Source of the DNA: Candidatus Poribacteria bacterium
GTDB lineage: Bacteria; Poribacteria; WGA-4E; PCPOR2b
Reading direction: 5' to 3'
Length of the DNA stretch: 64,000 bases
Assembly (NCBI GenBank): GCA_965215015.1
Contig: OZ244042.1
Span: 3,424,001 to 3,488,000 of the forward strand
Under the pieces are notes generated by a model. That model saw only the letters and a program-made list of their open reading frames with translations. It did not search any database and was not told where the DNA came from. This document shows, in pieces, positions 1 to 64,000 of this stretch. The translations under genes and the position numbers were made by a program. Position 1 is the first letter of the stretch. Each line of letters begins with the position of its first letter.

Positions 1-499
1 GTCCCCAGCCAGCGCGACGCCCATGTGCCCCATACAGTGCTCCAATCTCAACGATATCATCCGCTGCAGCGTGATGCGCCCGAAGCGCGATGACTGCTTT
101 AGCGATAATCAGGTTGATGTTCTGCTCAAGTCCTTCATTCAAACGCTGTTTCCAACGCGTGGCGGGGTCATCTCCATTTGCGTGGATACTGACATAAACC
201 TGCCCCTCCTGAATCTTAACCGGATAGGATTGCACATCGTCCGCAAACGGATCGAATGTGCAGCCACTCTCCAAATCGAACCGTGCGTGATGCCAATGGC
301 AAATCAGAATGCCGTTGTGAATTGTCCCTTGGCTCAAGGGATACCCCATGTGCGGACAACGATTATCCACGGCACGGATTTTCCCTTCGCTATGTGTCAA
401 GGCGACCGAATGGCCTTCGACATTGAGGGCGATAATCGATCCTTCGGGAATGTCCTCGACACGGAGGCACTGTACGAAGTCAGATGTCATTTCAGCCAT
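1..499 (-). CDS. Rieske [2Fe-2S] domain protein (runs off window edge)
   Basis: Translated by hand from ATG at 499 (AAGGAG RBS upstream): MAEMTSDFVQCLRVEDIPEG...DNRCPHMGYPL...ICHWHHARFDL, Rieske CxH/CxxH motifs. Absent from the ORF track because no stop lies in the window. Confidence 0.88.
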   Translation of the reverse strand, partial: MAEMTSDFVQCLRVEDIPEGSIIALNVEGHSVALTHSEGKIRAVDNRCPHMGYPLSQGTIHNGILICHWHHARFDLESGCTFDPFADDVQSYPVKIQEGQVYVSIHANGDDPATRWKQRLNEGLEQNINLIIAKAVIALRAHHAAADDIVEIGALYGAHGRRAGWG

Positions 500-837
500 T
501 TTGTACACTCCTTTATTCTTGGGGAAGTTGCGAGTTGTAAATTCCAGGTCAGATCGATTTTTCACAAGCCTATCTTAGTCACTCGCTGTGAATGCAAATA
601 GCTGCTTGCAGACTACGACGTTCATCAGGTCAATTTTAGGATAACAAGAACACAAAGTCAAGGGAAAAGATTTGATATATCCTTGCCTATTCAATCTGTA
701 TGATCCATCTAGACGCTTTGTTGGATTTGGTAAGGGGACTTGTTGTCTGATATGGCAATGGTATCAGTAAGGGGATTTTCCAATCGAAGTTAGGCGTTGA
801 CACTTTAGGTATGGGCGTGATACCATGAAAACTCATA

Positions 838-1638
838 ATGACAACCAACGACATTCTATCCGGGCTGCACAATCAAACGATCGGGCGGCAGATTCAAATC
901 TACGATCAGGTGCGCTCAACGAACGATTTGGCACTCCAATGCGGTATTGATGGCGCACAGGAGGGCACACTTATCTTAGCAGAGAACCAGACCCAAGGGC
1001 GGGGTCGGCACGGCAGAAGATGGCATGCCCCTCCTGGATCGAGCCTCCTTGTATCGGTCATCCTGCGGCACCGGCTCCGTGCAGATCAGGTCGGTTTACC
1101 TAATCTCATCGGTGCAGTTGCCATCGCAACAGCGATCGATGAGTTGACGAATCTTTCGACACGGATTAAGTGGCCCAACGATGTACTAATTCAAGGGAAA
1201 AAGGTGAGCGGTGTCTTGACGGAGTTGGAATACGATCGACATCGGCAGCCGTTTTTCGTCATGGGGTTCGGTGTCAACGTCAATACAACATGGACAAATT
1301 TGCCGGAGGAACTTCGTGCTTCCGCTACCTCTTTGCAAATAGAAAGTAATAGGGAGATGTCCCGCGTCGTGCTGCTCCAGGCTATCCTACACCGGCTTGA
1401 AGAAAACTACTTGTGCTTGAAACATAGTGATACTGAATCGATTATTGCAACCGCAAACAGGCTATCATACCGTTTTGGCGATTGGGTCCAGATTAAGACT
1501 GCTGATAGGGTCTTTCGTGGTCAAGCCGAGGTGATTGATTGGGACGGGGGGCTGCTGGTCAGAGATATAAATGGAAAACGGCGGAAATTTCTGGTTGGAG
1601 AGGTCGTCCAAGCTGGGCAGGAAACGCCGAAAAATTAG
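838..1638 (+). CDS. birA: biotin--[acetyl-CoA-carboxylase] ligase
   Basis: STND, QTQGRGRHGRRW, KWPND, KKVSGVL motifs. Confidence 0.95.
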   Translation: MTTNDILSGLHNQTIGRQIQIYDQVRSTNDLALQCGIDGAQEGTLILAENQTQGRGRHGRRWHAPPGSSLLVSVILRHRLRADQVGLPNLIGAVAIATAIDELTNLSTRIKWPNDVLIQGKKVSGVLTELEYDRHRQPFFVMGFGVNVNTTWTNLPEELRASATSLQIESNREMSRVVLLQAILHRLEENYLCLKHSDTESIIATANRLSYRFGDWVQIKTADRVFRGQAEVIDWDGGLLVRDINGKRRKFLVGEVVQAGQETPKN

Positions 1639-1661
1639 CAGTTGAAAGAAAGGATTTTATT

Positions 1662-2084
1662 ATGGCCATTGGAACAAAAAACAAAGTTATCAAAGGATGT
1701 GGTGCCCATCACATTGCTGTGCATACACGCGATTGGGAGGATTCACTGCGACTCTATCAAGACGTGCTTGGTATGGAGATTGTCGCGGAATTTGGATCGC
1801 CAGAACGTAAGATTCTCCTGCTGGATATGGGGGATGGAAGCCACATGGAGCTTTTCCAGCCGACTGCGGATGGGCCCAAACCGGGAGATCCGGCACCGAA
1901 TAACCCTGTGAACCATTTTGCGTTGACGACAACCGACATCCATGGGGCGGTGGAGCATATTCGCGAGGCGGGGTATGAGATTACGGTTGAACCGCGCGAT
2001 GTAAGCCTTGGGGAGTTACAGGTGACGATTGCTTTCTTCAGAGGTCCAAACGGCGAAAGCGTCGAGTTCTTCCAAACGAATTGA
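1662..2084 (+). CDS. VOC/glyoxalase family protein
   Basis: HHIAV...ELF...NHFAL...FFRGPNGESVEF; start moved to MAIGTK after AAGGA RBS. Confidence 0.88.
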   Translation: MAIGTKNKVIKGCGAHHIAVHTRDWEDSLRLYQDVLGMEIVAEFGSPERKILLLDMGDGSHMELFQPTADGPKPGDPAPNNPVNHFALTTTDIHGAVEHIREAGYEITVEPRDVSLGELQVTIAFFRGPNGESVEFFQTN

Positions 2085-2233
2085 CGCGTGAAACGTAAAA
2101 ACAATTTGTTCATCAGTTCATTATGCCGTTGAGCTAGGAAGTCTGACCCACGGCTGTTGCACAATCTGCTAACATAAACTAAACGTGAGACGCGAGTATT
2201 TTATGGTCATTAATCATTGTAGGAGTTGTTTTT

Positions 2234-3475
2234 ATGCAGGTTGAAATCGCCCGACATGCCCTTGACCGCGTGCCGTTGTCAATCATCTTTGATGACTCAA
2301 CGGTGTTGGTCAACCTGAATTACTTCTTTATGCGTGACCGCAATCTTGTAGACGGGGAAAATCGTCGGTGGCAAGATGTGCCCGTTGTCCACCCGGAGTC
2401 ATTCGTCCGTGAATTCGCTGAGTGGTGCCTTGAGCACGGCGTCCGGGGAAAGTATAGCGTTGTCCCGTGTCCCGCTGCCTTGGGGCGTATTGATGAGGGA
2501 TTGCCGCTCTTTAGTAAGGCGCAGCAAGAAAGCTGGTTGCGGATGTGCAGAGAGGTCATTACCCCCGCCTACGACATCACACCTGAGATGATTACGCATA
2601 CCGTTGTGGTCGATCCGAAAACCTGTAAACCCCTGGAGTCGGGGATCTGGGAGCAGTACAATTGGAACAATCTGCCCGTCGATCAGGAGGAATTGGTGAT
2701 TGACTACATTACGACCGCCTGCCAGATTTTGGAGAACGTCGGATTAACGCCGGAAGGGGTCACTTCTCCCGGTGGGTTCGGCAATCCGCTCGACTTCTAT
2801 GCGAAGGTTGTCGGTATCGCAGCACGGGAGGTTACAGGCAACCCCACGCCCTATTTGTTCAAGCGAGTCTCCGCCGATGGGCCCGTTGAAACGCCCGTTT
2901 GGTATACGAATCGGGAGGCGGGCACAGCGGTAGGCGAGATTATCGCTTCCACCGGCGACTGGACTGGCTCGTGGACCGGCTACGGTGAGGTCAATGTCGA
3001 TAAATATATCACTGCAGACTTGCAAGGTGGACGTCTCCCCGCCGTCATTGACGCCGGTGATCCGGCGGTGCTCATTAGCCACTGGCAGGGGTTTTATGGC
3101 TTACACAACGACGACCGTCGTGGGTTTAATGCCTTCAAGACTGTCGTCCGTCGCTTGCAGGAGCGTGACCCGAATGGTGAGCGGACGCAGTGGCGCAAAT
3201 GCAGCGAGATTACAAACTACGCGTGTGCCCGGGAGATGGCTGAGGTAGTGGTGGAGGGCAATTCAATACGGCTTGACCTACCGGTGCGTGTCCCCGATTT
3301 GACGCTCCGCTTGACCGGCGTTGACATCCGAGGTGTCTCTGTGGATGGGGTAGACCTGACCCGTGCTGGACGCCGCGCTGCCTTCAAGAGCAACACCTTC
3401 TTGGCAGAGAACAATATCACCTTTGTTGCGTTCAATCCAACACATCGTCAGCCGGTTATCAAAGTTCAAGTATAG
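2234..3475 (+). CDS. conserved hypothetical protein, possibly polysaccharide-deacetylase-like fold
   Basis: 413-aa ORF with AGGAG RBS; DD, DITPEMITH and GVTSPGGFG motifs. Confidence 0.6.
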   Translation: MQVEIARHALDRVPLSIIFDDSTVLVNLNYFFMRDRNLVDGENRRWQDVPVVHPESFVREFAEWCLEHGVRGKYSVVPCPAALGRIDEGLPLFSKAQQESWLRMCREVITPAYDITPEMITHTVVVDPKTCKPLESGIWEQYNWNNLPVDQEELVIDYITTACQILENVGLTPEGVTSPGGFGNPLDFYAKVVGIAAREVTGNPTPYLFKRVSADGPVETPVWYTNREAGTAVGEIIASTGDWTGSWTGYGEVNVDKYITADLQGGRLPAVIDAGDPAVLISHWQGFYGLHNDDRRGFNAFKTVVRRLQERDPNGERTQWRKCSEITNYACAREMAEVVVEGNSIRLDLPVRVPDLTLRLTGVDIRGVSVDGVDLTRAGRRAAFKSNTFLAENNITFVAFNPTHRQPVIKVQV

Positions 3476-3973
3476 GTGAGAAATAGGGTAATGGAAAGGG
3501 AGGAACTGGATATAATTCTACTTGGTATCTGTATTACCTTTGCAGGTTTTCATACTAGCGAATCTGTTTTTCGGGGCCCTTGCTGTTCCGAAACCTATGA
3601 GATATAAAAACAAAGCATCTATTATAAATCTGTTGCCCTGTTGGAGTTTTAGGGTACTTGGGTTAGGCTGCTTTGCTGTATACATAGTACTCCGCTGGAG
3701 CGAAAGGTAAAGCACTTCAATTTTAGCAGAAAATTGATGGATTTTCAATACCTAGTGATTTGGGTTATAAGGGCATTTGGTTCTCCTTGTCGGTTGAAAA
3801 CGCTCGGAACGGAGAGGAATCTCTGAATCCCGACACCTCCCTGTAGGTGCTTGTATCCCGATCTATCGGGAAACGACTTCTCGATCGCGACTTCCCCGCA
3901 GAACCGACAGAAAGCTGAAAACTAAATACCCCTAACTGGTTTATTATAAAACCGTTGAAAAGGAGTCAGACCT

Positions 3974-5611
3974 ATGAGCGTTTCGTTTAACAATGCGCCT
4001 ATCCTGCTTACCGATGAGCAGATGCGTCAATTCATTGTCGATGGCTATATCATGCTGGAGCCGTCCGTTCCCGATGAACTACATGGAACCATCCGCAGGA
4101 AACTTGCAGACATTCTAGAGGCGGGCAGCAATCCGGGGAACAACGTGCTGCCACGGGTGCCGGAGATGCGTCATATCCTCAACAGTCCTGAAGTGCGCGG
4201 CGCATTGATAAGTACGTTGGGTGAGGGGTATATCGAACACCCGCACCGTTACTGTCATCATTTGGCAGCGGTCACCGACCCAGATCCGGAACCAGCGGTT
4301 AAATTGGCCGCAAACTGCCACCAAGATTCATACACTCCTTTAGGTAGACCCCGGCAGCACTATTCGCGTTTCGCTAGGATTATGTACTATCCGCAGGACA
4401 CGCCGATCGAATTGGGACCGACCCATGCCATCCCCGGTACACAATTCCATAAGCACCTGACCGATGAGGACCGGACGCAAGCCATTCCAATGGAAGGAAA
4501 AGCGGGCACTGTGTCGCTGACACATTTCGACGTAGGTCATGCTGCAGGTGTCAACCTCCTCAATCAACCCCGCGATATGGTGAAGTTCATTTACGTTCGA
4601 GCGTCGGAGCCTACCGCCCCATCGTGGGATTGTCAAAGCCTTCAGTGGCAGAATCCAGCTGCTATCGAAACACCGTACCATTTAGAGCTGGTGTGGTCTC
4701 ACATGTGGGACTGGTTATGTGGGAAACGCGACCGTTATGAAAGTTTCCGAAACAGTGGCATCCAATTGACGAAAAGCCATTTATCTCAATACATCAGTGA
4801 TTTGGGGAAAGATAAGAGTTTAGCTGACCGACTGAGGGCGATTTATGATCTGGCTGGACTCGGATCTGACGCCGCGGAAGCTATCCCTGTCCTGATCTCC
4901 ATGTTGGATAAAGACCATCAAGCGGCGCGGGTGGCTGCAATCTATACGCTTGGTGCGATTGGGAAACCTGCCGTTGCACCACTGATAGAGCGGTTGAGAG
5001 CAGCGGGCGATCGAGAAGCCGCGCATCCAATTCCTGAACCTTGGAACGAAGGGGCCATTTCGATGGAGGATGCAGCACACGCTTTGACCGCTATTGGAGC
5101 ACCGGCTGTGCCTGCCCTGACCGAAGCCCTTGAGTCTCAGAGTGAGTGGGTACGCATTAATGCCAGCTTTGCCTTGGGGGAATTGGATTCCCATGCAGCA
5201 AGTGCTGTATCGAGCCTAACAGCACGTTTGGGCGATGATTCGCATCGTGTTGTTCGCACCGCGACAGATGCGCTAGGAAGCATCCGTCAGGGTGCCCCGA
5301 CGTTTATCCCACATATTAACCGTTTGCTGTTAGAGGATCAGGCAGATTGGCACGCGGAGGAACGTCGTGGGTGGACAATTCAAGATCAGGTTCGTACCAA
5401 CGCAGCGATGGCCTTTACACGGTTGGGGAAGGATGCCGTAGGTGCCGAGGAGGTTTTGTTCCATGCGCTCGACGATCCGTGTGGGCATGTAGGTGCTTTT
5501 GCGATGGACGCTTTGAGACGTATTGATTCGCTGACCGCTCGACAAGCGGTTATGTCGTATTTGGAAGCCCAACGTTGGGATGAATCTATCACTGCGGACA
5601 GGCAGTTTTGA
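3974..5611 (+). CDS. phytanoyl-CoA dioxygenase (PhyH) family protein with C-terminal HEAT repeats
   Basis: LTDEQMRQFIVDGY, HQD, GPTHAIPGT, distal H; repeated 'AAIYTLGAIG/AVPAL' HEAT units. Confidence 0.85.
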   Translation: MSVSFNNAPILLTDEQMRQFIVDGYIMLEPSVPDELHGTIRRKLADILEAGSNPGNNVLPRVPEMRHILNSPEVRGALISTLGEGYIEHPHRYCHHLAAVTDPDPEPAVKLAANCHQDSYTPLGRPRQHYSRFARIMYYPQDTPIELGPTHAIPGTQFHKHLTDEDRTQAIPMEGKAGTVSLTHFDVGHAAGVNLLNQPRDMVKFIYVRASEPTAPSWDCQSLQWQNPAAIETPYHLELVWSHMWDWLCGKRDRYESFRNSGIQLTKSHLSQYISDLGKDKSLADRLRAIYDLAGLGSDAAEAIPVLISMLDKDHQAARVAAIYTLGAIGKPAVAPLIERLRAAGDREAAHPIPEPWNEGAISMEDAAHALTAIGAPAVPALTEALESQSEWVRINASFALGELDSHAASAVSSLTARLGDDSHRVVRTATDALGSIRQGAPTFIPHINRLLLEDQADWHAEERRGWTIQDQVRTNAAMAFTRLGKDAVGAEEVLFHALDDPCGHVGAFAMDALRRIDSLTARQAVMSYLEAQRWDESITADRQF

Positions 5612-6346
5612 GAGGAAGGCTGATAGTGATTTTCGCTTTCTGTTTACCCGTCAAGTATTTCCGACATGTGTCTTGTATAGTGTTATGTATCCTATTGATG
5701 TTGCTTCTTAGGGTTGCACAGAATGAGGGGAAGAAGATGAAATCGTATATTCATTTCCTACCAACTGGCCAATGACACCGTTAACAGCGGCAGAGATCGG
5801 GGCGGTCTCACAATGGCGTCTCGAGGAGCTTGCTGCTGAACGCTATCCCAACAATCAATTAAAATCAGTAAGTATTACTGAACTACCCGATACTTAACAG
5901 TCCTAGGTCGGCCTGTAATAGGGTTGTATTAGCAACAGCGTACATCGAAAAGGTTTCAGAGTATAAGCTTTTACCGGAACCTGCAAAGGAAGCTTTTATC
6001 AAAAATCCTTTAGGGGTAAAACCCATTCTCCTCCGCTTGTGGGGCTTGGGGATACCCCATACGCTTTAGCGTTTTTTTACAGAAAAGGGTTTGAGTTTTC
6101 AACCCATTTAGATAGAGACGGTGTTACTGCAGCAAACGGTTAGCCGGGGTAAACTCCGCAACGGTTTTCCCGTGGCTTAATCCGCCCGGAACATTGCGCT
6201 ATAGTCCGGGTGTTTTCAATTCACCAGACACGGTTACGAGACACACCGGGTATTGAGGTGCCCCTACGGTTTCTGTTGCACGATTTCTTAACATGAGCCA
6301 ATTGGTTATTAAGCTGCGATCTCTAAGCGGAAGAAGATTTCGTGCT

Positions 6347-7519
6347 TCACCCGGGGAACGGCGCAATTGCTTTGCTTCGTAGGTAATCGACGTTCATCTC
6401 AATGCCCAAACCGGGACGGTTGGACAGATGCAGGCAGCCGTCCCTGATGTCAAGTGGATGATCCATCAACACATCATAGGCGTTGAGTTTGGCGCGGCTG
6501 GTCTCCAGCTTGTAGAAGTTCGGGACTGTCATCATCGTATGCGCTCCCGCCAGCACGTTGATAGGTCCGCTTGCATCGTGTGGGGAAATTGGCACGTAGT
6601 AAGCCTCCGCCTGCGTCGCAATTTTCTTCAACTCTGAGATACCACCCGCCCATGTCACATCTGGCATGATATAGTCGGCAAGTTCGTTTTCAAGGATCGG
6701 CACAAACTCATAGCGGGTATGGAGTCGCTCACCAACACAGATTGGCACGCTGACGTTCTGCCTGACCTGTTTCAATGCGTTGTAACTCTCGACGGGGACC
6801 GGCTCTTCAAACCAGCCGATGTTGTAAGGCTCCAACCGTTTGGCGAGCCGAATTGCTGTCGCTACATCGAACCGACCGTGGCAGTCAATGAGAATTTGGA
6901 TGCTGGGTCCAACCGCCTCCCGAATCGCAGCGATCACATTTGCGCCCTGTTCCTCTCCTGCGGCGTCCATCTGTCCACTCAAATAGCCGTTGGTTTCTTC
7001 CGGATGGTGAGGGAACGGGTCGGTCTTCAAGGCGGTGTGCCCGGTTTCTGCAATCGCTTTGCAATGTGCTGCTACACTCTCCGGATCTTTCCCGCCTCCT
7101 GGATGTGTGTAAAGGGATATCGATTCCCGGACGGGGCCCCCACCGATTAGCTCATAAATTGGTAAGCCCAACTGCCTCCCGCGGATATCCCACAACGCGA
7201 TGTCAATAGCACTGACGATATTTGACGTAGCCCCCCGTGTCCCCATGTAAGTGAACGCTCGGAAAACCTTGTTCCATATCGTCTCAATGCGCGTTGCCTC
7301 GTCGCCCTCGATTAGATTGCTGGTTTGTGCAAGCATAGCACAGACTGCTCTATTTGCTACCGGGGAGGTGCCGGTAACTTCACCCCACCCGGTGATGCCT
7401 TCGTCTGTTGAGACCTCAACGAAGACATACTCCCTTTCTCTGTCGGGAGGTTCATCGGTTGTATCCAAGTACGGTGCCTGTGATCTAACAAGCCACGGTG
7501 TCACACCGGTTATCTTCAT
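6347..7519 (-). CDS. mandelate racemase/muconate lactonizing enzyme family dehydratase (galactonate dehydratase-like)
   Basis: SAIDIALWDIRG, KTD, DCHGRF, WFEEP, GER, PHD motifs. Confidence 0.9.
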   Translation of the reverse strand: MKITGVTPWLVRSQAPYLDTTDEPPDREREYVFVEVSTDEGITGWGEVTGTSPVANRAVCAMLAQTSNLIEGDEATRIETIWNKVFRAFTYMGTRGATSNIVSAIDIALWDIRGRQLGLPIYELIGGGPVRESISLYTHPGGGKDPESVAAHCKAIAETGHTALKTDPFPHHPEETNGYLSGQMDAAGEEQGANVIAAIREAVGPSIQILIDCHGRFDVATAIRLAKRLEPYNIGWFEEPVPVESYNALKQVRQNVSVPICVGERLHTRYEFVPILENELADYIMPDVTWAGGISELKKIATQAEAYYVPISPHDASGPINVLAGAHTMMTVPNFYKLETSRAKLNAYDVLMDHPLDIRDGCLHLSNRPGLGIEMNVDYLRSKAIAPFPG

Positions 7520-7821
7520 CGTTTAACTCCTCTTTTCTAGTGGGTTTGTGTTATTGGTTTATGTAAAGTAAGGTGCAAAGCATCCGCAAATTAACACAAA
7601 TCTACCCTAATAAAAAAGGAGAGATCAAAGACGAGCAACTACAAGAGTTGCTCCTACAGTCTACCCAAGACCCGAAATGTTCGGATGGGTATCCTACTCC
7701 CCGATAAATCGGTTCTGACGTTTCAAGTCCCATCGGGACTTAGAGACGCCGAGAAGCCTCGACGAGTCGGGAGATGCAAGCCCCTACGATTGCCGTTGCA
7801 CGATTTTTTACGTAAGCGGCG

Positions 7822-8574
7822 TTACTTCGCTTCCTCAGCACGGTTGATGAACTCGGCAGCACCCGCAGAGATCCACGCGCCAACGCTCGTGAATAGGAAG
7901 CGGACGCCTGCCGCAGCATATTTCGCAACATTGTCGTTGTTGGCAAGGGAACCGGCGACACGCCCTGCCGCTTGGATGCGGGCTAATGTATCATCAATTG
8001 TGTGCTGAACATCGGGGTGCTGAAGGTCGCCGATGTGTCCCATTGAAGTTGCCAGATCCGATGGTGCGACGAAGAACACATCGATGTGGTCCACCGTCAA
8101 GATTTCATCGAGGTTTCTGACAGCGATGATGTCTTCAATTAGGACGATTAGCAGTGTCTCATCGTTGGCGACTTGAACGTAATCGGGAACGGCGAACCCC
8201 TGACGGCTGGTATACATGCCCCGGTAGCCGATAGGTGCGAATTTGCCGCCATCGACTAGGTTCTGTGCTTCTTCCTTCGTGTTGACGTGTGGGACGACAA
8301 TGCCTTGAGCCCCTCGATCGAGGGTGCGATAGATCAGCCCCTGATCATTTCGGTTGATGCGAACAACGGAGGTCATTCCCCAGATGTCGCAGGCGCGAGT
8401 GAGGTTGCCGAGTTCAGCAGCATCCACGGGGCCGTGTTCGCCCTCCAGCCAAATACCGTCGAAGCCCGCGGGTCCAAAGGCATCAATGTCGTCCGGATGG
8501 GTCATACCGCCAGCGACATAAACGGTGTTACCTTCAGCCAATTTATGCTTAATTCTATTCGGTCTAAGTTTCAT
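7822..8574 (-). CDS. HpcH/HpaI aldolase family protein
   Basis: EGEHG, LDRGAQGIVVPHV, IE, PSDL motifs. Confidence 0.9.
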   Translation of the reverse strand: MKLRPNRIKHKLAEGNTVYVAGGMTHPDDIDAFGPAGFDGIWLEGEHGPVDAAELGNLTRACDIWGMTSVVRINRNDQGLIYRTLDRGAQGIVVPHVNTKEEAQNLVDGGKFAPIGYRGMYTSRQGFAVPDYVQVANDETLLIVLIEDIIAVRNLDEILTVDHIDVFFVAPSDLATSMGHIGDLQHPDVQHTIDDTLARIQAAGRVAGSLANNDNVAKYAAAGVRFLFTSVGAWISAGAAEFINRAEEAK

Positions 8575-8740
8575 ATTTAATTCCCCTTGTTGTTAGTTGG
8601 TATGGCACTTGTAGAATGAATGTCTGAATCGCGAATTAGTATATTCTAAGGGCAAACCACAATTGCTCTCTTGATCTGGAGATTGGGGTTTGCGATGATG
8701 CGCTGTGCAACAACGGTAAAGTCATGGCTTTCTCTTGGTC

Positions 8741-9799
8741 TCACCTAGCATCTGCATGGCCTTTCCTTGTGGTGAGTTTCTCTGCAAGACGTTTGATTTC
8801 AGGGTTGGGGTCATAGAGTGCAAGTTCAAAAATCCCCCGATGTTGGGTTACATCTAGTGTTGGAAGCAGAGCGGCCGTTTCAAGGCGCACGCATGCCTCA
8901 CGGTCTTTCAGGCCTCGCTCAAACCAACGGGGAGCGTCCTCGACAGCGTGCTTAGCAAGCGCGGCGATCGCTGCGGCTCGAATCCGTTTGTTTTGAGATT
9001 CAGCGAATGGCAAAATGGCCTCTGGATCTCCATTCTCACAGTGGGCTATCGTTTGTAAGGCGGCGATGCGAACCTCCAGTGACTCATCCGAGAGAAACAG
9101 TGTGCACCAGTCGTAGAGATCTTCGTTTCCAAGCCGTGCCAGCGTTTTAAGACCACGGATGCGTCGTTGTGGTTTCGTGGCGGCGAGGTCATCAAGCGCA
9201 CTTTCCTCACGGGGGTCTACCTGCTCCGGAGGAGGTTCTGTTTCAACTTCAGCCGGTTCAGGAAAACAGTCGAAGCGCAAATCTTCAGGCGTGATTTCAA
9301 CCCCTTGGAAAAAGTCGGGCAGCCATTGATGCAGCTTCTGCGACAGTTCATCTGGGCGGATAGTGCTGCCGGTGCCGGAGTTGGTGCGATTTTCCATCCA
9401 ACGCGCTAGCCGATCTATTCCGGGGTGCCGCGGACTAATACCTTCGTAGGACTTGTGTTGGAGTTTATGATTCACCCATTTGGCAATATGTTCAGGCGAA
9501 TTCAGTAGTTCCAACGTAAAATGTGAACGTATCACCGTGGGTGGGACACGCCCCCGGATGGCAATAACTCCGCTGCCGCGCATAACGAGATTTTTTCCAA
9601 GGCGGCTATACAACTCATGAACATCAATTTCACAGGCAAGGACAAATGGTGAGCTACCCGCTCTGCGCGCTTTGTGTTTAGCACGACCCTGGGCATACTG
9701 CTTACTCGTAGTGAACCAGACCGCCCCCTTCCTTGGCAGAAAACCGATTTCGGCAATTCTAATCGCATTCCGTAAGGTTGTGCCGTGATAGAAATTCAT
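8741..9799 (-). CDS. HEAT-repeat protein with N-terminal ADP-ribosyltransferase-like (YHGT) domain
   Basis: N-terminal FYHGT...IGF...VWFTTSKQYA; C-terminal VRIAAL/IRAAAIAAL/VRLETA HEAT units. Confidence 0.6.
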   Translation of the reverse strand: MNFYHGTTLRNAIRIAEIGFLPRKGAVWFTTSKQYAQGRAKHKARRAGSSPFVLACEIDVHELYSRLGKNLVMRGSGVIAIRGRVPPTVIRSHFTLELLNSPEHIAKWVNHKLQHKSYEGISPRHPGIDRLARWMENRTNSGTGSTIRPDELSQKLHQWLPDFFQGVEITPEDLRFDCFPEPAEVETEPPPEQVDPREESALDDLAATKPQRRIRGLKTLARLGNEDLYDWCTLFLSDESLEVRIAALQTIAHCENGDPEAILPFAESQNKRIRAAAIAALAKHAVEDAPRWFERGLKDREACVRLETAALLPTLDVTQHRGIFELALYDPNPEIKRLAEKLTTRKGHADAR

Positions 9800-9817
9800 T
9801 ACGCTCTCCTGTTATTC

Positions 9818-10330
9818 TTAAGATTCAAGCGAGAGCCCTTTATGAAGCGTCAATTTCATCACCAATTCCTCGCCCGTCTGATCGCCCGTGTGTTCAAAGC
9901 CTAACTTACGGTAGAAACCTTCGGGACTTCCAGTACCGGGAACATGGCTCAAGAACAGCTCCTTCGCATTCGGTCGTGTATTTACATGATCAATCAGGAG
10001 TTCAAGGGCGCGACGGCCATAGCCTTTTCCCTGATACCGGGCATCGACCATGAAACGCCATAAGTAATATTCCCCTTTGTCAGGTTGGTCAGATAGCATC
10101 AGAAAACCGACGGGGGTCTCGTCAGCGTAGATTGCGCGAAACCACGCATCCTCCGAGAAATGGGTCTGAGAAATGGGCCTGTGCAATAGAAACCGCGTTT
10201 GAAGCGACAAACTGCTCCTGCTCTTCGGTTACACGAAGATTCAGAATGGAGTTGACTGTTTCCTGTATAATCTCACGCAAACCGACCGTAGCCTCGAGAC
10301 CAAGGGACGTTTTGGAATCGGGATTTTGTT
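9818..10330 (-). pseudogene. GNAT acetyltransferase (spermidine acetyltransferase-like), frameshifted
   Basis: N-terminal half (LREI...EQFVASNAVSIAQAHFS) and C-terminal half (EDAWFRAIY...YQGKGYG...FYRKLGF) are in different frames, separated by a 13-nt tandem duplication at 10153-10178; 5' end approximate. Confidence 0.75.
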
Positions 10331-10397
10331 ATTTTCCTTTCGTTTGGATTTCCTGAACCTGAACGACTGGCAAATGCAGCGATCGCAGCCGCACCTC

Positions 10398-11357
10398 CTA
10401 GAGAACTGATAGCGCAGCAAACAATGCTTTGATGTACCCCACAGAATATGCCAATCCGGTGTCGCCCTCCATGCGGGGGATGTGGTCGGGGTTTAAGCAA
10501 CCGTCAAATTCGAGTTTATGCAGTTCGAGGACGATTTTGAACATATTCATGTCTCCATCGTCTAGGAGGACCTCCTCAAAAGCCCCGGCAGTCGCAAGGC
10601 TTCCTCTGACGTTGCGGAGGTGAACCATAAAAATCTTGCCTTTACGACCGTAGTTGTTGATTTCATCGAGAACAAGGGGGGTACTGCCCGCCTCACCTCT
10701 GGTGCCGCAGCAGTAGAGGTATCCGACATTTCTGCTGGGAAAGGCGTCAATTACGCGATGGAATCCCAGGCTTCCCAAAGGTGTGTCGGGATTGGGGGTG
10801 TCAGAGGGATGGATGGCGAGTTTTATATCGTACGCTTCGGCTATGGGAACAAGATGTCCGTAGACCTCGCAGAAACGTTTCCACCACTCTTCGAGCTCCT
10901 CGAAGTTTGGCGTTTCGGGAGGATTTTCCGTCAACCCCCGACTCTCTCCGCGCGATAAGTAGCCGCCGCGATGCGCGGAATTGTAGCGGGTCATCAATTG
11001 GTTAAAGGTATCCCCCCAGAATCGCTGCCTTGCGATGGGGATGGCTGCCTCTCCGAAAACCTTTAAGGCGTTACAGGTATTTTCCAGTTCTTTTTCTGCG
11101 CCCGGTAGCCCTTTCATAAATGTCTCGGTGATGTCAGGCAGGGTTACGCGGTTGATATCAAGTCCCCAAGAACGAATCTTCTTTCTGATTTTGATGACCT
11201 CATCCAAATCTGGATAGCCCTGTTCTGTGACGCCGGGGAAAGACTGACCGCTACCAAAATCGATGCAATCTGCGCCTAACTGTGTAACCTGCTTCAGATA
11301 ACTGTCCGAGAGACCTCCGTCCCAGACGGATATTTTCATCATTGCTTTTACCTCCAA
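10398..11357 (-). CDS. uxuA: mannonate dehydratase family protein
   Basis: LAIHPSD, VHLRNV, DDGDMNM, PDHIP, YSVGYIKAL. Confidence 0.8.
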   Translation of the reverse strand: MEVKAMMKISVWDGGLSDSYLKQVTQLGADCIDFGSGQSFPGVTEQGYPDLDEVIKIRKKIRSWGLDINRVTLPDITETFMKGLPGAEKELENTCNALKVFGEAAIPIARQRFWGDTFNQLMTRYNSAHRGGYLSRGESRGLTENPPETPNFEELEEWWKRFCEVYGHLVPIAEAYDIKLAIHPSDTPNPDTPLGSLGFHRVIDAFPSRNVGYLYCCGTRGEAGSTPLVLDEINNYGRKGKIFMVHLRNVRGSLATAGAFEEVLLDDGDMNMFKIVLELHKLEFDGCLNPDHIPRMEGDTGLAYSVGYIKALFAALSVL

Positions 11358-11492
11358 TTTATGGAACGTGATGTGTAAAATATAATTTATTTGTACGGTG
11401 CGAACGATTCTATTTTAGAACAAAATGGAAAATTTTGAAATAAAAAAGTATGGAAGGTTTCCGATAGTCTCTGTCCATAATCTCCGAATACC

Positions 11493-12152
11493 GTGTGGAT
11501 CTGCCCGGTCCGTTGTGATATAATAAATTCACAACTTGAGGAACATGGCAGATTGTGTGGGCAAATGATGAAAGTTAAAGGACGGATCCAGCAAAACGAT
11601 AACCCTCATAGTTACTGTCCTGAATGCTGGAGTGAGTGCATCCAACCTTATGCAGCTAAAGGCAGGGAATACTACCGATGCGAGTGTTGCGGGTATAACG
11701 ATAGCCGCCTCATTATGTTCTATCCGCAAATGCGTTACCGCATTTTACCCAACAGTGAATTGCTACACTATTCCGTCGGTGCAGTCATCGAGTGGGAGAA
11801 GAAGATTCTCCTATTCCACCGAAGATTATTCCCATTTCGTTACACAATCGTTGCTGGGCATTGGGACTTGGACGATGATACATCGGAGGCCGCCGTTGCT
11901 CGCGAGATAGAGGAAGAAGCGGGAATTGAGATCCATCCTGAAGAACCGGTGTTTGTGGAAACGCTGAAAGAACCGTGTCGTCGCGGTGCGGATTTCCACG
12001 AATGGCGATTATACCGAGCGAGGGTAGATCAAAACACGGCGACATTATCCGACGAAGCGGATATCATCGGATGGTATGCCCCTGATGAGATAAGGGGGCT
12101 TGATTTAACCATTCCGACTGAATACTTTCTGAAGAAGCTAGGGATTATCTGA
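11493..12152 (+). CDS. NUDIX hydrolase with N-terminal zinc ribbon
   Basis: CPEC...CECC; Nudix box GH...AVAREIEEEAGI; true start probably downstream. Confidence 0.8.
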   Translation: MWICPVRCDIINSQLEEHGRLCGQMMKVKGRIQQNDNPHSYCPECWSECIQPYAAKGREYYRCECCGYNDSRLIMFYPQMRYRILPNSELLHYSVGAVIEWEKKILLFHRRLFPFRYTIVAGHWDLDDDTSEAAVAREIEEEAGIEIHPEEPVFVETLKEPCRRGADFHEWRLYRARVDQNTATLSDEADIIGWYAPDEIRGLDLTIPTEYFLKKLGII

Positions 12153-12165
12153 GGCGATGCGGCCG

Positions 12166-12888
12166 TTATAGCTCACCGATGCAAAACACGGTGTTTTTTG
12201 CTTCCAAGCTGCGAATTTCGGAATAGTGATACACTTGGGTAACTTCCACCCCATCTTCAATGATTGGCGTCGGTTGTTCGAGGACGAAGTCAGCAAAGTG
12301 GGGGGTGTTGAAGGCAACGTAAGCGAGGCTGAATGTCTCAATCTGTCGATCGTATCGCTTTGACAGGTCTGGAAATAGGACTATTCCTGTATCAACTTGG
12401 TAGATGTCTGCGTTTTCATCTATATTCATCGTTTTAACAGGACACTCGATAATTGCCCGCTGATGTGCGTTAGCATCCCATATCTCTGTGTGCGTCACGA
12501 TGGGCAGGCATTTTCGCGTGGCTTCAAAAATGGCTGCGTTGCTATCAAGAACTTGGACGGACGAGGCCTCTTGCACATCAAACAGGGCTCCTCCCCAATA
12601 TTCCTTCGCGGGCCTATACTCGACGTAATTATCATTGCGATAGGCGTGCCTTCTGAATACCGCCGTATGTTCTTGGCCAAAAACGGGCAGGAAGTCGTAG
12701 TTTGGATTTACGAAGAGATCCTTCTTTGCAAAAGTGTGTTCACTCTTACACGAACCGCACTGGTAGTAATCGCTGAAGCTTCCATCTGTATCGTCTATCA
12801 TGCGACATCGGGATTCGACCCAAAATCGGGGTGCATTCCCATTGCCAACAGAGCTGATAAAAGAGAGTCCATAATCAAGGCAATTCAT
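12166..12888 (-). CDS. conserved hypothetical protein
   Basis: ORF from MNCLDYG with AAGGA RBS; RFWVESRC and CKSEHTF motifs; function unknown. Confidence 0.6.
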   Translation of the reverse strand: MNCLDYGLSFISSVGNGNAPRFWVESRCRMIDDTDGSFSDYYQCGSCKSEHTFAKKDLFVNPNYDFLPVFGQEHTAVFRRHAYRNDNYVEYRPAKEYWGGALFDVQEASSVQVLDSNAAIFEATRKCLPIVTHTEIWDANAHQRAIIECPVKTMNIDENADIYQVDTGIVLFPDLSKRYDRQIETFSLAYVAFNTPHFADFVLEQPTPIIEDGVEVTQVYHYSEIRSLEAKNTVFCIGEL

Positions 12889-13026
12889 TGCTATTTCCTT
12901 TCGGTGTGGTATGCGGTTCGTTAAATCCATTTTATCCTTACAGTGTTCATGTGTCAACAAGAATCTCCTGTTTTTCCGGATTTTTCTGTTTATCGTAGGG
13001 CCGGAACAGAAAGAAAGGGTGAGATA

Positions 13027-14130
13027 ATGACTCATAAGCAAATTAGGACAACCCTAATCACGCTTTTTGTATGTGCATTATTTTTTCAACCGAGTAAGGC
13101 TTCCGCTGAATCGAGTGAGGCAGCGCAGCTCTATGAGACCGCTTTCCGGCTGATAGTTGAAGGGGATTATGGTGAAGCGTATGATTGGCTCGACGAAGTC
13201 ATCGATAGATATCCGGACACTGTCTATGCACGGTTCGCTGAAAATCGGAAGCGGCGGTTGGAACAGTTGAATCTACCGGACATCCGGCGCAAGGAAATTG
13301 ACCAGAGCGGTCGGATTGGGACCGTGGTGTTCAGCACCTTATATTCGACATGGTTAGGAATTGGTACGGCGAGGCTGGTTGATGATACGGACGGAGCAAA
13401 GACCGTCGCTGGGGGTATGATGATAGGTGCACCGACAGGGCTTTTGACTTCTCTGGTTGCAACGCGAAACGCGAAATTGACCCAAGGTCAGTCTGCTTTA
13501 ATTAGCTTTAGTGGTTTGTGGGGGACATGGCAGGGACTGGGTTGGGCAATCCTGATCGACGAGGAGGACAATGAAAAGCCATTGATTGGCGGCGCAATGA
13601 TCGGCGGCCTGTCAGGTATTCTGACAACCTCTGTTCTCACGAGGAAAATTGACCCGAGCTCAGGAGACATGGGGATTATCAATTACGGGGCACTTTGGGG
13701 TACATGGCTATCTTTGTGTGCAGGCCAGGTCGTCGGTGTTGAGGATGGCGATGGGTTGCTCGCTTGGACACTCATCGGGGGCAATATAGGTACGATAGCA
13801 ATGGCCTCGCTTTCCTCAAAAATTGACATCACACCGGCGCGAGCACATTGGATTAATCTGGGCGGTGTTATCGGCACTACAGTTGCCAGTGGAATAGTGA
13901 TGATAATCGCTGAAAGCCATATTAGTCCGGAGGCCGCATTTACCTTCCTGATGGCTGGCGGCATTGCTGGGCTTATTACAGGCACCTACACCACCCGTCA
14001 TATTCCGTCTCCAGAAGCGCATAAGAGTCTGAGTCGGCGAGATGATTCGACACTCTGGCATCGACTGCCTCACGAGTTACAGTTAAGTCCTAACGGTATA
14101 CACGTCAATCTCTTCAGCCTCCGATTTTAG
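13027..14130 (+). CDS. exported TPR-like plus glycine-rich membrane protein (paralogue 1)
   Basis: Signal peptide, TPR-like helix pair (YPDTVYA), repeated GxWGTW hydrophobic segments, C-terminal ...LFSLRF. Confidence 0.7.
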   Translation: MTHKQIRTTLITLFVCALFFQPSKASAESSEAAQLYETAFRLIVEGDYGEAYDWLDEVIDRYPDTVYARFAENRKRRLEQLNLPDIRRKEIDQSGRIGTVVFSTLYSTWLGIGTARLVDDTDGAKTVAGGMMIGAPTGLLTSLVATRNAKLTQGQSALISFSGLWGTWQGLGWAILIDEEDNEKPLIGGAMIGGLSGILTTSVLTRKIDPSSGDMGIINYGALWGTWLSLCAGQVVGVEDGDGLLAWTLIGGNIGTIAMASLSSKIDITPARAHWINLGGVIGTTVASGIVMIIAESHISPEAAFTFLMAGGIAGLITGTYTTRHIPSPEAHKSLSRRDDSTLWHRLPHELQLSPNGIHVNLFSLRF

Positions 14131-14176
14131 TCGCAGATTTTTATCTATTTAATCAGCAATTAGAAAGGATGTAGAT

Positions 14177-15325
14177 ATGCCGAATCAACTCATCAAAATT
14201 ATTATCGTAACCGTTCTTTTCCTTTTTGCACACCCGTTGTGGGCGGGTGAGATTAAATCAGAAATCAAAACACTGGAAGCACAATTAATCTATGAAGACG
14301 CCGTTAAGCAGGTTGTCGATGAGGAATATGATAAAGCACTCAGAAAACTGGATTGGATTATCTCTGTGTATCCTGAAACACGGTACGGGCAATTAGCAAC
14401 GGATAAAAGGAAAGAGGTTGCTATTTTACTTCAACAGCCCAAACCAATCAGCGGCATGAGTAGAGCGAGTTTGGTCGGGTTCGGTACCCTTTTTACGACA
14501 TGGCTAGGCGTCGGTACGTTGATTCTTTTGGAAACAGAGGAGGCGGTCCCTTATGGTCTCGTTTTAATCGCGGGGCCCTTGGGTGGATTAATCGGTTCTT
14601 TAAGTTTCACGCGGGAGAGCGAACTGAGCGATGGGCAGGCTTCACTGATGACCCTCGGAGGGACTTGGGGTATCTGGCAAGTGGTTGGGGCAGCAAACCT
14701 CGCCGATGCTGGTGAAAAGCTGACTGTGGGTGCGAGCATGGCGGGAGGGGCCATTGGACTAGCGTTGGCTGGGCGCGTCGTCAGAGATAGGGACATCAGC
14801 CCTGGCGATGTAACGTTGATTAATTTCGGTGGAATCTGGGGAACATGGTTTGCACTCTGGGGGGCTATGGCTGCTCGCGACAGGAGCGGTGATAACAGCA
14901 AATTTGTTCTTGGCAGTGCAATGATGGGTGGTAATATTGGACTAGCGACCATGTCGGCATGGGCACCAAAACTCAACATGAGTCGTGCCCGCGCCCGTCT
15001 TATTAACATCGGGGGTATTGTAGGTACACTCTACGGTTTAGGCGCGAATATTCTGCTCGACATTGAGCCGGAAGACCGGACCTTTTGGTTACTCATGGGA
15101 ATCGGCGGCATGGTTGGATTGACAGCGGGTTCCTATTTTACCCGGAACTACGACACTCCAGAGAGCTATTTCATAGAAAGTGGTGTGGGATTGCTGAATT
15201 TTGAACCCACGGAGAAGCGATGGGACTTGTCTTTCCCCACGATTACTGTTTCCCCTGTCGGCGGTGGAGGTTCGCAGGTTCCTGATATTGAATTGCGGAC
15301 ATCGTTGGTTCGGGTCCGGTTCTGA
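14177..15325 (+). CDS. exported TPR-like plus glycine-rich membrane protein (paralogue 2)
   Basis: Same architecture as upstream gene (YPETRYG, GIWGTW, RARLINIGG, C-terminal LVRVRF). Confidence 0.7.
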   Translation: MPNQLIKIIIVTVLFLFAHPLWAGEIKSEIKTLEAQLIYEDAVKQVVDEEYDKALRKLDWIISVYPETRYGQLATDKRKEVAILLQQPKPISGMSRASLVGFGTLFTTWLGVGTLILLETEEAVPYGLVLIAGPLGGLIGSLSFTRESELSDGQASLMTLGGTWGIWQVVGAANLADAGEKLTVGASMAGGAIGLALAGRVVRDRDISPGDVTLINFGGIWGTWFALWGAMAARDRSGDNSKFVLGSAMMGGNIGLATMSAWAPKLNMSRARARLINIGGIVGTLYGLGANILLDIEPEDRTFWLLMGIGGMVGLTAGSYFTRNYDTPESYFIESGVGLLNFEPTEKRWDLSFPTITVSPVGGGGSQVPDIELRTSLVRVRF

Positions 15326-15363
15326 TTGCGGAAGGTAGAAAGGAGCCTCACCATACAAGCGCA

Positions 15364-16578
15364 ATGAACAAGGTTGAGCAGATGCGCTCCACAATAGATC
15401 AAACGTACCCTGATTTTCCTGACAGGACTACCCTTCGGGCATTCTACGCTAGTATGTTTCTCTATTGGGGTGCGCTATATATCTACTCACCGATTCTATC
15501 GGTATACACTCAGTCGTTGAGTGCATCGTTCACGACTGTGGGAATGGTTGTTGGGGCGTACGGCTTCGTACAGATGTGGCTACGAATTCCGTTGGGGATT
15601 TGGTCTGATAGGTTGGGCCGTCGCCTGCCGTTTCTTTATGCCGGACATTTCTTCAATCTCGTCGGGTGTTTGGGACTTGCGATGGCACCGACACCGATGT
15701 ATCTCGTGATCTTCCGTGGTGTACTTGGCATTAGTGCCGCCACATGGGTCGCCTTTACAGTGCTTTTCGCTAGCTACTTTCCGCCGGATCAGAGTCCCAG
15801 GGCGATGGGTGTTGTCACGGCTATCAATGGCATCTCGCTTATTATTGTTAACGGGCTCGGGGGTCAAATCGCGCAGATGTGGGGAATGGGTGCCACATTC
15901 TACGCCGGTGCTGGTCTAGCGGCTGTGGGGCTTATAGCAACGGTGCCGATCAAGGAACATCGGACGCCGCGTCAGCCTCCGACGTTTCGACAGATATGGC
16001 GCATCATCACACACCCTACCTTGATGCTCATTGCGTCAATTACGGCACTCAATCACTACTCATTCTGGGCGACCACATTTGGTTTTATTCCGCTCCATGC
16101 GGAGAATCTGGGTGCAAGCAACTTTGTGCTCGGCATCATTGGTGTTGCGGCGTTGGTGCCCTATACTTTAACCGCTCCGATGAACCATCACTTTGCTGCC
16201 CGTTTAGGCGAAAATTGGGCTGTCTTTATAGGGATTCTAGTGATGGCGGTGACGATGCTTGTCGTTCCCCTAATCCACAATATCCCGTTACTAGCGGCTT
16301 CCCAAGGTGCGAATGGATTGGGGCGCGGTCTCGTATACCCTTTGCTGATGGGGTTGAGTATCCGTGAGGTATCTGGTGAGGACCGGGCGACAGCGATGGG
16401 GGTATATCAGGCGGTGTACGCAATCGGTATGTTTTTGGGACCAACGACCGCCGGTGCTGTTGCCGATGTGGCGGGGCTTTCTGGGGCATTCATCATTGCG
16501 GGCACAGTTTCGGTGATTGCGGCGATAGCAGCTTTAATCCTGCTCGGACGGACGAACGATTCACCAAATCGCGGATAA
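15364..16578 (+). CDS. MFS transporter
   Basis: About 12 hydrophobic segments; motif A GIWSDRLGRR. Confidence 0.92.
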   Translation: MNKVEQMRSTIDQTYPDFPDRTTLRAFYASMFLYWGALYIYSPILSVYTQSLSASFTTVGMVVGAYGFVQMWLRIPLGIWSDRLGRRLPFLYAGHFFNLVGCLGLAMAPTPMYLVIFRGVLGISAATWVAFTVLFASYFPPDQSPRAMGVVTAINGISLIIVNGLGGQIAQMWGMGATFYAGAGLAAVGLIATVPIKEHRTPRQPPTFRQIWRIITHPTLMLIASITALNHYSFWATTFGFIPLHAENLGASNFVLGIIGVAALVPYTLTAPMNHHFAARLGENWAVFIGILVMAVTMLVVPLIHNIPLLAASQGANGLGRGLVYPLLMGLSIREVSGEDRATAMGVYQAVYAIGMFLGPTTAGAVADVAGLSGAFIIAGTVSVIAAIAALILLGRTNDSPNRG

Positions 16579-16601
16579 GCATCAACCGAAATTAGCACAC
16601 A

Positions 16602-17405
16602 TCACAGCTTTCCATCCGCCCGCATTTGTGCACCGTAAGCTTCAATCTCAGCTTTTTCCTCCGGTGTCAGTGTGTGGCAATCGGACAGTGCTGATGCGAT
16701 TCGGCGGAAGCGGGGCACGTCTCGCAATCCCATAATTGTTAAACCCACCGACTCATGACTGAGGACGTAGCGGTAGAATTGTTCTGGGGCCGGGGCGCCT
16801 TCACCATCGAAGAGCTTATCGTTGCGCGACGCATTCATAATCACTACGCCGGTGTTATGCTTACGTGCCTCCGGGAGCACGGTTTCCTCCGGCTCCTTCA
16901 TGGCGCAATTGTACCAGCATAGCACGGTATCAAAAAATCCGGTCGCAACCGCCTGCTGGATCTGTTCCCAATCGTGGCCCGTAACGCCGATGAAGCGAAT
17001 CAATCCTTCCTCTCGCGCTTTCTGAACCGCTTCCAGTACGCCCCCGGCTCCTAAAGCGCGGTTCCGTTCCTCTTCGGTATTTAGATGGTGGAGTTGGTAG
17101 ATGTCGATATGATCTGTTCTCAGCAGGCGCAGCGATGTTTCGAGATCTCGACGTGCCCCCTCGGCATCGCGCTGTGCGGTCTTGGTTGCCAGAGTCAACT
17201 CATGGCGCCGTCCTTGGATGGCGTTTCCGATAACCCTTTCATCATCTCCATCTCGATATGCTCGTGCCGTATCCATATAATTGACGCCACAGTCCAACGC
17301 GGCTCGATACCCATCGGCGGTTTCGCAATACGCACCGCCGGTGCCCAATCGAGTTACTACCACCCCTGTTCGACCAAGGGTCGTTTGGGGAATCAGATCA
17401 GCCAT
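16602..17405 (-). CDS. aldo/keto reductase
   Basis: LGRTG, DTARAY, SLRLLRTDHIDIYQLH, IRFIGVTGH. Confidence 0.92.
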   Translation of the reverse strand: MADLIPQTTLGRTGVVVTRLGTGGAYCETADGYRAALDCGVNYMDTARAYRDGDDERVIGNAIQGRRHELTLATKTAQRDAEGARRDLETSLRLLRTDHIDIYQLHHLNTEEERNRALGAGGVLEAVQKAREEGLIRFIGVTGHDWEQIQQAVATGFFDTVLCWYNCAMKEPEETVLPEARKHNTGVVIMNASRNDKLFDGEGAPAPEQFYRYVLSHESVGLTIMGLRDVPRFRRIASALSDCHTLTPEEKAEIEAYGAQMRADGKL

Positions 17406-17620
17406 GAGTGTATACCTCTTCGTTTTTTTTGTCTTTGTATCTGTTATATGCCTGTCGCGCTGCCCTAATAAGAGGTTCCGTTCCGAAGCCTCCGATAAAT
17501 CGGAGGAATCCCAATCTGTCGGGAGATTCAAAGCAACTGGGACTGTGTTGGTTCATTAATTATATTTATTTTTAAGGATATGTCAAGCGAGAAAAGGGAC
17601 TTGAGGTTGTGGGAAACTGC

Positions 17621-17649
17621 TTGACATGCCACTTATCAATCGTTAAAAT
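17621..17649 (+). promoter_or_regulatory. sigma70 promoter
   Basis: TTGACA-17 bp-TAAAAT upstream of the FmdB gene. Confidence 0.7.
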
Positions 17650-17714
17650 ATATCAAATCCTGACATTTTTCGCAATGTCTGTTGAAAACAACTGAGTAGA
17701 AGGAGCCTCATTAT

Positions 17715-18065
17715 ATGCCGACATACGAATATAAATGCTTGGATTGCGGCATCCAATTCGATTTGTTTCAAAGTATCACCGAAGATCCCATCCAAAAATG
17801 CCCCGAATGTTCAGGTCAGACCAAGCGATTAATTGGTGCTGGTGCCGGACTAATTTTTAAGGGGTCGGGTTTCTACATCACGGACTATCGCAGTGAAGGG
17901 TACAAGGAGGGTGCTAAAAAAGACAAAGAATCGTCATCAAGCGGTGCCGAGGATAGCAAAAGCGGGGATTCTAAATCTAGCAAGACAGAGAGCAGCGAGG
18001 CCTCCAAATCTATCAAGACGGAAAACAGTAACGCTTCTAAGTCGACTTCAGATGCAAGCACGTGA
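17715..18065 (+). CDS. FmdB family zinc ribbon protein
   Basis: MPTYEYKCxxC...CPEC...FKGSGFYITDY, Ser-rich tail. Confidence 0.93.
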   Translation: MPTYEYKCLDCGIQFDLFQSITEDPIQKCPECSGQTKRLIGAGAGLIFKGSGFYITDYRSEGYKEGAKKDKESSSSGAEDSKSGDSKSSKTESSEASKSIKTENSNASKSTSDAST

Positions 18066-18201
18066 GAGATATAATAGATAACTTCTGCATTTCGTAGGGC
18101 ACCGTCCATCGGAGGGCTCAGTGTATTACGCATAGATAATACCTTTGCTATAGACGATTTTCAGATAGGTTGACTGTGTTCATTAATCGAAAGGAGATAG
18201 C

Positions 18202-19143
18202 ATGGCCCACACACATCACCATGATGGAGAGGTAGATGGACCTCAACATAGTCATCAACATCGCTTACAGGGAAAATTCCGATTCGCAATCCTGTTGACA
18301 ACATTTGTGCTCGTCATTGAAATAGTAGGGGGGATTTTGTCGAATAGTTTGGCGTTGTTGAGCGATGCAGCGCATGTTTTCTCAGATTCTCTGTCGCTGA
18401 TTATGAGTTGGCTGGCAATCTATCTGTCAACTCGCCCGGCAACTAACTTGCGGACCTATGGTTATCATCGGACAGAGGTATTCGCCGCATTCATCAACGG
18501 GGTTTCACTGATTGTAATCTCCGTGTGGATTTTTTACGCGGCTGTCCACCGGTTTATCGAACCCGAACCTGTTAAAAGTAAAGAGATGCTGGTCGTGGCG
18601 ATTATCGGATTTATTGCGAATATGGCCATTGTTTGGCTATTTCATGGTGAAGGGCATAAGAGCCTCAATGTGCGTAGTGCGGTGCTTCATGTTATTGGAG
18701 ATGCGCTCGCCTCTGTTGGCGTCATTGTGGGCGGGGCGGTAATCTATTGGACTAGCTGGTTTATTGTCGATCCAATTCTGAGCTGCGGGATTGGTCTGGT
18801 CGTTTTGATTGGGGCGGTCAGGGTCACGAAAGAAGCGGTTCACATCTTATTAGAGGGCTCACCGAAACATGCGGAGGCCCAAAAAGTGGCAGCATGCATC
18901 AGTGCTATCGACTCGGTCAAGGATGTCCATGACATGCACATCTGGTCTTTATGCTCTAATTATTTGGCGTTGAGCACGCATGTGTCAATCGTTGAGGATG
19001 CAAGCAAATCTTCACATGAATTACTGCAGGAGATTAACGACAAGTTACAAACACATTTTGGTATTTTCCACACGACCATTCAGATTGAACAGCCGGGTTG
19101 TCCCTACGAGGGGCACCTGCTGTGTAACGCACCCCACCACTGA
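18202..19143 (+). CDS. cation diffusion facilitator (CzcD/ZitB-like)
   Basis: His-rich N-terminus, SLALLSDAAH, HVIGD, HDMHIW. Confidence 0.93.
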   Translation: MAHTHHHDGEVDGPQHSHQHRLQGKFRFAILLTTFVLVIEIVGGILSNSLALLSDAAHVFSDSLSLIMSWLAIYLSTRPATNLRTYGYHRTEVFAAFINGVSLIVISVWIFYAAVHRFIEPEPVKSKEMLVVAIIGFIANMAIVWLFHGEGHKSLNVRSAVLHVIGDALASVGVIVGGAVIYWTSWFIVDPILSCGIGLVVLIGAVRVTKEAVHILLEGSPKHAEAQKVAACISAIDSVKDVHDMHIWSLCSNYLALSTHVSIVEDASKSSHELLQEINDKLQTHFGIFHTTIQIEQPGCPYEGHLLCNAPHH

Positions 19144-19419
19144 AACGTGATGCGTAAATGGTCATGGGTTCATTAGTCTATTGGTTCATTAATTAACTAG
19201 TGGGTGTTGGCATTTTGCTGTCGTCAGTCAATTTTAGACAATTGACCTACAGAAGCCCTTATCCAGTTAGGTTTCACTCAATCTATCTATAAGTGGCTGC
19301 TATTGAAAGGCGGAAACTCCATTGGGGTTGATAGCAATTCGTATGTAACCGTTCAACCCAACCTACGTACCTGTCAAATGTCAACAGAACCTAATGTACC
19401 AATGGACTCTTGAATAAGA

Positions 19420-20598
19420 TTAATACGACCGGGGCAGGTCCAACTCGTGGGTGGCAAGATAGGCAAGCACTAGGTTGTTGTTGACCGGCGCGACTTGATA
19501 GAGCCGTGTTTCCCGAAACTTACGCTCTACATCATATTCATCGACAAAGCCGTAACCGCCGTGCGTGTCAAGGCAGATGTTGGCTGCCTGCCAACTTGCC
19601 TCAGAAGCGAGCAGTTTTGCCATATTTGCCTCTGCCCCACAGGAGGCATTGGCATCGAATAGCCAAGCCGCTTTGTAGCGAACCAGATCTGCTGCAACCG
19701 TCGCTGCATAAGCACGGACGATGGGAAACTGCACCCCTTGATTGCGACCAATGGGAGCTCCAAAAACTTCGCGGTCGCGGGCGTAGGCACACCCCCGATC
19801 GATAAACCAATAGCCGTCACCGATAGCTTCTGCTGCCAGCAGGATGCGCTCGGCGTTCCAACCATCAATGACGTAGCGGAAGCCCCTCCCCTCTTCGCCG
19901 ATTAAACTATCGAGTGGCAGCCGTAGATTGCGGAACCAGACTTGGTAGGTTGCGTAGTTGAACATGGTGCGGACAGGCTGCACCTCTAACGCTCCTTCTT
20001 GGCAGCGTGCATCGCGCAAGTCGATTAAGAACAGGCTAAGTCCCTCTGTCCGCTTGTCCACCGCTTCCCGGGGGGTTGTGCGTGCCAACAGCAGAAGCAG
20101 GTCTGATTGCTCGATGCGGCTGGTCCAGTTCTTATGACCGTTAACAATGTATGCGGAATCCTCACGTCGAGCGAAGGTGTGGATACTAGGGGTATCAGAG
20201 CCGGCTTCCGCCTCGGTGACCGAGAATGCTTGTAGCCGGAGTTCGCCGTTGGCGATGGATGGCAGCCAACGTTCCTTCTGTACATCGCTGCCGTGTCGAA
20301 GTAGTGCACCCATGAGATACATCTGTGCATGAAACGCCGCCGCGTTACCGCCGGAACGGTTAATCTCCTCCAAAACGATGCTTGCCTCCGTTACACCCAA
20401 GCCGAGCCCGCCGTATGCTTTGGGAATCAGAATCGAGAGAAAGCCAGCTTCTGTGAGTCTTTCGACAAAGGCTTGCGGATACGCGCGATCTCGATCGGTT
20501 TCACGCCAGTAGGTATCGGGGAATTGGGTGCAGAAATCGCGGATGCGCCCTCGGAGTACCTCGTGCTCAGGGGAGGACTGAAAATCCATCATATACAC
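19420..20598 (-). CDS. acyl-CoA dehydrogenase
   Basis: VTEAEAGSD, NGHKNWTS, ERILLAAE, HGGYG. Confidence 0.93.
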   Translation of the reverse strand: MYMMDFQSSPEHEVLRGRIRDFCTQFPDTYWRETDRDRAYPQAFVERLTEAGFLSILIPKAYGGLGLGVTEASIVLEEINRSGGNAAAFHAQMYLMGALLRHGSDVQKERWLPSIANGELRLQAFSVTEAEAGSDTPSIHTFARREDSAYIVNGHKNWTSRIEQSDLLLLLARTTPREAVDKRTEGLSLFLIDLRDARCQEGALEVQPVRTMFNYATYQVWFRNLRLPLDSLIGEEGRGFRYVIDGWNAERILLAAEAIGDGYWFIDRGCAYARDREVFGAPIGRNQGVQFPIVRAYAATVAADLVRYKAAWLFDANASCGAEANMAKLLASEASWQAANICLDTHGGYGFVDEYDVERKFRETRLYQVAPVNNNLVLAYLATHELDLPRSY

Positions 20599-20820
20599 CT
20601 TTCTAGTTGAAGGGTTGTCAACATTCTGCTAGCCCTGACGTTACTAGCTTTCATCTTATCACACACCTCATGGAATTACAAGATAGATCTTGAAGTTAGT
20701 GCACCGCCTATGATGGCTCTATATACCGAATATGTAATACGTGATGCGTAAAAAAAATTGTATGTATTACGCATTATGTTTTAGTGAAGTAGGTAGCGTC
20801 TATTGAATTAGCGAGGGGAG

Positions 20821-23322
20821 TTGAGCTATAATTCAGGGACAGAACCTGTGGGAGCGTCACAAATTATGTTCAAACTGCTATCCAAAAGCTTTCTCTTTCA
20901 CTTTATACTTTGGTCGTTGATGGTTGTGGTTTTACAGCCCGTCCTCCTCGCGTCAGAGAGTCAATTGATACGATGGCCCCCAATTATTTGGCCAACACTG
21001 ACGGAAAACCTGATCGATGAGGATGGAAGGAAAGTGATTAGAGTATACCTGCCGCCAAGCTATGATTTTACCGAAAAACGTTATCCGGTTATCTATGTGT
21101 TACACGGATTCGGCGGAGATTCAAATAGTCTAACCCGAAAAATGAAGTCGGCGATGGACCGCATGATCTTCGGCGAGAAGATTCAGGAAGCTATCGCTGT
21201 GTTTGTTGATGGCTCGAATCGGTTCGGCGGGAGTCAGTATCTCAGTTCTCCAACTATTGGCGATTACGAAACGTACATCAGTAGGGATTTGGTCAATTTC
21301 ATTGACAGGCAGTACCGGACGATACCCCACCGGGACAGTCGCGGAATTACAGGGTTTTCGATGGGCGCGTACGGCTCAATGCACCTCTCCCTTAAATATC
21401 CGGAGGTATTCGGTGTGGTTGTTGCCCAAGCCGGTACTTATAAATTTGACGATGATTTGATAGAGTCTTTTACGGAGAAGGGTGGCGTTGTCCTAACTCT
21501 GATGGAGCCGCTGAAACAGAAATCTGGGGACGAATTTTGGAATGCACTGGAAGACTTAGCCAATTCGGACGCCTTACGGAGGGGGAGCCTACCGTTTCGT
21601 AGCGGTCTTGCGTATCTAGCGGGGGTCGCTTCCAATCCTGACAAACCTCCCTGTTATCTAGATTTGCCATATAGGTTAAGGACGGGGATTCCTCCTTGGG
21701 AGCGAGACGAGGAGGTTTGGGAGCGAATTGTTGAGAATGATATCATCCATGAATTAGACCGATACCTCAACAGATTAGAGCAGAATCCGCAACGACCGGT
21801 GCGGTTGAATGGAATCAAGTTGGTCCATGGGCTTGAGGACGAGACAGCGTTACCTAGACAGGCGGAAGCATTGGATCAAAAGTTGACGGAGCTTAGAATT
21901 GAACATGAGCTTGTGACACATGGTGGTGGGCACACATTCATCGCGGAGGAATCGCTGCAATTTATGGCGAAACATCTGGCGTTTGAACCACCGCCTGCTA
22001 CCCCGGACGGTTCTGGCACCGCTTCGGTTTCACCATATGCTGTCGCTGCATATAGCACTGGCAACGAAATTGTTATTACTTATACCGCTGGAGGCATGAT
22101 GCGCGGTGGTGCCCTTACGGTTTATATTCCATCGGGTTGGACACCGCCGCAGAAGGTTCCGGGCCTTCCCGGGTACACGACCGTGACCTCAACTGGCATC
22201 ATCGACGAGGTAACATTTACTAATCAGAGGATTCAGATCGATACTAAGGCCCTCATGCCCGATGACACGGTTACTCTTGTTTATGGGAATGGTGGGGGTA
22301 ATTCAGGAATAACCGCACCGGCGGATCGAGTTTCCACCTTTATTGTCGCTGCCGCCTCAACATCGGACGGTACGTTGACACTGATTAAACAGAGCCCAGT
22401 TCTCGAAGTTTACCTGCACCCGTGGGATGTGAATGGTGATGGGATGGTGGGTGTTCTTGACCTGGTTATCGTCGGAGCTGAGTTTGGACGAATGGTCGAT
22501 GGGGTGATTTTCGGGTACAACCCGGACGTGAACCGGGATGGGATTGTGAACGTATCTGATCTTGTTGTGGTCGGATCGCATTTTGGAGAGACCATCGGTA
22601 GCCCGGCGGCACCTGATTTCTCATCCGTCCCTATATCGGCAACAATCAAATTCGAGAACCCCCAGTTTTTGGGAGATCACATCCTGCTTGACCTGATAAT
22701 TGACACAACTGTGCCCATAGTAGGTTACCATATCCGGATGGCACCGGAGGGGCTTTTAAGGGTTGATCCAAACAGAAGCGATAGCGATGTGTTTCGTTTG
22801 GAGGAGGACACTCAGGCCGGAACGTTGGTGGGTGCCAAACTTGGTGTGGGACAGCCATGGCTCGGGCGGGTGCGGCTCGCTACACTGGAATTGGAAACTA
22901 GTAGTTCGATAGATTCGGCGCAATTCTTGAACCCTACAGTCTCTGTCAAGGCAGCGCATCTCGTCTCCGTGGACGGGCAGCCCATCCGCGTTGGGGTGGA
23001 GCCGTTCTTCATGGATAAGTTGCGCCCTTATCAAACGCGGGTGTTCCCCAACTATCCCAATCCGTTTAACCCGGAGACATGGATTCCCTTCCAATTGCAT
23101 AAGGCGGCACATGTTCGCATCACTGTTTATGATATTTTGGGGCGTAAGGTTCGGAGATTCGACTTGGGGTATCAGGCCGCAGGTTACTACAAAACGCGCG
23201 AGCGGGCTGTGTATTGGGAGGGTTGTAACGACATGAACGAGCGGGTCGCTAGTGGGGCTTACTTCTATCGTCTGGAAGCGGGTGATTTTGTCGGTACGCA
23301 CCAAATGGTTGTGTTGAAATGA
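20821..23322 (+). CDS. secreted esterase with dockerin-like and C-terminal FlgD/T9SS-like domain
   Basis: YLPPSY, GFSMG nucleophile, DVNGDG/DVNRDG Ca-binding pair, NYPNPFNPETWIPF tail. Confidence 0.85.
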   Translation: MSYNSGTEPVGASQIMFKLLSKSFLFHFILWSLMVVVLQPVLLASESQLIRWPPIIWPTLTENLIDEDGRKVIRVYLPPSYDFTEKRYPVIYVLHGFGGDSNSLTRKMKSAMDRMIFGEKIQEAIAVFVDGSNRFGGSQYLSSPTIGDYETYISRDLVNFIDRQYRTIPHRDSRGITGFSMGAYGSMHLSLKYPEVFGVVVAQAGTYKFDDDLIESFTEKGGVVLTLMEPLKQKSGDEFWNALEDLANSDALRRGSLPFRSGLAYLAGVASNPDKPPCYLDLPYRLRTGIPPWERDEEVWERIVENDIIHELDRYLNRLEQNPQRPVRLNGIKLVHGLEDETALPRQAEALDQKLTELRIEHELVTHGGGHTFIAEESLQFMAKHLAFEPPPATPDGSGTASVSPYAVAAYSTGNEIVITYTAGGMMRGGALTVYIPSGWTPPQKVPGLPGYTTVTSTGIIDEVTFTNQRIQIDTKALMPDDTVTLVYGNGGGNSGITAPADRVSTFIVAAASTSDGTLTLIKQSPVLEVYLHPWDVNGDGMVGVLDLVIVGAEFGRMVDGVIFGYNPDVNRDGIVNVSDLVVVGSHFGETIGSPAAPDFSSVPISATIKFENPQFLGDHILLDLIIDTTVPIVGYHIRMAPEGLLRVDPNRSDSDVFRLEEDTQAGTLVGAKLGVGQPWLGRVRLATLELETSSSIDSAQFLNPTVSVKAAHLVSVDGQPIRVGVEPFFMDKLRPYQTRVFPNYPNPFNPETWIPFQLHKAAHVRITVYDILGRKVRRFDLGYQAAGYYKTRERAVYWEGCNDMNERVASGAYFYRLEAGDFVGTHQMVVLK

Positions 23323-23617
23323 TGCAAATTGCGATGTAACCTATAATGCTATACCCTTGTCGCTCCGCTGGGGCTGTGTTGGTTCATTAGTTCATTGATT
23401 CGGCAAGATTCATATCTCGACAAAACATCCGGACTATAGCGCAATGTTCTCGGTATTTTCGATTTTGGAAAATTGACCTATTAGGAATCATCGTTGAGGT
23501 TTGTCTAAGATAGGGGCAACTTGGGTTTTACAACCCCTCTCCCTAAATGGCTTGGATTTGCCAATCCAAACCGAGTGCTGCGGCTAAATAGCACGCAAGC
23601 AGTACACCGAATTAGTC

Positions 23618-24769
23618 CTAATCTTCCGTCGCGCTTAAAGGTAATGGTGTTTTCGCCAATTCTGGGTCTAAGATGCGAATGTCTGCCGCCGCTTTCTGTT
23701 CAGTTAGCCAGGCTTCCCTTCGTTTTCGCAGCTCTTCCCCGATAAGTTTGTTCTGGATTTCTTGGCTAACTTCTGGGTATGCTTTCTGGCGGGCTGGTTC
23801 TTTTTTGAGCATCTGAGCGATGAGATATCCCTCGGGGGTCGGAATAGGTTGGCTCACTTCATTGATGTCCAAATCAGCAATTACTCGCTGAATCTCTGTA
23901 TCGGCCGGGATCACCTGTGTTTCGTCCACAACCTGAAGGAGCGGGTTATCAGGGTAAACTTGCTGGATCTCCTGAAAGGTTGCTCCTGCTTGTAACTGGG
24001 AAGCGATGGTTTCAGCAAGTGTCTTGGCGTGGATTTGCAGATCTGCTGCATCGTCAGATTCGGCTGCATTATCAGATTTCAATTTGACCAAGATATACCG
24101 AAATTGAATCTGCGCGGGTTCAAGAAATTCTAATTGATGTTGCTCAAAATATTGGGGTGCCTCTTGATTAATCTGTTTGTCGTCAATACTGCTGCGAAAT
24201 TGGCGGATGGTCAGTTCCTTTACAATTAAGATAGTCCTCACCCGTTCCTCTACTTCCCGATATTCTAATCCTAGTCGCTTCAGATCTTCCAAGAATAGTG
24301 CCTCGTTGCTATATAAGGATTTCAGTCCTTGAATTTCTGTATTCACCTTTTTTCCCCAACTCCAGAGCAGAATTCCGATATCGTCTGCCTTCTGTAACAT
24401 CAATTCTTGCTCGATGAGTGTTTCTAAAATCGCTCGCTTGACTGTATTCGGGGGATTCTTAATTTCTTGGATATTTAGCGCGTTTTCCTGTTCGCCTAGT
24501 ATGATTAGCGGATTATTGATAACGGCAATAAGGATTAGTTCGGTCTCTAATTCGTGTAGTGTGATTGGCTGATCGTTGACGACAGCGACCACGTAGTCAA
24601 TGATTCTTTCTCTGGTAAATCCGCTTGATATGCCTATTAGGCTAGCGATGAAGGAAAAGTAGAGTGAAACGTGGAATGCGATGCGTAAGGCGTAAGGAGA
24701 ATGCAAAACGTCAGTGTGTTTCTTGCGCCTCTTTCCTTGGCTGTCGACTGAGTGTCCAAGCCCTTCCAT
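23618..24769 (-). CDS. SurA/PpiC-type peptidyl-prolyl isomerase chaperone
   Basis: IDYVVAVVNDQPIT, SQPIPTPEGY. Confidence 0.8.
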   Translation of the reverse strand: MEGLGHSVDSQGKRRKKHTDVLHSPYALRIAFHVSLYFSFIASLIGISSGFTRERIIDYVVAVVNDQPITLHELETELILIAVINNPLIILGEQENALNIQEIKNPPNTVKRAILETLIEQELMLQKADDIGILLWSWGKKVNTEIQGLKSLYSNEALFLEDLKRLGLEYREVEERVRTILIVKELTIRQFRSSIDDKQINQEAPQYFEQHQLEFLEPAQIQFRYILVKLKSDNAAESDDAADLQIHAKTLAETIASQLQAGATFQEIQQVYPDNPLLQVVDETQVIPADTEIQRVIADLDINEVSQPIPTPEGYLIAQMLKKEPARQKAYPEVSQEIQNKLIGEELRKRREAWLTEQKAAADIRILDPELAKTPLPLSATED

Positions 24770-24884
24770 CTTTGTCCTCCTGCCCGTATTCGATTCTTGA
24801 AAGGTGCTTTGGATTCGATTTGGTCATCCTGTTTGTTGTGTATAACGGATGCTGCGGCTCATCCGATACCAATTCCATCGTAAA

Positions 24885-24913
24885 ATTATATTCGTTCGAT
24901 ATCTACCTGTCAA
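24885..24913 (-). promoter_or_regulatory. consensus sigma70 promoter for the surA-like gene
   Basis: TTGACA-17 bp-TATAAT on the minus strand. Confidence 0.8.
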
Positions 24914-25368
24914 TTAGAAATTTTCACGGTTAGGGCTATTTAGTTTTCGGTTTTCTCTCTGCCTGAGCCGTGTGTTGGGATTCCCAAATGTCCCGTAGGC
25001 CGGGCATCTTGCCTGACTCATGCGCCAATGAACCGAGTATCGGGAGTTGGAAATCCCTTCCACAAGAGAGCTAAATCCGCCATTTCACAGTTGATAGAAT
25101 TGACCGACTGTGCTATCATATAATAGCACAGGTTGCTGCCTGTCGCCCTTTGCTGATGCTGCGATCGGGATTCAGAACAACTGAGGTTTTTTGTTAGTTC
25201 ATTGGTTCATCAGTTCACTGGTTGATTAATTGTGGGGATTGGGTTTTGCTCTCATTATTCGTAAGAACGTGGTGTTGAAAGGCTGGAACTTTATTGTCCT
25301 TGATAGCGAGACACTTTCAATCGTTCAACCTAACCTACAATACTATCCTATAGCGCGACAATTTCGGT

Positions 25369-27786
25369 TTGGAAGAGAGGTGGAAGGTTGTGAAAAACTC
25401 TGATCAGCCCATCTCAAAAGAATTGTTGAAAACATTGGATACAATTCAGCAGCGTGTGCTGTGGCTGGCAACGCTTATTATTCACTACGCGAACAACCTG
25501 CGTTCCAATCCAGATCAGACGAAGGTCGGCGGCCACCAGGCCTCTTCGGCATCGGTGGTTTCGATCTTGACAGCACTCTATTTCCATTTTCTTCAAGCCG
25601 GTGACCGTGTTTCTATCAAACCGCACGCTTCGCCGGTTTTTCATGCGATCCACTATCTGCTGGGTCAGCTGCCAAAAAAATACCTGACCATGTTTCGATC
25701 ATTTGGGGGGCTGCAGGCTTATCCAAGTCGAACGAAGGACCCGGACGCCGTCGACTTTTCGACCGGATCTGTAGGACTGGGCGCGGTTGCGCCGGCTTTT
25801 GGGGCATTAGCCCATCGCTATGTGCTCTCGCATTTCGGTCACGTGAGTTCGCGGCGTTTCGTGGGGGTCATTGGTGACGCTGAGCTGGACGAGGGGAATG
25901 TGTGGGAAGCTATCTTGGATCAAGCCCTCACCGGTTTGGACAACCTGCTGTGGATTGTCGATCTCAACCGCCAAAGCCTGGACCGAATCGTGCCCGGCAT
26001 TCGCGCGCGGCAACTTGAGCGTCTATTTGAGGAGAGTGGTTGGCAGGTACTTGAGGCAAAGTATGGTCGGCGGCTTCGGGAGCTCTTTGAACGCCCTGGC
26101 GGTGCCGCCTTGCGCCTGCGAATTGATGAAATGAGCAATGAGGAGTATCAGGCCCTCATTCGGCTCCCCGGTGCGGAACTCCGCTCTCGGATCATTGATT
26201 GTCAGGGCATCGATAATGCTGAAATCGCCGCAGTGATTCAGGATATCCCGGATGAAACGCTGCCATCGGTGTTAAGTAACTTAGGTGGACATGACTTGGA
26301 AGAACTGCTTACAGTACTGTCGCAGACTGAAGCGGAACCAGAAAAGCCGACGATTATCTTCGCTTATACGATTAAAGGTTGGGGAACCCCTATCGCTGGG
26401 CACCCGCTCAATCATTCGATGCTCCTGAGTGAGGAACAGATAGCGGACTTGCGCGAGGGCTTGGGTGTCTCTGCCGGCGACGAGTGGGAACGGTTTGATC
26501 CGGGGTCATCTGCGGGTCAACTCTGTCTGGCGGTCGCCGGTCGACTTTTTCCTCGCAATCCTGCACCGCCGGTAACCCTTTCCGCTGATGATGTGCCGAC
26601 GGCACTCTCTCTTCCCACCCAAGGATTTTTGAGTACGCAGCAGTCTCTGGGGCGGCTGCTGATGCGTCTAACTCGTGTGCCGAAGTTGGCGGATCGGATT
26701 GTCACGACTTCGCCGGATGTATCGGTGTCTACCAATCTCTCGGGGTGGATTATCAAGACGGGTGTGTTTGCGCCGCAAGAATTGCCTGACTATGAGAGCG
26801 AAGCGAACCAACTCCGAAGCTGGCGGCATGGACCGTGGGGGCAGCACATTGAATTGGGAATTTCGGAGATGAACCTCTTCACGTTGCTGGGGATGCTCGG
26901 CTTGTCGGCTGAACTGTGCGGCCAACATGTTATCCCGATTGGCACCGTCTATGATCCATTTGTGTGCCGCGGCCTTGAAGCACTGATTTATGCCCAGTAT
27001 TCGGGGGCGAAATTTATTTTCGCCGGGACACCGTCGGGGATCACGTTGTCGCCGGAGGGGGGTGCCCATCAATCCACCGTTACGCCTTCACTCGGCGCGG
27101 AGATACCGAGACTCAACGCCTATGAGCCGTGTTTTGCACAGGAGTTGGAGTGGATACTGTTGGACGCGCTCCGTCAATGTTGTGACCGGGAGCGGGGACG
27201 CTCGACCTACCTTCGACTGTCCACCAAGCCGATTGATCAGGCGTTGCTCACACCGGCTTTAGAGCGTCTAGGAGCTGATGAATTGCAGCACCAGGTGTTG
27301 GCTGGTGGATACCGCTTAGTGGATTGGCGCAATGCGGATCCAGTTGCGCCAAGAGAGCGACTGGTTCATATTGCGACAACTGGCGTCATGATTTCAGAGG
27401 CTATTGAAGCTGCGAACATTCTTCGCCAGCAGCGGGTGGCAGTCAATGTGCTGAATATGACTAGTCCTCGCCGATTGTTTGAGGCGTGGCAGGCGATGCG
27501 ACAACTTCCCGAACGTCCGCACGGTGGAGGGGAGATCTCCACTCCGTTTGACTGGTTGATTCCAACCAATGAGCGGCACGCACCGATTGTTACTGTCCAC
27601 GATGGTGCCTCCCACGCTTTATCTTGGTTGGGGAGTGTCTACGGGGAGTTGGTTATCCCTCTCGGTGTGGACGAATTTGGGCAATCGGGGGACCGCTCTG
27701 AACTCTATCGTCACTTTGGGATTGATGCCGAGGGTATTGCGATGGCGGCGGTAGCGGCATTAAATCGCTGTGGTCTGTCTGTTTGA
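25369..27786 (+). CDS. AceE-type pyruvate dehydrogenase E1 / transketolase-like
   Basis: GGHQASSAS, FSTGSVGLG, TPP motif GDAELDEG...NRQSLD, EGGAHQ. Confidence 0.88.
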   Translation: MEERWKVVKNSDQPISKELLKTLDTIQQRVLWLATLIIHYANNLRSNPDQTKVGGHQASSASVVSILTALYFHFLQAGDRVSIKPHASPVFHAIHYLLGQLPKKYLTMFRSFGGLQAYPSRTKDPDAVDFSTGSVGLGAVAPAFGALAHRYVLSHFGHVSSRRFVGVIGDAELDEGNVWEAILDQALTGLDNLLWIVDLNRQSLDRIVPGIRARQLERLFEESGWQVLEAKYGRRLRELFERPGGAALRLRIDEMSNEEYQALIRLPGAELRSRIIDCQGIDNAEIAAVIQDIPDETLPSVLSNLGGHDLEELLTVLSQTEAEPEKPTIIFAYTIKGWGTPIAGHPLNHSMLLSEEQIADLREGLGVSAGDEWERFDPGSSAGQLCLAVAGRLFPRNPAPPVTLSADDVPTALSLPTQGFLSTQQSLGRLLMRLTRVPKLADRIVTTSPDVSVSTNLSGWIIKTGVFAPQELPDYESEANQLRSWRHGPWGQHIELGISEMNLFTLLGMLGLSAELCGQHVIPIGTVYDPFVCRGLEALIYAQYSGAKFIFAGTPSGITLSPEGGAHQSTVTPSLGAEIPRLNAYEPCFAQELEWILLDALRQCCDRERGRSTYLRLSTKPIDQALLTPALERLGADELQHQVLAGGYRLVDWRNADPVAPRERLVHIATTGVMISEAIEAANILRQQRVAVNVLNMTSPRRLFEAWQAMRQLPERPHGGGEISTPFDWLIPTNERHAPIVTVHDGASHALSWLGSVYGELVIPLGVDEFGQSGDRSELYRHFGIDAEGIAMAAVAALNRCGLSV

Positions 27787-27788
27787 TG

Positions 27789-28523
27789 TCACTGTATCGT
27801 TAGCGGCATGACGTTGGACTCAAGCGTTGCTGAACCCCGGTAGGAATCCAATAGAAGATAGGGTCCGTCCTGTTTTCTTGCCTCTTCGTGCTCCAAGCCT
27901 TCAATCTCTCTCTCCAAATTGTGAATCACCCGTTCCTTCATGTCGTCAGGTATGCTAGCGTTTGCTTGTACTATCCGAATTTCGTTCTTTATCTCCTGCA
28001 CCTCTGGCAATTCGGGCGAAAAGATCTCCCGATAGACTTTCAACTCTATAAGTACTTGCAATGTATAGTCTCCCGGTCCTAGTTTGTAATAGGTCCACAA
28101 GTTTTTCAATATTGCCTGCCTTGTTTCCCCTGCCTTGAGTTCGGTTCCTTGGATACAACTTGTCACCTTGTCTTTCCACATCACGGTTTTGGTTTTCGCT
28201 GGGAATGTGATCGGCGGTTTGGGGGCGATAACCTGCCCCAGATTATTTTTGACCACCAATTTCGTGAATGCTCCCCTGGTTGCAACGGTGGCATATGGTA
28301 CAAGTAGATCAAACTTCCCCACCTGAATCGTTATTTCAAGGGGAACTGGTTCGTTAAATGTGTAATTCGGTTTCACCGATGATAAATGAAGCTCTGCAAG
28401 GGAGGCCGGGGTCGCTGCTGCTTCCGGAGCAGGATTGATTTCGGTCTTTCCTGTTGTACCACTCAGGCAGCCAGTGGTATAGAGACTCCATAGGGTTAGG
28501 CATATTAGAAGTCGGGTTGTCAT
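27789..28523 (-). CDS. hypothetical lipoprotein
   Basis: Signal peptide with TTGC lipobox-like motif; AGGAG RBS. Confidence 0.6.
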   Translation of the reverse strand: MTTRLLICLTLWSLYTTGCLSGTTGKTEINPAPEAAATPASLAELHLSSVKPNYTFNEPVPLEITIQVGKFDLLVPYATVATRGAFTKLVVKNNLGQVIAPKPPITFPAKTKTVMWKDKVTSCIQGTELKAGETRQAILKNLWTYYKLGPGDYTLQVLIELKVYREIFSPELPEVQEIKNEIRIVQANASIPDDMKERVIHNLEREIEGLEHEEARKQDGPYLLLDSYRGSATLESNVMPLTIQ

Positions 28524-28817
28524 GGTGTTCTCCTGTTAGTTTGGATGAGAAGAAAAACATCCACAAATCTACGCGAATTTTCGCTAATAGAATTTTTCAG
28601 CCCCCTTTTCATCGGGTCAATGGTTGTAACTGCGGGACGGTTTTCCGAAGGATATACCCGAAATTGTCCTTTCAGTCCCCTTTTCATTGGGTCAATGGTT
28701 GTAACTACAGGCGAGCGTGCTGCGATTAATTACTGGATGAACTTTCAGTCCCCTTTTCATCGGGTCAATGATTGTAACTTGGCGAGTTTGGGTTGACGGC
28801 ACTCGCCAGCCGTAAGA

Positions 28818-29252
28818 TTATTCTTCTATGAAAAAGATATCGGGGTTGACTTTGAGAAAATCACAGATTTTGAGAAAATCCTCAATCTTGATTGTCTCTG
28901 GCGTTTTCATTTTGAAGGACATTGCTGCCTTCGTTAGCCCGATGTGTCGCCCGACCTCAATCTGCTTCCGCGCTTGGACAGCCTCGCGAAAAACGTTTGT
29001 ATCAAGTTTCATTCCGCACCTCGCCTGTGGCGCTGCATTTTCGGGCGTGCCGTCGCCGGATGCGATAAAGCGATCGGGGTTAGCGTTGATAAAATCACAG
29101 ATTTTGAGAAAAACCCCGACCTTGATTTTTTCGGGCGTCCTCATTTTAAAGGACATCGATTCTGGAGTTAGCCCGATATGTCGCGCAACTTCGTACAGCT
29201 TCCGCGGCGACTTCTTGACTGCCCCGCGAAAGCTGGCGGTATCCAGCTTCAT
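28818..29252 (-). CDS. tandem two-domain Cro/XRE-like HTH protein inside the CRISPR array
   Basis: Two about 65-aa copies of MKLDT..F...RHIGLT...MSFKM.TPE.IK...FLKICDF...PD.F; RBS AGGAGG 6 nt before ATG. Confidence 0.8.
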   Translation of the reverse strand: MKLDTASFRGAVKKSPRKLYEVARHIGLTPESMSFKMRTPEKIKVGVFLKICDFINANPDRFIASGDGTPENAAPQARCGMKLDTNVFREAVQARKQIEVGRHIGLTKAAMSFKMKTPETIKIEDFLKICDFLKVNPDIFFIEE

Positions 29253-29509
29253 TCTGCACCTCCTGTGAGCCCGGCCTCCGACAGGAGGTCGGCGAAATGG
29301 GAACTCGGCGGTGGGGGTTCAGGAATGTCAACAGGGTCGTTTCCCTCCACCAGACCGAGGGCGACTAAAATGCTGCCCTTCTCCCGTTCAACGCCGTCTA
29401 CGAAGAGATACAGTTCGCTCGAACGGCGCTTGTATGTCCATTCCCTAAGAATGGCCTGCGGCCCAAGGGCATGGATTGTGGCGCACCCCCCGGATTGCAG
29501 CTCTAACAC
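29249..29509 (-). CDS. hypothetical protein inside the array, probably a 5'-truncated foreign gene
   Basis: Frame opens 1 nt after the repeat; its stop overlaps the HTH start (ATGA coupling). Confidence 0.5.
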   Translation of the reverse strand: MLELQSGGCATIHALGPQAILREWTYKRRSSELYLFVDGVEREKGSILVALGLVEGNDPVDIPEPPPPSSHFADLLSEAGLTGGAE

Positions 29510-31232
29510 GCTTTCAGTCCCCTTTTCATCGGGTCAATGGTTGTAACTAGGCAAAATACTCACTATCAACTTTATCCATTACCTCTTTCAGTCCCCTTTT
29601 CATCGGGTCAATGGTTGTAACAACACGACGGATGGGATCACAACAGTCCAAACAGGACTTTCAGTCCCCTTTTCATCGGGTCAATGGTTGTAACATCGAA
29701 CGCAAGATACGAGAGATCTTTGAAAGCGAACTTTCAGTCCCCTTTTCATCGGGTCAATGGTTGTAACTTCTGCGATACAATCGTTGCAGGGCGACGTTTC
29801 GGCTTTCAGTCCCCTTTTCATCGGGTCAATGGTTGTAACTTATCGAATGCGGGTTACGCGGGGACTCAGGTGGCGTCTTTCAGTCCCCTTTTCATCGGGT
29901 CAATGGTTGTAACTCGGAGACTGGGAATGGAAGTACAACACTGAATGTAGCGCTTTCAGTCCCCTTTTCATCGGGTCAATGGTTGTAACTGGGTTCTGGG
30001 GGAGAGAATGGATGTTGACGAGCTGTCTTTCAGTCCCCTTTTCATCGGGTCAATGGTTGTAACTAATGCAGCTACGATTGATCAAGGTGGTCAATCGTAT
30101 CTTTCAGTCCCCTTTTCATCGGGTCAATGGTTGTAACTAAAAGTCCAAGGCTTCACGGACGAAGAACGGGCGCCTTTCAGTCCCCTTTTCATCGGGTCAA
30201 TGGTTGTAACACAAACCAGTCCACGAAATAGACGCCATCGCCTGCTTTCAGTCCCCTTTTCATCGGGTCAATGGTTGTAACCAAACGCCGAGCGTCGGGG
30301 CAATCGCATCCGCTTGTCCTTTCAGTCCCCTTTTCATCGGGTCAATGGTTGTAACTCGCTTGACGACGGTTCATACGACCATCCGCCCACGCTTTCAGTC
30401 CCCTTTTCATCGGGTCAATGGTTGTAACGTTTTCGACCCTCGCTTACCACCCCGAGCCGTCAAGCTTTCAGTCCCCTTTTCATCGGGTCAATGGTTGTAA
30501 CCATCTCAAATCTCCTTTTGCCCTTGAGGGCGATTGTGCTTTCAGTCCCCTTTTCATCGGGTCAATGGTTGTAACCTTGAACCACCGACGGAGGTGAGAC
30601 GGCGGAGCGTGCTTTCAGTCCCCTTTTCATCGGGTCAATGGTTGTAACTGGGGAGGACGAGGACAGCGTCCTCAAGGCCGTCACTTTCAGTCCCCTTTTC
30701 ATCGGGTCAATGGTTGTAACTGAAAATTGCACTGGTATGCGACGCCCGAAAAGATCTTTCAGTCCCCTTTTCATCGGGTCAATGGTTGTAACATAGCAGC
30801 GTGAATCAGATCAGACAAAGTCGTCCTCTCTTTCAGTCCCCTTTTCATCGGGTCAATGGTTGTAACTGCTAGGCAACGAGTTCATCGCCAAGAAGTCCGG
30901 GACTTTCAGTCCCCTTTTCATCGGGTCAATGGTTGTAACTAACTTTCATTGCTGTTCTCCGTTCCTCTTAAAAGCTTTCAGTCCCCTTTTCATCGGGTCA
31001 ATGGTTGTAACCTGGAGAGCAAGAGTGTCTCGGAAACGGGTGAAGCGCTTTCAGTCCCCTTTTCATCGGGTCAATGGTTGTAACTGTTGATGAACTTGAC
31101 GGCAAACGCCCGTACATCGTCTTTCAGTCCCCTTTTCATCGGGTCAATGGTTGTAACTTCTATCAGTGCAGCCTTTTGGGCTTGGATAATAGAGACTTTC
31201 AGTCCCCTTTTCATCGGGTCAATGGTTGTAAC

Positions 31233-31400
31233 CGATTACGGGCAGCACCCATGGATCACTCCAGAACGCATGAAATATCTGTATTTGTGAAGTATATTCT
31301 CTATCATCACATGAAACGCCTCCACATTCAAGTAAAAAGTGTATATCTCCAGCGCGGCTTGTGTTCATCGCCATCCGTGGGGGTATGCCTGTCGCTTTCG
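31233..31400 (-). promoter_or_regulatory. CRISPR leader (extent approximate)
   Basis: AT-richer non-coding DNA between the first repeat and cas4. Confidence 0.55.
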
Positions 31401-31675
31401 CAAATCCCTTTTCTGTGGTTTTGTCCGTCCATTCGATCGTGGAGATCAGGGGGAGTCGGTCGCAAATCCGTCTCCCTGCTCATTGTAGCAATGGTTGAAA
31501 TACGGGCAAGCACAAGGCTTGCCCCTACGGAGGACATTAATCCCTTTTGTGTTGGATGGCGGTTGGAACGCTTTACGGGTAGATTTGATACGAAATCAGG
31601 AACGCGGATCTACGTTCTCTATTTTTTTTCGCAAATCGCCCTATCTTTTCCTCAGAAACTCAATTTGCGATTTCT

Positions 31676-32248
31676 TCACAACACATCGGCACAGAATCGA
31701 CGAAATTCGCACTCGACGCATTTTCCGCGCTGTGGTGTCGGTGGGGGCATCCGTTCGTCTGAGAGTATACTCCTTATCTGCTGGATGGCGTGACGGGTCT
31801 TGCGCCGAAGTGTCTCTGAAATTGGAACTGCTGTGATGCGCTGTGTGGGGATTCGATAGATAAACCCTTGAGACACTAATTGACCGAGACATTCCTCCAC
31901 CATCAGCGCGTAGGCTGTCAACTGGTATTTCGCGTTCAGGTTGAGCCTCTGGGTTGTGGATTTAAACTCGACTGGGAATGCTTCATCTTTGGTCTGGATG
32001 AGTAGGTCGAGCACACCGCTCAATCCGAGGGACTCGGCATGTAGTGAGATGTGGAATTTACGGCTGCCAGCCTCAAGCCCATAGCGGGCGAGGGTTCGAC
32101 GCCGCTCTAGGACACTCAACACCTCGTGTTGGACTGCGCCGATTTGCATCGGATGCGTTGTTGGACGTGTCACAGGGGTGTAGTAGGTGTGGTAGACCAC
32201 TCGTGGGCAGTAGAAGTATTGTTTGATGTCGCTGACGCGTATGTTCAT
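31676..32248 (-). CDS. cas4: CRISPR-associated exonuclease Cas4
   Basis: YCPR, D..PVEFK, QLTAYA, C..CEFRRFC Fe-S motif. Confidence 0.95.
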   Translation of the reverse strand: MNIRVSDIKQYFYCPRVVYHTYYTPVTRPTTHPMQIGAVQHEVLSVLERRRTLARYGLEAGSRKFHISLHAESLGLSGVLDLLIQTKDEAFPVEFKSTTQRLNLNAKYQLTAYALMVEECLGQLVSQGFIYRIPTQRITAVPISETLRRKTRHAIQQIRSILSDERMPPPTPQRGKCVECEFRRFCADVL

Positions 32249-32374
32249 TTTTGGCTCCTTATAATAAAAACAAGGTGCAGAGGACGAAGAGAGACTGCAC
32301 GCGCAATGAATTGCGCTACTACGAACTGGGATTATAATAAATACAATCTGTTGTACGTGTTCTTAGCATGAGTG

Positions 32375-32626
32375 TCATTCTCCAGTCTCCTCAATAACGG
32401 TTCGTTTGTCGAAGTCTTTCGCGCAGACGCTGAGGACTTCGATCTTCCCTTCCGCTTTGCCGAGTTGTTCGGTCAGTTTTTCCTCTAACGCCCGCCTGCG
32501 TGTGGTATTGATGTCGCCGAGGAATGCGCTATATTGGATGCGTTTTAAGCCGTAATCGAGGCAGACATCGGCGATTTTTTTGCGGATGCGGTCTTTAACA
32601 ATGTCGTAGATGACGTAGGTGTGCAT
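32375..32626 (-). CDS. cas2: CRISPR-associated endonuclease Cas2
   Basis: VIYDI...R.KIA..CLDYGL.RIQYSAF. Confidence 0.96.
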   Translation of the reverse strand: MHTYVIYDIVKDRIRKKIADVCLDYGLKRIQYSAFLGDINTTRRRALEEKLTEQLGKAEGKIEVLSVCAKDFDKRTVIEETGE

Positions 32627-32786
32627 AATTATTGTCTAAATCGCGGATTAAGCGGAGGACACGGATTGGGAAACGAATCCCGCGATGCGCTTAGATGGCA
32701 ATTTGGGTTAATAGTGTAGAAGGGGTTAGAAACCGAGTTTTGCAGAGACGGGTGGGGAAACCCCGCCCCGATGGTTTCTAGGTTGT

Positions 32787-33896
32787 TTACCATGTGGAGG
32801 TGAAGGGGTGATAATCCCGTTCGCGGCGTAGGCACATCGCTAGATGACGGGCTTGGATTTGGATAATGTTGCACAGTTTTTGTTCCTTTCGCTCGAATCG
32901 CTCGGTCTCTTGAAGCCTCGCTAGGACGCGGTCGGCAAGGGCGCGTCGGGTCCCTTGGCTGAGGCGGCGTTGTGTTGGGGTTTCGTCCTCGGTATCGGGT
33001 TTTGAGGATTGGTGCGCGGCTTTGGCGGCGTCCCTGTCGGGATCTTCCCACTCCACTTTGAATCGCTTGTTGATCATCACAAACACCACTCGATCCACGA
33101 TCGGTTGGCGGAACTCTTCGATAAAGTCGAGCACTAATGAGGGTTTACCGGGGCGGTCAACGTGTAGGAATCCGGCGAACGGTTCAAGCCCAGCCAATGT
33201 GAGTGCGCTCCAGACCTGTGAGTAGAGTATGCCGTAGCCGTAGTTGAGCAGTGCGTTGACGTCATCGACCACGCCTTGATGGTTTCGGGTGGTGAAGCGT
33301 CCGGCGGGCAGCAGCCGTTGGACGCATTCCCAGTAGAGTGCGCCGGCGCGTCCTTCAAGGTTGAGTAGTGTCCCCCGTGCGCTGTCAATCGGCGGTTCAT
33401 CGGCTGCCGCAACGGTTGGGGATTGGACAGACCGAATCTCGTCAATAAGTCCTTCGATCTTGGTCAGCCGTTCGATCAATTCGACGTATTTTTTGGGTGC
33501 CCGTTTCTTGCGGTATTTGCCGAAGTAGCGGACGAGGTTGATTTGGTTCTTCAGTTTGCCTGCGGTGAATTGTTTGGCGATTTCTAAGCCGCGCTCGTCG
33601 TGGTAGGCGGCGAGCTGCTCACGTCGGGAAATCACGGTCGCTGTCAGCGATGGGCTGTTGAGTTTCGCATAGGGTTTGCCGTTGAAACTGAGGAATGAGA
33701 TTTCGATGCCGCGCTCGGTGCACGCTTCAATAAGGTCTGAGGACATGCTGACGCCGCGTGAGGCGATGACGATCTGGTCGAGGTCCATCAGAGGGTGCTC
33801 CTCTTTTTCGCGGTCTTTGTCTCGGTATCGGACGCTGACGCGTTCGGAGCGTTTGCCGAGGTATGTGCCGTAGTCGGAGATGATGAGTTGTTCCAC
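32787..33896 (-). CDS. cas1: CRISPR-associated endonuclease Cas1
   Basis: EGRAGALYW, NALLNYGY, GFLH, SLVLDFIEEFR. Confidence 0.97.
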   Translation of the reverse strand: MEQLIISDYGTYLGKRSERVSVRYRDKDREKEEHPLMDLDQIVIASRGVSMSSDLIEACTERGIEISFLSFNGKPYAKLNSPSLTATVISRREQLAAYHDERGLEIAKQFTAGKLKNQINLVRYFGKYRKKRAPKKYVELIERLTKIEGLIDEIRSVQSPTVAAADEPPIDSARGTLLNLEGRAGALYWECVQRLLPAGRFTTRNHQGVVDDVNALLNYGYGILYSQVWSALTLAGLEPFAGFLHVDRPGKPSLVLDFIEEFRQPIVDRVVFVMINKRFKVEWEDPDRDAAKAAHQSSKPDTEDETPTQRRLSQGTRRALADRVLARLQETERFERKEQKLCNIIQIQARHLAMCLRRERDYHPFTSTW

Positions 33897-34030
33897 TGTG
33901 CTGCTTCCTTTCGATTTACGTCGATCTTGAATTTCGGGTATACTTTAATCAGGAACGTAGATTTGCGTTCCCTATGCCAGTTGTCAGCAATTATGGGAGA
34001 TTGGCTGAGGTGGTTCTCGTTAATTGAGGG

Positions 34031-34339
34031 GTGTGCATAATAATTGTCTGAATCAGGATTTTCTGGATTGAAGGATTAATAGGATTATGGGACTCAAGTT
34101 GACACCGAAGGGACAAGAAAGGTCTGCCGAGAAGTGTGCATAATAATTGTCTGAATCAGGATTTTCTGGATTGAAGGATTAACAGGATTATGGGACTCAA
34201 GTTGACACCGAAGGGACAAGAAAGGTCTGCTGAGAAGCGTGCATAATAATTGTCTGAATCAGGATTTTCTGGATTGAAGGATTAATAGGATTATGGGACT
34301 CAAGTTGACACCGAAGGGACAAGAAAGGCCGGCCGAGCA
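34031..34339. repeat. three tandem 103-bp direct repeats
   Basis: Units start at 34031, 34134, 34237 and are nearly identical. Confidence 0.92.
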
Positions 34340-34574
34340 GCGTGCGTCATTTACTGCCCAAGGCTGACAACTTCTCAGAAGCATAACGCATCTGATTGCT
34401 ATTTCGGTCAACAGCGGAAAACTTTGGCTTGCCCCTCGAAGGGGGCTTGGAGGCGATGCCTTATTATACGCTCCACAAGAATATTGTTGAGACTGACGTG
34501 GAGGCGGGGAAGCGTATTCTCGTGGAGAAATTCGGTGAGGTCGCGGAGTTCTGTAACCGTAATTGAAAGCTCCA

Positions 34575-35108
34575 TCACCCGCCTCCTTCTAACTCGATAT
34601 CAGTATGGAACGCGCGGCTACTCGCGTTCCATACATCTTTTTTGCCCCCGGCGTCTCTAGCCCATTGATAGATAGAACTATGCGCCTTTTCGATGCTATC
34701 TAACGACGTTAGCAGCCAGTAAGCCCAATTCTGTCTGGGGAGCGCAGCAGCTAACATGAGGTTGATAGGATATTCGCTTCTCTCACCAGAATCGCGGAGG
34801 TCGTCATGAAAGATAAATACTTCTTTTTCGAGTATAGCCGCAGCGCCTAGTTCAAACATCACGCCCGGGTCAGGTGGTATCCCGTTGACGACAGCAAAAA
34901 TCCCGTCGGCTTCTTTGATGTCGAGAACGTTCTTCATGGCAAGTTCGTAAGCCCACTCCTCGGACTTGCCGATGATATGATTGTTCCGTTGAAACGGTTC
35001 CCAAACTTCAAGCCCTATCGCTTCAAGACGCTTGACGAATTCGGGGAGTACGAGTTGCCGTTCGACCGTTGAGAAGCCAAAGTCGTTGGCTAAATAGATG
35101 GTCTTCAT
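34575..35108 (-). CDS. nucleoside 2-deoxyribosyltransferase family protein
   Basis: IYLA, EVWEPF, DGIFAVVNG.PPDPGVMFELG with catalytic Glu. Confidence 0.88.
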   Translation of the reverse strand: MKTIYLANDFGFSTVERQLVLPEFVKRLEAIGLEVWEPFQRNNHIIGKSEEWAYELAMKNVLDIKEADGIFAVVNGIPPDPGVMFELGAAAILEKEVFIFHDDLRDSGERSEYPINLMLAAALPRQNWAYWLLTSLDSIEKAHSSIYQWARDAGGKKDVWNASSRAFHTDIELEGGG

Positions 35109-35122
35109 TCAAACCTCCGCGG

Positions 35123-35548
35123 TCAACCTGAAAGCACGATGATTATGGATTCTGCTTGGAATGTCTCGAGTAAGAATCTCTCACTATCGAGAATTAACAG
35201 CGCTCCTTCCGTTACTGAGACTAAAACTACAGGGAGAACAGTCGAATCCATAAGAAAGTAAACTTTGCCCGCCCGGTAATAAAAAGCCCGGAAGTTTTCA
35301 ACCGTAATACGATCGTCGTCTATGCGAATTACTCCATTATCATCGTAGTCAGCAGCAGTGAGAGGATGTTCGATTACGATCACACTATCTGTCGAGCCAT
35401 CGAGCCCCTGCTCCCCTTTCGGACCCGGCAGCCCCTGTGGGCCCATTGACCCCATTGGCCCTGTAAGCCCTTGCGGCCCCGTGGGCCCCGGCGGCCCCTC
35501 GCATCCGATGGAAATAACTAATAGTAAAACACACAACATCTCTTTCAT
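35123..35548 (-). CDS. collagen-like lipoprotein, copy 1
   Basis: Lipobox SIGC, 12 Gly-X-Y triplets, about 85-aa C-terminal head. Confidence 0.88.
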
Positions 35549-35656
35549 TGCTTTATCCTTTCATGGTGCGCCCGAACAGGCACTTAAACAAGTTTTAATT
35601 GAATTGCCTATGTAAATAAATCCATTGATTGCTCTAATCAAAAGCGTTCTACGCGG

Positions 35657-35720
35657 TTGCATGATGCTTGATTTCCCGGCGTTATTAGCACCTGCGAGGA
35701 GCGTTAAAGAGCGGATTGTG
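35657..35720 (-). pseudogene. AAA ATPase fragment (Walker A)
   Basis: IRSLTLLAGANNAGKSSIMQP; short fragment, boundaries approximate. Confidence 0.6.
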
Positions 35721-36103
35721 TAAAAGTACCGCCGATAGCATCTCCTCAACCTGACTGAACCCGAACTGACTCGCCAATTCGGGAACTACTTCCTCGGCTA
35801 ACTCTCGATTTACATCAGAGAGGAAGGCTCGCCTTCCCATCACGTATTCCTGCCATTCGTCAAGTTCTTTACCAACATCATGTGCGAGAACGCTGGTTAA
35901 GAGCACTTGCTCCTCGGACTCCGTCAGTGGGGGTGAGAAAGTATGCTGAAGCAGCGGTAACAATGTGATTAAAGCGTCAATTTCGATAAGTGTATGGTCA
36001 AAATAAGCTTTGCTCAAAATTTCTTCGCTTTGCGATTTTTTTTCTTCCAATCGCGATTGAGCATGAATTCAACAGCCTCTCTTCTGAATGCTTGATAATC
36101 CAT
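35717..36103 (-). pseudogene. truncated CRISPR-type HD nuclease (Cas3''/Cas10d-like N-terminus)
   Basis: GGAGG RBS and ATG at 36103; removing one base from each of two homopolymers gives MDYQAFRREAVEFMLNRDWKKKIAKRRNFEQSLFDHTLIE...AHDVGK...WQEY; ends in a junction with the ATPase fragment. Confidence 0.65.
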
Positions 36104-36145
36104 ATTTCAACGCCTCCATGGAAACAAATTCTTGAATTGATTATA

Positions 36146-36179
36146 ATTATAACCCCTATTCCCGTCAGAACACGTCGGT
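36146..36179 (-). promoter_or_regulatory. putative WYL-activator promoter 1
   Basis: ACCGACGTGTTCTGACGG-N10-TATAAT; twin at 46513-46546. Confidence 0.65.
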
Positions 36180-36417
36180 GATCGGAAAATTCTGCAATTT
36201 TTCGGGCGCGTGTCATATTTTTTTACGTCTTATCTGCCGCGACAGCAATGTTCGCAAGGGGCAATAGCGAACCCGCTAGCTGCAGAGTTGCCTGTTGTCA
36301 ACCCAATCTACGTTCTTAATCAGTGGTGTTAGCAGCGGTGGGGCACTAATCGAATGTCAACCCCGCCGCTGACTGGGTTGGACTTGGCAGTCTAGCTCAA
36401 CCAAAGTCAAAAACAGT

Positions 36418-37128
36418 TTAATTTTCGCCGGTAGTAGATGGGGTAACCAATCGTTCATAATCGCTAAAACTACGACTCGATCTGTGCAATCGGTAGGGAA
36501 GCATGGCAAGGAAGGTATGCCGTTCCTTGCCAACACGGATCTTCTTCCCACTGTAGATATCAGCTTGATCGAAACTCATTTTAGCGTTGCAATCATCTAA
36601 GTGTTGTAACTGACTTTCGATGTGCCATGTCTCTGCTTGTTCAACTAGAGATATGAAGTCAGAAGGTAGTGCTTCAACTGATTGGATCGGCGGAAGAAAC
36701 TGGAAGAACCCACCACGTTTCCCAAAGTAAGTAATATTAAGCAGTAGCCGCTGCAACTGTTCTTCCTGTGAATCATCGTGAATTTCAAAGCCCAACCTCA
36801 TTTTGCCAACGAAATGGACATATTCGCGGTAGCCGATGGTTCTCTCGAATCCCTCCTTATCGCTAGAATGAGGCGGCTTGAGGATACGAGTAAATACGTT
36901 GTTGACCAAAGCGCGTTCTGGCAAATGCACTGCTAACGACAAAGTGCGAATCCATTCCCACGCTTGTTTGCCGTAGTTGATTCCTTCTGTACGGAGAGCT
37001 GCATCCAACAAGCCCATCTTTATCGCATAGGGGGTTGGTGTCAACAACGTTTTACCGCCTGACGATGTGGCATTGCTCGGCTTGAGTGAAAAGAAGGTCG
37101 TGGGTTGATAAGTTGCTAAGACCCACAT
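36418..37128 (-). CDS. cas5: type I Cas5
   Basis: FSLKPSNATSSGGKTLLTPTPYAIK, REYV, YFGKRGGF; position after cas7. Confidence 0.85.
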   Translation of the reverse strand: MWVLATYQPTTFFSLKPSNATSSGGKTLLTPTPYAIKMGLLDAALRTEGINYGKQAWEWIRTLSLAVHLPERALVNNVFTRILKPPHSSDKEGFERTIGYREYVHFVGKMRLGFEIHDDSQEEQLQRLLLNITYFGKRGGFFQFLPPIQSVEALPSDFISLVEQAETWHIESQLQHLDDCNAKMSFDQADIYSGKKIRVGKERHTFLAMLPYRLHRSSRSFSDYERLVTPSTTGEN

Positions 37129-37129
37129 T

Positions 37130-38140
37130 TTAAGTGCCTCCGTTATAGTTAATTTTGTAAGGTGCAGTTGTGTTAGCTAGGTTTGCCATAACTTCAGCAT
37201 ACTCGCCTAATGAATCAAATTTGCAGAGTTTAATCGCGCTTGTCTCGATCTGATTGAGTGCGTCTGCGACACGTCTGATTTCGTCCTTGTACTTGTCATT
37301 AAGTGGACTAACTGTAGGTGCGGGCAAAATCTTTGTGCTGAGACTAACAATTCCGTCGAAGTTCACAAGATGAGGGTGCTGAGCACTTCGCATTGCGCCG
37401 TTTGGCTCAACAAAAGTACACAGTAGGCTTTCAATCAGTGTTTTGTATCGTTGATTGCGCTCACTGTCATCAATCGCGTATTTCTGGTTGATATCGTTGA
37501 AACCAAGCCGTGAAACTTCAATGCCTGCTACAACTGCGTAAACCCCTGAATTGGCTGGACGGTGGAAGATATTCTGACCGAGATTGGCACCACTTTCATC
37601 TGTATTATCACCATTATCTGCATTCTGCTGTCCACGATCAGGTACATATTTGACATGAAAGTAGTTGTCGGTCTTAGTCAGCTCTGGTATGCCCACCACC
37701 CAACCGAACTCTACAATTGACTTGCGGGGTGTGGCCTTCTTCTTGGATCGATTTGTAACAAGGATGCCTTCAATGTCATCCATTGCACACATTTCCAACA
37801 TCGTTGTAATCATTTTGTCATCCGGTGTGCTCTGTTCGTAGCTGCTGTCAAAGGTTGAATCGTCGAGAATGCGATTTGCGCTGAACCTTTGGCAACCTGA
37901 ACATAGCTTCAGTCCACTATTTCTGCTCAAGTGGAACAGATGTTCGGCTTGAATGTGTTTGAACATATCACCTGAAATTGCGTTCACGGCAGCGAGTTTA
38001 CCCGCTTGATCATAGATGTTAACCATTCGGGTTGCGATTTGATTTCCTTCACTGCCTTCGTTATTGAGGGAGTGCATATCAATTGTGGCTCTGCCGCAGA
38101 TGGTGAGGGAGTAAAGGGCTTTGCTATCACTCATTGTCAT
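37130..38140 (-). CDS. cas7: Cas7, DevR/Cst2 family (I-A-like)
   Basis: HSLNNEG, ISGDMFKH, PRKSIVEF, IFHRPANSGVYA. Confidence 0.9.
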   Translation of the reverse strand: MTMSDSKALYSLTICGRATIDMHSLNNEGSEGNQIATRMVNIYDQAGKLAAVNAISGDMFKHIQAEHLFHLSRNSGLKLCSGCQRFSANRILDDSTFDSSYEQSTPDDKMITTMLEMCAMDDIEGILVTNRSKKKATPRKSIVEFGWVVGIPELTKTDNYFHVKYVPDRGQQNADNGDNTDESGANLGQNIFHRPANSGVYAVVAGIEVSRLGFNDINQKYAIDDSERNQRYKTLIESLLCTFVEPNGAMRSAQHPHLVNFDGIVSLSTKILPAPTVSPLNDKYKDEIRRVADALNQIETSAIKLCKFDSLGEYAEVMANLANTTAPYKINYNGGT

Positions 38141-38200
38141 TCTCCTTTTCGGTATGAGGGGGTGTGGCGATATTGCTTGTTGGTCTATCTTGTCGAAAGA

Positions 38201-40006
38201 TTAAGAAGGAATATCTCCTGAACTTGTGTCAGTGGTTGTGGTAGTATCAGTTGTTGATACATCATCTCTGCTAGTAGAAGCGTATCCGAACGCCAATAGT
38301 AGATGACAAATTGTTTGAGGACCATGTTCATCAATTAATTGAACAATTTCGGTAATGTCGTCTTCACGGACACTTTTCCGCCAGTGTTGGGCTGAGTTTT
38401 CGGCTACGCTGGCATTTTCGGCGTTGAAAGAGTGAAGAAAATTACCTAACGCCTGAATGAACTCGTCCGGGTAGTTTGCCTTGCGTCGTAATTCTTGACC
38501 AAGTCCATATCGGATGTCATACGGAGGTCTTCCACTTTTTGCCATATATTGCAGCGTCACAGTACTTTGACGGATGGATCTGGCGATGTTTTGAAAGCCT
38601 TCGCTTTTAATAATTGGCGTAAGTTCTTTCTGCTTGCTCATCAGTAGACTCCTCAAATTGGTTGCGCTCAACGGCTTAACCCAGAAGTTTTCCTTCACTA
38701 AGGCGTTGAGCAGATAGTTTGGATATTGTGATGTGAATTCAAAGAACGCTGTAAAATCGTTTGCGGAAAGAAAATTTCGATAGTGCTGGAGTAGTTGGTA
38801 ACCCTCACTCCGTTCCTCCTCTAAACTTTTTACGATGTTGAGGTGTTCCTCTATCACCCCCTGGTACACTTGCACATCATTTCTATCTTTAATGTTCATC
38901 CAGCTGGGTAGATTGATAAAGGAAAGGTTCATTACGGCGGCCGAGTTGCCGAGATCCTTATAAAATGCGGTGTGTAAGCCCGCTACAAAGTTTTCAGGGG
39001 CACGCCCCTGCAACTCCACAGCTAAGGAAGCACTTGCTTCTGCTTCACAGTGTCGTAGAAAGCACTTTGTGTAGCTGAGTGCAGCAAAGATGTCCGATTT
39101 AATTGCGTGTCGGTTCCCTACCACATCCCTGAATCTTGCGAAAATTGTGTTGTGCTCATCCAATGTGATATTGACCGGGGCTAGTGCAAAGGTCTTCCGA
39201 TCCTTCGGGGGCTCGCCCTGTTTTACTAACACGAAGCGGGGTACTGCACAATGGTAGAAACCAACCATCTTCAGATATTCGCATAGCCAGAAGCTGTTTA
39301 CATTCTTCATTGACAAGCTGCTTGCTTTGGTGGCGTTCTGTCCTTTGCCTGTGCTTGGGTTGAACACTTGGAGCATATTCAAGCGATCTTTACCGATAAA
39401 CTGTTTCTCTTTTTTGAGTTTTTTCCATGCTTGCTCACAGGTCGCAACTGGGTTTGGAATTTTAGCATGGAGTGCCAGCAACAGCTTGAGTAACTCCGCG
39501 AAGTGCTCACGGGTTTCATACCAATTGGTGACGGCTGAATTGTAAGCACTAATCCCTGACATCATGTTGATTTTCTGCCAAATGCGATAATTGGGGTCTG
39601 GTTCACTTTCTCTCAAAACTGTAAGTGCTTCGCTGTCGTCGGCATTCTGCTTTAGTGTATCACCTAGAGTCCTGCGTAATTCGTTGTAGTCATCGTAACG
39701 CTCTTTTTCTCCGTTGTAATCTATGTTGTAAATATCCTCCGGCATTGTTTCACTGTTCTTTGGTGTTTTAATAAAAGGGATAGGGGCAAAGGAGCTTTTT
39801 AAATTCTCAACCCATTCTGCTTGTAACGCAGGAATGAGTTCAATCGCATAGGTTGTCCCCCTATCCAAAATCTTGATAGTATGGGACTCATATTCGCCGA
39901 GGGTACGTTGCAAAAGTTGGTGTAAGATAGTTGCTAATCCATAAGCGGAACAGACATCAGCAAATGTGCCTGTTTGTTTGTCAACGAAATAGGTCTGTTG
40001 GTACAT
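38201..40006 (-). CDS. cas8: putative Cas8 large subunit with C-terminal Cas11-like domain
   Basis: 601 aa between cas3 and cas7; NPSTGKGQN motif; helical C-terminus. Assigned mainly by position. Confidence 0.72.
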   Translation of the reverse strand: MYQQTYFVDKQTGTFADVCSAYGLATILHQLLQRTLGEYESHTIKILDRGTTYAIELIPALQAEWVENLKSSFAPIPFIKTPKNSETMPEDIYNIDYNGEKERYDDYNELRRTLGDTLKQNADDSEALTVLRESEPDPNYRIWQKINMMSGISAYNSAVTNWYETREHFAELLKLLLALHAKIPNPVATCEQAWKKLKKEKQFIGKDRLNMLQVFNPSTGKGQNATKASSLSMKNVNSFWLCEYLKMVGFYHCAVPRFVLVKQGEPPKDRKTFALAPVNITLDEHNTIFARFRDVVGNRHAIKSDIFAALSYTKCFLRHCEAEASASLAVELQGRAPENFVAGLHTAFYKDLGNSAAVMNLSFINLPSWMNIKDRNDVQVYQGVIEEHLNIVKSLEEERSEGYQLLQHYRNFLSANDFTAFFEFTSQYPNYLLNALVKENFWVKPLSATNLRSLLMSKQKELTPIIKSEGFQNIARSIRQSTVTLQYMAKSGRPPYDIRYGLGQELRRKANYPDEFIQALGNFLHSFNAENASVAENSAQHWRKSVREDDITEIVQLIDEHGPQTICHLLLAFGYASTSRDDVSTTDTTTTTDTSSGDIPS

Positions 40007-40019
40007 CAGTTCTCACTCC

Positions 40020-42437
40020 TTATATACTGATTTGTGAAGTTGCTTCTTGGTCAGCGAGTCGTAAGGCTCGGACAATTAAAAAATAAGTCAACAGCGAAGG
40101 TGTGTTGCTTGGGGACACAAACATACCGGTTAATGACCGGGGTTGATCTTGTGTACAAATCTTTTCTAAGTGGGTTTGAGCCACCTGCCCCGCCTCCCCA
40201 ATCATTTGTAAAGTTGTTTCGATTGAAGTTTGGAAATCGGGATGGAGTTCGTAAGTCTGGTATTGATCGGCTTTCGGCGCATGATGACGCGCAATTGCAG
40301 TAAGACTAGCTTTGAATAAAATCTCTTGATCGTAGAAAGTAGCCCCTAGTAAAGGTGCGACGGCGCGCATACTCTCAACAGCATGTGGGGGCCGTTTAAC
40401 AGGGAAATGTTTCTCCTTTTCGCGTACTGCGGAGTTACCTCGGTTGTAATCGGTATGGGCCGCCATATAGTTTGGATCAATAGGTTTATCAATCAACCGT
40501 TGCCATTCATGTGCCCACCGCTGCCAACCACACGTCAGTTTTCCGATATCGTGCAGAGCAATGCAGAGTCGAATCGTCTGATCAATTGCGCCCTCTTTTG
40601 TTTCCAACCTCTGCTCAAGTTGGGAGGCGGCGTAACTTAGTTCAGCCTCTAGCCCAGCGTCGTATACGTTTAGCAAGCGTTCGATGTGTTCCGTGTATGT
40701 CTCACGGCGATAACCTGTGCTGAGCTCACGTTCTCGGGGGGCTTCGCCCTCAGAGATGCTTAATGCACAAGGCTTTTCCCCCGTTTCAAGCTGAAAGCCT
40801 ATTTTGTCATCGTATGCGACCAATTGTGGATGCACAATAAACAGTGGCGAAATCCCTAAAGTTTCCTTCTCCTTTACTTCGCGCCAGTTGTAGGTGATTG
40901 TAGTACGGCTGTTTGGTGAATCGTCCTCGGCTTCAATAGGATACTTTAGCACCCAACCCAGTCCTTGCTTTTGTGCCTCTTCTTGAAGTTTATCCCACGC
41001 TCCAAAGAGTGTGCCGCGATAGAGATTGAAGCCTTCAACTCGAAACGGTTTATCAAGTGTCTCAGGTTTGTCATGCACGAGAAGCGTTCGGGAATCATTC
41101 TTACGAATCAACTCACGAGCAAGAGCCAATTCTTGGTTAGATATTGCCCTCTCCATTTTATCGCGCTTATCGCTGCTCGCAAGTTGCTCTAATATCTTCT
41201 CATCGCTTTCGCGGTGGACTTCGTTGATAACCTCTTGCTCTGCCGTAAAGTTCAACACCCTTCCGTTTCGTTGCTGGAATGCAGCTATTGTCAGTTCACA
41301 AGTTTTCTTTTCGTAGGGGGCGTAATTTAGTGAGCCATCAGGCCGAGATGGCACGGGATAGATTCGCACTGTGCCTGATTCATTTTTGAACCTAGCACAC
41401 CGTCCGGCCCGTTGAAAAATTGCGCTTGCTGGTGCCAGTTCTGTGTGCAAATTTTCACACGTAATGTCTAAGCCAACCTCGATCACCTGTGTAGCAACCA
41501 AAATCACGTTATCGGGGCCCACACCTCGTTTGAAACGCTTGCGTATCATATCCTCTTTAGCTTTACGATCTTCCTTCAGAAAGCGAGAGTGCAATAGCAA
41601 CACTTCCGTTGTGCCACGCTGTGGGTTATCCCGCAACGACTGATACATCTTCTGTGCCCGTGCCACCGTATTGCAAATGACAATACTGCGTTGCTGGTGT
41701 TGAGTGATAACGGCGTCTGTGCTGCACAAAAGTGTTTGATTCTCAATCTTATATTCGCGGCGTTTTCCACACTGAGAAGGAATTTGTTTTAGTTCGTTCT
41801 CAGTCACCTGAACAACTTCGGCGTTAAAATATTCGCTCAAACGGTTGAGTAGCGGTTCCGAAAAAGTCGCAGTCATCAGTAAAAACGGTGTGATACCATT
41901 GAGCATTTTCAGCATTTCAATCACAGTTCCCAACGAAGTATCAGGATCGAATAAGTGAAATTCATCAAAGACTAGATATGCGCCAACAACTGCTCCCGCG
42001 TTGACATTACCCTGACGTAACCCTAGCGCATAAGGGATGTTAAGAAAACTACTCAAGACCTGATCGATTGTCGTAAAAATCAAGTCGCTACGAAACTGAC
42101 GGTCCTCCTGATTTTCACCCGTCTGAATGTTTGCCGTGAGAGTCTGTTGTCTTCCTATTGGCGATTCTTGGAAGTCGGTGTGAAAATTCTTTGCCAAAAC
42201 CCGCATTGGCGTGGCGTAAAGCAACTTCCGGGGAAATGGTTTGTCTTCCTGCTGGGCTAGCAGGAACGGAAACAACGCGGCTTTCGTCTTGCCCGCCCCC
42301 GTTGGTGCTTGTAAAATCACATTGCGCCTGTTTAACAGATGCTGTGCTACCTTGCGTTGAAATGTAAAGGGAATGAATTCAAACATTCTCTGAAACTGGT
42401 TATCCCAATACCGTTTATCTTTATCAAAATTTGACAT
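40020..42437 (-). CDS. cas3: Cas3 helicase with C-terminal HD nuclease
   Basis: APTGAGKT, DEFH, LHSRF, ATQVIEVGLDI, QRAGRCAR; C-terminal EH...LHDIGK...H...HH. Confidence 0.95.
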   Translation of the reverse strand: MSNFDKDKRYWDNQFQRMFEFIPFTFQRKVAQHLLNRRNVILQAPTGAGKTKAALFPFLLAQQEDKPFPRKLLYATPMRVLAKNFHTDFQESPIGRQQTLTANIQTGENQEDRQFRSDLIFTTIDQVLSSFLNIPYALGLRQGNVNAGAVVGAYLVFDEFHLFDPDTSLGTVIEMLKMLNGITPFLLMTATFSEPLLNRLSEYFNAEVVQVTENELKQIPSQCGKRREYKIENQTLLCSTDAVITQHQQRSIVICNTVARAQKMYQSLRDNPQRGTTEVLLLHSRFLKEDRKAKEDMIRKRFKRGVGPDNVILVATQVIEVGLDITCENLHTELAPASAIFQRAGRCARFKNESGTVRIYPVPSRPDGSLNYAPYEKKTCELTIAAFQQRNGRVLNFTAEQEVINEVHRESDEKILEQLASSDKRDKMERAISNQELALARELIRKNDSRTLLVHDKPETLDKPFRVEGFNLYRGTLFGAWDKLQEEAQKQGLGWVLKYPIEAEDDSPNSRTTITYNWREVKEKETLGISPLFIVHPQLVAYDDKIGFQLETGEKPCALSISEGEAPRERELSTGYRRETYTEHIERLLNVYDAGLEAELSYAASQLEQRLETKEGAIDQTIRLCIALHDIGKLTCGWQRWAHEWQRLIDKPIDPNYMAAHTDYNRGNSAVREKEKHFPVKRPPHAVESMRAVAPLLGATFYDQEILFKASLTAIARHHAPKADQYQTYELHPDFQTSIETTLQMIGEAGQVAQTHLEKICTQDQPRSLTGMFVSPSNTPSLLTYFLIVRALRLADQEATSQISI

Positions 42438-42783
42438 TGTAAAACCTCCTTGAGTTTGATACGTGATTTATAATTCAAGTTGCTACTTGTCGTCCCGTTG
42501 GGGCTTTGGGTTGTAGTGACTCGTTCTTGATATACACATCGCGCTCCTCTAGAGCGCGAAGATTGGACCTATTACTATTCTATAGACATCTTGCTCCATA
42601 TGACCCTGTATGATGAAAGCCCATTGCTTGGTACAGCGATCTCAGCAAGTTGCATTGCCCGTTGCTAAATCATTGCGAAAGGCAGAGTCCTCCAGTTTTA
42701 ATAGAAATATTGATGGATTTTCAATAACCAACAACTTGGGTTAAAATGGTAGCCACAAAGGCTACCTCCATTATCTCTACGCC

Positions 42784-43722
42784 TTATCCAACCTTATACT
42801 TCCCCAACCCAAACGTTGCATTTTTGCCGACGTGTAGAAACGCACCCAACGCCACAAATGGCAGGAACGCCGCCAAATCGCCCGCATAGGTTACGCTGCC
42901 GACTAGCCCGCCGAGTTGCATTTTCTGATTCTGCCGCGACGAATAGCGCGTCCAATCGTGCCAACGTAATTTGCTCTGGACCGTTTGGACGGTTTCTGCC
43001 TGTGCGATGAGTCCCTTAAAATCGAGATTCAGCGATTCGCCGCAGTGGAAATATGCCAAGGCGGAGATGCGTCCAATTAAACGTCGCCAGAAGAGGTGGA
43101 ACGGGAGTTTATCCGTTATTTGCCCCTTGTGTGTGACCCGCGTGGGGGTGAGTAGGTGGACGGTCAATGAATCGGTTGGCAAAGATTCTACTTGCCGCTG
43201 GATTTCGTCGAAACAGAGTGCGTTATTGCGGTTGTGTGCCATCTGGGTGTCGCTGTCGTAGATTGATTCCCCACTATCGGTCAGGACTTGGGTCAGTTGG
43301 AAACGGCCGCGCCCCTTGCCGATGCCGATCTCACCCAAATCGCGGAAGCTGACAAGAAAATAGGGGAGGTAGTCGATGGCACGGCCGATAAGGGTGAGAC
43401 GGAACGCAAACGAATTGCCTCGGCGGTATTCACCTCGTGTGTTCAACGGATCGATGACAAAGGGTCTTGGCACATCGCCGTATGTCCGCAGTTGTTGCGC
43501 GCCCTCAAATGGGGCGGTCTCGAAGATGTACGGGTATGGGCAGACCGTTTTAAGGGTGCAGTCCCGGCAGTCAATGGGCCCTTGGGTGCAGACCATTTTT
43601 CGGAAGGCGTGTCCGAATCCGCCGCGGAGTGTGGAGCCGGCGTAGGGGGGCATCAGAATGGTTGAGAGTGCTGTTAGGATCACATGGTAGCGTGCGAATC
43701 GGAAGTTTTGAAGTGGATTCAT
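42784..43722 (-). CDS. cas6: Cas6 pre-crRNA processing endoribonuclease
   Basis: GSTLRGGFG, Cys cluster, C-terminal HVGKNATFGLG Gly loop. Confidence 0.95.
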   Translation of the reverse strand: MNPLQNFRFARYHVILTALSTILMPPYAGSTLRGGFGHAFRKMVCTQGPIDCRDCTLKTVCPYPYIFETAPFEGAQQLRTYGDVPRPFVIDPLNTRGEYRRGNSFAFRLTLIGRAIDYLPYFLVSFRDLGEIGIGKGRGRFQLTQVLTDSGESIYDSDTQMAHNRNNALCFDEIQRQVESLPTDSLTVHLLTPTRVTHKGQITDKLPFHLFWRRLIGRISALAYFHCGESLNLDFKGLIAQAETVQTVQSKLRWHDWTRYSSRQNQKMQLGGLVGSVTYAGDLAAFLPFVALGAFLHVGKNATFGLGKYKVG

Positions 43723-43738
43723 TATTGTGTCCTTTTCT

Positions 43739-43831
43739 TACATTGTCCGCTTTTCATCGCGTCATTGGGAGATGATTGATTCTCTTTTTAATAAAAAAAA
43801 CAATATTTATTTCAGTCCCCTTTTCATCGGG
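43739..43831 (-). CRISPR. degenerate one-spacer mini-array upstream of cas6
   Basis: 22/22 repeat match at 43810-43831; 21/24 match at 43745-43768; 33-nt spacer-sized gap at 43776-43808. Confidence 0.75.
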
Positions 43832-44053
43832 GCAAAATTTAAGTGAGGGGTGCTCATAATAATTGTCTGAATCGCAGATAGAGTCGATGGTACAGAAAGC
43901 ACGGATACAGATATGGGGCGCAGGTTGTTCAGGCATATCGTGCGGGGTAATCATAAAAAGGGACTGTGGCACGATACAGGTATCATAAAGCAGGTAGTAC
44001 AAGCTGCCGCTCGACTGTTGAGAAACCGAAGTCGTTCGCTAAATAGATTGTCT

Positions 44054-44521
44054 TCATTCAAACCTCCGCGGCCCACCCGAAAGCACGATAACTAGGGATT
44101 CTGCTCCGATCTTGAGTAAGTATTTGTCCTCATCGGAAATAAACAACGAGCCTTCCGCTACTGCGACTATCAAGATATAAGCACCCGAATCGATATGAAC
44201 GTAAATTTCGCCTGCCCGGTAATACAAAGCCCGGAAGTTTTCAAGCGTGATACGATCATCATCTATGAAAACTATTCCATTATCGTAGTGATCAATGGTA
44301 AGAGGCCGTTCGATTACGATCACACTATTTGCCGGGCCGGGGAAACCCTGTAGACCCTGCTCCCCTTTCTGCCCCGGCAGCCCCTGCGGGCCTATTGACC
44401 CCATTGGTCCTGTAGGCCCTTGCGGTCCTGTAGGACCCGGCGGCCCCTCGCATCCGACGAATATAACGAATAGTAAAACACTCAACATCAGTGAGTTTGT
44501 CAACGCTTTCATGACTTTCAT
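44054..44521 (-). CDS. collagen-like lipoprotein, copy 2
   Basis: FVGC lipobox, 13 Gly-X-Y triplets; followed by a 22-codon deoxyribosyltransferase stub (about 43992-44057). Confidence 0.88.
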
Positions 44522-44615
44522 TGCTTTATCCTTTCATGTTGCGCCCGAACAGGCACTCTTGCGTAAGCGATCTGAAGCCGCTTACCGTTATTTTAGTGAT
44601 GCCTTGAGTCGTTTT

Positions 44616-44978
44616 TTATAGCCTTTCATGGCGTGTAGCCCATTGTATCGACACCGACTGAGATACAGTTATCTCAAGGTTCTCAGGATCGCCTCCGAGC
44701 AGATCGAGTGCAGCAGTGCCAGTGACGCGCCTTTCGTTCTGCAACCGCAGCGATTCTTTTTTAAAGCGGTCTCTCATTCGTACCGCTAACTCGGATCGGT
44801 TCTCAATGTCGAAGAAGCAGCCCCACTGTTCGGATTTGCCGACGATACGATTGTTCCGTTCAAACGGCTCCCAGACTTCAAGCCCTATCGCTTCAAGCCG
44901 CTTGACGAATTCGGGGAGCACGAGCTGCCGTTCAACTGCTGAGAAACCGAAGGCGTTGGCTAAATAGATAGTTTTCAT
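44616..44978 (-). pseudogene. chimeric ORF: N-terminal 52 aa of deoxyribosyltransferase fused to an unrelated C-terminal fragment
   Basis: Identity to 34575-35108 stops after KSEQW; the tail sequence is duplicated at about 46365-46492. Confidence 0.8.
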
Positions 44979-45737
44979 TCAGACCTCCCGCGGTGAATCC
45001 TCAAGCACGATGACTATGGCTTCTGGTTCTATCTGAAGTAAGATTTTGTCAGGATCGGCAATCCGCACCGCTCCTTCCTCGACTCCGACCACCAATACGG
45101 GTCTAAAATGTGTATCAATAAGAACATAAACGTGACTGTCCCTGTAATACAAAGCTCGGAAGCTTTCAAGAGTGATACGATCGTCAAATATGCGAATGAT
45201 TCGATTATGATCGTAGCTCGCAGCAGTAAAAGGCTGTTCGATGACGATCACACGATTTGCCGGGCCGGGGAACCCCTGCTCCCCTTTGGGTCCCGTGAGT
45301 CCTGTAGCCCCTTTCGGACCCGGAGGCCCTTCTATGCCCTGCAGACCCTTTGGCCCTATGGGTCCGAGTGGGCCTTCTATGCCCTGTAGACCTCGCTCAC
45401 CCCGTAAACCTTGTATGCCCTGCAGGCCCTGTAGACCTTGGGGGCCCTCGGGTCCGATTAGCCCCGGCGGCCCTTCTATGCCTTGCGGCCCTCGCTCACC
45501 TCGTAACCCTTCTGTGCCTTGCGGCCCTCGCTCACCTCGTAACCCTTGTATGCCCTGCAGGCCCTGTAGACCTTGTTCGCCTTGTTCGCCCTGTTCGCCC
45601 GCCGGCCCCATTGGACCCATTGGACCCGTCGGCCCTGTGGGCCCCGGCGGCCCCTCGCATCCGACGAATATAACGAATAACAAAACACTCAACATCCGTG
45701 AGTGTATCAACGCTTTCATTGCTTTCATGACTTTCAT
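44979..45737 (-). CDS. collagen-like lipoprotein, copy 3 (long stalk)
   Basis: FVGC lipobox, 44 Gly-X-Y triplets with internal repeats. Confidence 0.9.
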
Positions 45738-45830
45738 TGTTTTATCCTTTCATGGTGCGCCCGAACAGGCGCTGAGTTGAGAAACCGAAGTCGTTCGCTA
45801 AATAGATGGTCTTCATTCAAACCTCCGCGG

Positions 45831-46265
45831 TCAACCTGAAAGCACGATGATTATGGATTCTGCTTGGAATGTCTCGAGTAAGAATCTCTCGCTATCGACA
45901 ATTAACAGCGCTCCTTCCGTTACTGAGACTAAAACTACAGGGAGAACAGTCGAATCCATAAGAAAGTAAACTTTGCCCGCCCGGTAATAAAAAGTCCGGA
46001 AGTTTTCAACCGTAATACGATCGTCATCGATGCGAATGACTCCATTATCATCGTAGTCAGCAGCAGTGAGAGGATGTTCGATTGCAATCACACTATCTGC
46101 CGAGCCATCGAGCCCCTGCTCCCCTTTCGGACCCGGCAGTCCTTGTGGTCCCATTGACCCCATTGGACCTGTAGGCCCTTGCGGCCCCATGGGACCCGGC
46201 GGCCCCTCGCATCCGACGAATATAACGAATAGAAAAACACATAACATCTCTTTCATGACTTTCAT
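45831..46265 (-). CDS. collagen-like lipoprotein, copy 4
   Basis: FVGC lipobox, 12 triplets, head almost identical to copy 1; followed by a 14-codon deoxyribosyltransferase stub (about 45776-45816). Confidence 0.88.
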
Positions 46266-46512
46266 TGCTTTATCCTTTCATGTTGCGCCCGAACAGGCAC
46301 TCTTGCGTAAGCGATCTGAAGCCGCTTACCGTTATTTTAATGAGGCCTTGAATAGTCATTTTTTATAGCCTTTCATGGCGTGTAGCCCATTGTATCGGCA
46401 CTGACTGGGATACAGTGATCTCAAGGTTCTCAGAATCGCCTCCAAGCAGATCGAGTGCAGCAGCGCCGGTTACACGCCTTTCGTTTTGCAACTTAACTGA
46501 GTTTTCAATTAT

Positions 46513-46546
46513 ATTATACAGATCCATACCGTCAGAACATGTCGGT
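46513..46546 (-). promoter_or_regulatory. putative WYL-activator promoter 2
   Basis: ACCGACATGTTCTGACGG-N10-TATAAT, 25 bp downstream of the WYL stop. Confidence 0.65.
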
Positions 46547-46571
46547 TGTCTAAAATTTTTGTTGTTTTTTA

Positions 46572-47561
46572 CTAGCTCTGGTATTTTTTTATCATTTTTG
46601 TGATTTCTTGGGCGATTTCCTCACGAAAATCGGGGGGCGTGAGCACTTCCGCACAACTGCCCCATTGCAAAATCTGACGCATTAGCCCTTCTCGGCCTTC
46701 GGTATCGAAATGCAGCTCGATTTGGTCGTCCCCGAGGTCAATCTGTTTTTGCAAACCCTGCCATTTCTGGGCGCGTACCCAGCGGGACGCGGGTGGGTTC
46801 ACACGGATGATCGCCTGTACAGGTTGGTCTTTCATGCCGCCGAAGCCGCGTGTGATGTACTCGTTGAGGTCAAAGTCCTCCTGAAGTTCAAAGGTTTCGT
46901 CGAGAAGTGTCAGGGAGCGCATCCGGTCGTCAAATACAAATTCGCGGAGTGCTTTTCGGGTATGGCAATAGCCGATTAGTCGCAGCGCGTTGTCCGAATA
47001 GGCGATGCCGTAAGGGTCAACCTTGCGTTGGCGGGATTCGCCCCGGCTCGCAGAATGATAGAGGAGGTCGAGGCGTTTCCGTTCTTCACAGGCGGTTTGT
47101 GCTTGGCTGATGTGTGGTGCGACATTTTGAAAATCTGTCACGGGTTGGAGTCGAAACGCGAGGATGTTTTGAATACGGTTAAAGTAGTCCTGACTTTCAA
47201 CCGGCAGTGTGGCGTGAATTTTTTTAAGGGCGTTGGTGAGTGCTTCAAAGTATGGCGTTCCTTTGAGGAACGTGGTGGCATCTTGTGCGATGGTCAACGC
47301 CAACCGTTCGGGTACCGACAGATCGAGTGCTGGGAACTGGTAATCTTCCTTGAATCTATAGCGCACTTGCTGCCCCTCCCTCTCTTTCAGAATTGATGGA
47401 AAATACCGCATGAGGCTAGGGAGGTCCCGGTCAATCGTGCGTTCACTGACACCGATCTCAGCAATCAGCTGTTGCTTTGTGATACCGTAACGTCTGTTAA
47501 TCTTCTGCAGAATCAGCCATTGCCGCTCTATTTGCTTTTCGTCTGCAATTCGTTGGGGCAT
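46572..47561 (-). CDS. HTH-WYL-WCX transcriptional regulator
   Basis: GVSERTIDRDL wHTH; R.VDPYG, GYCH.R...REF...R WYL core; LQWG...EVL.P..R C-terminus. Confidence 0.93.
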   Translation of the reverse strand: MPQRIADEKQIERQWLILQKINRRYGITKQQLIAEIGVSERTIDRDLPSLMRYFPSILKEREGQQVRYRFKEDYQFPALDLSVPERLALTIAQDATTFLKGTPYFEALTNALKKIHATLPVESQDYFNRIQNILAFRLQPVTDFQNVAPHISQAQTACEERKRLDLLYHSASRGESRQRKVDPYGIAYSDNALRLIGYCHTRKALREFVFDDRMRSLTLLDETFELQEDFDLNEYITRGFGGMKDQPVQAIIRVNPPASRWVRAQKWQGLQKQIDLGDDQIELHFDTEGREGLMRQILQWGSCAEVLTPPDFREEIAQEITKMIKKYQS

Positions 47562-47955
47562 TATTTGTTCCTTTTTCTGAATTGGTATTTCTATGAAGGA
47601 TGAACAAACGGAATGTAGATTTCCGTTCTCTACGAATTAATCGAGCGATTCGGGTTAGAGGTAAGGCCGGGTAAAAGTGTTGTTAAAATTTTGGGATGTG
47701 AAGTTTTTTGGGGGGATGGTTCTATTTTTCGTTGCAAATTGCTATTGATCATGGTAAAATGATCTTGCTTTCGCTTTCAAAATCGGCAAAAGAAAAGCCC
47801 CGCGTGATCTGATGGTGAAAGTAATTGTTTGCCGTGAACCTATAGACACGACAGACAAGACAAGACGAAAACTGATAAGTTCTAAAGCCGCTATCGCTCC
47901 CAAGATGGAGGCTTTTCCTTTGCTGGGCAATATTTTACTACATTTGAGGTAAGGA

Positions 47956-48543
47956 ATGAAAGAAAATACTGAACAACGCAGTAAGGTGCAGCAATCTCGG
48001 GAATGGGAAAGGAAACGAGCTGAGGCTCAAGATAAGAAAGAGGCTGAGGCTAGAGCGGGCGGTAGTGGTTCAAGAGGGTTGAGTTCTCCATCTCCAAATG
48101 AACCTCGGGATTACGGGTTGGAAGCAAGGATAGAAGCTAAGCGACAGGCAGCGGGTGGGCCTGATTATGCTGAGCAACCTGTGCGTGATATGATGGATGT
48201 TGAATCAGGGAATGTTGAATCTAAGGATGCTGAATCTGGTGAGACTAATGAAGATGAATTTACAAAGTTTGGTATGGAGGCTATTGCGGATGGGACGAAG
48301 ATTGCGGATTTAGAAGATGAGAATGAGATACTTAAGGAACAGCTCGAGAATTTTAAGAAAGGAAATAATGTTTTTAGCGAAGAGGGTATTAAACAGATGA
48401 ATAGTGAAGTGCAGCAATTGAATATAGATTTGAATATCGTGATGGACTGGGTCCAAAATGGAATCATCACTGGGGAGTGGGCAGAGGAGTTTAAACGACG
48501 TAGTCTTCAAGGGATTTTGAACAGGTTACCGCCTGAAAAATAA
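47956..48543 (+). CDS. acidic coiled-coil hypothetical protein
   Basis: 195-aa ORF with RBS, AT-rich, E/K-rich. Confidence 0.6.
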   Translation: MKENTEQRSKVQQSREWERKRAEAQDKKEAEARAGGSGSRGLSSPSPNEPRDYGLEARIEAKRQAAGGPDYAEQPVRDMMDVESGNVESKDAESGETNEDEFTKFGMEAIADGTKIADLEDENEILKEQLENFKKGNNVFSEEGIKQMNSEVQQLNIDLNIVMDWVQNGIITGEWAEEFKRRSLQGILNRLPPEK

Positions 48544-48576
48544 AATGTGAAACGACGCGCCCCTTCCGGGAAAAAC

Positions 48577-48620
48577 AAAAAAGGCGTTGATCGGATATGT
48601 TTCATCCGATCGACGCCTTT
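48577..48620. terminator. intrinsic terminator hairpin
   Basis: AAAGGCGTTGATCGGAT...ATCCGATCGACGCCTTT inverted repeat with A/T tracts. Confidence 0.65.
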
Positions 48621-48733
48621 ATAAGATTAAAACTTGGCGTTCGCGCGTATTTTCATCACTGCCAACCTCCACGACATGTGCATCTTCCTTTTTAGATAAA
48701 TATACAATTATTTTTGTTCTAGCGAAAAAATCA

Positions 48734-48961
48734 ATGAAACCTGAACAAGTGATCAACCAAGACCCTGATATTTTTGAAGGAGCACCCGTGTTTACGGGGA
48801 CCCGTATTCCCGTGCAGTCACTTATTGACCACCTGAAAGCAGGAGTGAGTCTTGACGAATTTCTGTATGGATTCCCCTCTGTTTCTCGTGAACAGTCCGT
48901 CGCCTTTTTAGAAATAGCGTTGACCGCGGCGATAGGAACTCGCGATGCACGTGCTGCTTGA
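48734..48961 (+). CDS. DUF433 family antitoxin
   Basis: DPDIFEGAPVFTGTRIPV...G.SLDEFL..FP. Confidence 0.88.
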   Translation: MKPEQVINQDPDIFEGAPVFTGTRIPVQSLIDHLKAGVSLDEFLYGFPSVSREQSVAFLEIALTAAIGTRDARAA

Positions 48962-49229
48962 TGAACATCTGGATTGGCGATTGACACAAGATTTCGATAG
49001 CGATTTTCAGGTGAGCACCGTCCGTCGGCAAAATTGGTCCGGCAAACAAAATGGCGAACTGCTTCGGCTCGCATCCACCAAGTTTGATAGCTTAGTGACG
49101 ATGGACAAAGGCATCGAACATCAACAAAACCTGAGCCAATACCCTCTCAATATCATCATAATCTCAGCCAGAAGCAACCTGCTTTCCGCCATTTGGGATT
49201 TGTCAACATTCTGCGCCTGCGCTTGTTAG
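48945..49229 (+). CDS. DUF5615 PIN-like toxin, possibly C-terminally truncated
   Basis: VLLDE, WSG..NGELL, LVTMDKGI..QQNL; overlaps the DUF433 gene. Confidence 0.8.
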   Translation: MHVLLDEHLDWRLTQDFDSDFQVSTVRRQNWSGKQNGELLRLASTKFDSLVTMDKGIEHQQNLSQYPLNIIIISARSNLLSAIWDLSTFCACAC

Positions 49230-49514
49230 CTCTCTGTTAGCGGCTTCGCAGTTTGTTAGCGGAACGCTAACAGAGCGACCCGATGCGATTTCCCTTTTCA
49301 CATATGTGAAAAGGGCTCCCCCTCCGCAAAAATTCTCGTTTCTTGACAAAACAACTGGATTCTCGCGCAATGTCCCGGGCGGATTGAACCAGGATTGTCG
49401 CACCATCGTGTCTGGTATGCTCCTACGTAATGTTCTCGGCATTTTCGGTTTTGGAAGCTTGACCGCCAGAAGTTTGTTGTATGCCCAATGGTTGCGGCAT
49501 ACGGCGTATGCCTA

Positions 49515-50261
49515 CTACTTTGTGGTGTATCCGCCGTCGACTGTCATCACTGAGCCAGTGACATACGATGACTCATCGCTCGCCAAGAATAGGGCGGCAT
49601 AGGCGACCTCTATCGGTTCCGCAAAACGGCCAAAAAGATTTGCCTTGCGATACGGTGCCAGATGTTCCTCTGGGATGTTTGCCGCCATGGGTGTGTTCAT
49701 AGATCCGGGACAGATTGCATTGACCCGGATATGCTCTTGAGCGTGGTCGCACGCCATGGATCTGACTAGCCCGATGACACCGTGCTTGGAGGCATTGTAG
49801 GACGCCTGATTTGGCTGCCCAACAAGGCCTGAAATAGACGAGATACAGATGATGCTCCCGCCACCCTGACGACGCATCTGCGGGATAGCGGCTCTTGAGC
49901 ACAGAAAGGTGCCTTTGAGGTTCACACCCAAGACATAATCCCACTCTTCTTCGGTGGTGTCGGGGACGTTCTTCTCAACCTGCACCCCTGCATTATTGAC
50001 TAAGACATTGATGTGACCGTAGGACTCGACAGCTGCGGCAATCATACCTTCAGCGTCGTTCCTCGTGGAGACATCCGCTCGGACAAAAACCGCGTTGCCT
50101 CCTTCCTTGCGGATAGCGTGCACCGTTTCTTCTCCAGCCTCCATATTGATGTCAGCCACAACGATTTTGGCACCTTCACGGCTGAATAGCGTCGCCATCG
50201 CCTGACCTAATCCCATACCCGAGCCGGTGATAATAGCAACCCTGTCCTTCAGTCGTAACAT
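49515..50261 (-). CDS. SDR family oxidoreductase
   Basis: TGSGMGLG, NNAG, YNASK. Confidence 0.95.
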   Translation of the reverse strand: MLRLKDRVAIITGSGMGLGQAMATLFSREGAKIVVADINMEAGEETVHAIRKEGGNAVFVRADVSTRNDAEGMIAAAVESYGHINVLVNNAGVQVEKNVPDTTEEEWDYVLGVNLKGTFLCSRAAIPQMRRQGGGSIICISSISGLVGQPNQASYNASKHGVIGLVRSMACDHAQEHIRVNAICPGSMNTPMAANIPEEHLAPYRKANLFGRFAEPIEVAYAALFLASDESSYVTGSVMTVDGGYTTK

Positions 50262-50385
50262 TGGCTCTTACCTCCTCTCTGTTCAAAAATGGTTTGGGTT
50301 CATTTAGAGGTGGCTCATGTTAAAAGGAAATGCAAAATACGAAAAGAAATCGAGTTTTCAAAAGACCCGGTTTCTGTTACATGGT

Positions 50386-51975
50386 TTAGAAGTTTGGGAA
50401 CGTCAAGGGTTGGTCGGTAAACACCTTTTCATCCATCGTTGAAACCTCCTCGACGATTGGTTTGAAGCCTATTGGGTTTAGCACGTCGCGTTGGATGTCA
50501 ATCCCCGGCGCAACTTCCTTTAACATAACGCCGCGATTCGTCAATTGAAAGGTGGCGCGTTCCGTGATGTACAACACCTCTTGTCCAGTTTCGCGGGCGT
50601 ATCTACCGCTGAAGGTAATCTGCTCAACCTCCTCGACCAACTTGGGTGCTACACCTTCCTTAACAACCCTGACCCTGCCCTCCTGAATTTCAACTTCTGC
50701 CTTCACGGCGAGTGTGCCGCAGAAAACGACCTTCTTGGCATTCTGGGAGATATCGATGAAACCACCGCAGCCGGGGATACGGTTGCCAAACTTGCTGACG
50801 TTCACGTTGCCGTATCCATCGACTTGGGCATGGGAGAGAAATGCGATGTCGATGCCCCCACCCTGATATGAATCGAACTGGTAGGGCTGATCCAAGATTG
50901 CCATTGGATAAAACATTGCACCGGAATCGAGTCCGCCTGCGGGGATGCCACCCAAGCTACCCTGCTCAATACTGAGGGTAATCTGATCTTTAATCCCGCT
51001 CTCTTCGGCAATCATTCCGACGCCGAAGGGCATGCCGAATCCGAGATTCACGATGGCATTCGGACGTAATTCCAACGCCGCCCGTTTGACGATGACTTTG
51101 CGTTCATCAAGCGACAGTCGTCCCATACTCAGATCGCCGTCACGGGCATCGCCGCACAGTGCCGGATCGAAGTCGATCTGGTAGGTCTGTTTCTGATCTG
51201 GGGCAAGGACAATAGCATCGACAAGAATACCGGGGATTTTGACCATACGGGGATCGATACCGCGTTTCCCAACCGTCCGCTTAACCTGTGCGATGACCTT
51301 CCCCCCGGAATTCCTCGCCGCCTGTGCAACCGATAGCATCTCGAAATAGGCCGCTTCATCCTCCATTGAAATATTGCCGTCGGGGTCGGCGGTGGTGCCG
51401 CGGATAAAAGCGACATTGACGGGGAAGCTGTGGTACAGCAGATACTCCTTGTCTCGCAACGTTACCACTTCGACCAGATCTTCCGTTGTCCGTGCGTTGA
51501 GTTTACCGCCTTCGATTCGGGGGTCTGCGAATGTGTGCAAGCCGACATGAGTCACGTAGCCCGGCGCACCGGCGGCGATGCTCCGCATCAAGCATGACAA
51601 CGCCCCCTGCGGGAGGTTGTACGCCTCGGTTTTGTTTTCGATGGCGAGTTTCGCCATTGGGGGCGACATTCCCCAATGCCCGCCGATGTCCCGTTTAATT
51701 AGGCGCGGGTCAGCGAGATGTCCCAAGCCGAGTTCGCCCTGATCGCCCATGCCGCTGATGTGAACGACTGTCAGGTCGCGTGGCTGCAGCGTTGACCGGA
51801 ATCGTCCCCCCAGTGCCTTGATGAGCGATTCGGGGATGGCATGTCCTGCGCCGCTCCCTCCGATAACGAGGGTATCCCCACTTTGTACTATCTGTACAGC
51901 TTCTTCTGCGGTGATAATTGGTTTTATCATTTTGATGACTCCTGAAAGCCAGCGTTGATTACGGTCAGAGACCAA
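50386..51975 (-). CDS. acyl-CoA:acetate/propionate CoA-transferase (YdiF-like)
   Basis: EAYNLPQG, NLGFG, EQG, GCGGFIDISQ, YITERA. Confidence 0.9.
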   Translation of the reverse strand: MVSDRNQRWLSGVIKMIKPIITAEEAVQIVQSGDTLVIGGSGAGHAIPESLIKALGGRFRSTLQPRDLTVVHISGMGDQGELGLGHLADPRLIKRDIGGHWGMSPPMAKLAIENKTEAYNLPQGALSCLMRSIAAGAPGYVTHVGLHTFADPRIEGGKLNARTTEDLVEVVTLRDKEYLLYHSFPVNVAFIRGTTADPDGNISMEDEAAYFEMLSVAQAARNSGGKVIAQVKRTVGKRGIDPRMVKIPGILVDAIVLAPDQKQTYQIDFDPALCGDARDGDLSMGRLSLDERKVIVKRAALELRPNAIVNLGFGMPFGVGMIAEESGIKDQITLSIEQGSLGGIPAGGLDSGAMFYPMAILDQPYQFDSYQGGGIDIAFLSHAQVDGYGNVNVSKFGNRIPGCGGFIDISQNAKKVVFCGTLAVKAEVEIQEGRVRVVKEGVAPKLVEEVEQITFSGRYARETGQEVLYITERATFQLTNRGVMLKEVAPGIDIQRDVLNPIGFKPIVEEVSTMDEKVFTDQPLTFPNF

Positions 51976-52303
51976 GAGTCTCCGACTAGCTATATACCTG
52001 TCGCCCCGCTAGGGCTATTCGGGCAGGATGCCCGACCTACGGGTGTGATGTGTTTTGATACACATTGCGCTCCTCTAGCGCGCGGGGTTGCAGGTGTTAC
52101 GGTTTTATAGACATAGTGCTCCGTTGGAGCGATGGGACATTTGGTTTGCTGAAGGCATCCCTATCCCTAAATTCCCCGTAATGGGTATGCCAACTCGTGG
52201 GTCTTGGAAACCAAGCCCCTGAGATTTACCTCGCCCGAATTTAGCGATGATGTTCCCTTTAATTACATTCACCTGATTGATTAAATGACGTGTCAAACTG
52301 GTT

Positions 52304-54406
52304 TTATGCTTCCACACAGTGTATAACCGCAACTTCCCAAGGCTCGATGACAAGCTGGAGTGCACCATCTGTAATTGACACATCCCGATGAGTCAACAGG
52401 TTATGGGCATAGTTCGTCCTCCATTTGGGACGTAGGGTGACATGCGCCTGCCGCGGTTCAACGTTGAAAGCAAACAGCAGCCACCCGCCACGACGCGATT
52501 TTCGCACAATCGTCACCACGCGGTCTCCTCCGACTGATACTGCGGGGTATATTCCAAACTCCTCCGTCAGTCCAAGAACCAGGTCGGCCTGCCCTATATT
52601 CCCGAATCCCGCCGACAGTGTGAAGCCGAACCATGTGAAACGCCGATCCCCGGTCTGCACGGCTACGGTATCGTCGCCCAGAGACGCTATGGACCGGGTA
52701 TCGTTACGCGGTTCTAGAATAGCATACCCACACGGTGTCGAGACAGTTACTTGCCCGTAGGAGGTTTCGACGATATTCCGTCCACTCTCAATGTCGTGTG
52801 GGGTGACCGCCGAGAAGTCCGCCACCCTCACACCGAACCGGGCGGCGAACCCTTCCGGCGGCCGATAGCTGGATTGTCCATCGGCAGAGTACATACCGAA
52901 ACTTCCCTCCGCCACGAAATGTGTTTCTGGGCTTTCCAATAACGTCCGTTCAATCCATTCCTGTGTCTCTGCGTTCATCAGTGTGACGTTGGGTAGAAAC
53001 AGCATCCGGTATCCCGACCAGTCCATCCGCGGTGTGATAATATCCGTAGAAATGCCATGCCCCCAGAGCGTCCGGTACACACCACGCAGATCTGCCAAGA
53101 AACGGTCGGATTCGTCGTTATAGCTGAAAAGTTCTTGCGATTCGGGGTGATATACAATGCCTACGTCGGCCCGTGGACATTCCAACGGCAGGTGTTCGGC
53201 GAATCCTTCAATCTGCGCGATAGCACGCGCGACCGCATCGAAACGGGCTGTCGGCTCACCGTCCAGTGAAACTAAGTTGTAGCCGGGTGACTCGAAACTG
53301 AGATATTCGGGGCGATATTGCCAGAACATCGTCCCCGCGGCGCCGCTCGCTAAGGTCATCCAGAGCAGCGTAGTCAGTTCTCGCGGATCGGATTGCTTTT
53401 TCCATGTGACGCCGCCTCTCGACATGCCTGCGTAGATTTCTTCATTCCACCAACGTCCGTTGCGTCCGGCACTCCGCGCCCAGTCGAAACTGAACGCTCG
53501 ATCCGCAATCTGGTAAGGGTCATCTGATGTGAGTAGATTGTTAGATGGCATTGACATCCCCCAGCTATCCACAATCCGCGCACATCGCTCATCCCAAGTT
53601 CGTGGAGACCAGCCACCGTGTGATCGCACCTCATGATAGGGGTCAATTCCCTTGACTTCGTCCACCATCCATTGCAGATGATTTGCCAAGTTTTCATAGT
53701 GAAATTCGCGGTAGAGCAGCATCTCAACGACATTCTGATCGGATCGGGGCGGCTCCACATCTTCCCAACGGCGGTAGCGGCGTGAGAAACGGGTATTAAG
53801 GGCGTCCAGCGTGAATCGCTCGCGCAGCCACTCTTTGTACTTAGCAATCGTGTTTTCGCAGTAGCACGGGTAGCCATCGCTATCTCGACTCCACACCGAT
53901 GCCAAGTTGACCCCATCCCAGAGTCCCCAGATTAGTAGGTTGGAACGGTCCTTGTAGCGGTGAACGACATGGCGCAACAGTCCACCGCCATACTCGCGCC
54001 AAGCGGGATGGTCATAGCAGTGGATCATCGCACCTTGGGGATAGGCGGGCCCTGCGTGTGCCTCCGCGCGTTGACCACGGTAGTTGACGACCCGCATATC
54101 AGGATGCTCACGGGTCAACCACTCCGGGCACGCGCCGTGTGTTCCCAGCACGATGTCGATCCAGACGGACAATCCGTGTTTTTCTGCCAAATCGAACAGG
54201 AGGTCGAAGTCATCCAATTCGTAGAGGCCCGGGCGTGGTTCCATCCAGTTCCAGTAAGTAAAACTGCGTACAATCCGGAAACCTGCTGCGCTCAATCGGT
54301 CGAAGTCTTTATCCCAGCAGTCGGGCTTGGGAGTGGGTGCACGGTAGTACTCGACCCCGACGGGAAATGGAGTCTTCGGATGTTCAAAACATTTTGTGGT
54401 AGGCAT
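52304..54406 (-). CDS. GH42-like beta-galactosidase
   Basis: GVEYY, W..MEP.PG.Y, CY.HP, CYC, FWQYR, trimerisation-domain-like C-terminus. Confidence 0.8.
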   Translation of the reverse strand: MPTTKCFEHPKTPFPVGVEYYRAPTPKPDCWDKDFDRLSAAGFRIVRSFTYWNWMEPRPGLYELDDFDLLFDLAEKHGLSVWIDIVLGTHGACPEWLTREHPDMRVVNYRGQRAEAHAGPAYPQGAMIHCYDHPAWREYGGGLLRHVVHRYKDRSNLLIWGLWDGVNLASVWSRDSDGYPCYCENTIAKYKEWLRERFTLDALNTRFSRRYRRWEDVEPPRSDQNVVEMLLYREFHYENLANHLQWMVDEVKGIDPYHEVRSHGGWSPRTWDERCARIVDSWGMSMPSNNLLTSDDPYQIADRAFSFDWARSAGRNGRWWNEEIYAGMSRGGVTWKKQSDPRELTTLLWMTLASGAAGTMFWQYRPEYLSFESPGYNLVSLDGEPTARFDAVARAIAQIEGFAEHLPLECPRADVGIVYHPESQELFSYNDESDRFLADLRGVYRTLWGHGISTDIITPRMDWSGYRMLFLPNVTLMNAETQEWIERTLLESPETHFVAEGSFGMYSADGQSSYRPPEGFAARFGVRVADFSAVTPHDIESGRNIVETSYGQVTVSTPCGYAILEPRNDTRSIASLGDDTVAVQTGDRRFTWFGFTLSAGFGNIGQADLVLGLTEEFGIYPAVSVGGDRVVTIVRKSRRGGWLLFAFNVEPRQAHVTLRPKWRTNYAHNLLTHRDVSITDGALQLVIEPWEVAVIHCVEA

Positions 54407-54547
54407 CTGGTATCTCCTGTATATCTATTTTAGTGTATTGGTTCGTCAATAAATTAGTTCATCGAGCAACAGGACATGGACTCATAAACGAATCAACTTC
54501 CATTGGGTTAGTGGTAACTTGGGTTATCTAACTCGCTATTTGCGTTG

Positions 54548-54576
54548 TTGACAGGAATTCAGGTCCCTGTTATACT
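54548..54576 (+). promoter_or_regulatory. sigma70 promoter
   Basis: TTGACA-17 bp-TATACT. Confidence 0.7.
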
Positions 54577-54723
54577 GAGTCAAACCAACGATTGAGAACC
54601 AGTACCGCCCATCGTTCCATCGGTATTTTTGGGCGGCTATATCCCGCGTCACTTTTGTAGGGGCAGGTTTTGTGTCTGCCCAAAGCAGGCAACTACAAGG
54701 GTTGCTGTTTAGGAGGAGAAATT

Positions 54724-55389
54724 ATGAAGCTTATCCTCGTCGGCTGTGAATATGCCGGTAAGACAACGTTAGCCAATGAAATTGTGAAATGGATTGACAG
54801 CACACTGGGTGGTGCTCGCGGCTTCCATGACCATTTTACCATCCCCTCTTCTGAATTAACAGCAGAAGATCGGGATCAATTTATGGCACTGAGTCCGCGG
54901 CTCAAGGAGATGTTCCAGCGTTATATTATTGAGTATCATCTTCAACCTGCGTTTTATGCTGATCCGGACCACAACATGACAGGTTTTCATATTGAGGAGG
55001 CGGTCTATGCGCCGTTGTATTATGGTTACGGTGGCAAAGGCGAATATGCCGAGCGCACGACGTTAGCGCGAGCGGTGGAGAAAACGATTATGAAGGAAGC
55101 ACCTGATACGGTGCTTATCCTGCTCAAAGCGTCAGCCGAAGTCATCGCGCAACGGCTGCGAGAAAATCCACAACCGCTCGGTGTCCTACAGGAGAAGGAT
55201 ATCGAATATGTCCTACAACGGTTCGACGAGGAGTACCAAGCCTCGCTAATCCGTAGAAAGTTTAGCCTTGATACCACAACGGCAACTGTGGAGGAAACCC
55301 TCTCCGAATTTGCCGAGCAGATTGAGCTGTACCTGTCGGATGCGGACCGCCTGCGGATGCTCGCTCATCAGGCTTTACAGGCGAAATGA
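54724..55389 (+). CDS. P-loop nucleotide-kinase-like protein
   Basis: ILVGCEYAGKTT; AGGAGG RBS. Confidence 0.7.
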   Translation: MKLILVGCEYAGKTTLANEIVKWIDSTLGGARGFHDHFTIPSSELTAEDRDQFMALSPRLKEMFQRYIIEYHLQPAFYADPDHNMTGFHIEEAVYAPLYYGYGGKGEYAERTTLARAVEKTIMKEAPDTVLILLKASAEVIAQRLRENPQPLGVLQEKDIEYVLQRFDEEYQASLIRRKFSLDTTTATVEETLSEFAEQIELYLSDADRLRMLAHQALQAK

Positions 55390-56279
55390 GTTTAAAAGGA
55401 AAATCTATGAAACGTCTGGCTTATGCAATCGCTGCGACGCTTGCCGTTTTTATGTGTGTTGCTGCTTGGGCACCAATGGATTTCGCAAGGATTAAAATTA
55501 AAACCACTCACGTTGCCGGCAACATCTATATGCTGGAAGGGGCTGGTGGGAATATCGGCGTATCGGTGGGACCTGACGGAATTCTGCTCGTTGACGACCA
55601 ATTCGCGCCGCTGGCGGAAAAGATTCGGAACGCGCTCAAAGAACTGGGGGAGGGTCCGTTAAAATTTCTGATCAATACCCACTTCCACGGTGATCACACC
55701 GGCGGCAACGTCGTCTTCGGAGCTGAGGTGCCCATCATCTCTCATGCCAATGTCCGAAAACGGCTGCAGATGAAATCTCCGCCTAAAGAAGCCTTGCCGG
55801 TTGTCACATTCGATGATTCGTTGTCTATTCACTTCAACGGTGAAGATATTCGCGTTATTCACTTTCCAAATAGTCATACGGATGGGGACAGCGTCATTTT
55901 CTTCACCGGATCGAACGTTGTGCATATGGGAGATCTCTTTTTCTCGGGTCGATTTCCCTATATTGATTTGGACAGCGGCGGGGATGTGGAGGGATTAATA
56001 AAGCATATTGAGGTGCTCTTAACCGAACTCCCATCTGATGTGAAGCTGATTCCGGGACACGGTCCACTTTCGGATATTGGTGACCTCAAGACTTATCACC
56101 AGACGCTTGTGGCGACAATGGATATAGTTCGAGATCAGATAGAAGCAGGGGAAAGTCTGGATAAAATTAAAGCGGCGGGACTTCCCAAAAAGTGGCGTTC
56201 TTGGGGAAGCGGTTTCATCTCGATGGGACGCTGGATTGAAATTGTCCACCGGAGTCTGACGAAAGAGCGTAAAGGGTAA
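55386..56279 (+). CDS. MBL-fold metallo-hydrolase (cyclase family)
   Basis: THFHGDHTGGN, HTDGD, GD, PGHG. Confidence 0.92.
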   Translation: MSLKGKSMKRLAYAIAATLAVFMCVAAWAPMDFARIKIKTTHVAGNIYMLEGAGGNIGVSVGPDGILLVDDQFAPLAEKIRNALKELGEGPLKFLINTHFHGDHTGGNVVFGAEVPIISHANVRKRLQMKSPPKEALPVVTFDDSLSIHFNGEDIRVIHFPNSHTDGDSVIFFTGSNVVHMGDLFFSGRFPYIDLDSGGDVEGLIKHIEVLLTELPSDVKLIPGHGPLSDIGDLKTYHQTLVATMDIVRDQIEAGESLDKIKAAGLPKKWRSWGSGFISMGRWIEIVHRSLTKERKG

Positions 56280-56307
56280 TACAGAACTGCGGATTCATAA
56301 TGATCAA

Positions 56308-56350
56308 ACCCGATGAAAAGGGGACTGAAATTATGAAAAAGGGACTGAAA
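56308..56350 (+). repeat. orphan partial CRISPR repeats
   Basis: ACCCGATGAAAAGGGGACTGAAA (23/23 to the array repeat), then ATGAAAAAGGGACTGAAA (17/18). Confidence 0.8.
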
Positions 56351-56720
56351 AACGCAGATTTCGCAGATAAAAACAGCGGTTCATGTAAAGAAGTAGGACT
56401 TACGCAGTTGAACGCTCCATGCCTAAAGGACCGGATATGCATCCCGATCCTTTAGGTGTAGGAGCACGTCAAAAAATGGTGTTATTGAAAGGCGGAACCG
56501 CTATTGGCATTAATAACATTGGTTTTGAACTGTTCAATATACAGTAGTAGGCACGTTCCGCTGTGCTGTTACCCCTCTCAAATCCCGAATACCCCACGGT
56601 TCTTTTCCCCTAAGCCCCTCCACCGGGTTGCGTCCCCGCTTGCGGGGGGTGGGGGGCCTTAGCGGGAGGAAGGGGGGGACGGCATACGGTGTGTGCCTAC
56701 TACTAGCAACTTGAGTCATT

Positions 56721-58121
56721 CTATAGGTTGTAGCCGCTTTCATTGTGGAGAGAGAGGTCTAGTCCTTCTCGCTCGTCGTTGTATTTGACGCGTAAACCAA
56801 CTGTTCTATCAACAACCTTGAGAATGATGAAGGAGACAATCCCGCTCCAAAGTATAGTCACAACGATGCTGATAAACTGACTGACAAGTTGTTGACCAAT
56901 ATTTATGTCTGCCAGCCCACCTAATCCCTTTGCAGCGAATATGCCGGTCAACAAGCAGCCAACAATACCACCGACGCCGTGTACGCCAAAGGCATCGAGT
57001 GAATCGTCGTATCCGAGGCGCCGCTTGAGGCTGGTTGCACCCCAAAAACAGATTACACCTGAAGCCAACCCGATGACCAACGCGCCTGGTGGCCCAACGC
57101 TGCCGGATGCCGGCGTAATTGCCACAAGCCCTGCGACAGCACCGGTGACAATCCCCAGTACGCTTGGCTTGCCGTGCTTTATCCACTCAACAAACATCCA
57201 AGCCAATGCGGCAGTGCCTGTAGAGATTTGCGTTACCAGCATTGCCATCCCCGCCGCACCATCAGCGGCCAAAGCACTGCCAGCATTGAAACCGAACCAG
57301 CCTACCCAGAGCATAGAGGCACCAATGACTGTCAGAGTCAAGTTGTGAGGCGGCATGGGGGTCTCCGGGTAGCCGAGGCGTTTGCCAATTAATAATGCGG
57401 CAACCAGAGCAGCAACACCCGCGTTAATGTGTACCACCGTTCCGCCTGCAAAATCGAGTGCGCCCAACACATCTCCAAAGTATGAGCCATCCCCGCTCCA
57501 CGTCATGTGGCAAATTGGCGCGTACACAATTATAGACCAGATTCCCATGAACCATAGCATGGCGGAGAATTTCATTCGTTCGGCGAAGGCACCTGCAATC
57601 AGTGCCGGTGTGATGATGGCAAAGGTCAACTGGAAGCAGATAAATACTGTTTCCGGGATAGTACCTGATACACTATCCACATTCACACCACGAAGGAAAG
57701 CCTTGCCAAATCCGCCGAAAAATGAATGGGCATTGGTCACTTTCATCGCCATACCTGTTGTATCAAAGGCGATACTGTAGCCAATCACAATCCATATAAT
57801 GGTAATTAGCCCGGTCAGCGAAAAACACTGCATCAATAGCGATAGGACATTTTTGGTGCGCACGAGTCCGCCATAGAAAAGGGCAAGACCGGGAATGGTC
57901 ATGAATAGGACCAGTGCTGTTGATGTAAGCATCCAGGCGGTGTCGCCCGAATCGAGCGCGGCTTCAGCCAAAGCAAGTTTCGGGAGTGCTAAGAACATCA
58001 GTACCAACAGCATTCCTATAGCAACTCTGGGCTTACCGTGTCTTAAAAACCTTCTAGGTTTTACTATATGTTTTTGAAACCTATACACATTCTGTGGTTG
58101 TTGGTGCATTTTGACCTCCAT
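56721..58121 (-). CDS. amtB: ammonium transporter (AmtB type)
   Basis: GDTAW, PGLALFYGG, DFAGGTVVH, WFGFNAGS, DDSLDAFGVHG. Confidence 0.95.
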   Translation of the reverse strand: MEVKMHQQPQNVYRFQKHIVKPRRFLRHGKPRVAIGMLLVLMFLALPKLALAEAALDSGDTAWMLTSTALVLFMTIPGLALFYGGLVRTKNVLSLLMQCFSLTGLITIIWIVIGYSIAFDTTGMAMKVTNAHSFFGGFGKAFLRGVNVDSVSGTIPETVFICFQLTFAIITPALIAGAFAERMKFSAMLWFMGIWSIIVYAPICHMTWSGDGSYFGDVLGALDFAGGTVVHINAGVAALVAALLIGKRLGYPETPMPPHNLTLTVIGASMLWVGWFGFNAGSALAADGAAGMAMLVTQISTGTAALAWMFVEWIKHGKPSVLGIVTGAVAGLVAITPASGSVGPPGALVIGLASGVICFWGATSLKRRLGYDDSLDAFGVHGVGGIVGCLLTGIFAAKGLGGLADINIGQQLVSQFISIVVTILWSGIVSFIILKVVDRTVGLRVKYNDEREGLDLSLHNESGYNL

Positions 58122-58400
58122 TTGGGTTTAGACGATCATTACCTGCTTGAAAACAGTTTCAGACTTCTCGTCAGGCAGTATAACACCATAGGTTTCAAAA
58201 GTAAACAGAAATTTTTCGATTTTATCTAATCTTGTTGACAAGACCCCACAGCCCAAACCCTTTAATTTGACCGCTATTGGGACGGGTCAGAATCCCTAAC
58301 CCTTTAGGGTATGGGAGTAGGTCAATTTAGTCGTATCGGAAGCGAGTGACTCAGTGGCGTTTACGCCACCGTACCAAATGCCTGTTGATTTTTCTCGAAT

Positions 58401-58457
58401 AAAAAAAGGCGTTCATTTGTCGCTATTCCACCAGCGACGAATGGACGCCTTTGTCCA
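58401..58457 (-). terminator. intrinsic terminator overlapped by an ANTAR-like hairpin
   Basis: TGGAC-AAAGGC-GTCCA hairpin overlaps the 5' arm of the long stem ending GAACGCCTTTTTTT. Confidence 0.65.
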
Positions 58458-58560
58458 CATCGAAGTCTTATTGGCCTCAGTTATTCAAGGAGGAACTGAT
58501 AAGTTGTGGTATATTCGTAAGCGTTCAGATATAGCTTTTACTTCAACGTTTATCTATCTT

Positions 58561-59928
58561 CTAGTTAATGGAAGATATTGTAAAATCTGGATACGCGTTT
58601 GCACCGTGTTCTCCGTAATCCAATCCAGCCAACTCTTCTTCTTCACTAACGCGCAACCCGACGATAGCTTTGATACCGTAAAATAGGATAAAGCCTGTTA
58701 CCATACACCACACAAACACGGCAGCAACACCAATGAATTGGGCACCGAAGAACTTGAAAGCTGCGCCTTTATCCGCTGCGTAGAGAATTCCTTGCTCTGT
58801 GTGGAACAGTCCAAGCAAGAGCGTTCCCAAAGCCCCGCAAGTGCCGTGTACAGAAATTGCGCCAACCGGGTCATCAATTCTTAGGTTTTCAAGTATCAGT
58901 ACCGAAAATACGACCACAATACCTGCAATCCCACCAATAATTATTGCCGCTACTGGTGTAACAAACGCACACGGTGCAGTAATCGCAACGAGTCCGGCAA
59001 GTGCGCCGTTGAGTGCCATACCGGCATCCGGTTTCTTGAGTTTGAACCAAGCGGTTATCATGGCTAGAATTGCGCCCGCTGCGGCAGCGATGTTTGTCGT
59101 TACAGCGATTAGGGCGATGGGTTTTGCGTCTGCCCCCATCTGGCTACCTGAATTAAAGCCAAACCATCCAAGCCATAGGATGAATACACCGAGTGCTGCT
59201 AACGGCAGGTTATGTCCGGGAATCGGACGGGGCCTTCCATTTGCGTCATATTTGCCTGTGCGAGCACCGAGTACGATTGCGCCTGTTAAAGCGAGCCAGC
59301 CACCGGTTGAGTGGACGACTGTAGATCCCGCAAAATCCAACATTCCTAGATTCGCCAGCCAACCGCCTCCCCAGATCCAGTGTCCGACGATTGGATAGAT
59401 TAAACCAGTAATAAAGATGCTATAGATTAGATAGCTTCTGAACTTGGTGCGTTCAGCCATTGCACCGGAAACGATTGTCGCTGCGGTGGCAGCGAAGACC
59501 AGTTGGAATAACCAGGCAGAGAGCGTTGGGACAGAACTCCACTCCAGTGCGCTGAAACCTTTCGTCTCTGCTGAGATAAACCATCCACTCAATCCGAGGA
59601 AGCTATTGCCATCGCCAAACATAATTGCGAATCCGATCGCCCAGTAAGCAATAGACCCCATCGAGAAATCCATCAAATTTTTCATCAAGATATTGACAGC
59701 ATTTTTCGCACGGGTAAATCCCGCTTCGACCATGGAAAATCCCGCCTGCATAAAGAAAACCAGACAGGCGGCAACCAATACCCAGATGGTGTCAGCAATA
59801 TACTTTGAAGTTTCAATCTTTTCACCTTCGACAAAGCCATCTAAGGCGAAAGCGTTCATACCTAGACATAGCGTCACAATCAGAACAATTCCTGCAATCC
59901 TGTAATCGCTCAGAGGGAATTTTTTCAT
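58561..59928 (-). CDS. amt: ammonium transporter (second clade)
   Basis: FFMQAGF..VEAG, DFAGSTVVH, WFGFN, DDPVGAISVHG; AAGGAG RBS. Confidence 0.95.
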   Translation of the reverse strand: MKKFPLSDYRIAGIVLIVTLCLGMNAFALDGFVEGEKIETSKYIADTIWVLVAACLVFFMQAGFSMVEAGFTRAKNAVNILMKNLMDFSMGSIAYWAIGFAIMFGDGNSFLGLSGWFISAETKGFSALEWSSVPTLSAWLFQLVFAATAATIVSGAMAERTKFRSYLIYSIFITGLIYPIVGHWIWGGGWLANLGMLDFAGSTVVHSTGGWLALTGAIVLGARTGKYDANGRPRPIPGHNLPLAALGVFILWLGWFGFNSGSQMGADAKPIALIAVTTNIAAAAGAILAMITAWFKLKKPDAGMALNGALAGLVAITAPCAFVTPVAAIIIGGIAGIVVVFSVLILENLRIDDPVGAISVHGTCGALGTLLLGLFHTEQGILYAADKGAAFKFFGAQFIGVAAVFVWCMVTGFILFYGIKAIVGLRVSEEEELAGLDYGEHGANAYPDFTISSIN

Positions 59929-60074
59929 TTTTTTCTCCTTATAGGTGGGCACCTTCGTCGGCGTATTGTAAATTATCCGTAAAGCGGCGGAAAGATTAAC
60001 GAAAGGCTGTAGCACTTAAATCCTTTATCTTTCCAATGCCAAGAACCGAATCTTGACCCTAATAATCAATCGTA

Positions 60075-60091
60075 GGCAAAAAAAATGCCAG
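60075..60091 (-). promoter_or_regulatory. sigma54 promoter of the amt genes
   Basis: CTGGCATTTTTTTTGCC (GG-N10-GC); NtrC-like TGC-N11-GCA site at 60224-60240 and a related site at 60247-60263. Confidence 0.65.
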
Positions 60092-61069
60092 TGATTGATG
60101 AGGGTATTTTTTATAGAAGGGAAGGCGGCTGAAAGGCAGTGATAGCGGGTTGATGACGGAATTTTTTAAGATGATTAGCTGCGGGGTGCCCATTATAAAA
60201 CGTTGATGTACTTTCCAGCAATCTGCTGAAAATTTAGGCAGCGAATCACCTAAATTTCAGGCAAGGGGGATGCACCTGAGGCCGATTCTTGTGTGCTTGA
60301 TCATGGCTTTACATTGTGCGGAGTTTTAGATATAATTGAATAACGCAGATTACCACCTGTCGCCCCGCAGGAGCAAATAAAAAAACGCAATGAGTAGATA
60401 GGGGTTTTTCTCTGAATTTAACTTACCCCCTCAGTCCCCCCAAGCAGGGGGAGGCGCAAGCGGGGGGTGTAAGCCCTGATTCCCTTGCCCTTCCAAGGGA
60501 ATGCTTACCGAATCGTGGATTCACGGTTTCATCGGGATTGGAACAAGAAACGAAACCGGAACTTTCCCTTACGAAGGGGAAGACGGGAAGCCGATTCTCT
60601 CGCTTTCGCGTTTTCTTTTTTTACGTCTTAATCCTCTGGGGGGCTTGCGTTTTATTAAAAGCCAGTAAGACTTATCCCTTAAAAATACGTAGGGCGTGAT
60701 GTGGAAGAAAAACCATCTCGATACCTTACATAACATATTTAGGTATCAGGTATCGGGTTTTCTTTGTCCCACACCCCTTTCAAATGCTACTCCGCCCCGG
60801 TAAGATCGGGGGCCCAAAGCAACTGGAGCGAAAGAAAATAGCGACATTTTTCTATAGACATATCGCTCCACTGGGGCTATAGGTCGGGCAAGATGCTCGA
60901 CCTACGGGTGTGGTGTGTTTTGACACCTATCACAAATACCCGGCACTCACCAAACTGTTCTAGGCTCAATGAACCAAGACCGGGTATTTGGGCTTTAGGC
61001 GACAACTTGAGTTATTCGATATCTGATGATTGGGACAATGGATTTTCGACTCCCACCTTAGGAGGCATC

Positions 61070-62059
61070 ATGAGTCATCCGGTAAAAATCGGTTTTGTTG
61101 GAACAGGCGGCATCGCAAATAGCCATCTCCGCAACCTTGCAGAAATGGAAAATGTGGGTATCGCAGCTCTATGTGATATTGACGAGTCGCGTGCGAATGC
61201 GGCTGTCGAAACTTACGGCGGACGAGCATACACAGATTATCGCAAGATGTTTGATGAAATGGATCTGGATGCTGTCTATTTCTGTCTACCTCCCTTCGCT
61301 CACTGCGATGCAGAAATAATCGCAGCGGAACGAGGACTTCATCTGTTCGTGCAAAAACCGGTTGTGCTAGAACTTGAGGCCGGGATTCGCATTGCGGAAG
61401 CTATTGAAAAAGCAGGCGTAATTTCCTGTGTTGGCTATCAAGGACGGTATGGCAATGTCGCAGCTGCTACGCGTGATTTCCTCAAGGATAAAACCATCGG
61501 TATGGTTGCTTGCCATCGTTGGGGAGGTGTTCCCGGGGGACCTAACCATTGGTGGCGCGTGATGGAAAAATCGGGGGGGATGCTTCATGAACAGGCAACT
61601 CACCAACTCGATATGATTCGGTACACCGCCGGTGAAATTGTCGAGGTCTATAAGATTGATGCCATGCAGATTAATGTCGATCAGGAAAATCATACGATTC
61701 CTGATGCGGAGGTAGTTACGCTTGAGTTTGAGAGTGGGGCAGTTGGTTATATTTCGACTAGTTCAGCGTTGATTAATGGTGGCGGCGGATCGCGCACCGA
61801 TTTTATCGTCGAAGGGCACTACACCGTTCAGCTCGGTTGGGGGGATGTGCGAATCGTTCCCGCAGACGCGGCGACGATTGCGGTGCCCGATGGGCAACCC
61901 TTCTCGATTGATGAGGCGTTTATCCGAGCGATTCAGACGGGGGACAGATCGGTGATCCGGTCTTCCTATGCAGATGGACTCAAATCGGCAGCGGTGTCGA
62001 TTGCTGCGAACCAATCATCGCGTGAACGTCAACCGGTGCGCGTGCCAGCGATCTCGTAG
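61070..62059 (+). CDS. Gfo/Idh/MocA family oxidoreductase
   Basis: GFVGTGGIA, HLFVQKP, SGG...EQATHQLD. Confidence 0.92.
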   Translation: MSHPVKIGFVGTGGIANSHLRNLAEMENVGIAALCDIDESRANAAVETYGGRAYTDYRKMFDEMDLDAVYFCLPPFAHCDAEIIAAERGLHLFVQKPVVLELEAGIRIAEAIEKAGVISCVGYQGRYGNVAAATRDFLKDKTIGMVACHRWGGVPGGPNHWWRVMEKSGGMLHEQATHQLDMIRYTAGEIVEVYKIDAMQINVDQENHTIPDAEVVTLEFESGAVGYISTSSALINGGGGSRTDFIVEGHYTVQLGWGDVRIVPADAATIAVPDGQPFSIDEAFIRAIQTGDRSVIRSSYADGLKSAAVSIAANQSSRERQPVRVPAIS

Positions 62060-62336
62060 GAGACAATTCATTAGGAGTTACGCAGTTGAACGTTCAAAGC
62101 CTCGTAGTAAGTAAATCGAGGTTCATATCTTGACACAAGACCGTTAATTTGCCAAGATTGACAGACATCAGGGCACCCCTTGGGGGTGCCCGCAAACATT
62201 ACAAACCGGGGATACATCATTTCGTAGGGAACGGCGATCCGCGTTCCCTAGCTCCGCTCACTAAATTGCGCGACTGCCAGCTGAAGTGCGTAACCCCTAA
62301 TTCATACTAGGAGAAATTCAATAATGGAGGTAGCGA

Positions 62337-63179
62337 ATGATTATTGACACACATACACATTTCTATGATCCAACGCGGCCCGAGGGCATACCTTGGCCCG
62401 ACCCTGACGATGACGTGCTTTATCGTCCTGTGTACCCGGAGCACCACAAGGCACTTGCCATTCCTGAAGGTGTAACTGGAACCGTCGTTGTTGAAGCGAG
62501 CACATGGGTTGAGGATAACCAATGGATACTTGACCTTGCGGAAAATGAACCATTTATTGTTGGATTTATTGGGAATTTAGACATTGACTCGGCGGATTTT
62601 GAGGGTAATCTTGAACGCTATGCCGCGAACCCACTTTTCCGGGGTGTACGGCTTCGAGGGATAGATATCGGGGCGGTTGTAAGCAGTGGAAATCTCACGA
62701 ACATTGAGCGGTTGGCTGCGAAGGATTTATCGGTAGACCTTTTATCATCGCCAGGTGATTTGCCGAGCGTCGCCGCACTAGCATCGAAAATCCCTGAACT
62801 GCGTATTGTCATTAACCATGTTGCCGGTGTGCCTATTGATGGGAAGGCACCAGATGCGGCGTGGGTTGAAGGAATGCAGAGGGCAGCGGAAAACGACCAT
62901 GTCTACTGTAAGGTATCAGGATTAGTGGAAAATACGCAAGACAAGCCCTCACCTACCGATGTGGCCTACTATGCACCGACGGTGGATGTACTGTGGGACG
63001 CATTTGGGGCGGATCGGTTGGTCTACGGAAGCAATTGGCCCGTATCTGAACGCTTTGCCGACTATGCGACGGTACAGCGCATTGTATCCCAATACTTCAA
63101 TACCAAGGGGGTCGTCGCCGCTGAGAAGTATTTTTGGAGGAATGCCACGGCGGCATACAAGTGGTTAGATCGGGGATAA
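62337..63179 (+). CDS. amidohydrolase family protein (lactonase-like)
   Basis: IIDTHTH, VINH, CKVSG, YGSNWP. Confidence 0.9.
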   Translation: MIIDTHTHFYDPTRPEGIPWPDPDDDVLYRPVYPEHHKALAIPEGVTGTVVVEASTWVEDNQWILDLAENEPFIVGFIGNLDIDSADFEGNLERYAANPLFRGVRLRGIDIGAVVSSGNLTNIERLAAKDLSVDLLSSPGDLPSVAALASKIPELRIVINHVAGVPIDGKAPDAAWVEGMQRAAENDHVYCKVSGLVENTQDKPSPTDVAYYAPTVDVLWDAFGADRLVYGSNWPVSERFADYATVQRIVSQYFNTKGVVAAEKYFWRNATAAYKWLDRG

Positions 63180-63548
63180 CTTGAAACGTTATCGTGATAC
63201 CGCGCCGTGGGTAAGGAGTGCGGCGGGTGAATCTAGGACGTGTTGACATTTTGCTGTTGCCAATTAGCAATCTGTAAAATGTTAACAATTTGTAGTATAG
63301 TCTCAACCCTGGTAAATCGGGATTTCGCTACACTCAACCTATGGATCTATATTCATATCTCAACAAAATACCCGGACTATAGCGCAACATTCCTGACGGA
63401 TTGAGTCAATCATGTGGCGCAACAGCGTCTGGTATTCTGTTGTGTAATGTTCTAGCTATCTTCGATTAATGTCAACAGAACCGAGGCACCATGAACTGAC
63501 TCGCAACCGTACGGGCTTACTCAGCCAAGACGGTCGGCGGAGAGAGGG

Positions 63549-64000
63549 CTAGGTATCTGCAAGAACTTCTCTTATACCTGCAACGATGTTATCCCGATCC
63601 GGGAATACATGGTCTTCGAGTCCGGGGCTATACGGTATCGGTACGTGCAATGCACAGACACGCTTGGGCGGTGCTTTCAGCTTTGTAAAGGTCTCCCTAT
63701 CCTCAGTGACTACAGTCACGATCTCTGCCGACGCCCCTGCGGTGGGACCCGCCTCGTCAGCGATGACCAACCTACCGGTTTTCTGCACAGAGGCACAAAT
63801 TGCTGCCTCATCCAGAGGCACGAGGGTGCGCGGATCAATGACTTCAACGGAAACGCCCTCTTTCTCAAGTGTTCTGGCTGCGGCAAGTCCCTCGTGCACG
63901 AGCCAAGCCAATGCCACCAATGTGACATCGCCCCCTTCCCGTTTGGTGTCAGCGACCCCCAATGGCACGGTGTAGTCCTCCTCCGGCACCTCACCTTCAA
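63549..64000 (-). CDS. 2-oxoacid dehydrogenase E1 beta subunit, C-terminal part
   Basis: EVIDPRTLVPLD, SVQKTGRLVI, P.PYSP.LE; 5' end lies outside the window. Confidence 0.9.
   Translation of the reverse strand, partial: EGEVPEEDYTVPLGVADTKREGGDVTLVALAWLVHEGLAAARTLEKEGVSVEVIDPRTLVPLDEAAICASVQKTGRLVIADEAGPTAGASAEIVTVVTEDRETFTKLKAPPKRVCALHVPIPYSPGLEDHVFPDRDNIVAGIREVLADT

Follow-up and report, generated by a model that had tools for sequence, protein, structure and literature searches.

CRISPR arrays are commonly treated as lists of ~36-bp memories, and longer intervals between repeats are usually discarded by array finders or ascribed to IS elements. The Cas1 homologues of casposons, elements that encode a Cas1 of their own and possess terminal inverted repeats, integrate long DNA, and mini-arrays are known to occur on viruses. 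In phages, the acr-aca operon comprises a small anti-defence gene followed by a gene encoding an HTH repressor. The spacers of at least 100 nt tabulated by Kupczok et al. (2015, PMC4524480) mostly resemble transposons. Here, we analysed a window of 64,000 nucleotides, i.e. the whole stretch of DNA under study, from a Candidatus Poribacteria bacterium, in which one spacer slot of a CRISPR array is occupied by 732 bp of apparently phage-derived DNA.

The array consists of 27 copies of a 37-nt repeat on the minus strand (28594-31233), 24 of which are identical. These constitute the main array, comprising repeats 24 to 1 and 23 spacers of 34-39 bp (29511-31233, minus strand). The three copies at the low-coordinate end deviate from the consensus: repeat 25 (28742-28778) by a C to T change at repeat position 8, repeat 26 (28669-28705) likewise by one change and the last, trailer repeat 27 (28594-28630) by two. 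The leader region, which separates cas4 from repeat 1 (31234-31675), contains a promoter-like site at 31509-31482 and is adjoined by intact adaptation genes, namely cas4 (31676-32248), cas2 (32375-32626) and cas1 (32787-33896), for which PADLOC returned E-values of 3.6e-42, 3.8e-26 and 1.9e-85, respectively. The effector block (36418-43722), likewise located on the minus strand, encodes cas5a (36418-37128; 5.6e-62), cas7/Csa2 (37130-38140; 3.9e-58), a cas8a-like gene (38201-40006; 5.9e-67), cas3 (40020-42437; 3.3e-67) and cas6 (42784-43722; 2.2e-108). The locus thus appears to be of type I and I-A-like, with the subtype taken from the PADLOC profile names only. Judging from the cas genes, which precede the array on the minus strand, from the position of the altered repeats at its distal end and from the GAAAG terminus of the repeat, the array is probably transcribed from the minus strand, in the same orientation as both ORFs of the insert. 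Downstream of the array, a conserved gene for a 244-aa lipoprotein-like protein (27789-28523, minus strand) marks the same locus in related genomes. No Rfam families were found in the window.

Of the 26 intervals between the repeats, 25 are 34-39 bp in length, and one, slot 24, measures 732 bp (28779-29510, minus strand), approximately 20 times the spacer range. Both repeats bordering this insert are complete, repeat 24 being perfect and repeat 25 carrying its single change. The map of the 27 repeats thus corroborates the preliminary description, which had placed the interval exactly in a spacer slot of an otherwise regular array. Inspection of the ends and the ORFs likewise upheld the absence of mobile-element hallmarks stated there, as we found neither a transposase gene nor terminal inverted repeats, and no direct repeats or target-site duplication at the ends of the insert. 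The last base of the insert is an A, as in 16 of the 25 normal spacers of this array.

The notion that the insert represents an assembly chimera has nothing in its favour beyond the general difficulty of assembling arrays, and we regard its probability as practically negligible. The genome is a single 5.94-Mb contig. Moreover, a 799-nt contig of run X1 covers positions 28741-29539, and hence the insert with repeat sequence on both sides, at a depth of 358, as compared to 362 for the flanking chromosomal contig. The junction with repeat 25 is crossed without any difference in two further studies, X5 (28618-28831) and X7 (28748-28935). The junction with repeat 24 is covered in X1 alone, by 29 repeat letters, just below the 31 that we used as the rule for bridging a junction, and the low-depth runs X5-X7 stop short of it. 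The mapping across both junctions that had been proposed as a check therefore argues against a chimera. No joint skipping the insert is listed; as these are contig data, an allele free of the insert could still exist. The insert is real, present in a single copy in the 5.94-Mb genome, bounded by full repeats and co-oriented with the array.

The only ORFs within the insert are a truncated gene of a phage-associated family and an HTH gene. The former comprises 86 codons (29249-29509, minus strand); its frame, read from 29509 to 29249, is open back into the repeat without an ATG and overlaps the 144-aa ORF by ATGA. In 23 of 27 matches, it aligns with the C-terminal half of proteins of 157-190 aa, which supports the 5′ truncation proposed earlier and indicates that a gene of this ~160-aa family is broken at the repeat boundary. 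Homology to the family begins by codon 2-4, so that at most about 10 nt remain unaccounted for on the side of repeat 24.

A profile of the ~160-aa family matched 1 of 176 genomes of the phylum, namely the genome under study, and beyond the insert the family was seen on metagenome contigs only. Three of the four metagenome loci longer than 6 kb carry PHROG-annotated phage genes. One locus carries a helicase, a PAPS reductase and a methyltransferase, a second one contains Erf, a RecE-like exonuclease and a tail fibre, and at a third one an integrase adjoins the ~160-aa gene, which places it near a phage end. The AlphaFold model of full-length relatives is confident (pLDDT 90) and all-beta; it has no significant match in the PDB, and the best BFVD match reaches a TM of 0.35. 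Pfam, PHROGs and PADLOC gave no match to the family, and the ESM Atlas none that was usable. The full-length member P0004 was not found in phages, plasmids or genome contigs, nor were P0031 and P0011 in IMG/VR. A toxin-antitoxin pair with a HigBA-like gene order was rejected: the upstream gene has no match in Pfam or PADLOC, and its full-length relatives, all-beta proteins of ~160 aa, are encoded on phage-like contigs.

The second gene (28818-29252, minus strand) is intact, is equipped with an AGGAGG ribosome-binding site and encodes a 144-aa protein with tandem Cro/C1-type HTH domains. The second half of the protein matches PF13443 (HTH_26) with 32 bits at a cut-off of 22 (E 1.5e-7), and the first half duplicates the second, as indicated by an internal 143-nt duplication of 78% identity. 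By these sequence criteria, the protein belongs to the Cro/C1 (XRE-type) HTH family, and the complete tandem gene of the preliminary description is borne out. Its look-alikes in the ESM comparison are Cro/C1 and DUF739 clusters, many of them viral, which we take as a lead only, and the AlphaFold model, built from an alignment of 2 sequences, has a mean pLDDT of 50, too low for the fold to be judged. Among 100 related genomes, the only relative is a single-domain copy next to a major head protein gene, carried by a 40-kb phage-like contig of genome G014. No match was obtained against PDB sequences. Searches of genome, viral and metagenome contigs revealed no source of the gene, a search for short relatives was also blank, and tblastn against phages gave one weak partial match (E 7e-3). 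A hairpin covering the ribosome-binding site folds no better than shuffled sequences (z -0.72).

Ten nucleotides past the stop codon of the HTH gene, there is an inverted repeat of 8 bp, TGGCGAGT-N13-ACTCGCCA (28780-28808), in agreement with the earlier annotation, which extends to within 1 nt of repeat 25. As no T-run follows, it is not a canonical terminator. The folding of this 3′ hairpin region as compared to shuffled sequences (z -1.71) is not used as evidence here, and IMG/VR contains no match to the hairpin as an exact pattern. An element of the IS200/IS605 type, which the proximity of the hairpin to a TTAC-like site of the repeat might suggest, was dropped from consideration, as there is no tnpA or tnpB; moreover, the geometry of the hairpin is presumably wrong for this family.

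Because the insert combines half a gene of a phage-linked family with an HTH gene and lacks transposon features, its sequence identifies it as a foreign, phage-like DNA fragment residing in a spacer slot. This substantiates the part of the preliminary description that envisaged a phage or plasmid fragment, given the single copy, the lack of a DNA match in any of 60 relatives and the phage genes at three of four metagenome loci; nor is the segment a transposon, as it lacks the features of one. The database searches suggested there were performed against phages, plasmids, IMG/VR, metagenome contigs and genome contigs and yielded no source sequence, blastn of the 732 bp against phages and plasmids included. 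We also compared 218 spacers of seven arrays with the insert, the phage-like G014 contig and the metagenome loci, and obtained only 17-nt chance matches.

Long segments are not confined to this genome. Four of six syntenic arrays of the genus contain segments of more than 300 bp between repeats, including three of the five examined at the same locus in related species. They occupy slot 24 of 26 in the genome under study (G000), 18 of 20 in G018, 22-24 of 24 in G011 and 54-55 of 58 in G003, that is, all lie at the trailer end within the last few slots. Their contents are unrelated to one another and of mixed origin: a lipoprotein-like gene together with the genus-conserved trailer terminator, a 5′-truncated gene with a WCX domain, two lipoprotein genes with a duplicated mini-array and, in G011, a terminase-small-like gene between repeats as well as a MITE whose terminal inverted repeats measure 13 bp and which is accompanied by an 8-bp duplication within a repeat. 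Some of the junctions in the relatives fall inside repeats, and the ORFs are co-oriented in all long segments.

These segments bear on the reading that there are two separate arrays, with the 732 bp as ordinary ancestral chromosomal DNA between them. In its favour, G018 and G003 harbour native-looking genes and the conserved trailer terminator between the main array and a small distal array, and the layout of G018, 730 bp followed by three repeats, is nearly the same as that of the insert. However, no DNA match was found in 60 relatives, none of the 175 other genomes of the phylum contains the family of the truncated gene, and the HTH gene has its only relative on a phage-like contig. Moreover, the insert resembles none of the segments that G018, G011 and G003 carry at this position and lacks the trailer terminator, repeats 25-27 carry both base variants that are specific to the array of this genome, and the distal spacers differ from those of G018. 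The reading of two arrays is thus largely refuted and, in our estimation, very improbable; with it falls the possibility, raised at the outset, of conserved chromosomal DNA between arrays.

Since the long segments of the relatives are heterogeneous and all located at the trailer end, they point to tolerated rearrangement rather than to a platform on which Cas1-Cas2 captures genes. We therefore prefer, with about an even chance, the view that a single non-canonical event independent of Cas1 put the phage fragment into the slot, where it is now passenger DNA. The fragment could have been taken up by illegitimate or break-repair joining, or most of a larger integrated phage could have been deleted. 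At the trailer end it would cut off only two old spacers, which might have allowed it to survive and to become fixed in the slot, the 24th of 26 and hence among the oldest of the array. The insert may reflect a rare aberrant event without function, as the preliminary description also allowed. What this proposal explains less well is the fit of the insert to its slot. An insertion at random into a 36-bp spacer would be expected to leave ~36 nt of remnants, yet the phage-derived sequence fills the slot nearly exactly, with no more than ~10 nt to spare at repeat 24 and a single nucleotide between the hairpin and repeat 25; for random breakpoints, we estimate such a coincidence at ~1 in 7 or worse. 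If the hairpin were part of an old spacer, it would be unusual, as only 5 of 214 spacers in the genus contain an inverted repeat of at least 8 bp. Likewise, both bordering repeats are complete, and the terminal A is shared with 16 of 25 spacers. In addition, our searches did not recover the source phage, without which the fragment cannot be properly delimited.

The same precision is what would be expected if Cas1-Cas2, together with Cas4, had integrated an oversized prespacer at the leader-proximal repeat and thereby duplicated this repeat in a casposon-like manner, with 23 later acquisitions pushing the insert towards the trailer. The complete repeats on both sides, the phage DNA, which approaches them to about 10 nt and 1 nt, the terminal A and the intact cas1, cas2 and cas4 next to the leader are in line with such a route. 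Moreover, the 24 upstream repeats are identical and the three downstream ones altered, as expected if the insert marked an old time point. Nevertheless, we consider this route unlikely, albeit with an appreciable chance. With 732 bp, the insert exceeds approximately 20-fold the ruler of 34-39 bp obeyed by all 25 other spacers of this array and by 214 spacers of the genus, and our literature search returned no report of either a kb-scale Cas1-Cas2 product or a spacer slot filled by part of a phage gene. If long segments entered at the leader and then drifted, they should be dispersed along the arrays, but those of the relatives all lie at the trailer and are partly native; furthermore, none of the seven arrays contains a spacer against the insert. 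The suggestion of the preliminary description that Cas1-Cas2 captured an operon-sized fragment is hence unsupported, the mixed, trailer-only segments being better explained by tolerated rearrangement.

The exact repeat boundaries would also be explained if homologous recombination with a repeat-carrying foreign element had delivered a ready-made repeat-fragment-repeat unit, a scenario to which we assign a modest chance at most. The donor could have been a phage or plasmid mini-array or the transferred array of a relative; alternatively, the repeat could have served as the attachment site of a phage that was later mostly deleted, and these variants share the same low probability. The change in repeat 25, at a distance of 8 nt from the insert, corresponds to the base present in the G015 and G019 repeats, which gives this repeat a hybrid-like appearance, and an integrase adjoins the ~160-aa gene in one metagenome locus. 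On the other hand, the repeat has no match (0) on the 40-kb G014 contig and in 16 metagenome loci, and no exact match to its conserved 23 nt was found in IMG/VR. Given the genome-specific variants in repeats 25-27, a hybrid repeat of the G015 type would require a crossover within 2 nt. Finally, this route would leave the juxtaposition of a truncated gene and a repeat to be explained in the donor.

Under the preferred reading of a passenger fragment, the insert would probably still be transcribed. No terminator-like site was predicted on the minus strand either within the insert or before it. As the insert is co-oriented with the array and no terminator is predicted upstream, it is a reasonable inference that it would be transcribed as part of the pre-crRNA, from which Cas6 would excise an RNA of about 770 nt; the HTH gene on this RNA may or may not be translated. 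A far-reaching alternative would be that the adaptation machinery of the genus occasionally integrates gene-sized DNA, which the leader promoter transcribes and the Cas6 sites release as RNA, so that the captured repressor-type tandem HTH protein confers immunity against the donor phage. This could occur by repression of the superinfection type or by repression of a phage anti-defence operon ('anti-anti-CRISPR'). We judge this chain of events, including either route to immunity, to be quite improbable, and the array as a gene-capture and expression platform, as put forward earlier, gained no support from the long segments of the relatives, which are of mixed origin and all at the trailer.

As a side observation, solitary Cas6-hairpin units occur beside genes elsewhere in this genome. 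Together with the terminase-small-like gene of G011 and the co-oriented ORFs of the long segments, they would be compatible with Cas6 sites delimiting mRNAs more generally.

Taken together, the insert represents transposon-free, phage-like DNA with an intact regulator gene between full repeats. If it had arrived by a Cas-dependent route, arrays could capture and express genes, which would connect adaptive immunity with gene acquisition in a new way. If it is junk tolerated where selection on the array is weakest, which we think more likely, it documents decay and rearrangement at the trailer and cautions against mistaking such intervals for two arrays or for assembly errors.

Among the systems considered, the 'long spacers' of the IS/transposon kind tabulated by Kupczok et al. 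(2015, PMC4524480) resemble the insert in that at least 100 nt of non-spacer DNA lie between the repeats of a regular array. The insert differs by the lack of transposase, terminal inverted repeats and target duplication and by its content, a broken phage gene and a regulator gene; in contrast, the MITE of G011 is a true insertion of a known transposon kind. Tn7-like transposons that target CRISPR repeats, as described in PMC11837452, share with the insert the presence of mobile DNA inside arrays; the insert is devoid of transposition genes or ends. The insert resembles an acr-aca operon in the translational coupling between a gene of phage-like contigs and the HTH gene that follows it. However, the upstream gene is broken and has no family or fold match in Pfam, PHROGs, PADLOC, PDB and BFVD, and the HTH protein has no sequence match in the PDB; this comparison, a weak test limited to general family and structure databases, speaks against an acr-aca operon. 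The split arrays of G018 and G003 agree with the insert in locus and trailer-end position. Their intervening DNA is native-looking (lipoprotein genes, terminator, a duplicated repeat-spacer unit), whereas the insert is foreign and followed by distal repeats of the same array lineage. With Cas1-Cas2 and casposon integration, finally, the insert has in common that foreign DNA lies between two complete repeats, and it differs in being approximately 20 times as long as a spacer.

The CRISPR-Cas locus lies on the minus strand and comprises cas6 (42784-43722), cas3 (40020-42437), a gene for a Cas8a-like large subunit (38201-40006), cas7/Csa2 (37130-38140), cas5a (36418-37128), cas1 (32787-33896), cas2 (32375-32626) and cas4 (31676-32248), followed by a leader and 27 copies of a 37-nt repeat (31233 down to 28594), which in minus-strand reading ends in GGGGACTGAAAG. 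Unrelated genes between cas5 and cas1 (34575-36050) separate the effector module from the adaptation module; they encode a nucleoside 2-deoxyribosyltransferase and a collagen-repeat protein, and a 121-aa ORF also lies there. The 24 repeats nearest the leader are identical, and the final three differ by 1, 1 and 2 changes; from these altered repeats and the cas gene order we infer that the array is transcribed on the minus strand, with its trailer at 28594. When the inter-repeat intervals were recounted, 25 of 26 measured 34-39 bp, and the one between repeats 24 and 25, numbered from the leader, measured 732 bp (28779-29510), exactly as located and portrayed in the preliminary description. In addition, spacers 6 and 14, likewise numbered from the leader, match the organism's own chromosome (G000:C1:1173754-1173784, 31 nt with 2 mismatches; 1348150-1348176, 27 nt exact); these matches may represent prophage remnants or self-targets.

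The genome consists of one 5.94-Mb contig, in which the insert is present once. In X1, the best-matching public run, which may be the source sample, the insert lies with 38 and 29 letters of repeat on a 799-nt contig (28741-29539), the depth of which is 358 versus 362 for the adjoining chromosomal contig. Likewise, the repeat-25 junction is crossed without difference by contigs of two other studies (X5, 28618-28831; X7, 28748-28935), and a contig of a fourth run, X6, covers 28805-29034. The repeat-24 junction is crossed in X1 only, 2 letters short of the bridging rule. An assembly chimera, the objection raised in the preliminary description, is ruled out for practical purposes by the X1 contig at chromosomal depth and the repeat-25 junction in two other studies, and the chance that the insert is an artefact is negligible.

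The first ORF of the insert (86 codons, 29509-29249, minus strand) lacks an ATG, and its reading frame is open back into the repeat. An exhaustive phmmer search (E up to 0.001) matched it to 27 other proteins, comprising 23 of 157-190 aa, three short ones (83-121 aa) and one of 467 aa. Since the 157-190-aa homologues align by their C-terminal halves only, the gene is cut near its middle, bearing out the suspected 5′-truncation. Homology to this ~160-aa family begins by codon 2-4, and at most about 10 nt beside repeat 24 are without assigned origin. The family has no match in Pfam, PHROG or PADLOC, and its confident, all-beta AlphaFold model (pLDDT 90) has no significant neighbour in PDB or BFVD. 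Moreover, its profile gave 0 matches in the genomes of 175 other species of the phylum, and searches of cultured phages, plasmids and genome contigs yielded no member. The family occurs on 16 metagenome contigs, four of which exceed 6 kb; on three of these four, phage genes lie nearby as judged by PHROGs: a helicase, PAPS reductase and methyltransferase on L041, Erf, a RecE-like exonuclease and a tail fibre on L036, and an integrase on L031; on L040 the one protein tested against PHROGs had no match.

The second gene (29252-28818, minus strand) overlaps the first by ATGA, is preceded by an AGGAGG site and encodes a 144-aa protein in which a Cro/C1-type HTH occurs twice (Pfam HTH_26, 32 bits; cut-off 22); at the DNA level, its halves are 78% identical. 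A search of 5.8 billion clusters gave a single close relative, a 144-aa metagenome protein with 75% identity; because this relative has no internal Met, the tandem form is predicted to be a single protein. Among 100 related genomes, one match was obtained, a protein of 79 aa with a single domain (33% identity, E 4e-8); in a congener, its gene adjoins that of a major head protein on a 40-kb contig (G014:C2, 40,275 bp; loci L011, L025, L077 and L078). This contig probably represents a phage or phage-plasmid of the genus; the spacers of the genus have no match to it beyond 17 nt. The ribosome-binding site of the HTH gene can pair into a local hairpin, the fold of which is no better than that of shuffles. 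The stop codon is followed by 39 nt containing the inverted repeat TGGCGAGT-N13-ACTCGCCA, which ends 1 nt before repeat 25 and is not followed by a T-run. As previously described, the insert has no transposase, terminal inverted repeats or target duplication. Its origin from phage DNA, rather than from a transposon or native DNA, is well supported, and we conclude that it is one contiguous fragment of a phage genome. The 732-bp interval in a spacer slot is a confirmed, uncommon observation.

The locus is syntenic in the genus: genes for a peptidyl-prolyl isomerase, an aceE-like protein and a 244-aa lipoprotein, then the array and cas4 follow one another in this order (65-92% protein identity). 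We compared six arrays at this locus, from the organism itself (G000) and its relatives G002, G003, G011, G015 and G018. Segments above 300 bp between repeats occur in four of them, always in the last slots; G002 has none, and G015 only a 206-nt gap ahead of a decayed repeat. G018 is arranged almost as the window, with a main array, 730 bp and three decayed repeats. Its segment is unrelated to the insert and contains a complete lipoprotein-like ORF and a trailer terminator hairpin, the same that follows the last repeat in G002 and G015. In G003, a 513-bp segment holds a 5′-truncated WCX-domain gene (PF25583, 1.7e-12) directly against a full repeat and ends with this terminator and a 3′ partial repeat; beyond it lie two lipoprotein genes and a mini-array copying a repeat-spacer-repeat unit of the main array. 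In G011, a 1007-bp segment (L074 10166-11172) carries a terminase-small-like gene between two repeats (phrog_2538, 4.6e-15), a 718-bp segment carries an ORF of no known identity, and a 307-bp interval consists of a normal spacer plus a repeat that a ~250-bp element (L074 12002-12290) has split; the terminal inverted repeats of this element are 13 bp long and its duplication 8 bp (ATTTACTT), and it is apparently a MITE or MITE-like element inside a CRISPR repeat. Long ORFs are co-oriented with the array in five gene-sized segments (G018, 730 bp; G003, 513 and 1672 bp; G011, 1007 and 718 bp). Trailers at this locus thus have a plastic structure, and more than one route has brought native and foreign DNA into them.

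Further features of the trailers were observed. The 'repeat' downstream of the terminase-small-like gene retains its 3′ 24 nt only. The G003 trailer is duplicated (L024 3360-6000): one unit, made up of a variant repeat, a 21-nt spacer and a repeat, stands at either side of a 2.2-kb stretch, within which lie the truncated WCX-domain gene, the partial repeat and the two lipoprotein genes, which are paralogues. The terminator-like hairpin AAACCGAGTTTT...AAAACTCGGTTT is conserved after the array in four relatives (L076, L024, L072 and L075, from G018, G003, G002 and G015) and absent from the window, where repeat 27 (28594-28630) is 70 nt from the lipoprotein gene.

With regard to mechanism, two lines of evidence point in opposite directions, to a repeat-precise process and to an origin without Cas1-Cas2. 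Ancestral native DNA between two arrays, also considered in the preliminary description, is very improbable, as the insert was not found in the 60 relatives searched and repeats 25-27 have this genome's own variants. Both flanking repeats are whole, phage-derived sequence starts at most about 10 nt from repeat 24, and the hairpin, if it is the phage's, ends 1 nt from repeat 25; hairpins of this kind are present in only 5 of 214 spacers, so that it would be unusual as part of an old one. Moreover, the last base of the insert is A, as in 16 of 25 spacers. These features argue for a process acting precisely at repeats, either oversized integration by Cas1-Cas2, which we consider unlikely, or recombination or integration mediated by repeats, which is slightly less likely still; against a repeat-bearing donor, the repeat was not found in the phage-like sequences examined or in IMG/VR. 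Against Cas1-Cas2, the insert exceeds the length ruler of the system 20-fold, and the literature searched yielded no precedent. Most long spacers in one tabulation within PMC4524480 resemble transposons, which likewise counts against it. In addition, the segments of the relatives are of mixed origin, with junctions partly inside repeats, and all long segments in four species lie strictly at the trailer end, which would follow from insertions being simply tolerated at a place with few useful spacers beyond it, and not from leader-end integration and drift. Our preferred reading, at about an even chance, is that the insert derives from non-Cas capture, or is a deletion remnant, tolerated at the trailer; a small share of the probability is assigned to none of these origins.

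No terminator-like site was found on the minus strand from the leader to the insert end. In addition, Cas6 is encoded, and the change in repeat 25 spares the hairpin-handle part. Given the known activity of Cas6, an RNA of ~770 nt bounded by Cas6 cuts is therefore a fair expectation. The HTH gene is intact and has its own ribosome-binding site; its product is possibly a domesticated phage repressor or an Aca-like regulator. The proposal that the array serves as a gene-capture platform is not supported and keeps only a low probability, the long segments of the relatives being all at the trailer end and of mixed origin.

Outside the array, we observed 7 repeat-derived units at 5 sites (at most 2 mismatches in 19 nt) versus 0 for the reversed control. 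Solitary units are located at 56308-56351 (plus strand) and at G000:C1:3255156, 846209/846262 and 2389051; the unit at 3255156 has the variant base of repeat 25 and a ~28-nt direct repeat on its flanks. A solitary 3′ part of the repeat, a short stem-loop with ACTGAAAT, lies at 43808-43833 on the minus strand, ~86 nt upstream of the cas6 start, with a decayed second copy ~46 nt past it, within the region upstream of the cas operon. Repeat-like regulatory mini-arrays are known near cas genes, and the unit at 43808-43833 resembles these.

What the first reader, a model, noticed from the sequence alone, without database searches (positions are those of the whole stretch)
43739..43831. Cryptic mini-CRISPR in the cas6 5' region with compensatory stem changes
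Seen (minus strand): CCCGATGAAAAGGGGACTGAAA, then a 33-nt AT-rich spacer (AAATATTGTTTTTTTTATTAAAAAGAGAATCAA), then a degenerate repeat with core CCAATGACGCGATGAAAAGCGGAC, ending 16 nt before the cas6 ATG. The second repeat changes stem CCC/GGG to CGC/GCG, a paired substitution that preserves the hairpin. Known: CRISPR-resembling RNAs (CreA/CreR) guide Cascade to repress promoters. Inference: this is either such a regulatory RNA or a Cas6 cleavage site in its own mRNA leader (negative feedback). I found no convincing target in the window.
Basis: partly seen in the sequence, partly recalled or inferred. Interest (0 to 1): 0.78.

Follow-up and report, generated by a model that had tools for sequence, protein, structure and literature searches.

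The report
Degenerate mini-CRISPR ahead of cas6
Just upstream of the cas6 gene sit two decayed CRISPR repeats around a spacer-like stretch, a relic of a self-regulating guide RNA seen in related genomes, and the repeat nearest the gene is kept so faithfully in relatives that Cas6 probably acts on its own messenger RNA.

Summary
On the minus strand, 43845-43739 holds psiR1, a 33-nt AT-rich psiS and psiR2, ending 16 nt before the cas6 ATG.

The CGC/GCG stem is not private to psiR2. It is a repeat allele of this clade: stem pair 16-27 is C-G in 559, G-C in 133 and unpaired in 2 of 694 array repeats.

Homologous mini-arrays occur in five relatives, whose records are titled Candidatus Poribacteria. 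Each psiS has one seed-first match with a CCT/CCC flank, just downstream of a promoter heading its own operon. That is the CreR/crRNA-like autorepression design.

In this genome no target exists, and the gene that carries the target in relatives is absent. The guide role looks lost here.

psiR2 alone is kept about 35 nt before cas6 in 12 of 20 loci, beside three different effector modules. It is far more conserved than silent sites of cas6. The best reading is a Cas6 recognition hairpin in the cas6 leader. This is inferred: no RNA data were available.

The parts
43809..43845 (-). psiR1: a degenerate repeat. The 3' 24 nt are repeat-like, with a 4-bp CCCC/GGGG stem and an 8-nt handle ending in T instead of G. 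The 5' 13 nt are unrelated to the repeat.
   Evidence: 10 mismatches of 37, all but one in the 5' half. (fold -8 kcal/mol, z -2.2). (Rfam CRISPR-DR10, 21.9 bits, below threshold); similar to the first repeat of the mini-arrays upstream of cas10d in G057 and G053.
43776..43808 (-). psiS: a 33-nt AT-rich spacer-like stretch. Both ends resemble the psiS of the mini-arrays of G042, G053 and G057. The own copy has four extra bases at the 5' end and an A/T-run middle.
   Evidence: comparison by eye. No target was found in the genome.
43739..43775 (-). psiR2: a degenerate repeat that keeps repeat positions 11-31 (hairpin 43748-43761 with a CGC/GCG stem) and loses the last six bases of the 5'-handle region.
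   Evidence: (present in 12 of 20 loci at about -35). (conservation against 4-fold sites). (position profile).
43723..43746 (-). The 24-nt leader that would remain on the cas6 mRNA if Cas6 cut psiR2 at the canonical place (after G43747). It contains the purine-rich ribosome-binding stretch around 43730-43734.
   Evidence: The cut position is inferred from the 8-nt handle rule of Cas6-type processing (established knowledge, recalled), not measured.
42784..43722 (-). cas6 (312 aa).
   Evidence: PADLOC Cas6, 2.2e-108. (TIGR01877, weak). (orthologues of 73-92% identity in relatives).
43839..43873 (-). A 35-nt motif directly 5' of psiR1. It recurs at 34020-34054 (91%), 34123, 34226 and at the cas2 start (32608). 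It marks the upstream flank as locus-internal duplicated sequence.
   Evidence: family D19.
44054..46265 (-). A cluster of collagen-repeat genes lying between the WYL-controlled promoter and the mini-array. It is paralogous to 35123-35548. The sigma-factor or small-ORF gene that carries the target in relatives is absent.
   Evidence: families D2, D5, D10-D17; Collagen PF01391; no homologue of the relatives' cargo genes in the genome.
46510..46571 (-). A promoter-like stretch with an imperfect palindrome directly after the WYL gene. The same arrangement stands directly before psiR2-cas6 in G003, G005 and G006.
   Evidence: read by eye; not called by a tool in the window.
46572..47561 (-). CRISPR-associated regulator gene with a WYL domain.
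   Evidence: PADLOC WYL, 1.4e-39; 83-86% orthologues in G003, G005, G006, G014.
28594..31232 (-). The genuine CRISPR array: 27 repeats of 37 nt, with a 733-nt insertion at 28779-29510.
36418..42437 (-). Effector genes: cas3 (helicase plus a C-terminal HD), a cas8a-like gene, cas7 and a cas5a-like gene.

Best explanation
**What it is**
- The element is a degenerate two-repeat mini-CRISPR. It belongs to a family that, in related genomes, makes a crRNA-like RNA.
- In those genomes the RNA guides the type I effector to the first 30 or so transcribed bases of the operon that holds the mini-array and the cas genes. This is autorepression of the CreR / crRNA-like kind.

**State in this genome**
- The upstream part of that operon, including promoter, target and cargo gene, has been replaced by duplicated collagen-gene sequence.
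- The spacer-like stretch has drifted and has no target. The guide function is therefore most likely lost (inferred).

**What remains under selection**
- psiR2 mimics the part of the repeat that Cas6 recognises: the hairpin and two bases beyond the cut. It does not mimic the part that Cascade holds.
- It sits in the cas6 leader 24 nt before the ATG, whichever effector module follows.
- Most likely Cas6 binds and cuts its own mRNA leader there. This trims away the long, structured upstream RNA and couples cas6 expression to free Cas6, a feedback by substrate mimicry whose sign is unknown.

**Shown:** anatomy, homology, targets in relatives, and selection on psiR2.
**Inferred:** transcription, Cas6 cleavage and any feedback.
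For: **Anatomy**
- Sequence and register are given.

**Stem allele**
- Pair 16-27 is C-G in 559, G-C in 133 and mismatched in 2 of 694 array repeats.
- G036 carries both alleles in one array, so closely related Cas6 proteins (75-92% identity) handle both.

**Family of mini-arrays**
- Mini-arrays stand directly before cas6 in own, G014 and G048 (3 of 20 loci).
- They stand before cas10d in G042, G053 and G057.

**Targets in relatives**
- Each of the 5 relatives' psiS has exactly one site in its 20-kb locus with a CC flank and at most 1 mismatch at the 12 non-sixth seed positions.
- The mismatches fall at positions 6 and 12.
- Only 1-7 of 500 shuffled seeds give any site.
- Every site lies on the opposite strand, just after a sigma-70-like promoter at the operon head. 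The scan tool called that promoter in 4 of 5 loci, at 10-12 of 12 matches, but not in G048.
- The psiS of G042 differs from that of G053 at seed positions 9 and 13, and its target differs in the same way.

**Loss in this genome**
- There are 0 such sites in the locus, and none above chance in the genome.
- There is no homologue of the relatives' cargo genes.
- The flank 5' of psiR1 is duplicated sequence.

**Selection on psiR2**
- It is present at about -35 in 12 of 20 loci. These stand beside I-D (G002), I-B (G003, G048) and Cas8a/Cas5a-like (own, G014) modules.
- 13 of its 18 core columns are invariant across 12 loci. In the same loci, cas6 four-fold sites are 54% identical pairwise and only 3 of 86 columns are invariant.
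- It keeps repeat positions 11-31 and drops 32-37.
- It keeps the CGC/GCG allele in 11 of 12 psiR2 loci (the own genome and 10 relatives) whose arrays carry the other allele. This argues against gene conversion from the array.
Against: - No RNA data exist for this organism, so transcription, cleavage and feedback are all unshown.
- The hairpin is weak on its own (z = -0.38).
- 6 of 20 loci (G021, G028, G053, G036, G026, G051) have cas6 without psiR2 within 260 nt, so it is dispensable.
- The psiR2 loop does not follow loop changes in the arrays of G004, G014 and G005.
- psiR1 is still a perfect 22-nt copy of the present repeat. That is odd for a long-orphaned unit and could mean the mini-array is still used.
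- The CC flank was read off the same five hits that the control then counts, so that control is partly circular.
- The five relatives are kin, at most three independent lineages.
- Three of them carry I-D effectors, for which the PAM I recall from the literature is GTN, not CCN.
- G057's own cas6 upstream region was not examined.
Confidence: 0.55

Rival explanations
1. The own mini-array is still a working CreR-type guide. Its RNA directs the Cas8a/Cas5a-like effector to a target that I failed to recognise, in the chromosome or on a mobile element, with a short seed or another PAM.
For: - psiR1 is intact over 22 nt, and the unit has array-like spacing.
- The family does this job in relatives.
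- One weak candidate exists on the strand opposite to cas3, at window 42407, with a CCC flank. It covers the cas3 start codon, in a register shifted by one base.
Against: - The candidate has 2 mismatches in 10 non-sixth seed positions, one of them at position 5.
- It is one of 11 equally good CC-flanked hits in the 64-kb window over four registers.
- Genome-wide hits with at most 2 seed mismatches number 29 and 36 in the two registers. By my rough estimate that is roughly 2-3 times the uniform-base expectation, which I put down to AT/homopolymer bias and did not test, and none lies at a cas promoter.
- The own psiS has a four-base insertion at the seed end relative to its homologues.
Confidence: 0.15
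2. psiR2 is conserved for a reason other than Cas6. It might be a binding site for another protein, or part of the translation-initiation region. For example, a short upstream ORF starts at the loop ATG and ends overlapping the cas6 start codon, giving translational coupling.
For: - In own, G014, G005 and G015, the loop ATG opens an 11-12-codon ORF whose stop overlaps the cas6 ATG.
- The stretch between the hairpin and the ATG is also fairly conserved.
Against: - The short ORF exists in only 4 of 12 loci. In three loci the loop has no ATG, and in the others the frame differs.
- The invariant columns are exactly the stem and loop shared with the CRISPR repeat.
- The regulators next to the loci differ, being WYL paralogues of 28% or 85% identity, while psiR2 stays the same.
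Confidence: 0.15
3. The whole element is a neutral relic of an old array or mini-array, with no present function in any part.
For: - There is no target.
- psiS is low-complexity.
- 6 of 20 loci lack psiR2.
Against: - The psiR2 core is nearly invariant across loci whose silent sites are 46% diverged.
- Its distance to the ATG is fixed.
Confidence: 0.1

Closest known systems
CreR / CreA: Cas-regulating RNAs from degenerate mini-CRISPRs (bioRxiv 10.1101/2023.03.10.532045; passages read)
   Same: - Two degenerate repeats flank a spacer-like stretch inside a cas locus.
- In the five relatives the match to the target is partial, seed-first and PAM-flanked, and lies at the promoter that drives cas genes.
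   Different: - In this genome no target exists.
- The paper's passages name I-B, I-E and V-A (tested) and I-C, I-D, I-F and I-U (seen), with CreA/CreR placed between cas6 and cas8 or near the effector promoter.
- Here the unit abuts cas6 itself, and one family serves loci with three different effector modules.
crRNA-like regulatory mini-arrays and single repeat units (Shmakov et al., bioRxiv 10.1101/2023.03.03.530964; passages read)
   Same: - They report repeat-like sequences enriched near cas6 in I-B loci (27%).
- They report mini-arrays upstream of cas6 that target a site between mini-array and cas6, and mini-arrays at cas10d in I-D.
- They list single repeat units of unknown role.
   Different: - In relatives here the target lies 680-800 nt upstream, or 50 nt in G042, at the operon head rather than between mini-array and cas6.
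- They found no mini-arrays in bacterial I-A, whereas the own effector is Cas8a/Cas5a-like by PADLOC.
- They propose no role for a lone repeat in the cas6 leader.
Sulfolobus ncRNA60, a single repeat-like motif next to the cas6-3 gene that Cas6-3 cuts in vitro (PMC4041471; passages read)
   Same: A lone repeat-like motif lies close to a cas6 gene and is a proven Cas6 substrate. Its function is unknown.
   Different: - That case is archaeal and linked to type III.
- The product is a small RNA found in the Csm complex, not the leader of the cas6 mRNA.
- No conservation analysis is given in the passages I read.
Autoregulation by substrate mimicry in an mRNA leader (ribosomal proteins, threonyl-tRNA synthetase, phage coat proteins; recalled, no call)
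   Same: An RNA-binding protein would recognise, in its own mRNA leader, a weaker copy of its normal substrate.
   Different: Not shown here. Cas6 is an endonuclease, so the outcome could be cleavage and stabilisation rather than repression.

Membership tests
CreR / crRNA-like regulatory mini-array | [quoted passage not shown] | tested here: met
   the units are 70 nt apart (array period 71-75 nt), 12.5 kb from the array, and end 16 nt before cas6.
CreR / crRNA-like regulatory mini-array | The spacer-like stretch has a PAM-flanked, seed-first partial match at or near a promoter of cas (or cargo) genes | tested here: not met
   In the own genome there are 0 sites in the locus and none above chance genome-wide. 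In relatives, 5 of 5 mini-arrays have one.
CreR / crRNA-like regulatory mini-array | Conserved in related cas loci | tested here: met
   The whole mini-array stands before cas6 in 3 of 20 loci and before cas10d in 3 more. psiR2 stands at about -35 in 12 of 20 loci. The own psiS itself has no close counterpart; its nearest relative, G002, lacks psiR1.
CreR / crRNA-like regulatory mini-array | Matured by Cas6, loaded into the effector, and represses the target promoter | not testable with these tools
   No RNA run is listed and there is no bench test.
Canonical CRISPR array | Several near-identical repeats with unique spacers next to a leader that supports acquisition | tested here: not met
   There are only two units, with 10 and 17 mismatches of 37 to the repeat (the latter by my hand count). 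The upstream flank is duplicated gene sequence. The Rfam CRISPR-DR10 match is below threshold.
CreTA (toxin RNA guarded by a CRISPR-like antitoxin) | A small toxin gene whose promoter is the target, adjacent to the mini-array | not tested
   No target was found. Only 16 nt lie between psiR2 and cas6. The 208 nt between the collagen gene and psiR1 were not examined for a toxin.
Viral solitary repeat units / RNA anti-CRISPRs (Racr; PMC10651486, abstract start in a search listing only) | A lone repeat mimic carried by a virus or other mobile element | tested here: not met
   The element lies in the host cas locus, in synteny with cas6 across 12 loci.

The most novel reading that the evidence does not exclude
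Cas6 regulates itself through a substrate mimic.
- A repeat-derived hairpin is fixed in the cas6 mRNA leader. It is kept under purifying selection through swaps of the whole effector module (I-D, I-B, Cas8a/Cas5a-like) and through loss of the partner repeat.
- Free Cas6 would cut or occupy its own messenger there.
- cas6 output would then track the balance between Cas6 and pre-crRNA.
- This would be a protein-level counterpart of the CreR circuit, and a second, effector-independent layer of CRISPR homeostasis.
Probability: 0.45. Interest if true: 0.65.

Novelty: new variant of a known kind. Interest (0 to 1): 0.5.

Why it matters
- Mini-CRISPRs that make Cascade repress its own genes were described only in 2023. 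This clade adds a family in which one mini-array lineage, with co-varying spacer and target, serves loci with three different type I effector modules.
- This genome shows what such a circuit looks like after its target has been lost.
- The more useful lead is psiR2. A lone repeat-derived hairpin held in the cas6 leader gives a simple, testable explanation for some of the unexplained 'single repeat units' near cas6 genes.
- If that explanation holds, Cas6 dosage is tied to crRNA load by cleavage or binding of its own mRNA.
- It is also a ready-made natural Cas6-responsive leader for synthetic control of gene expression.

Tried and rejected
**Target search for the own psiS**
- I ran an ungapped scan of the genome. 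The best non-self match was 25 of 33, on a repeated element.
- I ran a seed scan that ignores every sixth base, in two registers genome-wide and four registers in the window.
- I searched for the relatives' target sequences in the own genome.
- Nothing was convincing. A 16-nt identity to the relatives' psiS, downstream of a purine-synthesis gene at about G000:C1:3390942, has no repeat beside it and lies between convergent genes. A CC-flanked hit at 2529353 is the start of a signal-peptide gene.

**PAM from spacers**
- I compared 683 spacers from 17 arrays with the own genome and the fetched loci.
- Only two partial self-matches of own spacers (30/36 and 28/37, flanks CTG and ACC) and a hit to a multi-copy GC-rich palindromic element came up. 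No PAM could be read.

**RNA evidence**
- No RNA holder is listed for this stretch. Read laying was not used, because the four listed runs are contigs of unknown kind.

**Wider sampling**
- The metagenome scan for the mini-array pattern gave one contig with two matches 145 nt apart, probably an array. I did not follow it.
- Among 58 distant Cas6 homologues (38-61% identity, L071-L128) I saw no psiR2 core by eye. Two (L085, L093) end in repeat-like bases before cas6. No systematic search was done.

**Other tests**
- Folding energies are not informative for 3-4-bp stems.
- A promoter inside psiR2 or psiS was rejected. The only tool-called site (43749-43721) would start transcription inside cas6.
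- The short upstream ORF is not conserved.
- Eight spacer-like stretches next to five other solitary units gave no targets.

**Literature**
- Searches for a Cas6 site in the cas6 leader used as feedback found none. The terms were Cas6, autoregulation, repeat-like, 'leader of cas6' and 'cleaves its own mRNA', and Cas6, 'solitary repeat', 'cas operon', 'mRNA processing' and 'translational repression'.
- The library holds open-access papers and bioRxiv only, and supplements were closed.

Full report
**The observation**

The minus strand between 43845 and 43720 reads as psiR1, psiS, psiR2, 16 nt and then the cas6 ATG. The window holds a genuine array on the same strand at 28594-31232, with 27 repeats of 37 nt where none is expected by chance. 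The repeat finder places 43810-43835 (96%) and 43745-43768 (88%) in register with that repeat. They lie 70 nt apart, against an array period of 71-75 nt. In the whole 5.94-Mb genome, the 22-nt 3' core of the repeat occurs exactly only in the array, here, and at window 56309-56330. The reversed-pattern control gave 0. Folding energies of such 3-4-bp stems are not distinguishable from shuffles for psiR2 or for the true repeat.

**The locus**

On the minus strand the genes run in this order:
- cas6 (43722-42784), then a 346-nt gap;
- cas3 with the helicase first and the HD domain last;
- a Cas8a-like gene, cas7 and a Cas5a-like gene;
- a 121-aa fragment that matches the N-terminus of Cas10d;
- a collagen-repeat gene and a nucleoside deoxyribosyltransferase-like gene;
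- a 3 x 103-nt tandem repeat;
- cas1, cas2, cas4, the leader and the array.

Upstream of the mini-array lies a cluster of collagen-repeat genes (46265-44054) and, beyond it, a WYL regulator gene with a promoter-like palindromic stretch directly after it. The effector is type I. PADLOC's best models are Cas8a and Cas5a, and I leave the subtype open.

**The 'compensatory' stem change**

I collected 694 repeats from the arrays of 17 genomes of the clade. These are the own genome and 16 relatives whose record titles read Candidatus Poribacteria. The stem is four pairs around an 8-nt loop. Pair 16-27 is C-G in 559 copies, G-C in 133, and C/C or G/G in one copy each. Whole arrays in G027, G042 and G057 carry the G-C allele. 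G033 and G036 mix the two alleles in one array, 42 and 7 copies in G036. So the paired change is real covariation and supports the hairpin. It is an allele circulating among arrays served by Cas6 proteins 75-92% identical to this one, not a substitution that arose in psiR2. It follows by inference that the own Cas6 should accept psiR2's stem.

**Relatives: the mini-array family**

Orthologous cas6 genes were found in 19 relatives, and I read 260 nt upstream of each. A complete psiR1-psiS-psiR2 unit abuts cas6 in three of the 20 loci: own, G014 and G048. In the 20-kb loci of 20 relatives, three more units of the same family stand upstream of cas10d, in G042, G053 and G057.

The family has two spacer types:
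- G014 and G048 share one type.
- G042, G053 and G057 share the other. The own psiS resembles this second type at both ends, but has four extra bases at the 5' end and A/T runs in the middle (by eye).

**Relatives: the targets**

For each of the five relatives I scanned its 20-kb locus on both strands with the first 14 bases of its psiS. Each has one outstanding site:
- 12-13 of 14 bases match.
- The mismatches fall at positions 6 and/or 12, plus position 9 in G057. These are the positions a type I effector does not read (recalled knowledge).
- The site is on the strand opposite to the operon and is preceded by CCT or CCC.

With the rule 'CC flank and at most one mismatch at the 12 other seed positions', each locus has exactly one site, while 1-7 of 500 shuffled seeds give any site. 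The flank rule was read off these same hits, so this control is partly circular.

All five sites lie immediately downstream of a TTGACA-type promoter at the head of the operon that contains the mini-array. The scan tool called that promoter in four of five loci, at 10-12 of 12 matches, and not in G048, whose second hexamer lacks the final T. In G014 and G048 the first gene of that operon is an ECF-type sigma factor (Sigma70_r2 and r4). In G053 and G057 it is a 148-aa ORF with no Pfam match.

Spacer and target co-vary. G042 differs from G053 at seed positions 9 and 13, and its target differs likewise. This is the architecture described for CreR and for crRNA-like mini-arrays (passages). It is here associated with three effector modules: Cas8a/Cas5a-like (G014), I-B (G048) and I-D (G042, G053 and G057 by a Cas10d homologue; G002's Cas10d and Cas7d were confirmed). 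The I-D PAM that I recall is GTN, so which effector uses the guides in those three genomes is open.

**This genome: no target**

- The same rule gives 0 sites in the own locus, in either register.
- Genome-wide seed scans give 29 and 36 hits with at most 2 mismatches in the two registers. By my rough estimate that is roughly 2-3 times the uniform-base expectation, which I put down to AT/homopolymer bias and did not test. None lies at a cas promoter.
- Ungapped matching gives nothing above 25 of 33.
- The relatives' target sequences are absent.
- The sigma factor and the small ORFs that carry the targets in relatives have no homologue in the genome.
- The sequence directly 5' of psiR1 is a 35-nt motif that recurs at 34020-34054 (91%), twice more in the tandem repeat and at the cas2 start. 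The gene before it is a paralogue of the collagen gene at 35123-35548.

I read this as replacement of the operon head by locus-internal duplicated sequence, which orphaned the guide, after which psiS drifted. One weak candidate at the cas3 start (window 42407, CCC flank, register +1) is one of 11 equally good hits in the window, and I do not count it.

**psiR2 on its own**

The hairpin of psiR2 stands about 35 nt before the cas6 ATG in 12 of 20 loci: own, G002, G003, G004, G014, G005, G015, G006, G011, G022, G027 and G048. G042 has it about 110 nt upstream, G033 has a degenerate copy, and six loci have none within 260 nt. G057's cas6 upstream was not read.

In nine of the twelve there is no psiR1. 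Instead there is a WYL gene, a promoter with a palindrome, and a palindromic REP-like hairpin. psiR2 then lies inside a long leader and cannot yield a crRNA-like RNA with a 5' handle.

The twelve loci stand beside I-D, I-B and Cas8a/Cas5a-like modules. Across them, four-fold degenerate sites of cas6 are 54% identical pairwise (8975 comparisons), and 3 of 86 such columns are invariant. In contrast, 13 of the 18 core columns of psiR2 are invariant and the other five are at least 75% conserved.

The profile keeps repeat positions 11-31, which are the stem, the loop and two bases past the canonical cut. It replaces positions 32-37, the part of the 5' handle that belongs to the effector rather than to Cas6, with a purine-rich stretch that runs into the ribosome-binding site. 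psiR2 keeps the G-C allele in 11 of the 12 psiR2 loci, the own genome and ten relatives, whose arrays carry the C-G allele, so gene conversion from the array does not explain its conservation. It is not coding. The frame from the ATG upstream of the stem stops after three codons in most loci. The frame from the loop ATG ends overlapping the cas6 start in only 4 of 12 loci.

**How it most likely works**

Shown:
- the anatomy and the family relationship;
- the targets in relatives and the absence of a target here;
- selection on psiR2.

Inferred:
- The region is transcribed, either from the WYL-controlled promoter through the collagen genes or from an unrecognised promoter.
- Cas6 cuts after the stems of psiR1 and psiR2. 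This would release a 70-nt crRNA-like RNA (43816-43747) that no longer has anything to repress, and leave cas6 mRNA with a 24-nt leader.
- Because the enzyme would act on its own messenger, cas6 output would depend on free Cas6. Whether cutting stabilises the messenger by removing structured upstream RNA, or binding hinders initiation, cannot be told from sequence.

I put 0.55 on this composite reading. Separately, I put about 0.9 on 'genuine member of a CreR-like mini-array family', about 0.6 on 'guide function lost here', and about 0.6 on 'psiR2 is a Cas6 site'.

**Comparison with what is known**

- The 2023 survey of repeat-like elements reports enrichment near cas6 in I-B, mini-arrays upstream of cas6 whose target lies between mini-array and cas6, mini-arrays at cas10d in I-D, none in bacterial I-A, and unexplained single repeat units (passages; supplements closed).
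- The CreR preprint shows autorepression for I-B, I-E and V-A (passages).
- Sulfolobus ncRNA60 is a lone repeat-like motif next to cas6-3 that Cas6-3 cuts (passages).
- I found no paper proposing a Cas6 site in the cas6 leader as a feedback device, in the two searches.

The mini-array is therefore a new member of a known kind. The independently selected psiR2 is a variant not described in what I could read.

**Limits**

- There is no expression data (see Tried and rejected).
- The relatives are kin, and counts across them are not independent.
- Promoters other than those were read by eye.
- The alignment of the own psiS to its homologues is by eye.

Noticed in passing
window 35685-36050 (-); loci L029-L048: - Orthologous cas6, cas1-cas2-cas4 and the array are kept across relatives, while the effector module between them differs.
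- The modules are Cas8a/Cas5a-like with cas3 first (own, G014, G033), I-B (G003, G048 and others) and I-D (G002 and others).
- The own 121-aa ORF matches only the N-terminus of Cas10d (1.7e-30) and looks like a relic of a replaced I-D module.
   Followed up: partly
window 56309-56360 (+): - A second exact 22-nt copy of the repeat's 3' core is followed at once by a second, degenerate half-repeat with no spacer.
- It lies between a metallo-beta-lactamase-fold gene and a convergent ammonium transporter gene.
- Its role is unknown.
   Followed up: partly
G000:C1 near 846245(+), 2212443(-), 2389050(-), 2744670(+), 3255148(+): - Five more solitary repeat-like units lie far from the cas locus.
- At 846245 and 2744670 a second degenerate unit lies one short spacer away.
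- At 846245 and 3255148 a TTGACA-type promoter precedes the unit, by eye.
- The unit at 3255148 is flanked by a direct repeat of about 30 nt of another kind that ends in the same handle.
- No targets were found.
   Followed up: partly
window 44054-46265 and 34575-35548 (-): Paralogous collagen-triple-helix genes lie inside and beside the CRISPR-cas locus. One copy is followed by a nucleoside 2-deoxyribosyltransferase-like gene, 34575-35108.
   Followed up: no
window 34020-34350 (-) and 32608-32642 (-): A 3 x 103-nt tandem repeat stands upstream of cas1. Each of its units contains a copy of the last bases before, and the first bases of, cas2. The same motif abuts psiR1.
   Followed up: partly
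window 33930-33972 and 31570-31617 (-): A similar short inverted repeat, followed by the same few bases, stands upstream of cas1 and inside the CRISPR leader. It may be a shared regulatory site (by eye).
   Followed up: no
window 28779-29510: A 733-nt insertion splits the array and carries a 144-aa ORF with a Cro/C1-type HTH domain.
   Followed up: no
loci L010, L012, L014-L017, L019, L028; window about 32740-32770: A palindromic REP-like element is scattered through the cas loci of relatives, often between the promoter and psiR2. A half copy lies between the own cas1 and cas2.
   Followed up: no
G000:C1:1173754-1173784 and 1348150-1348176: - Two spacers of the own array have partial matches in the own chromosome: 30 of 36, and 28 of 37 with the seed end mismatched.
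- One spacer of G004 matches a multi-copy GC-rich palindromic element of the own genome.
   Followed up: partly
loci L032 (G014) and L042 (G048): In these relatives an ECF-type sigma factor gene is the first gene of the autorepressed operon, ahead of the mini-array and cas6. This suggests a sigma-factor layer in cas control.
   Followed up: partly
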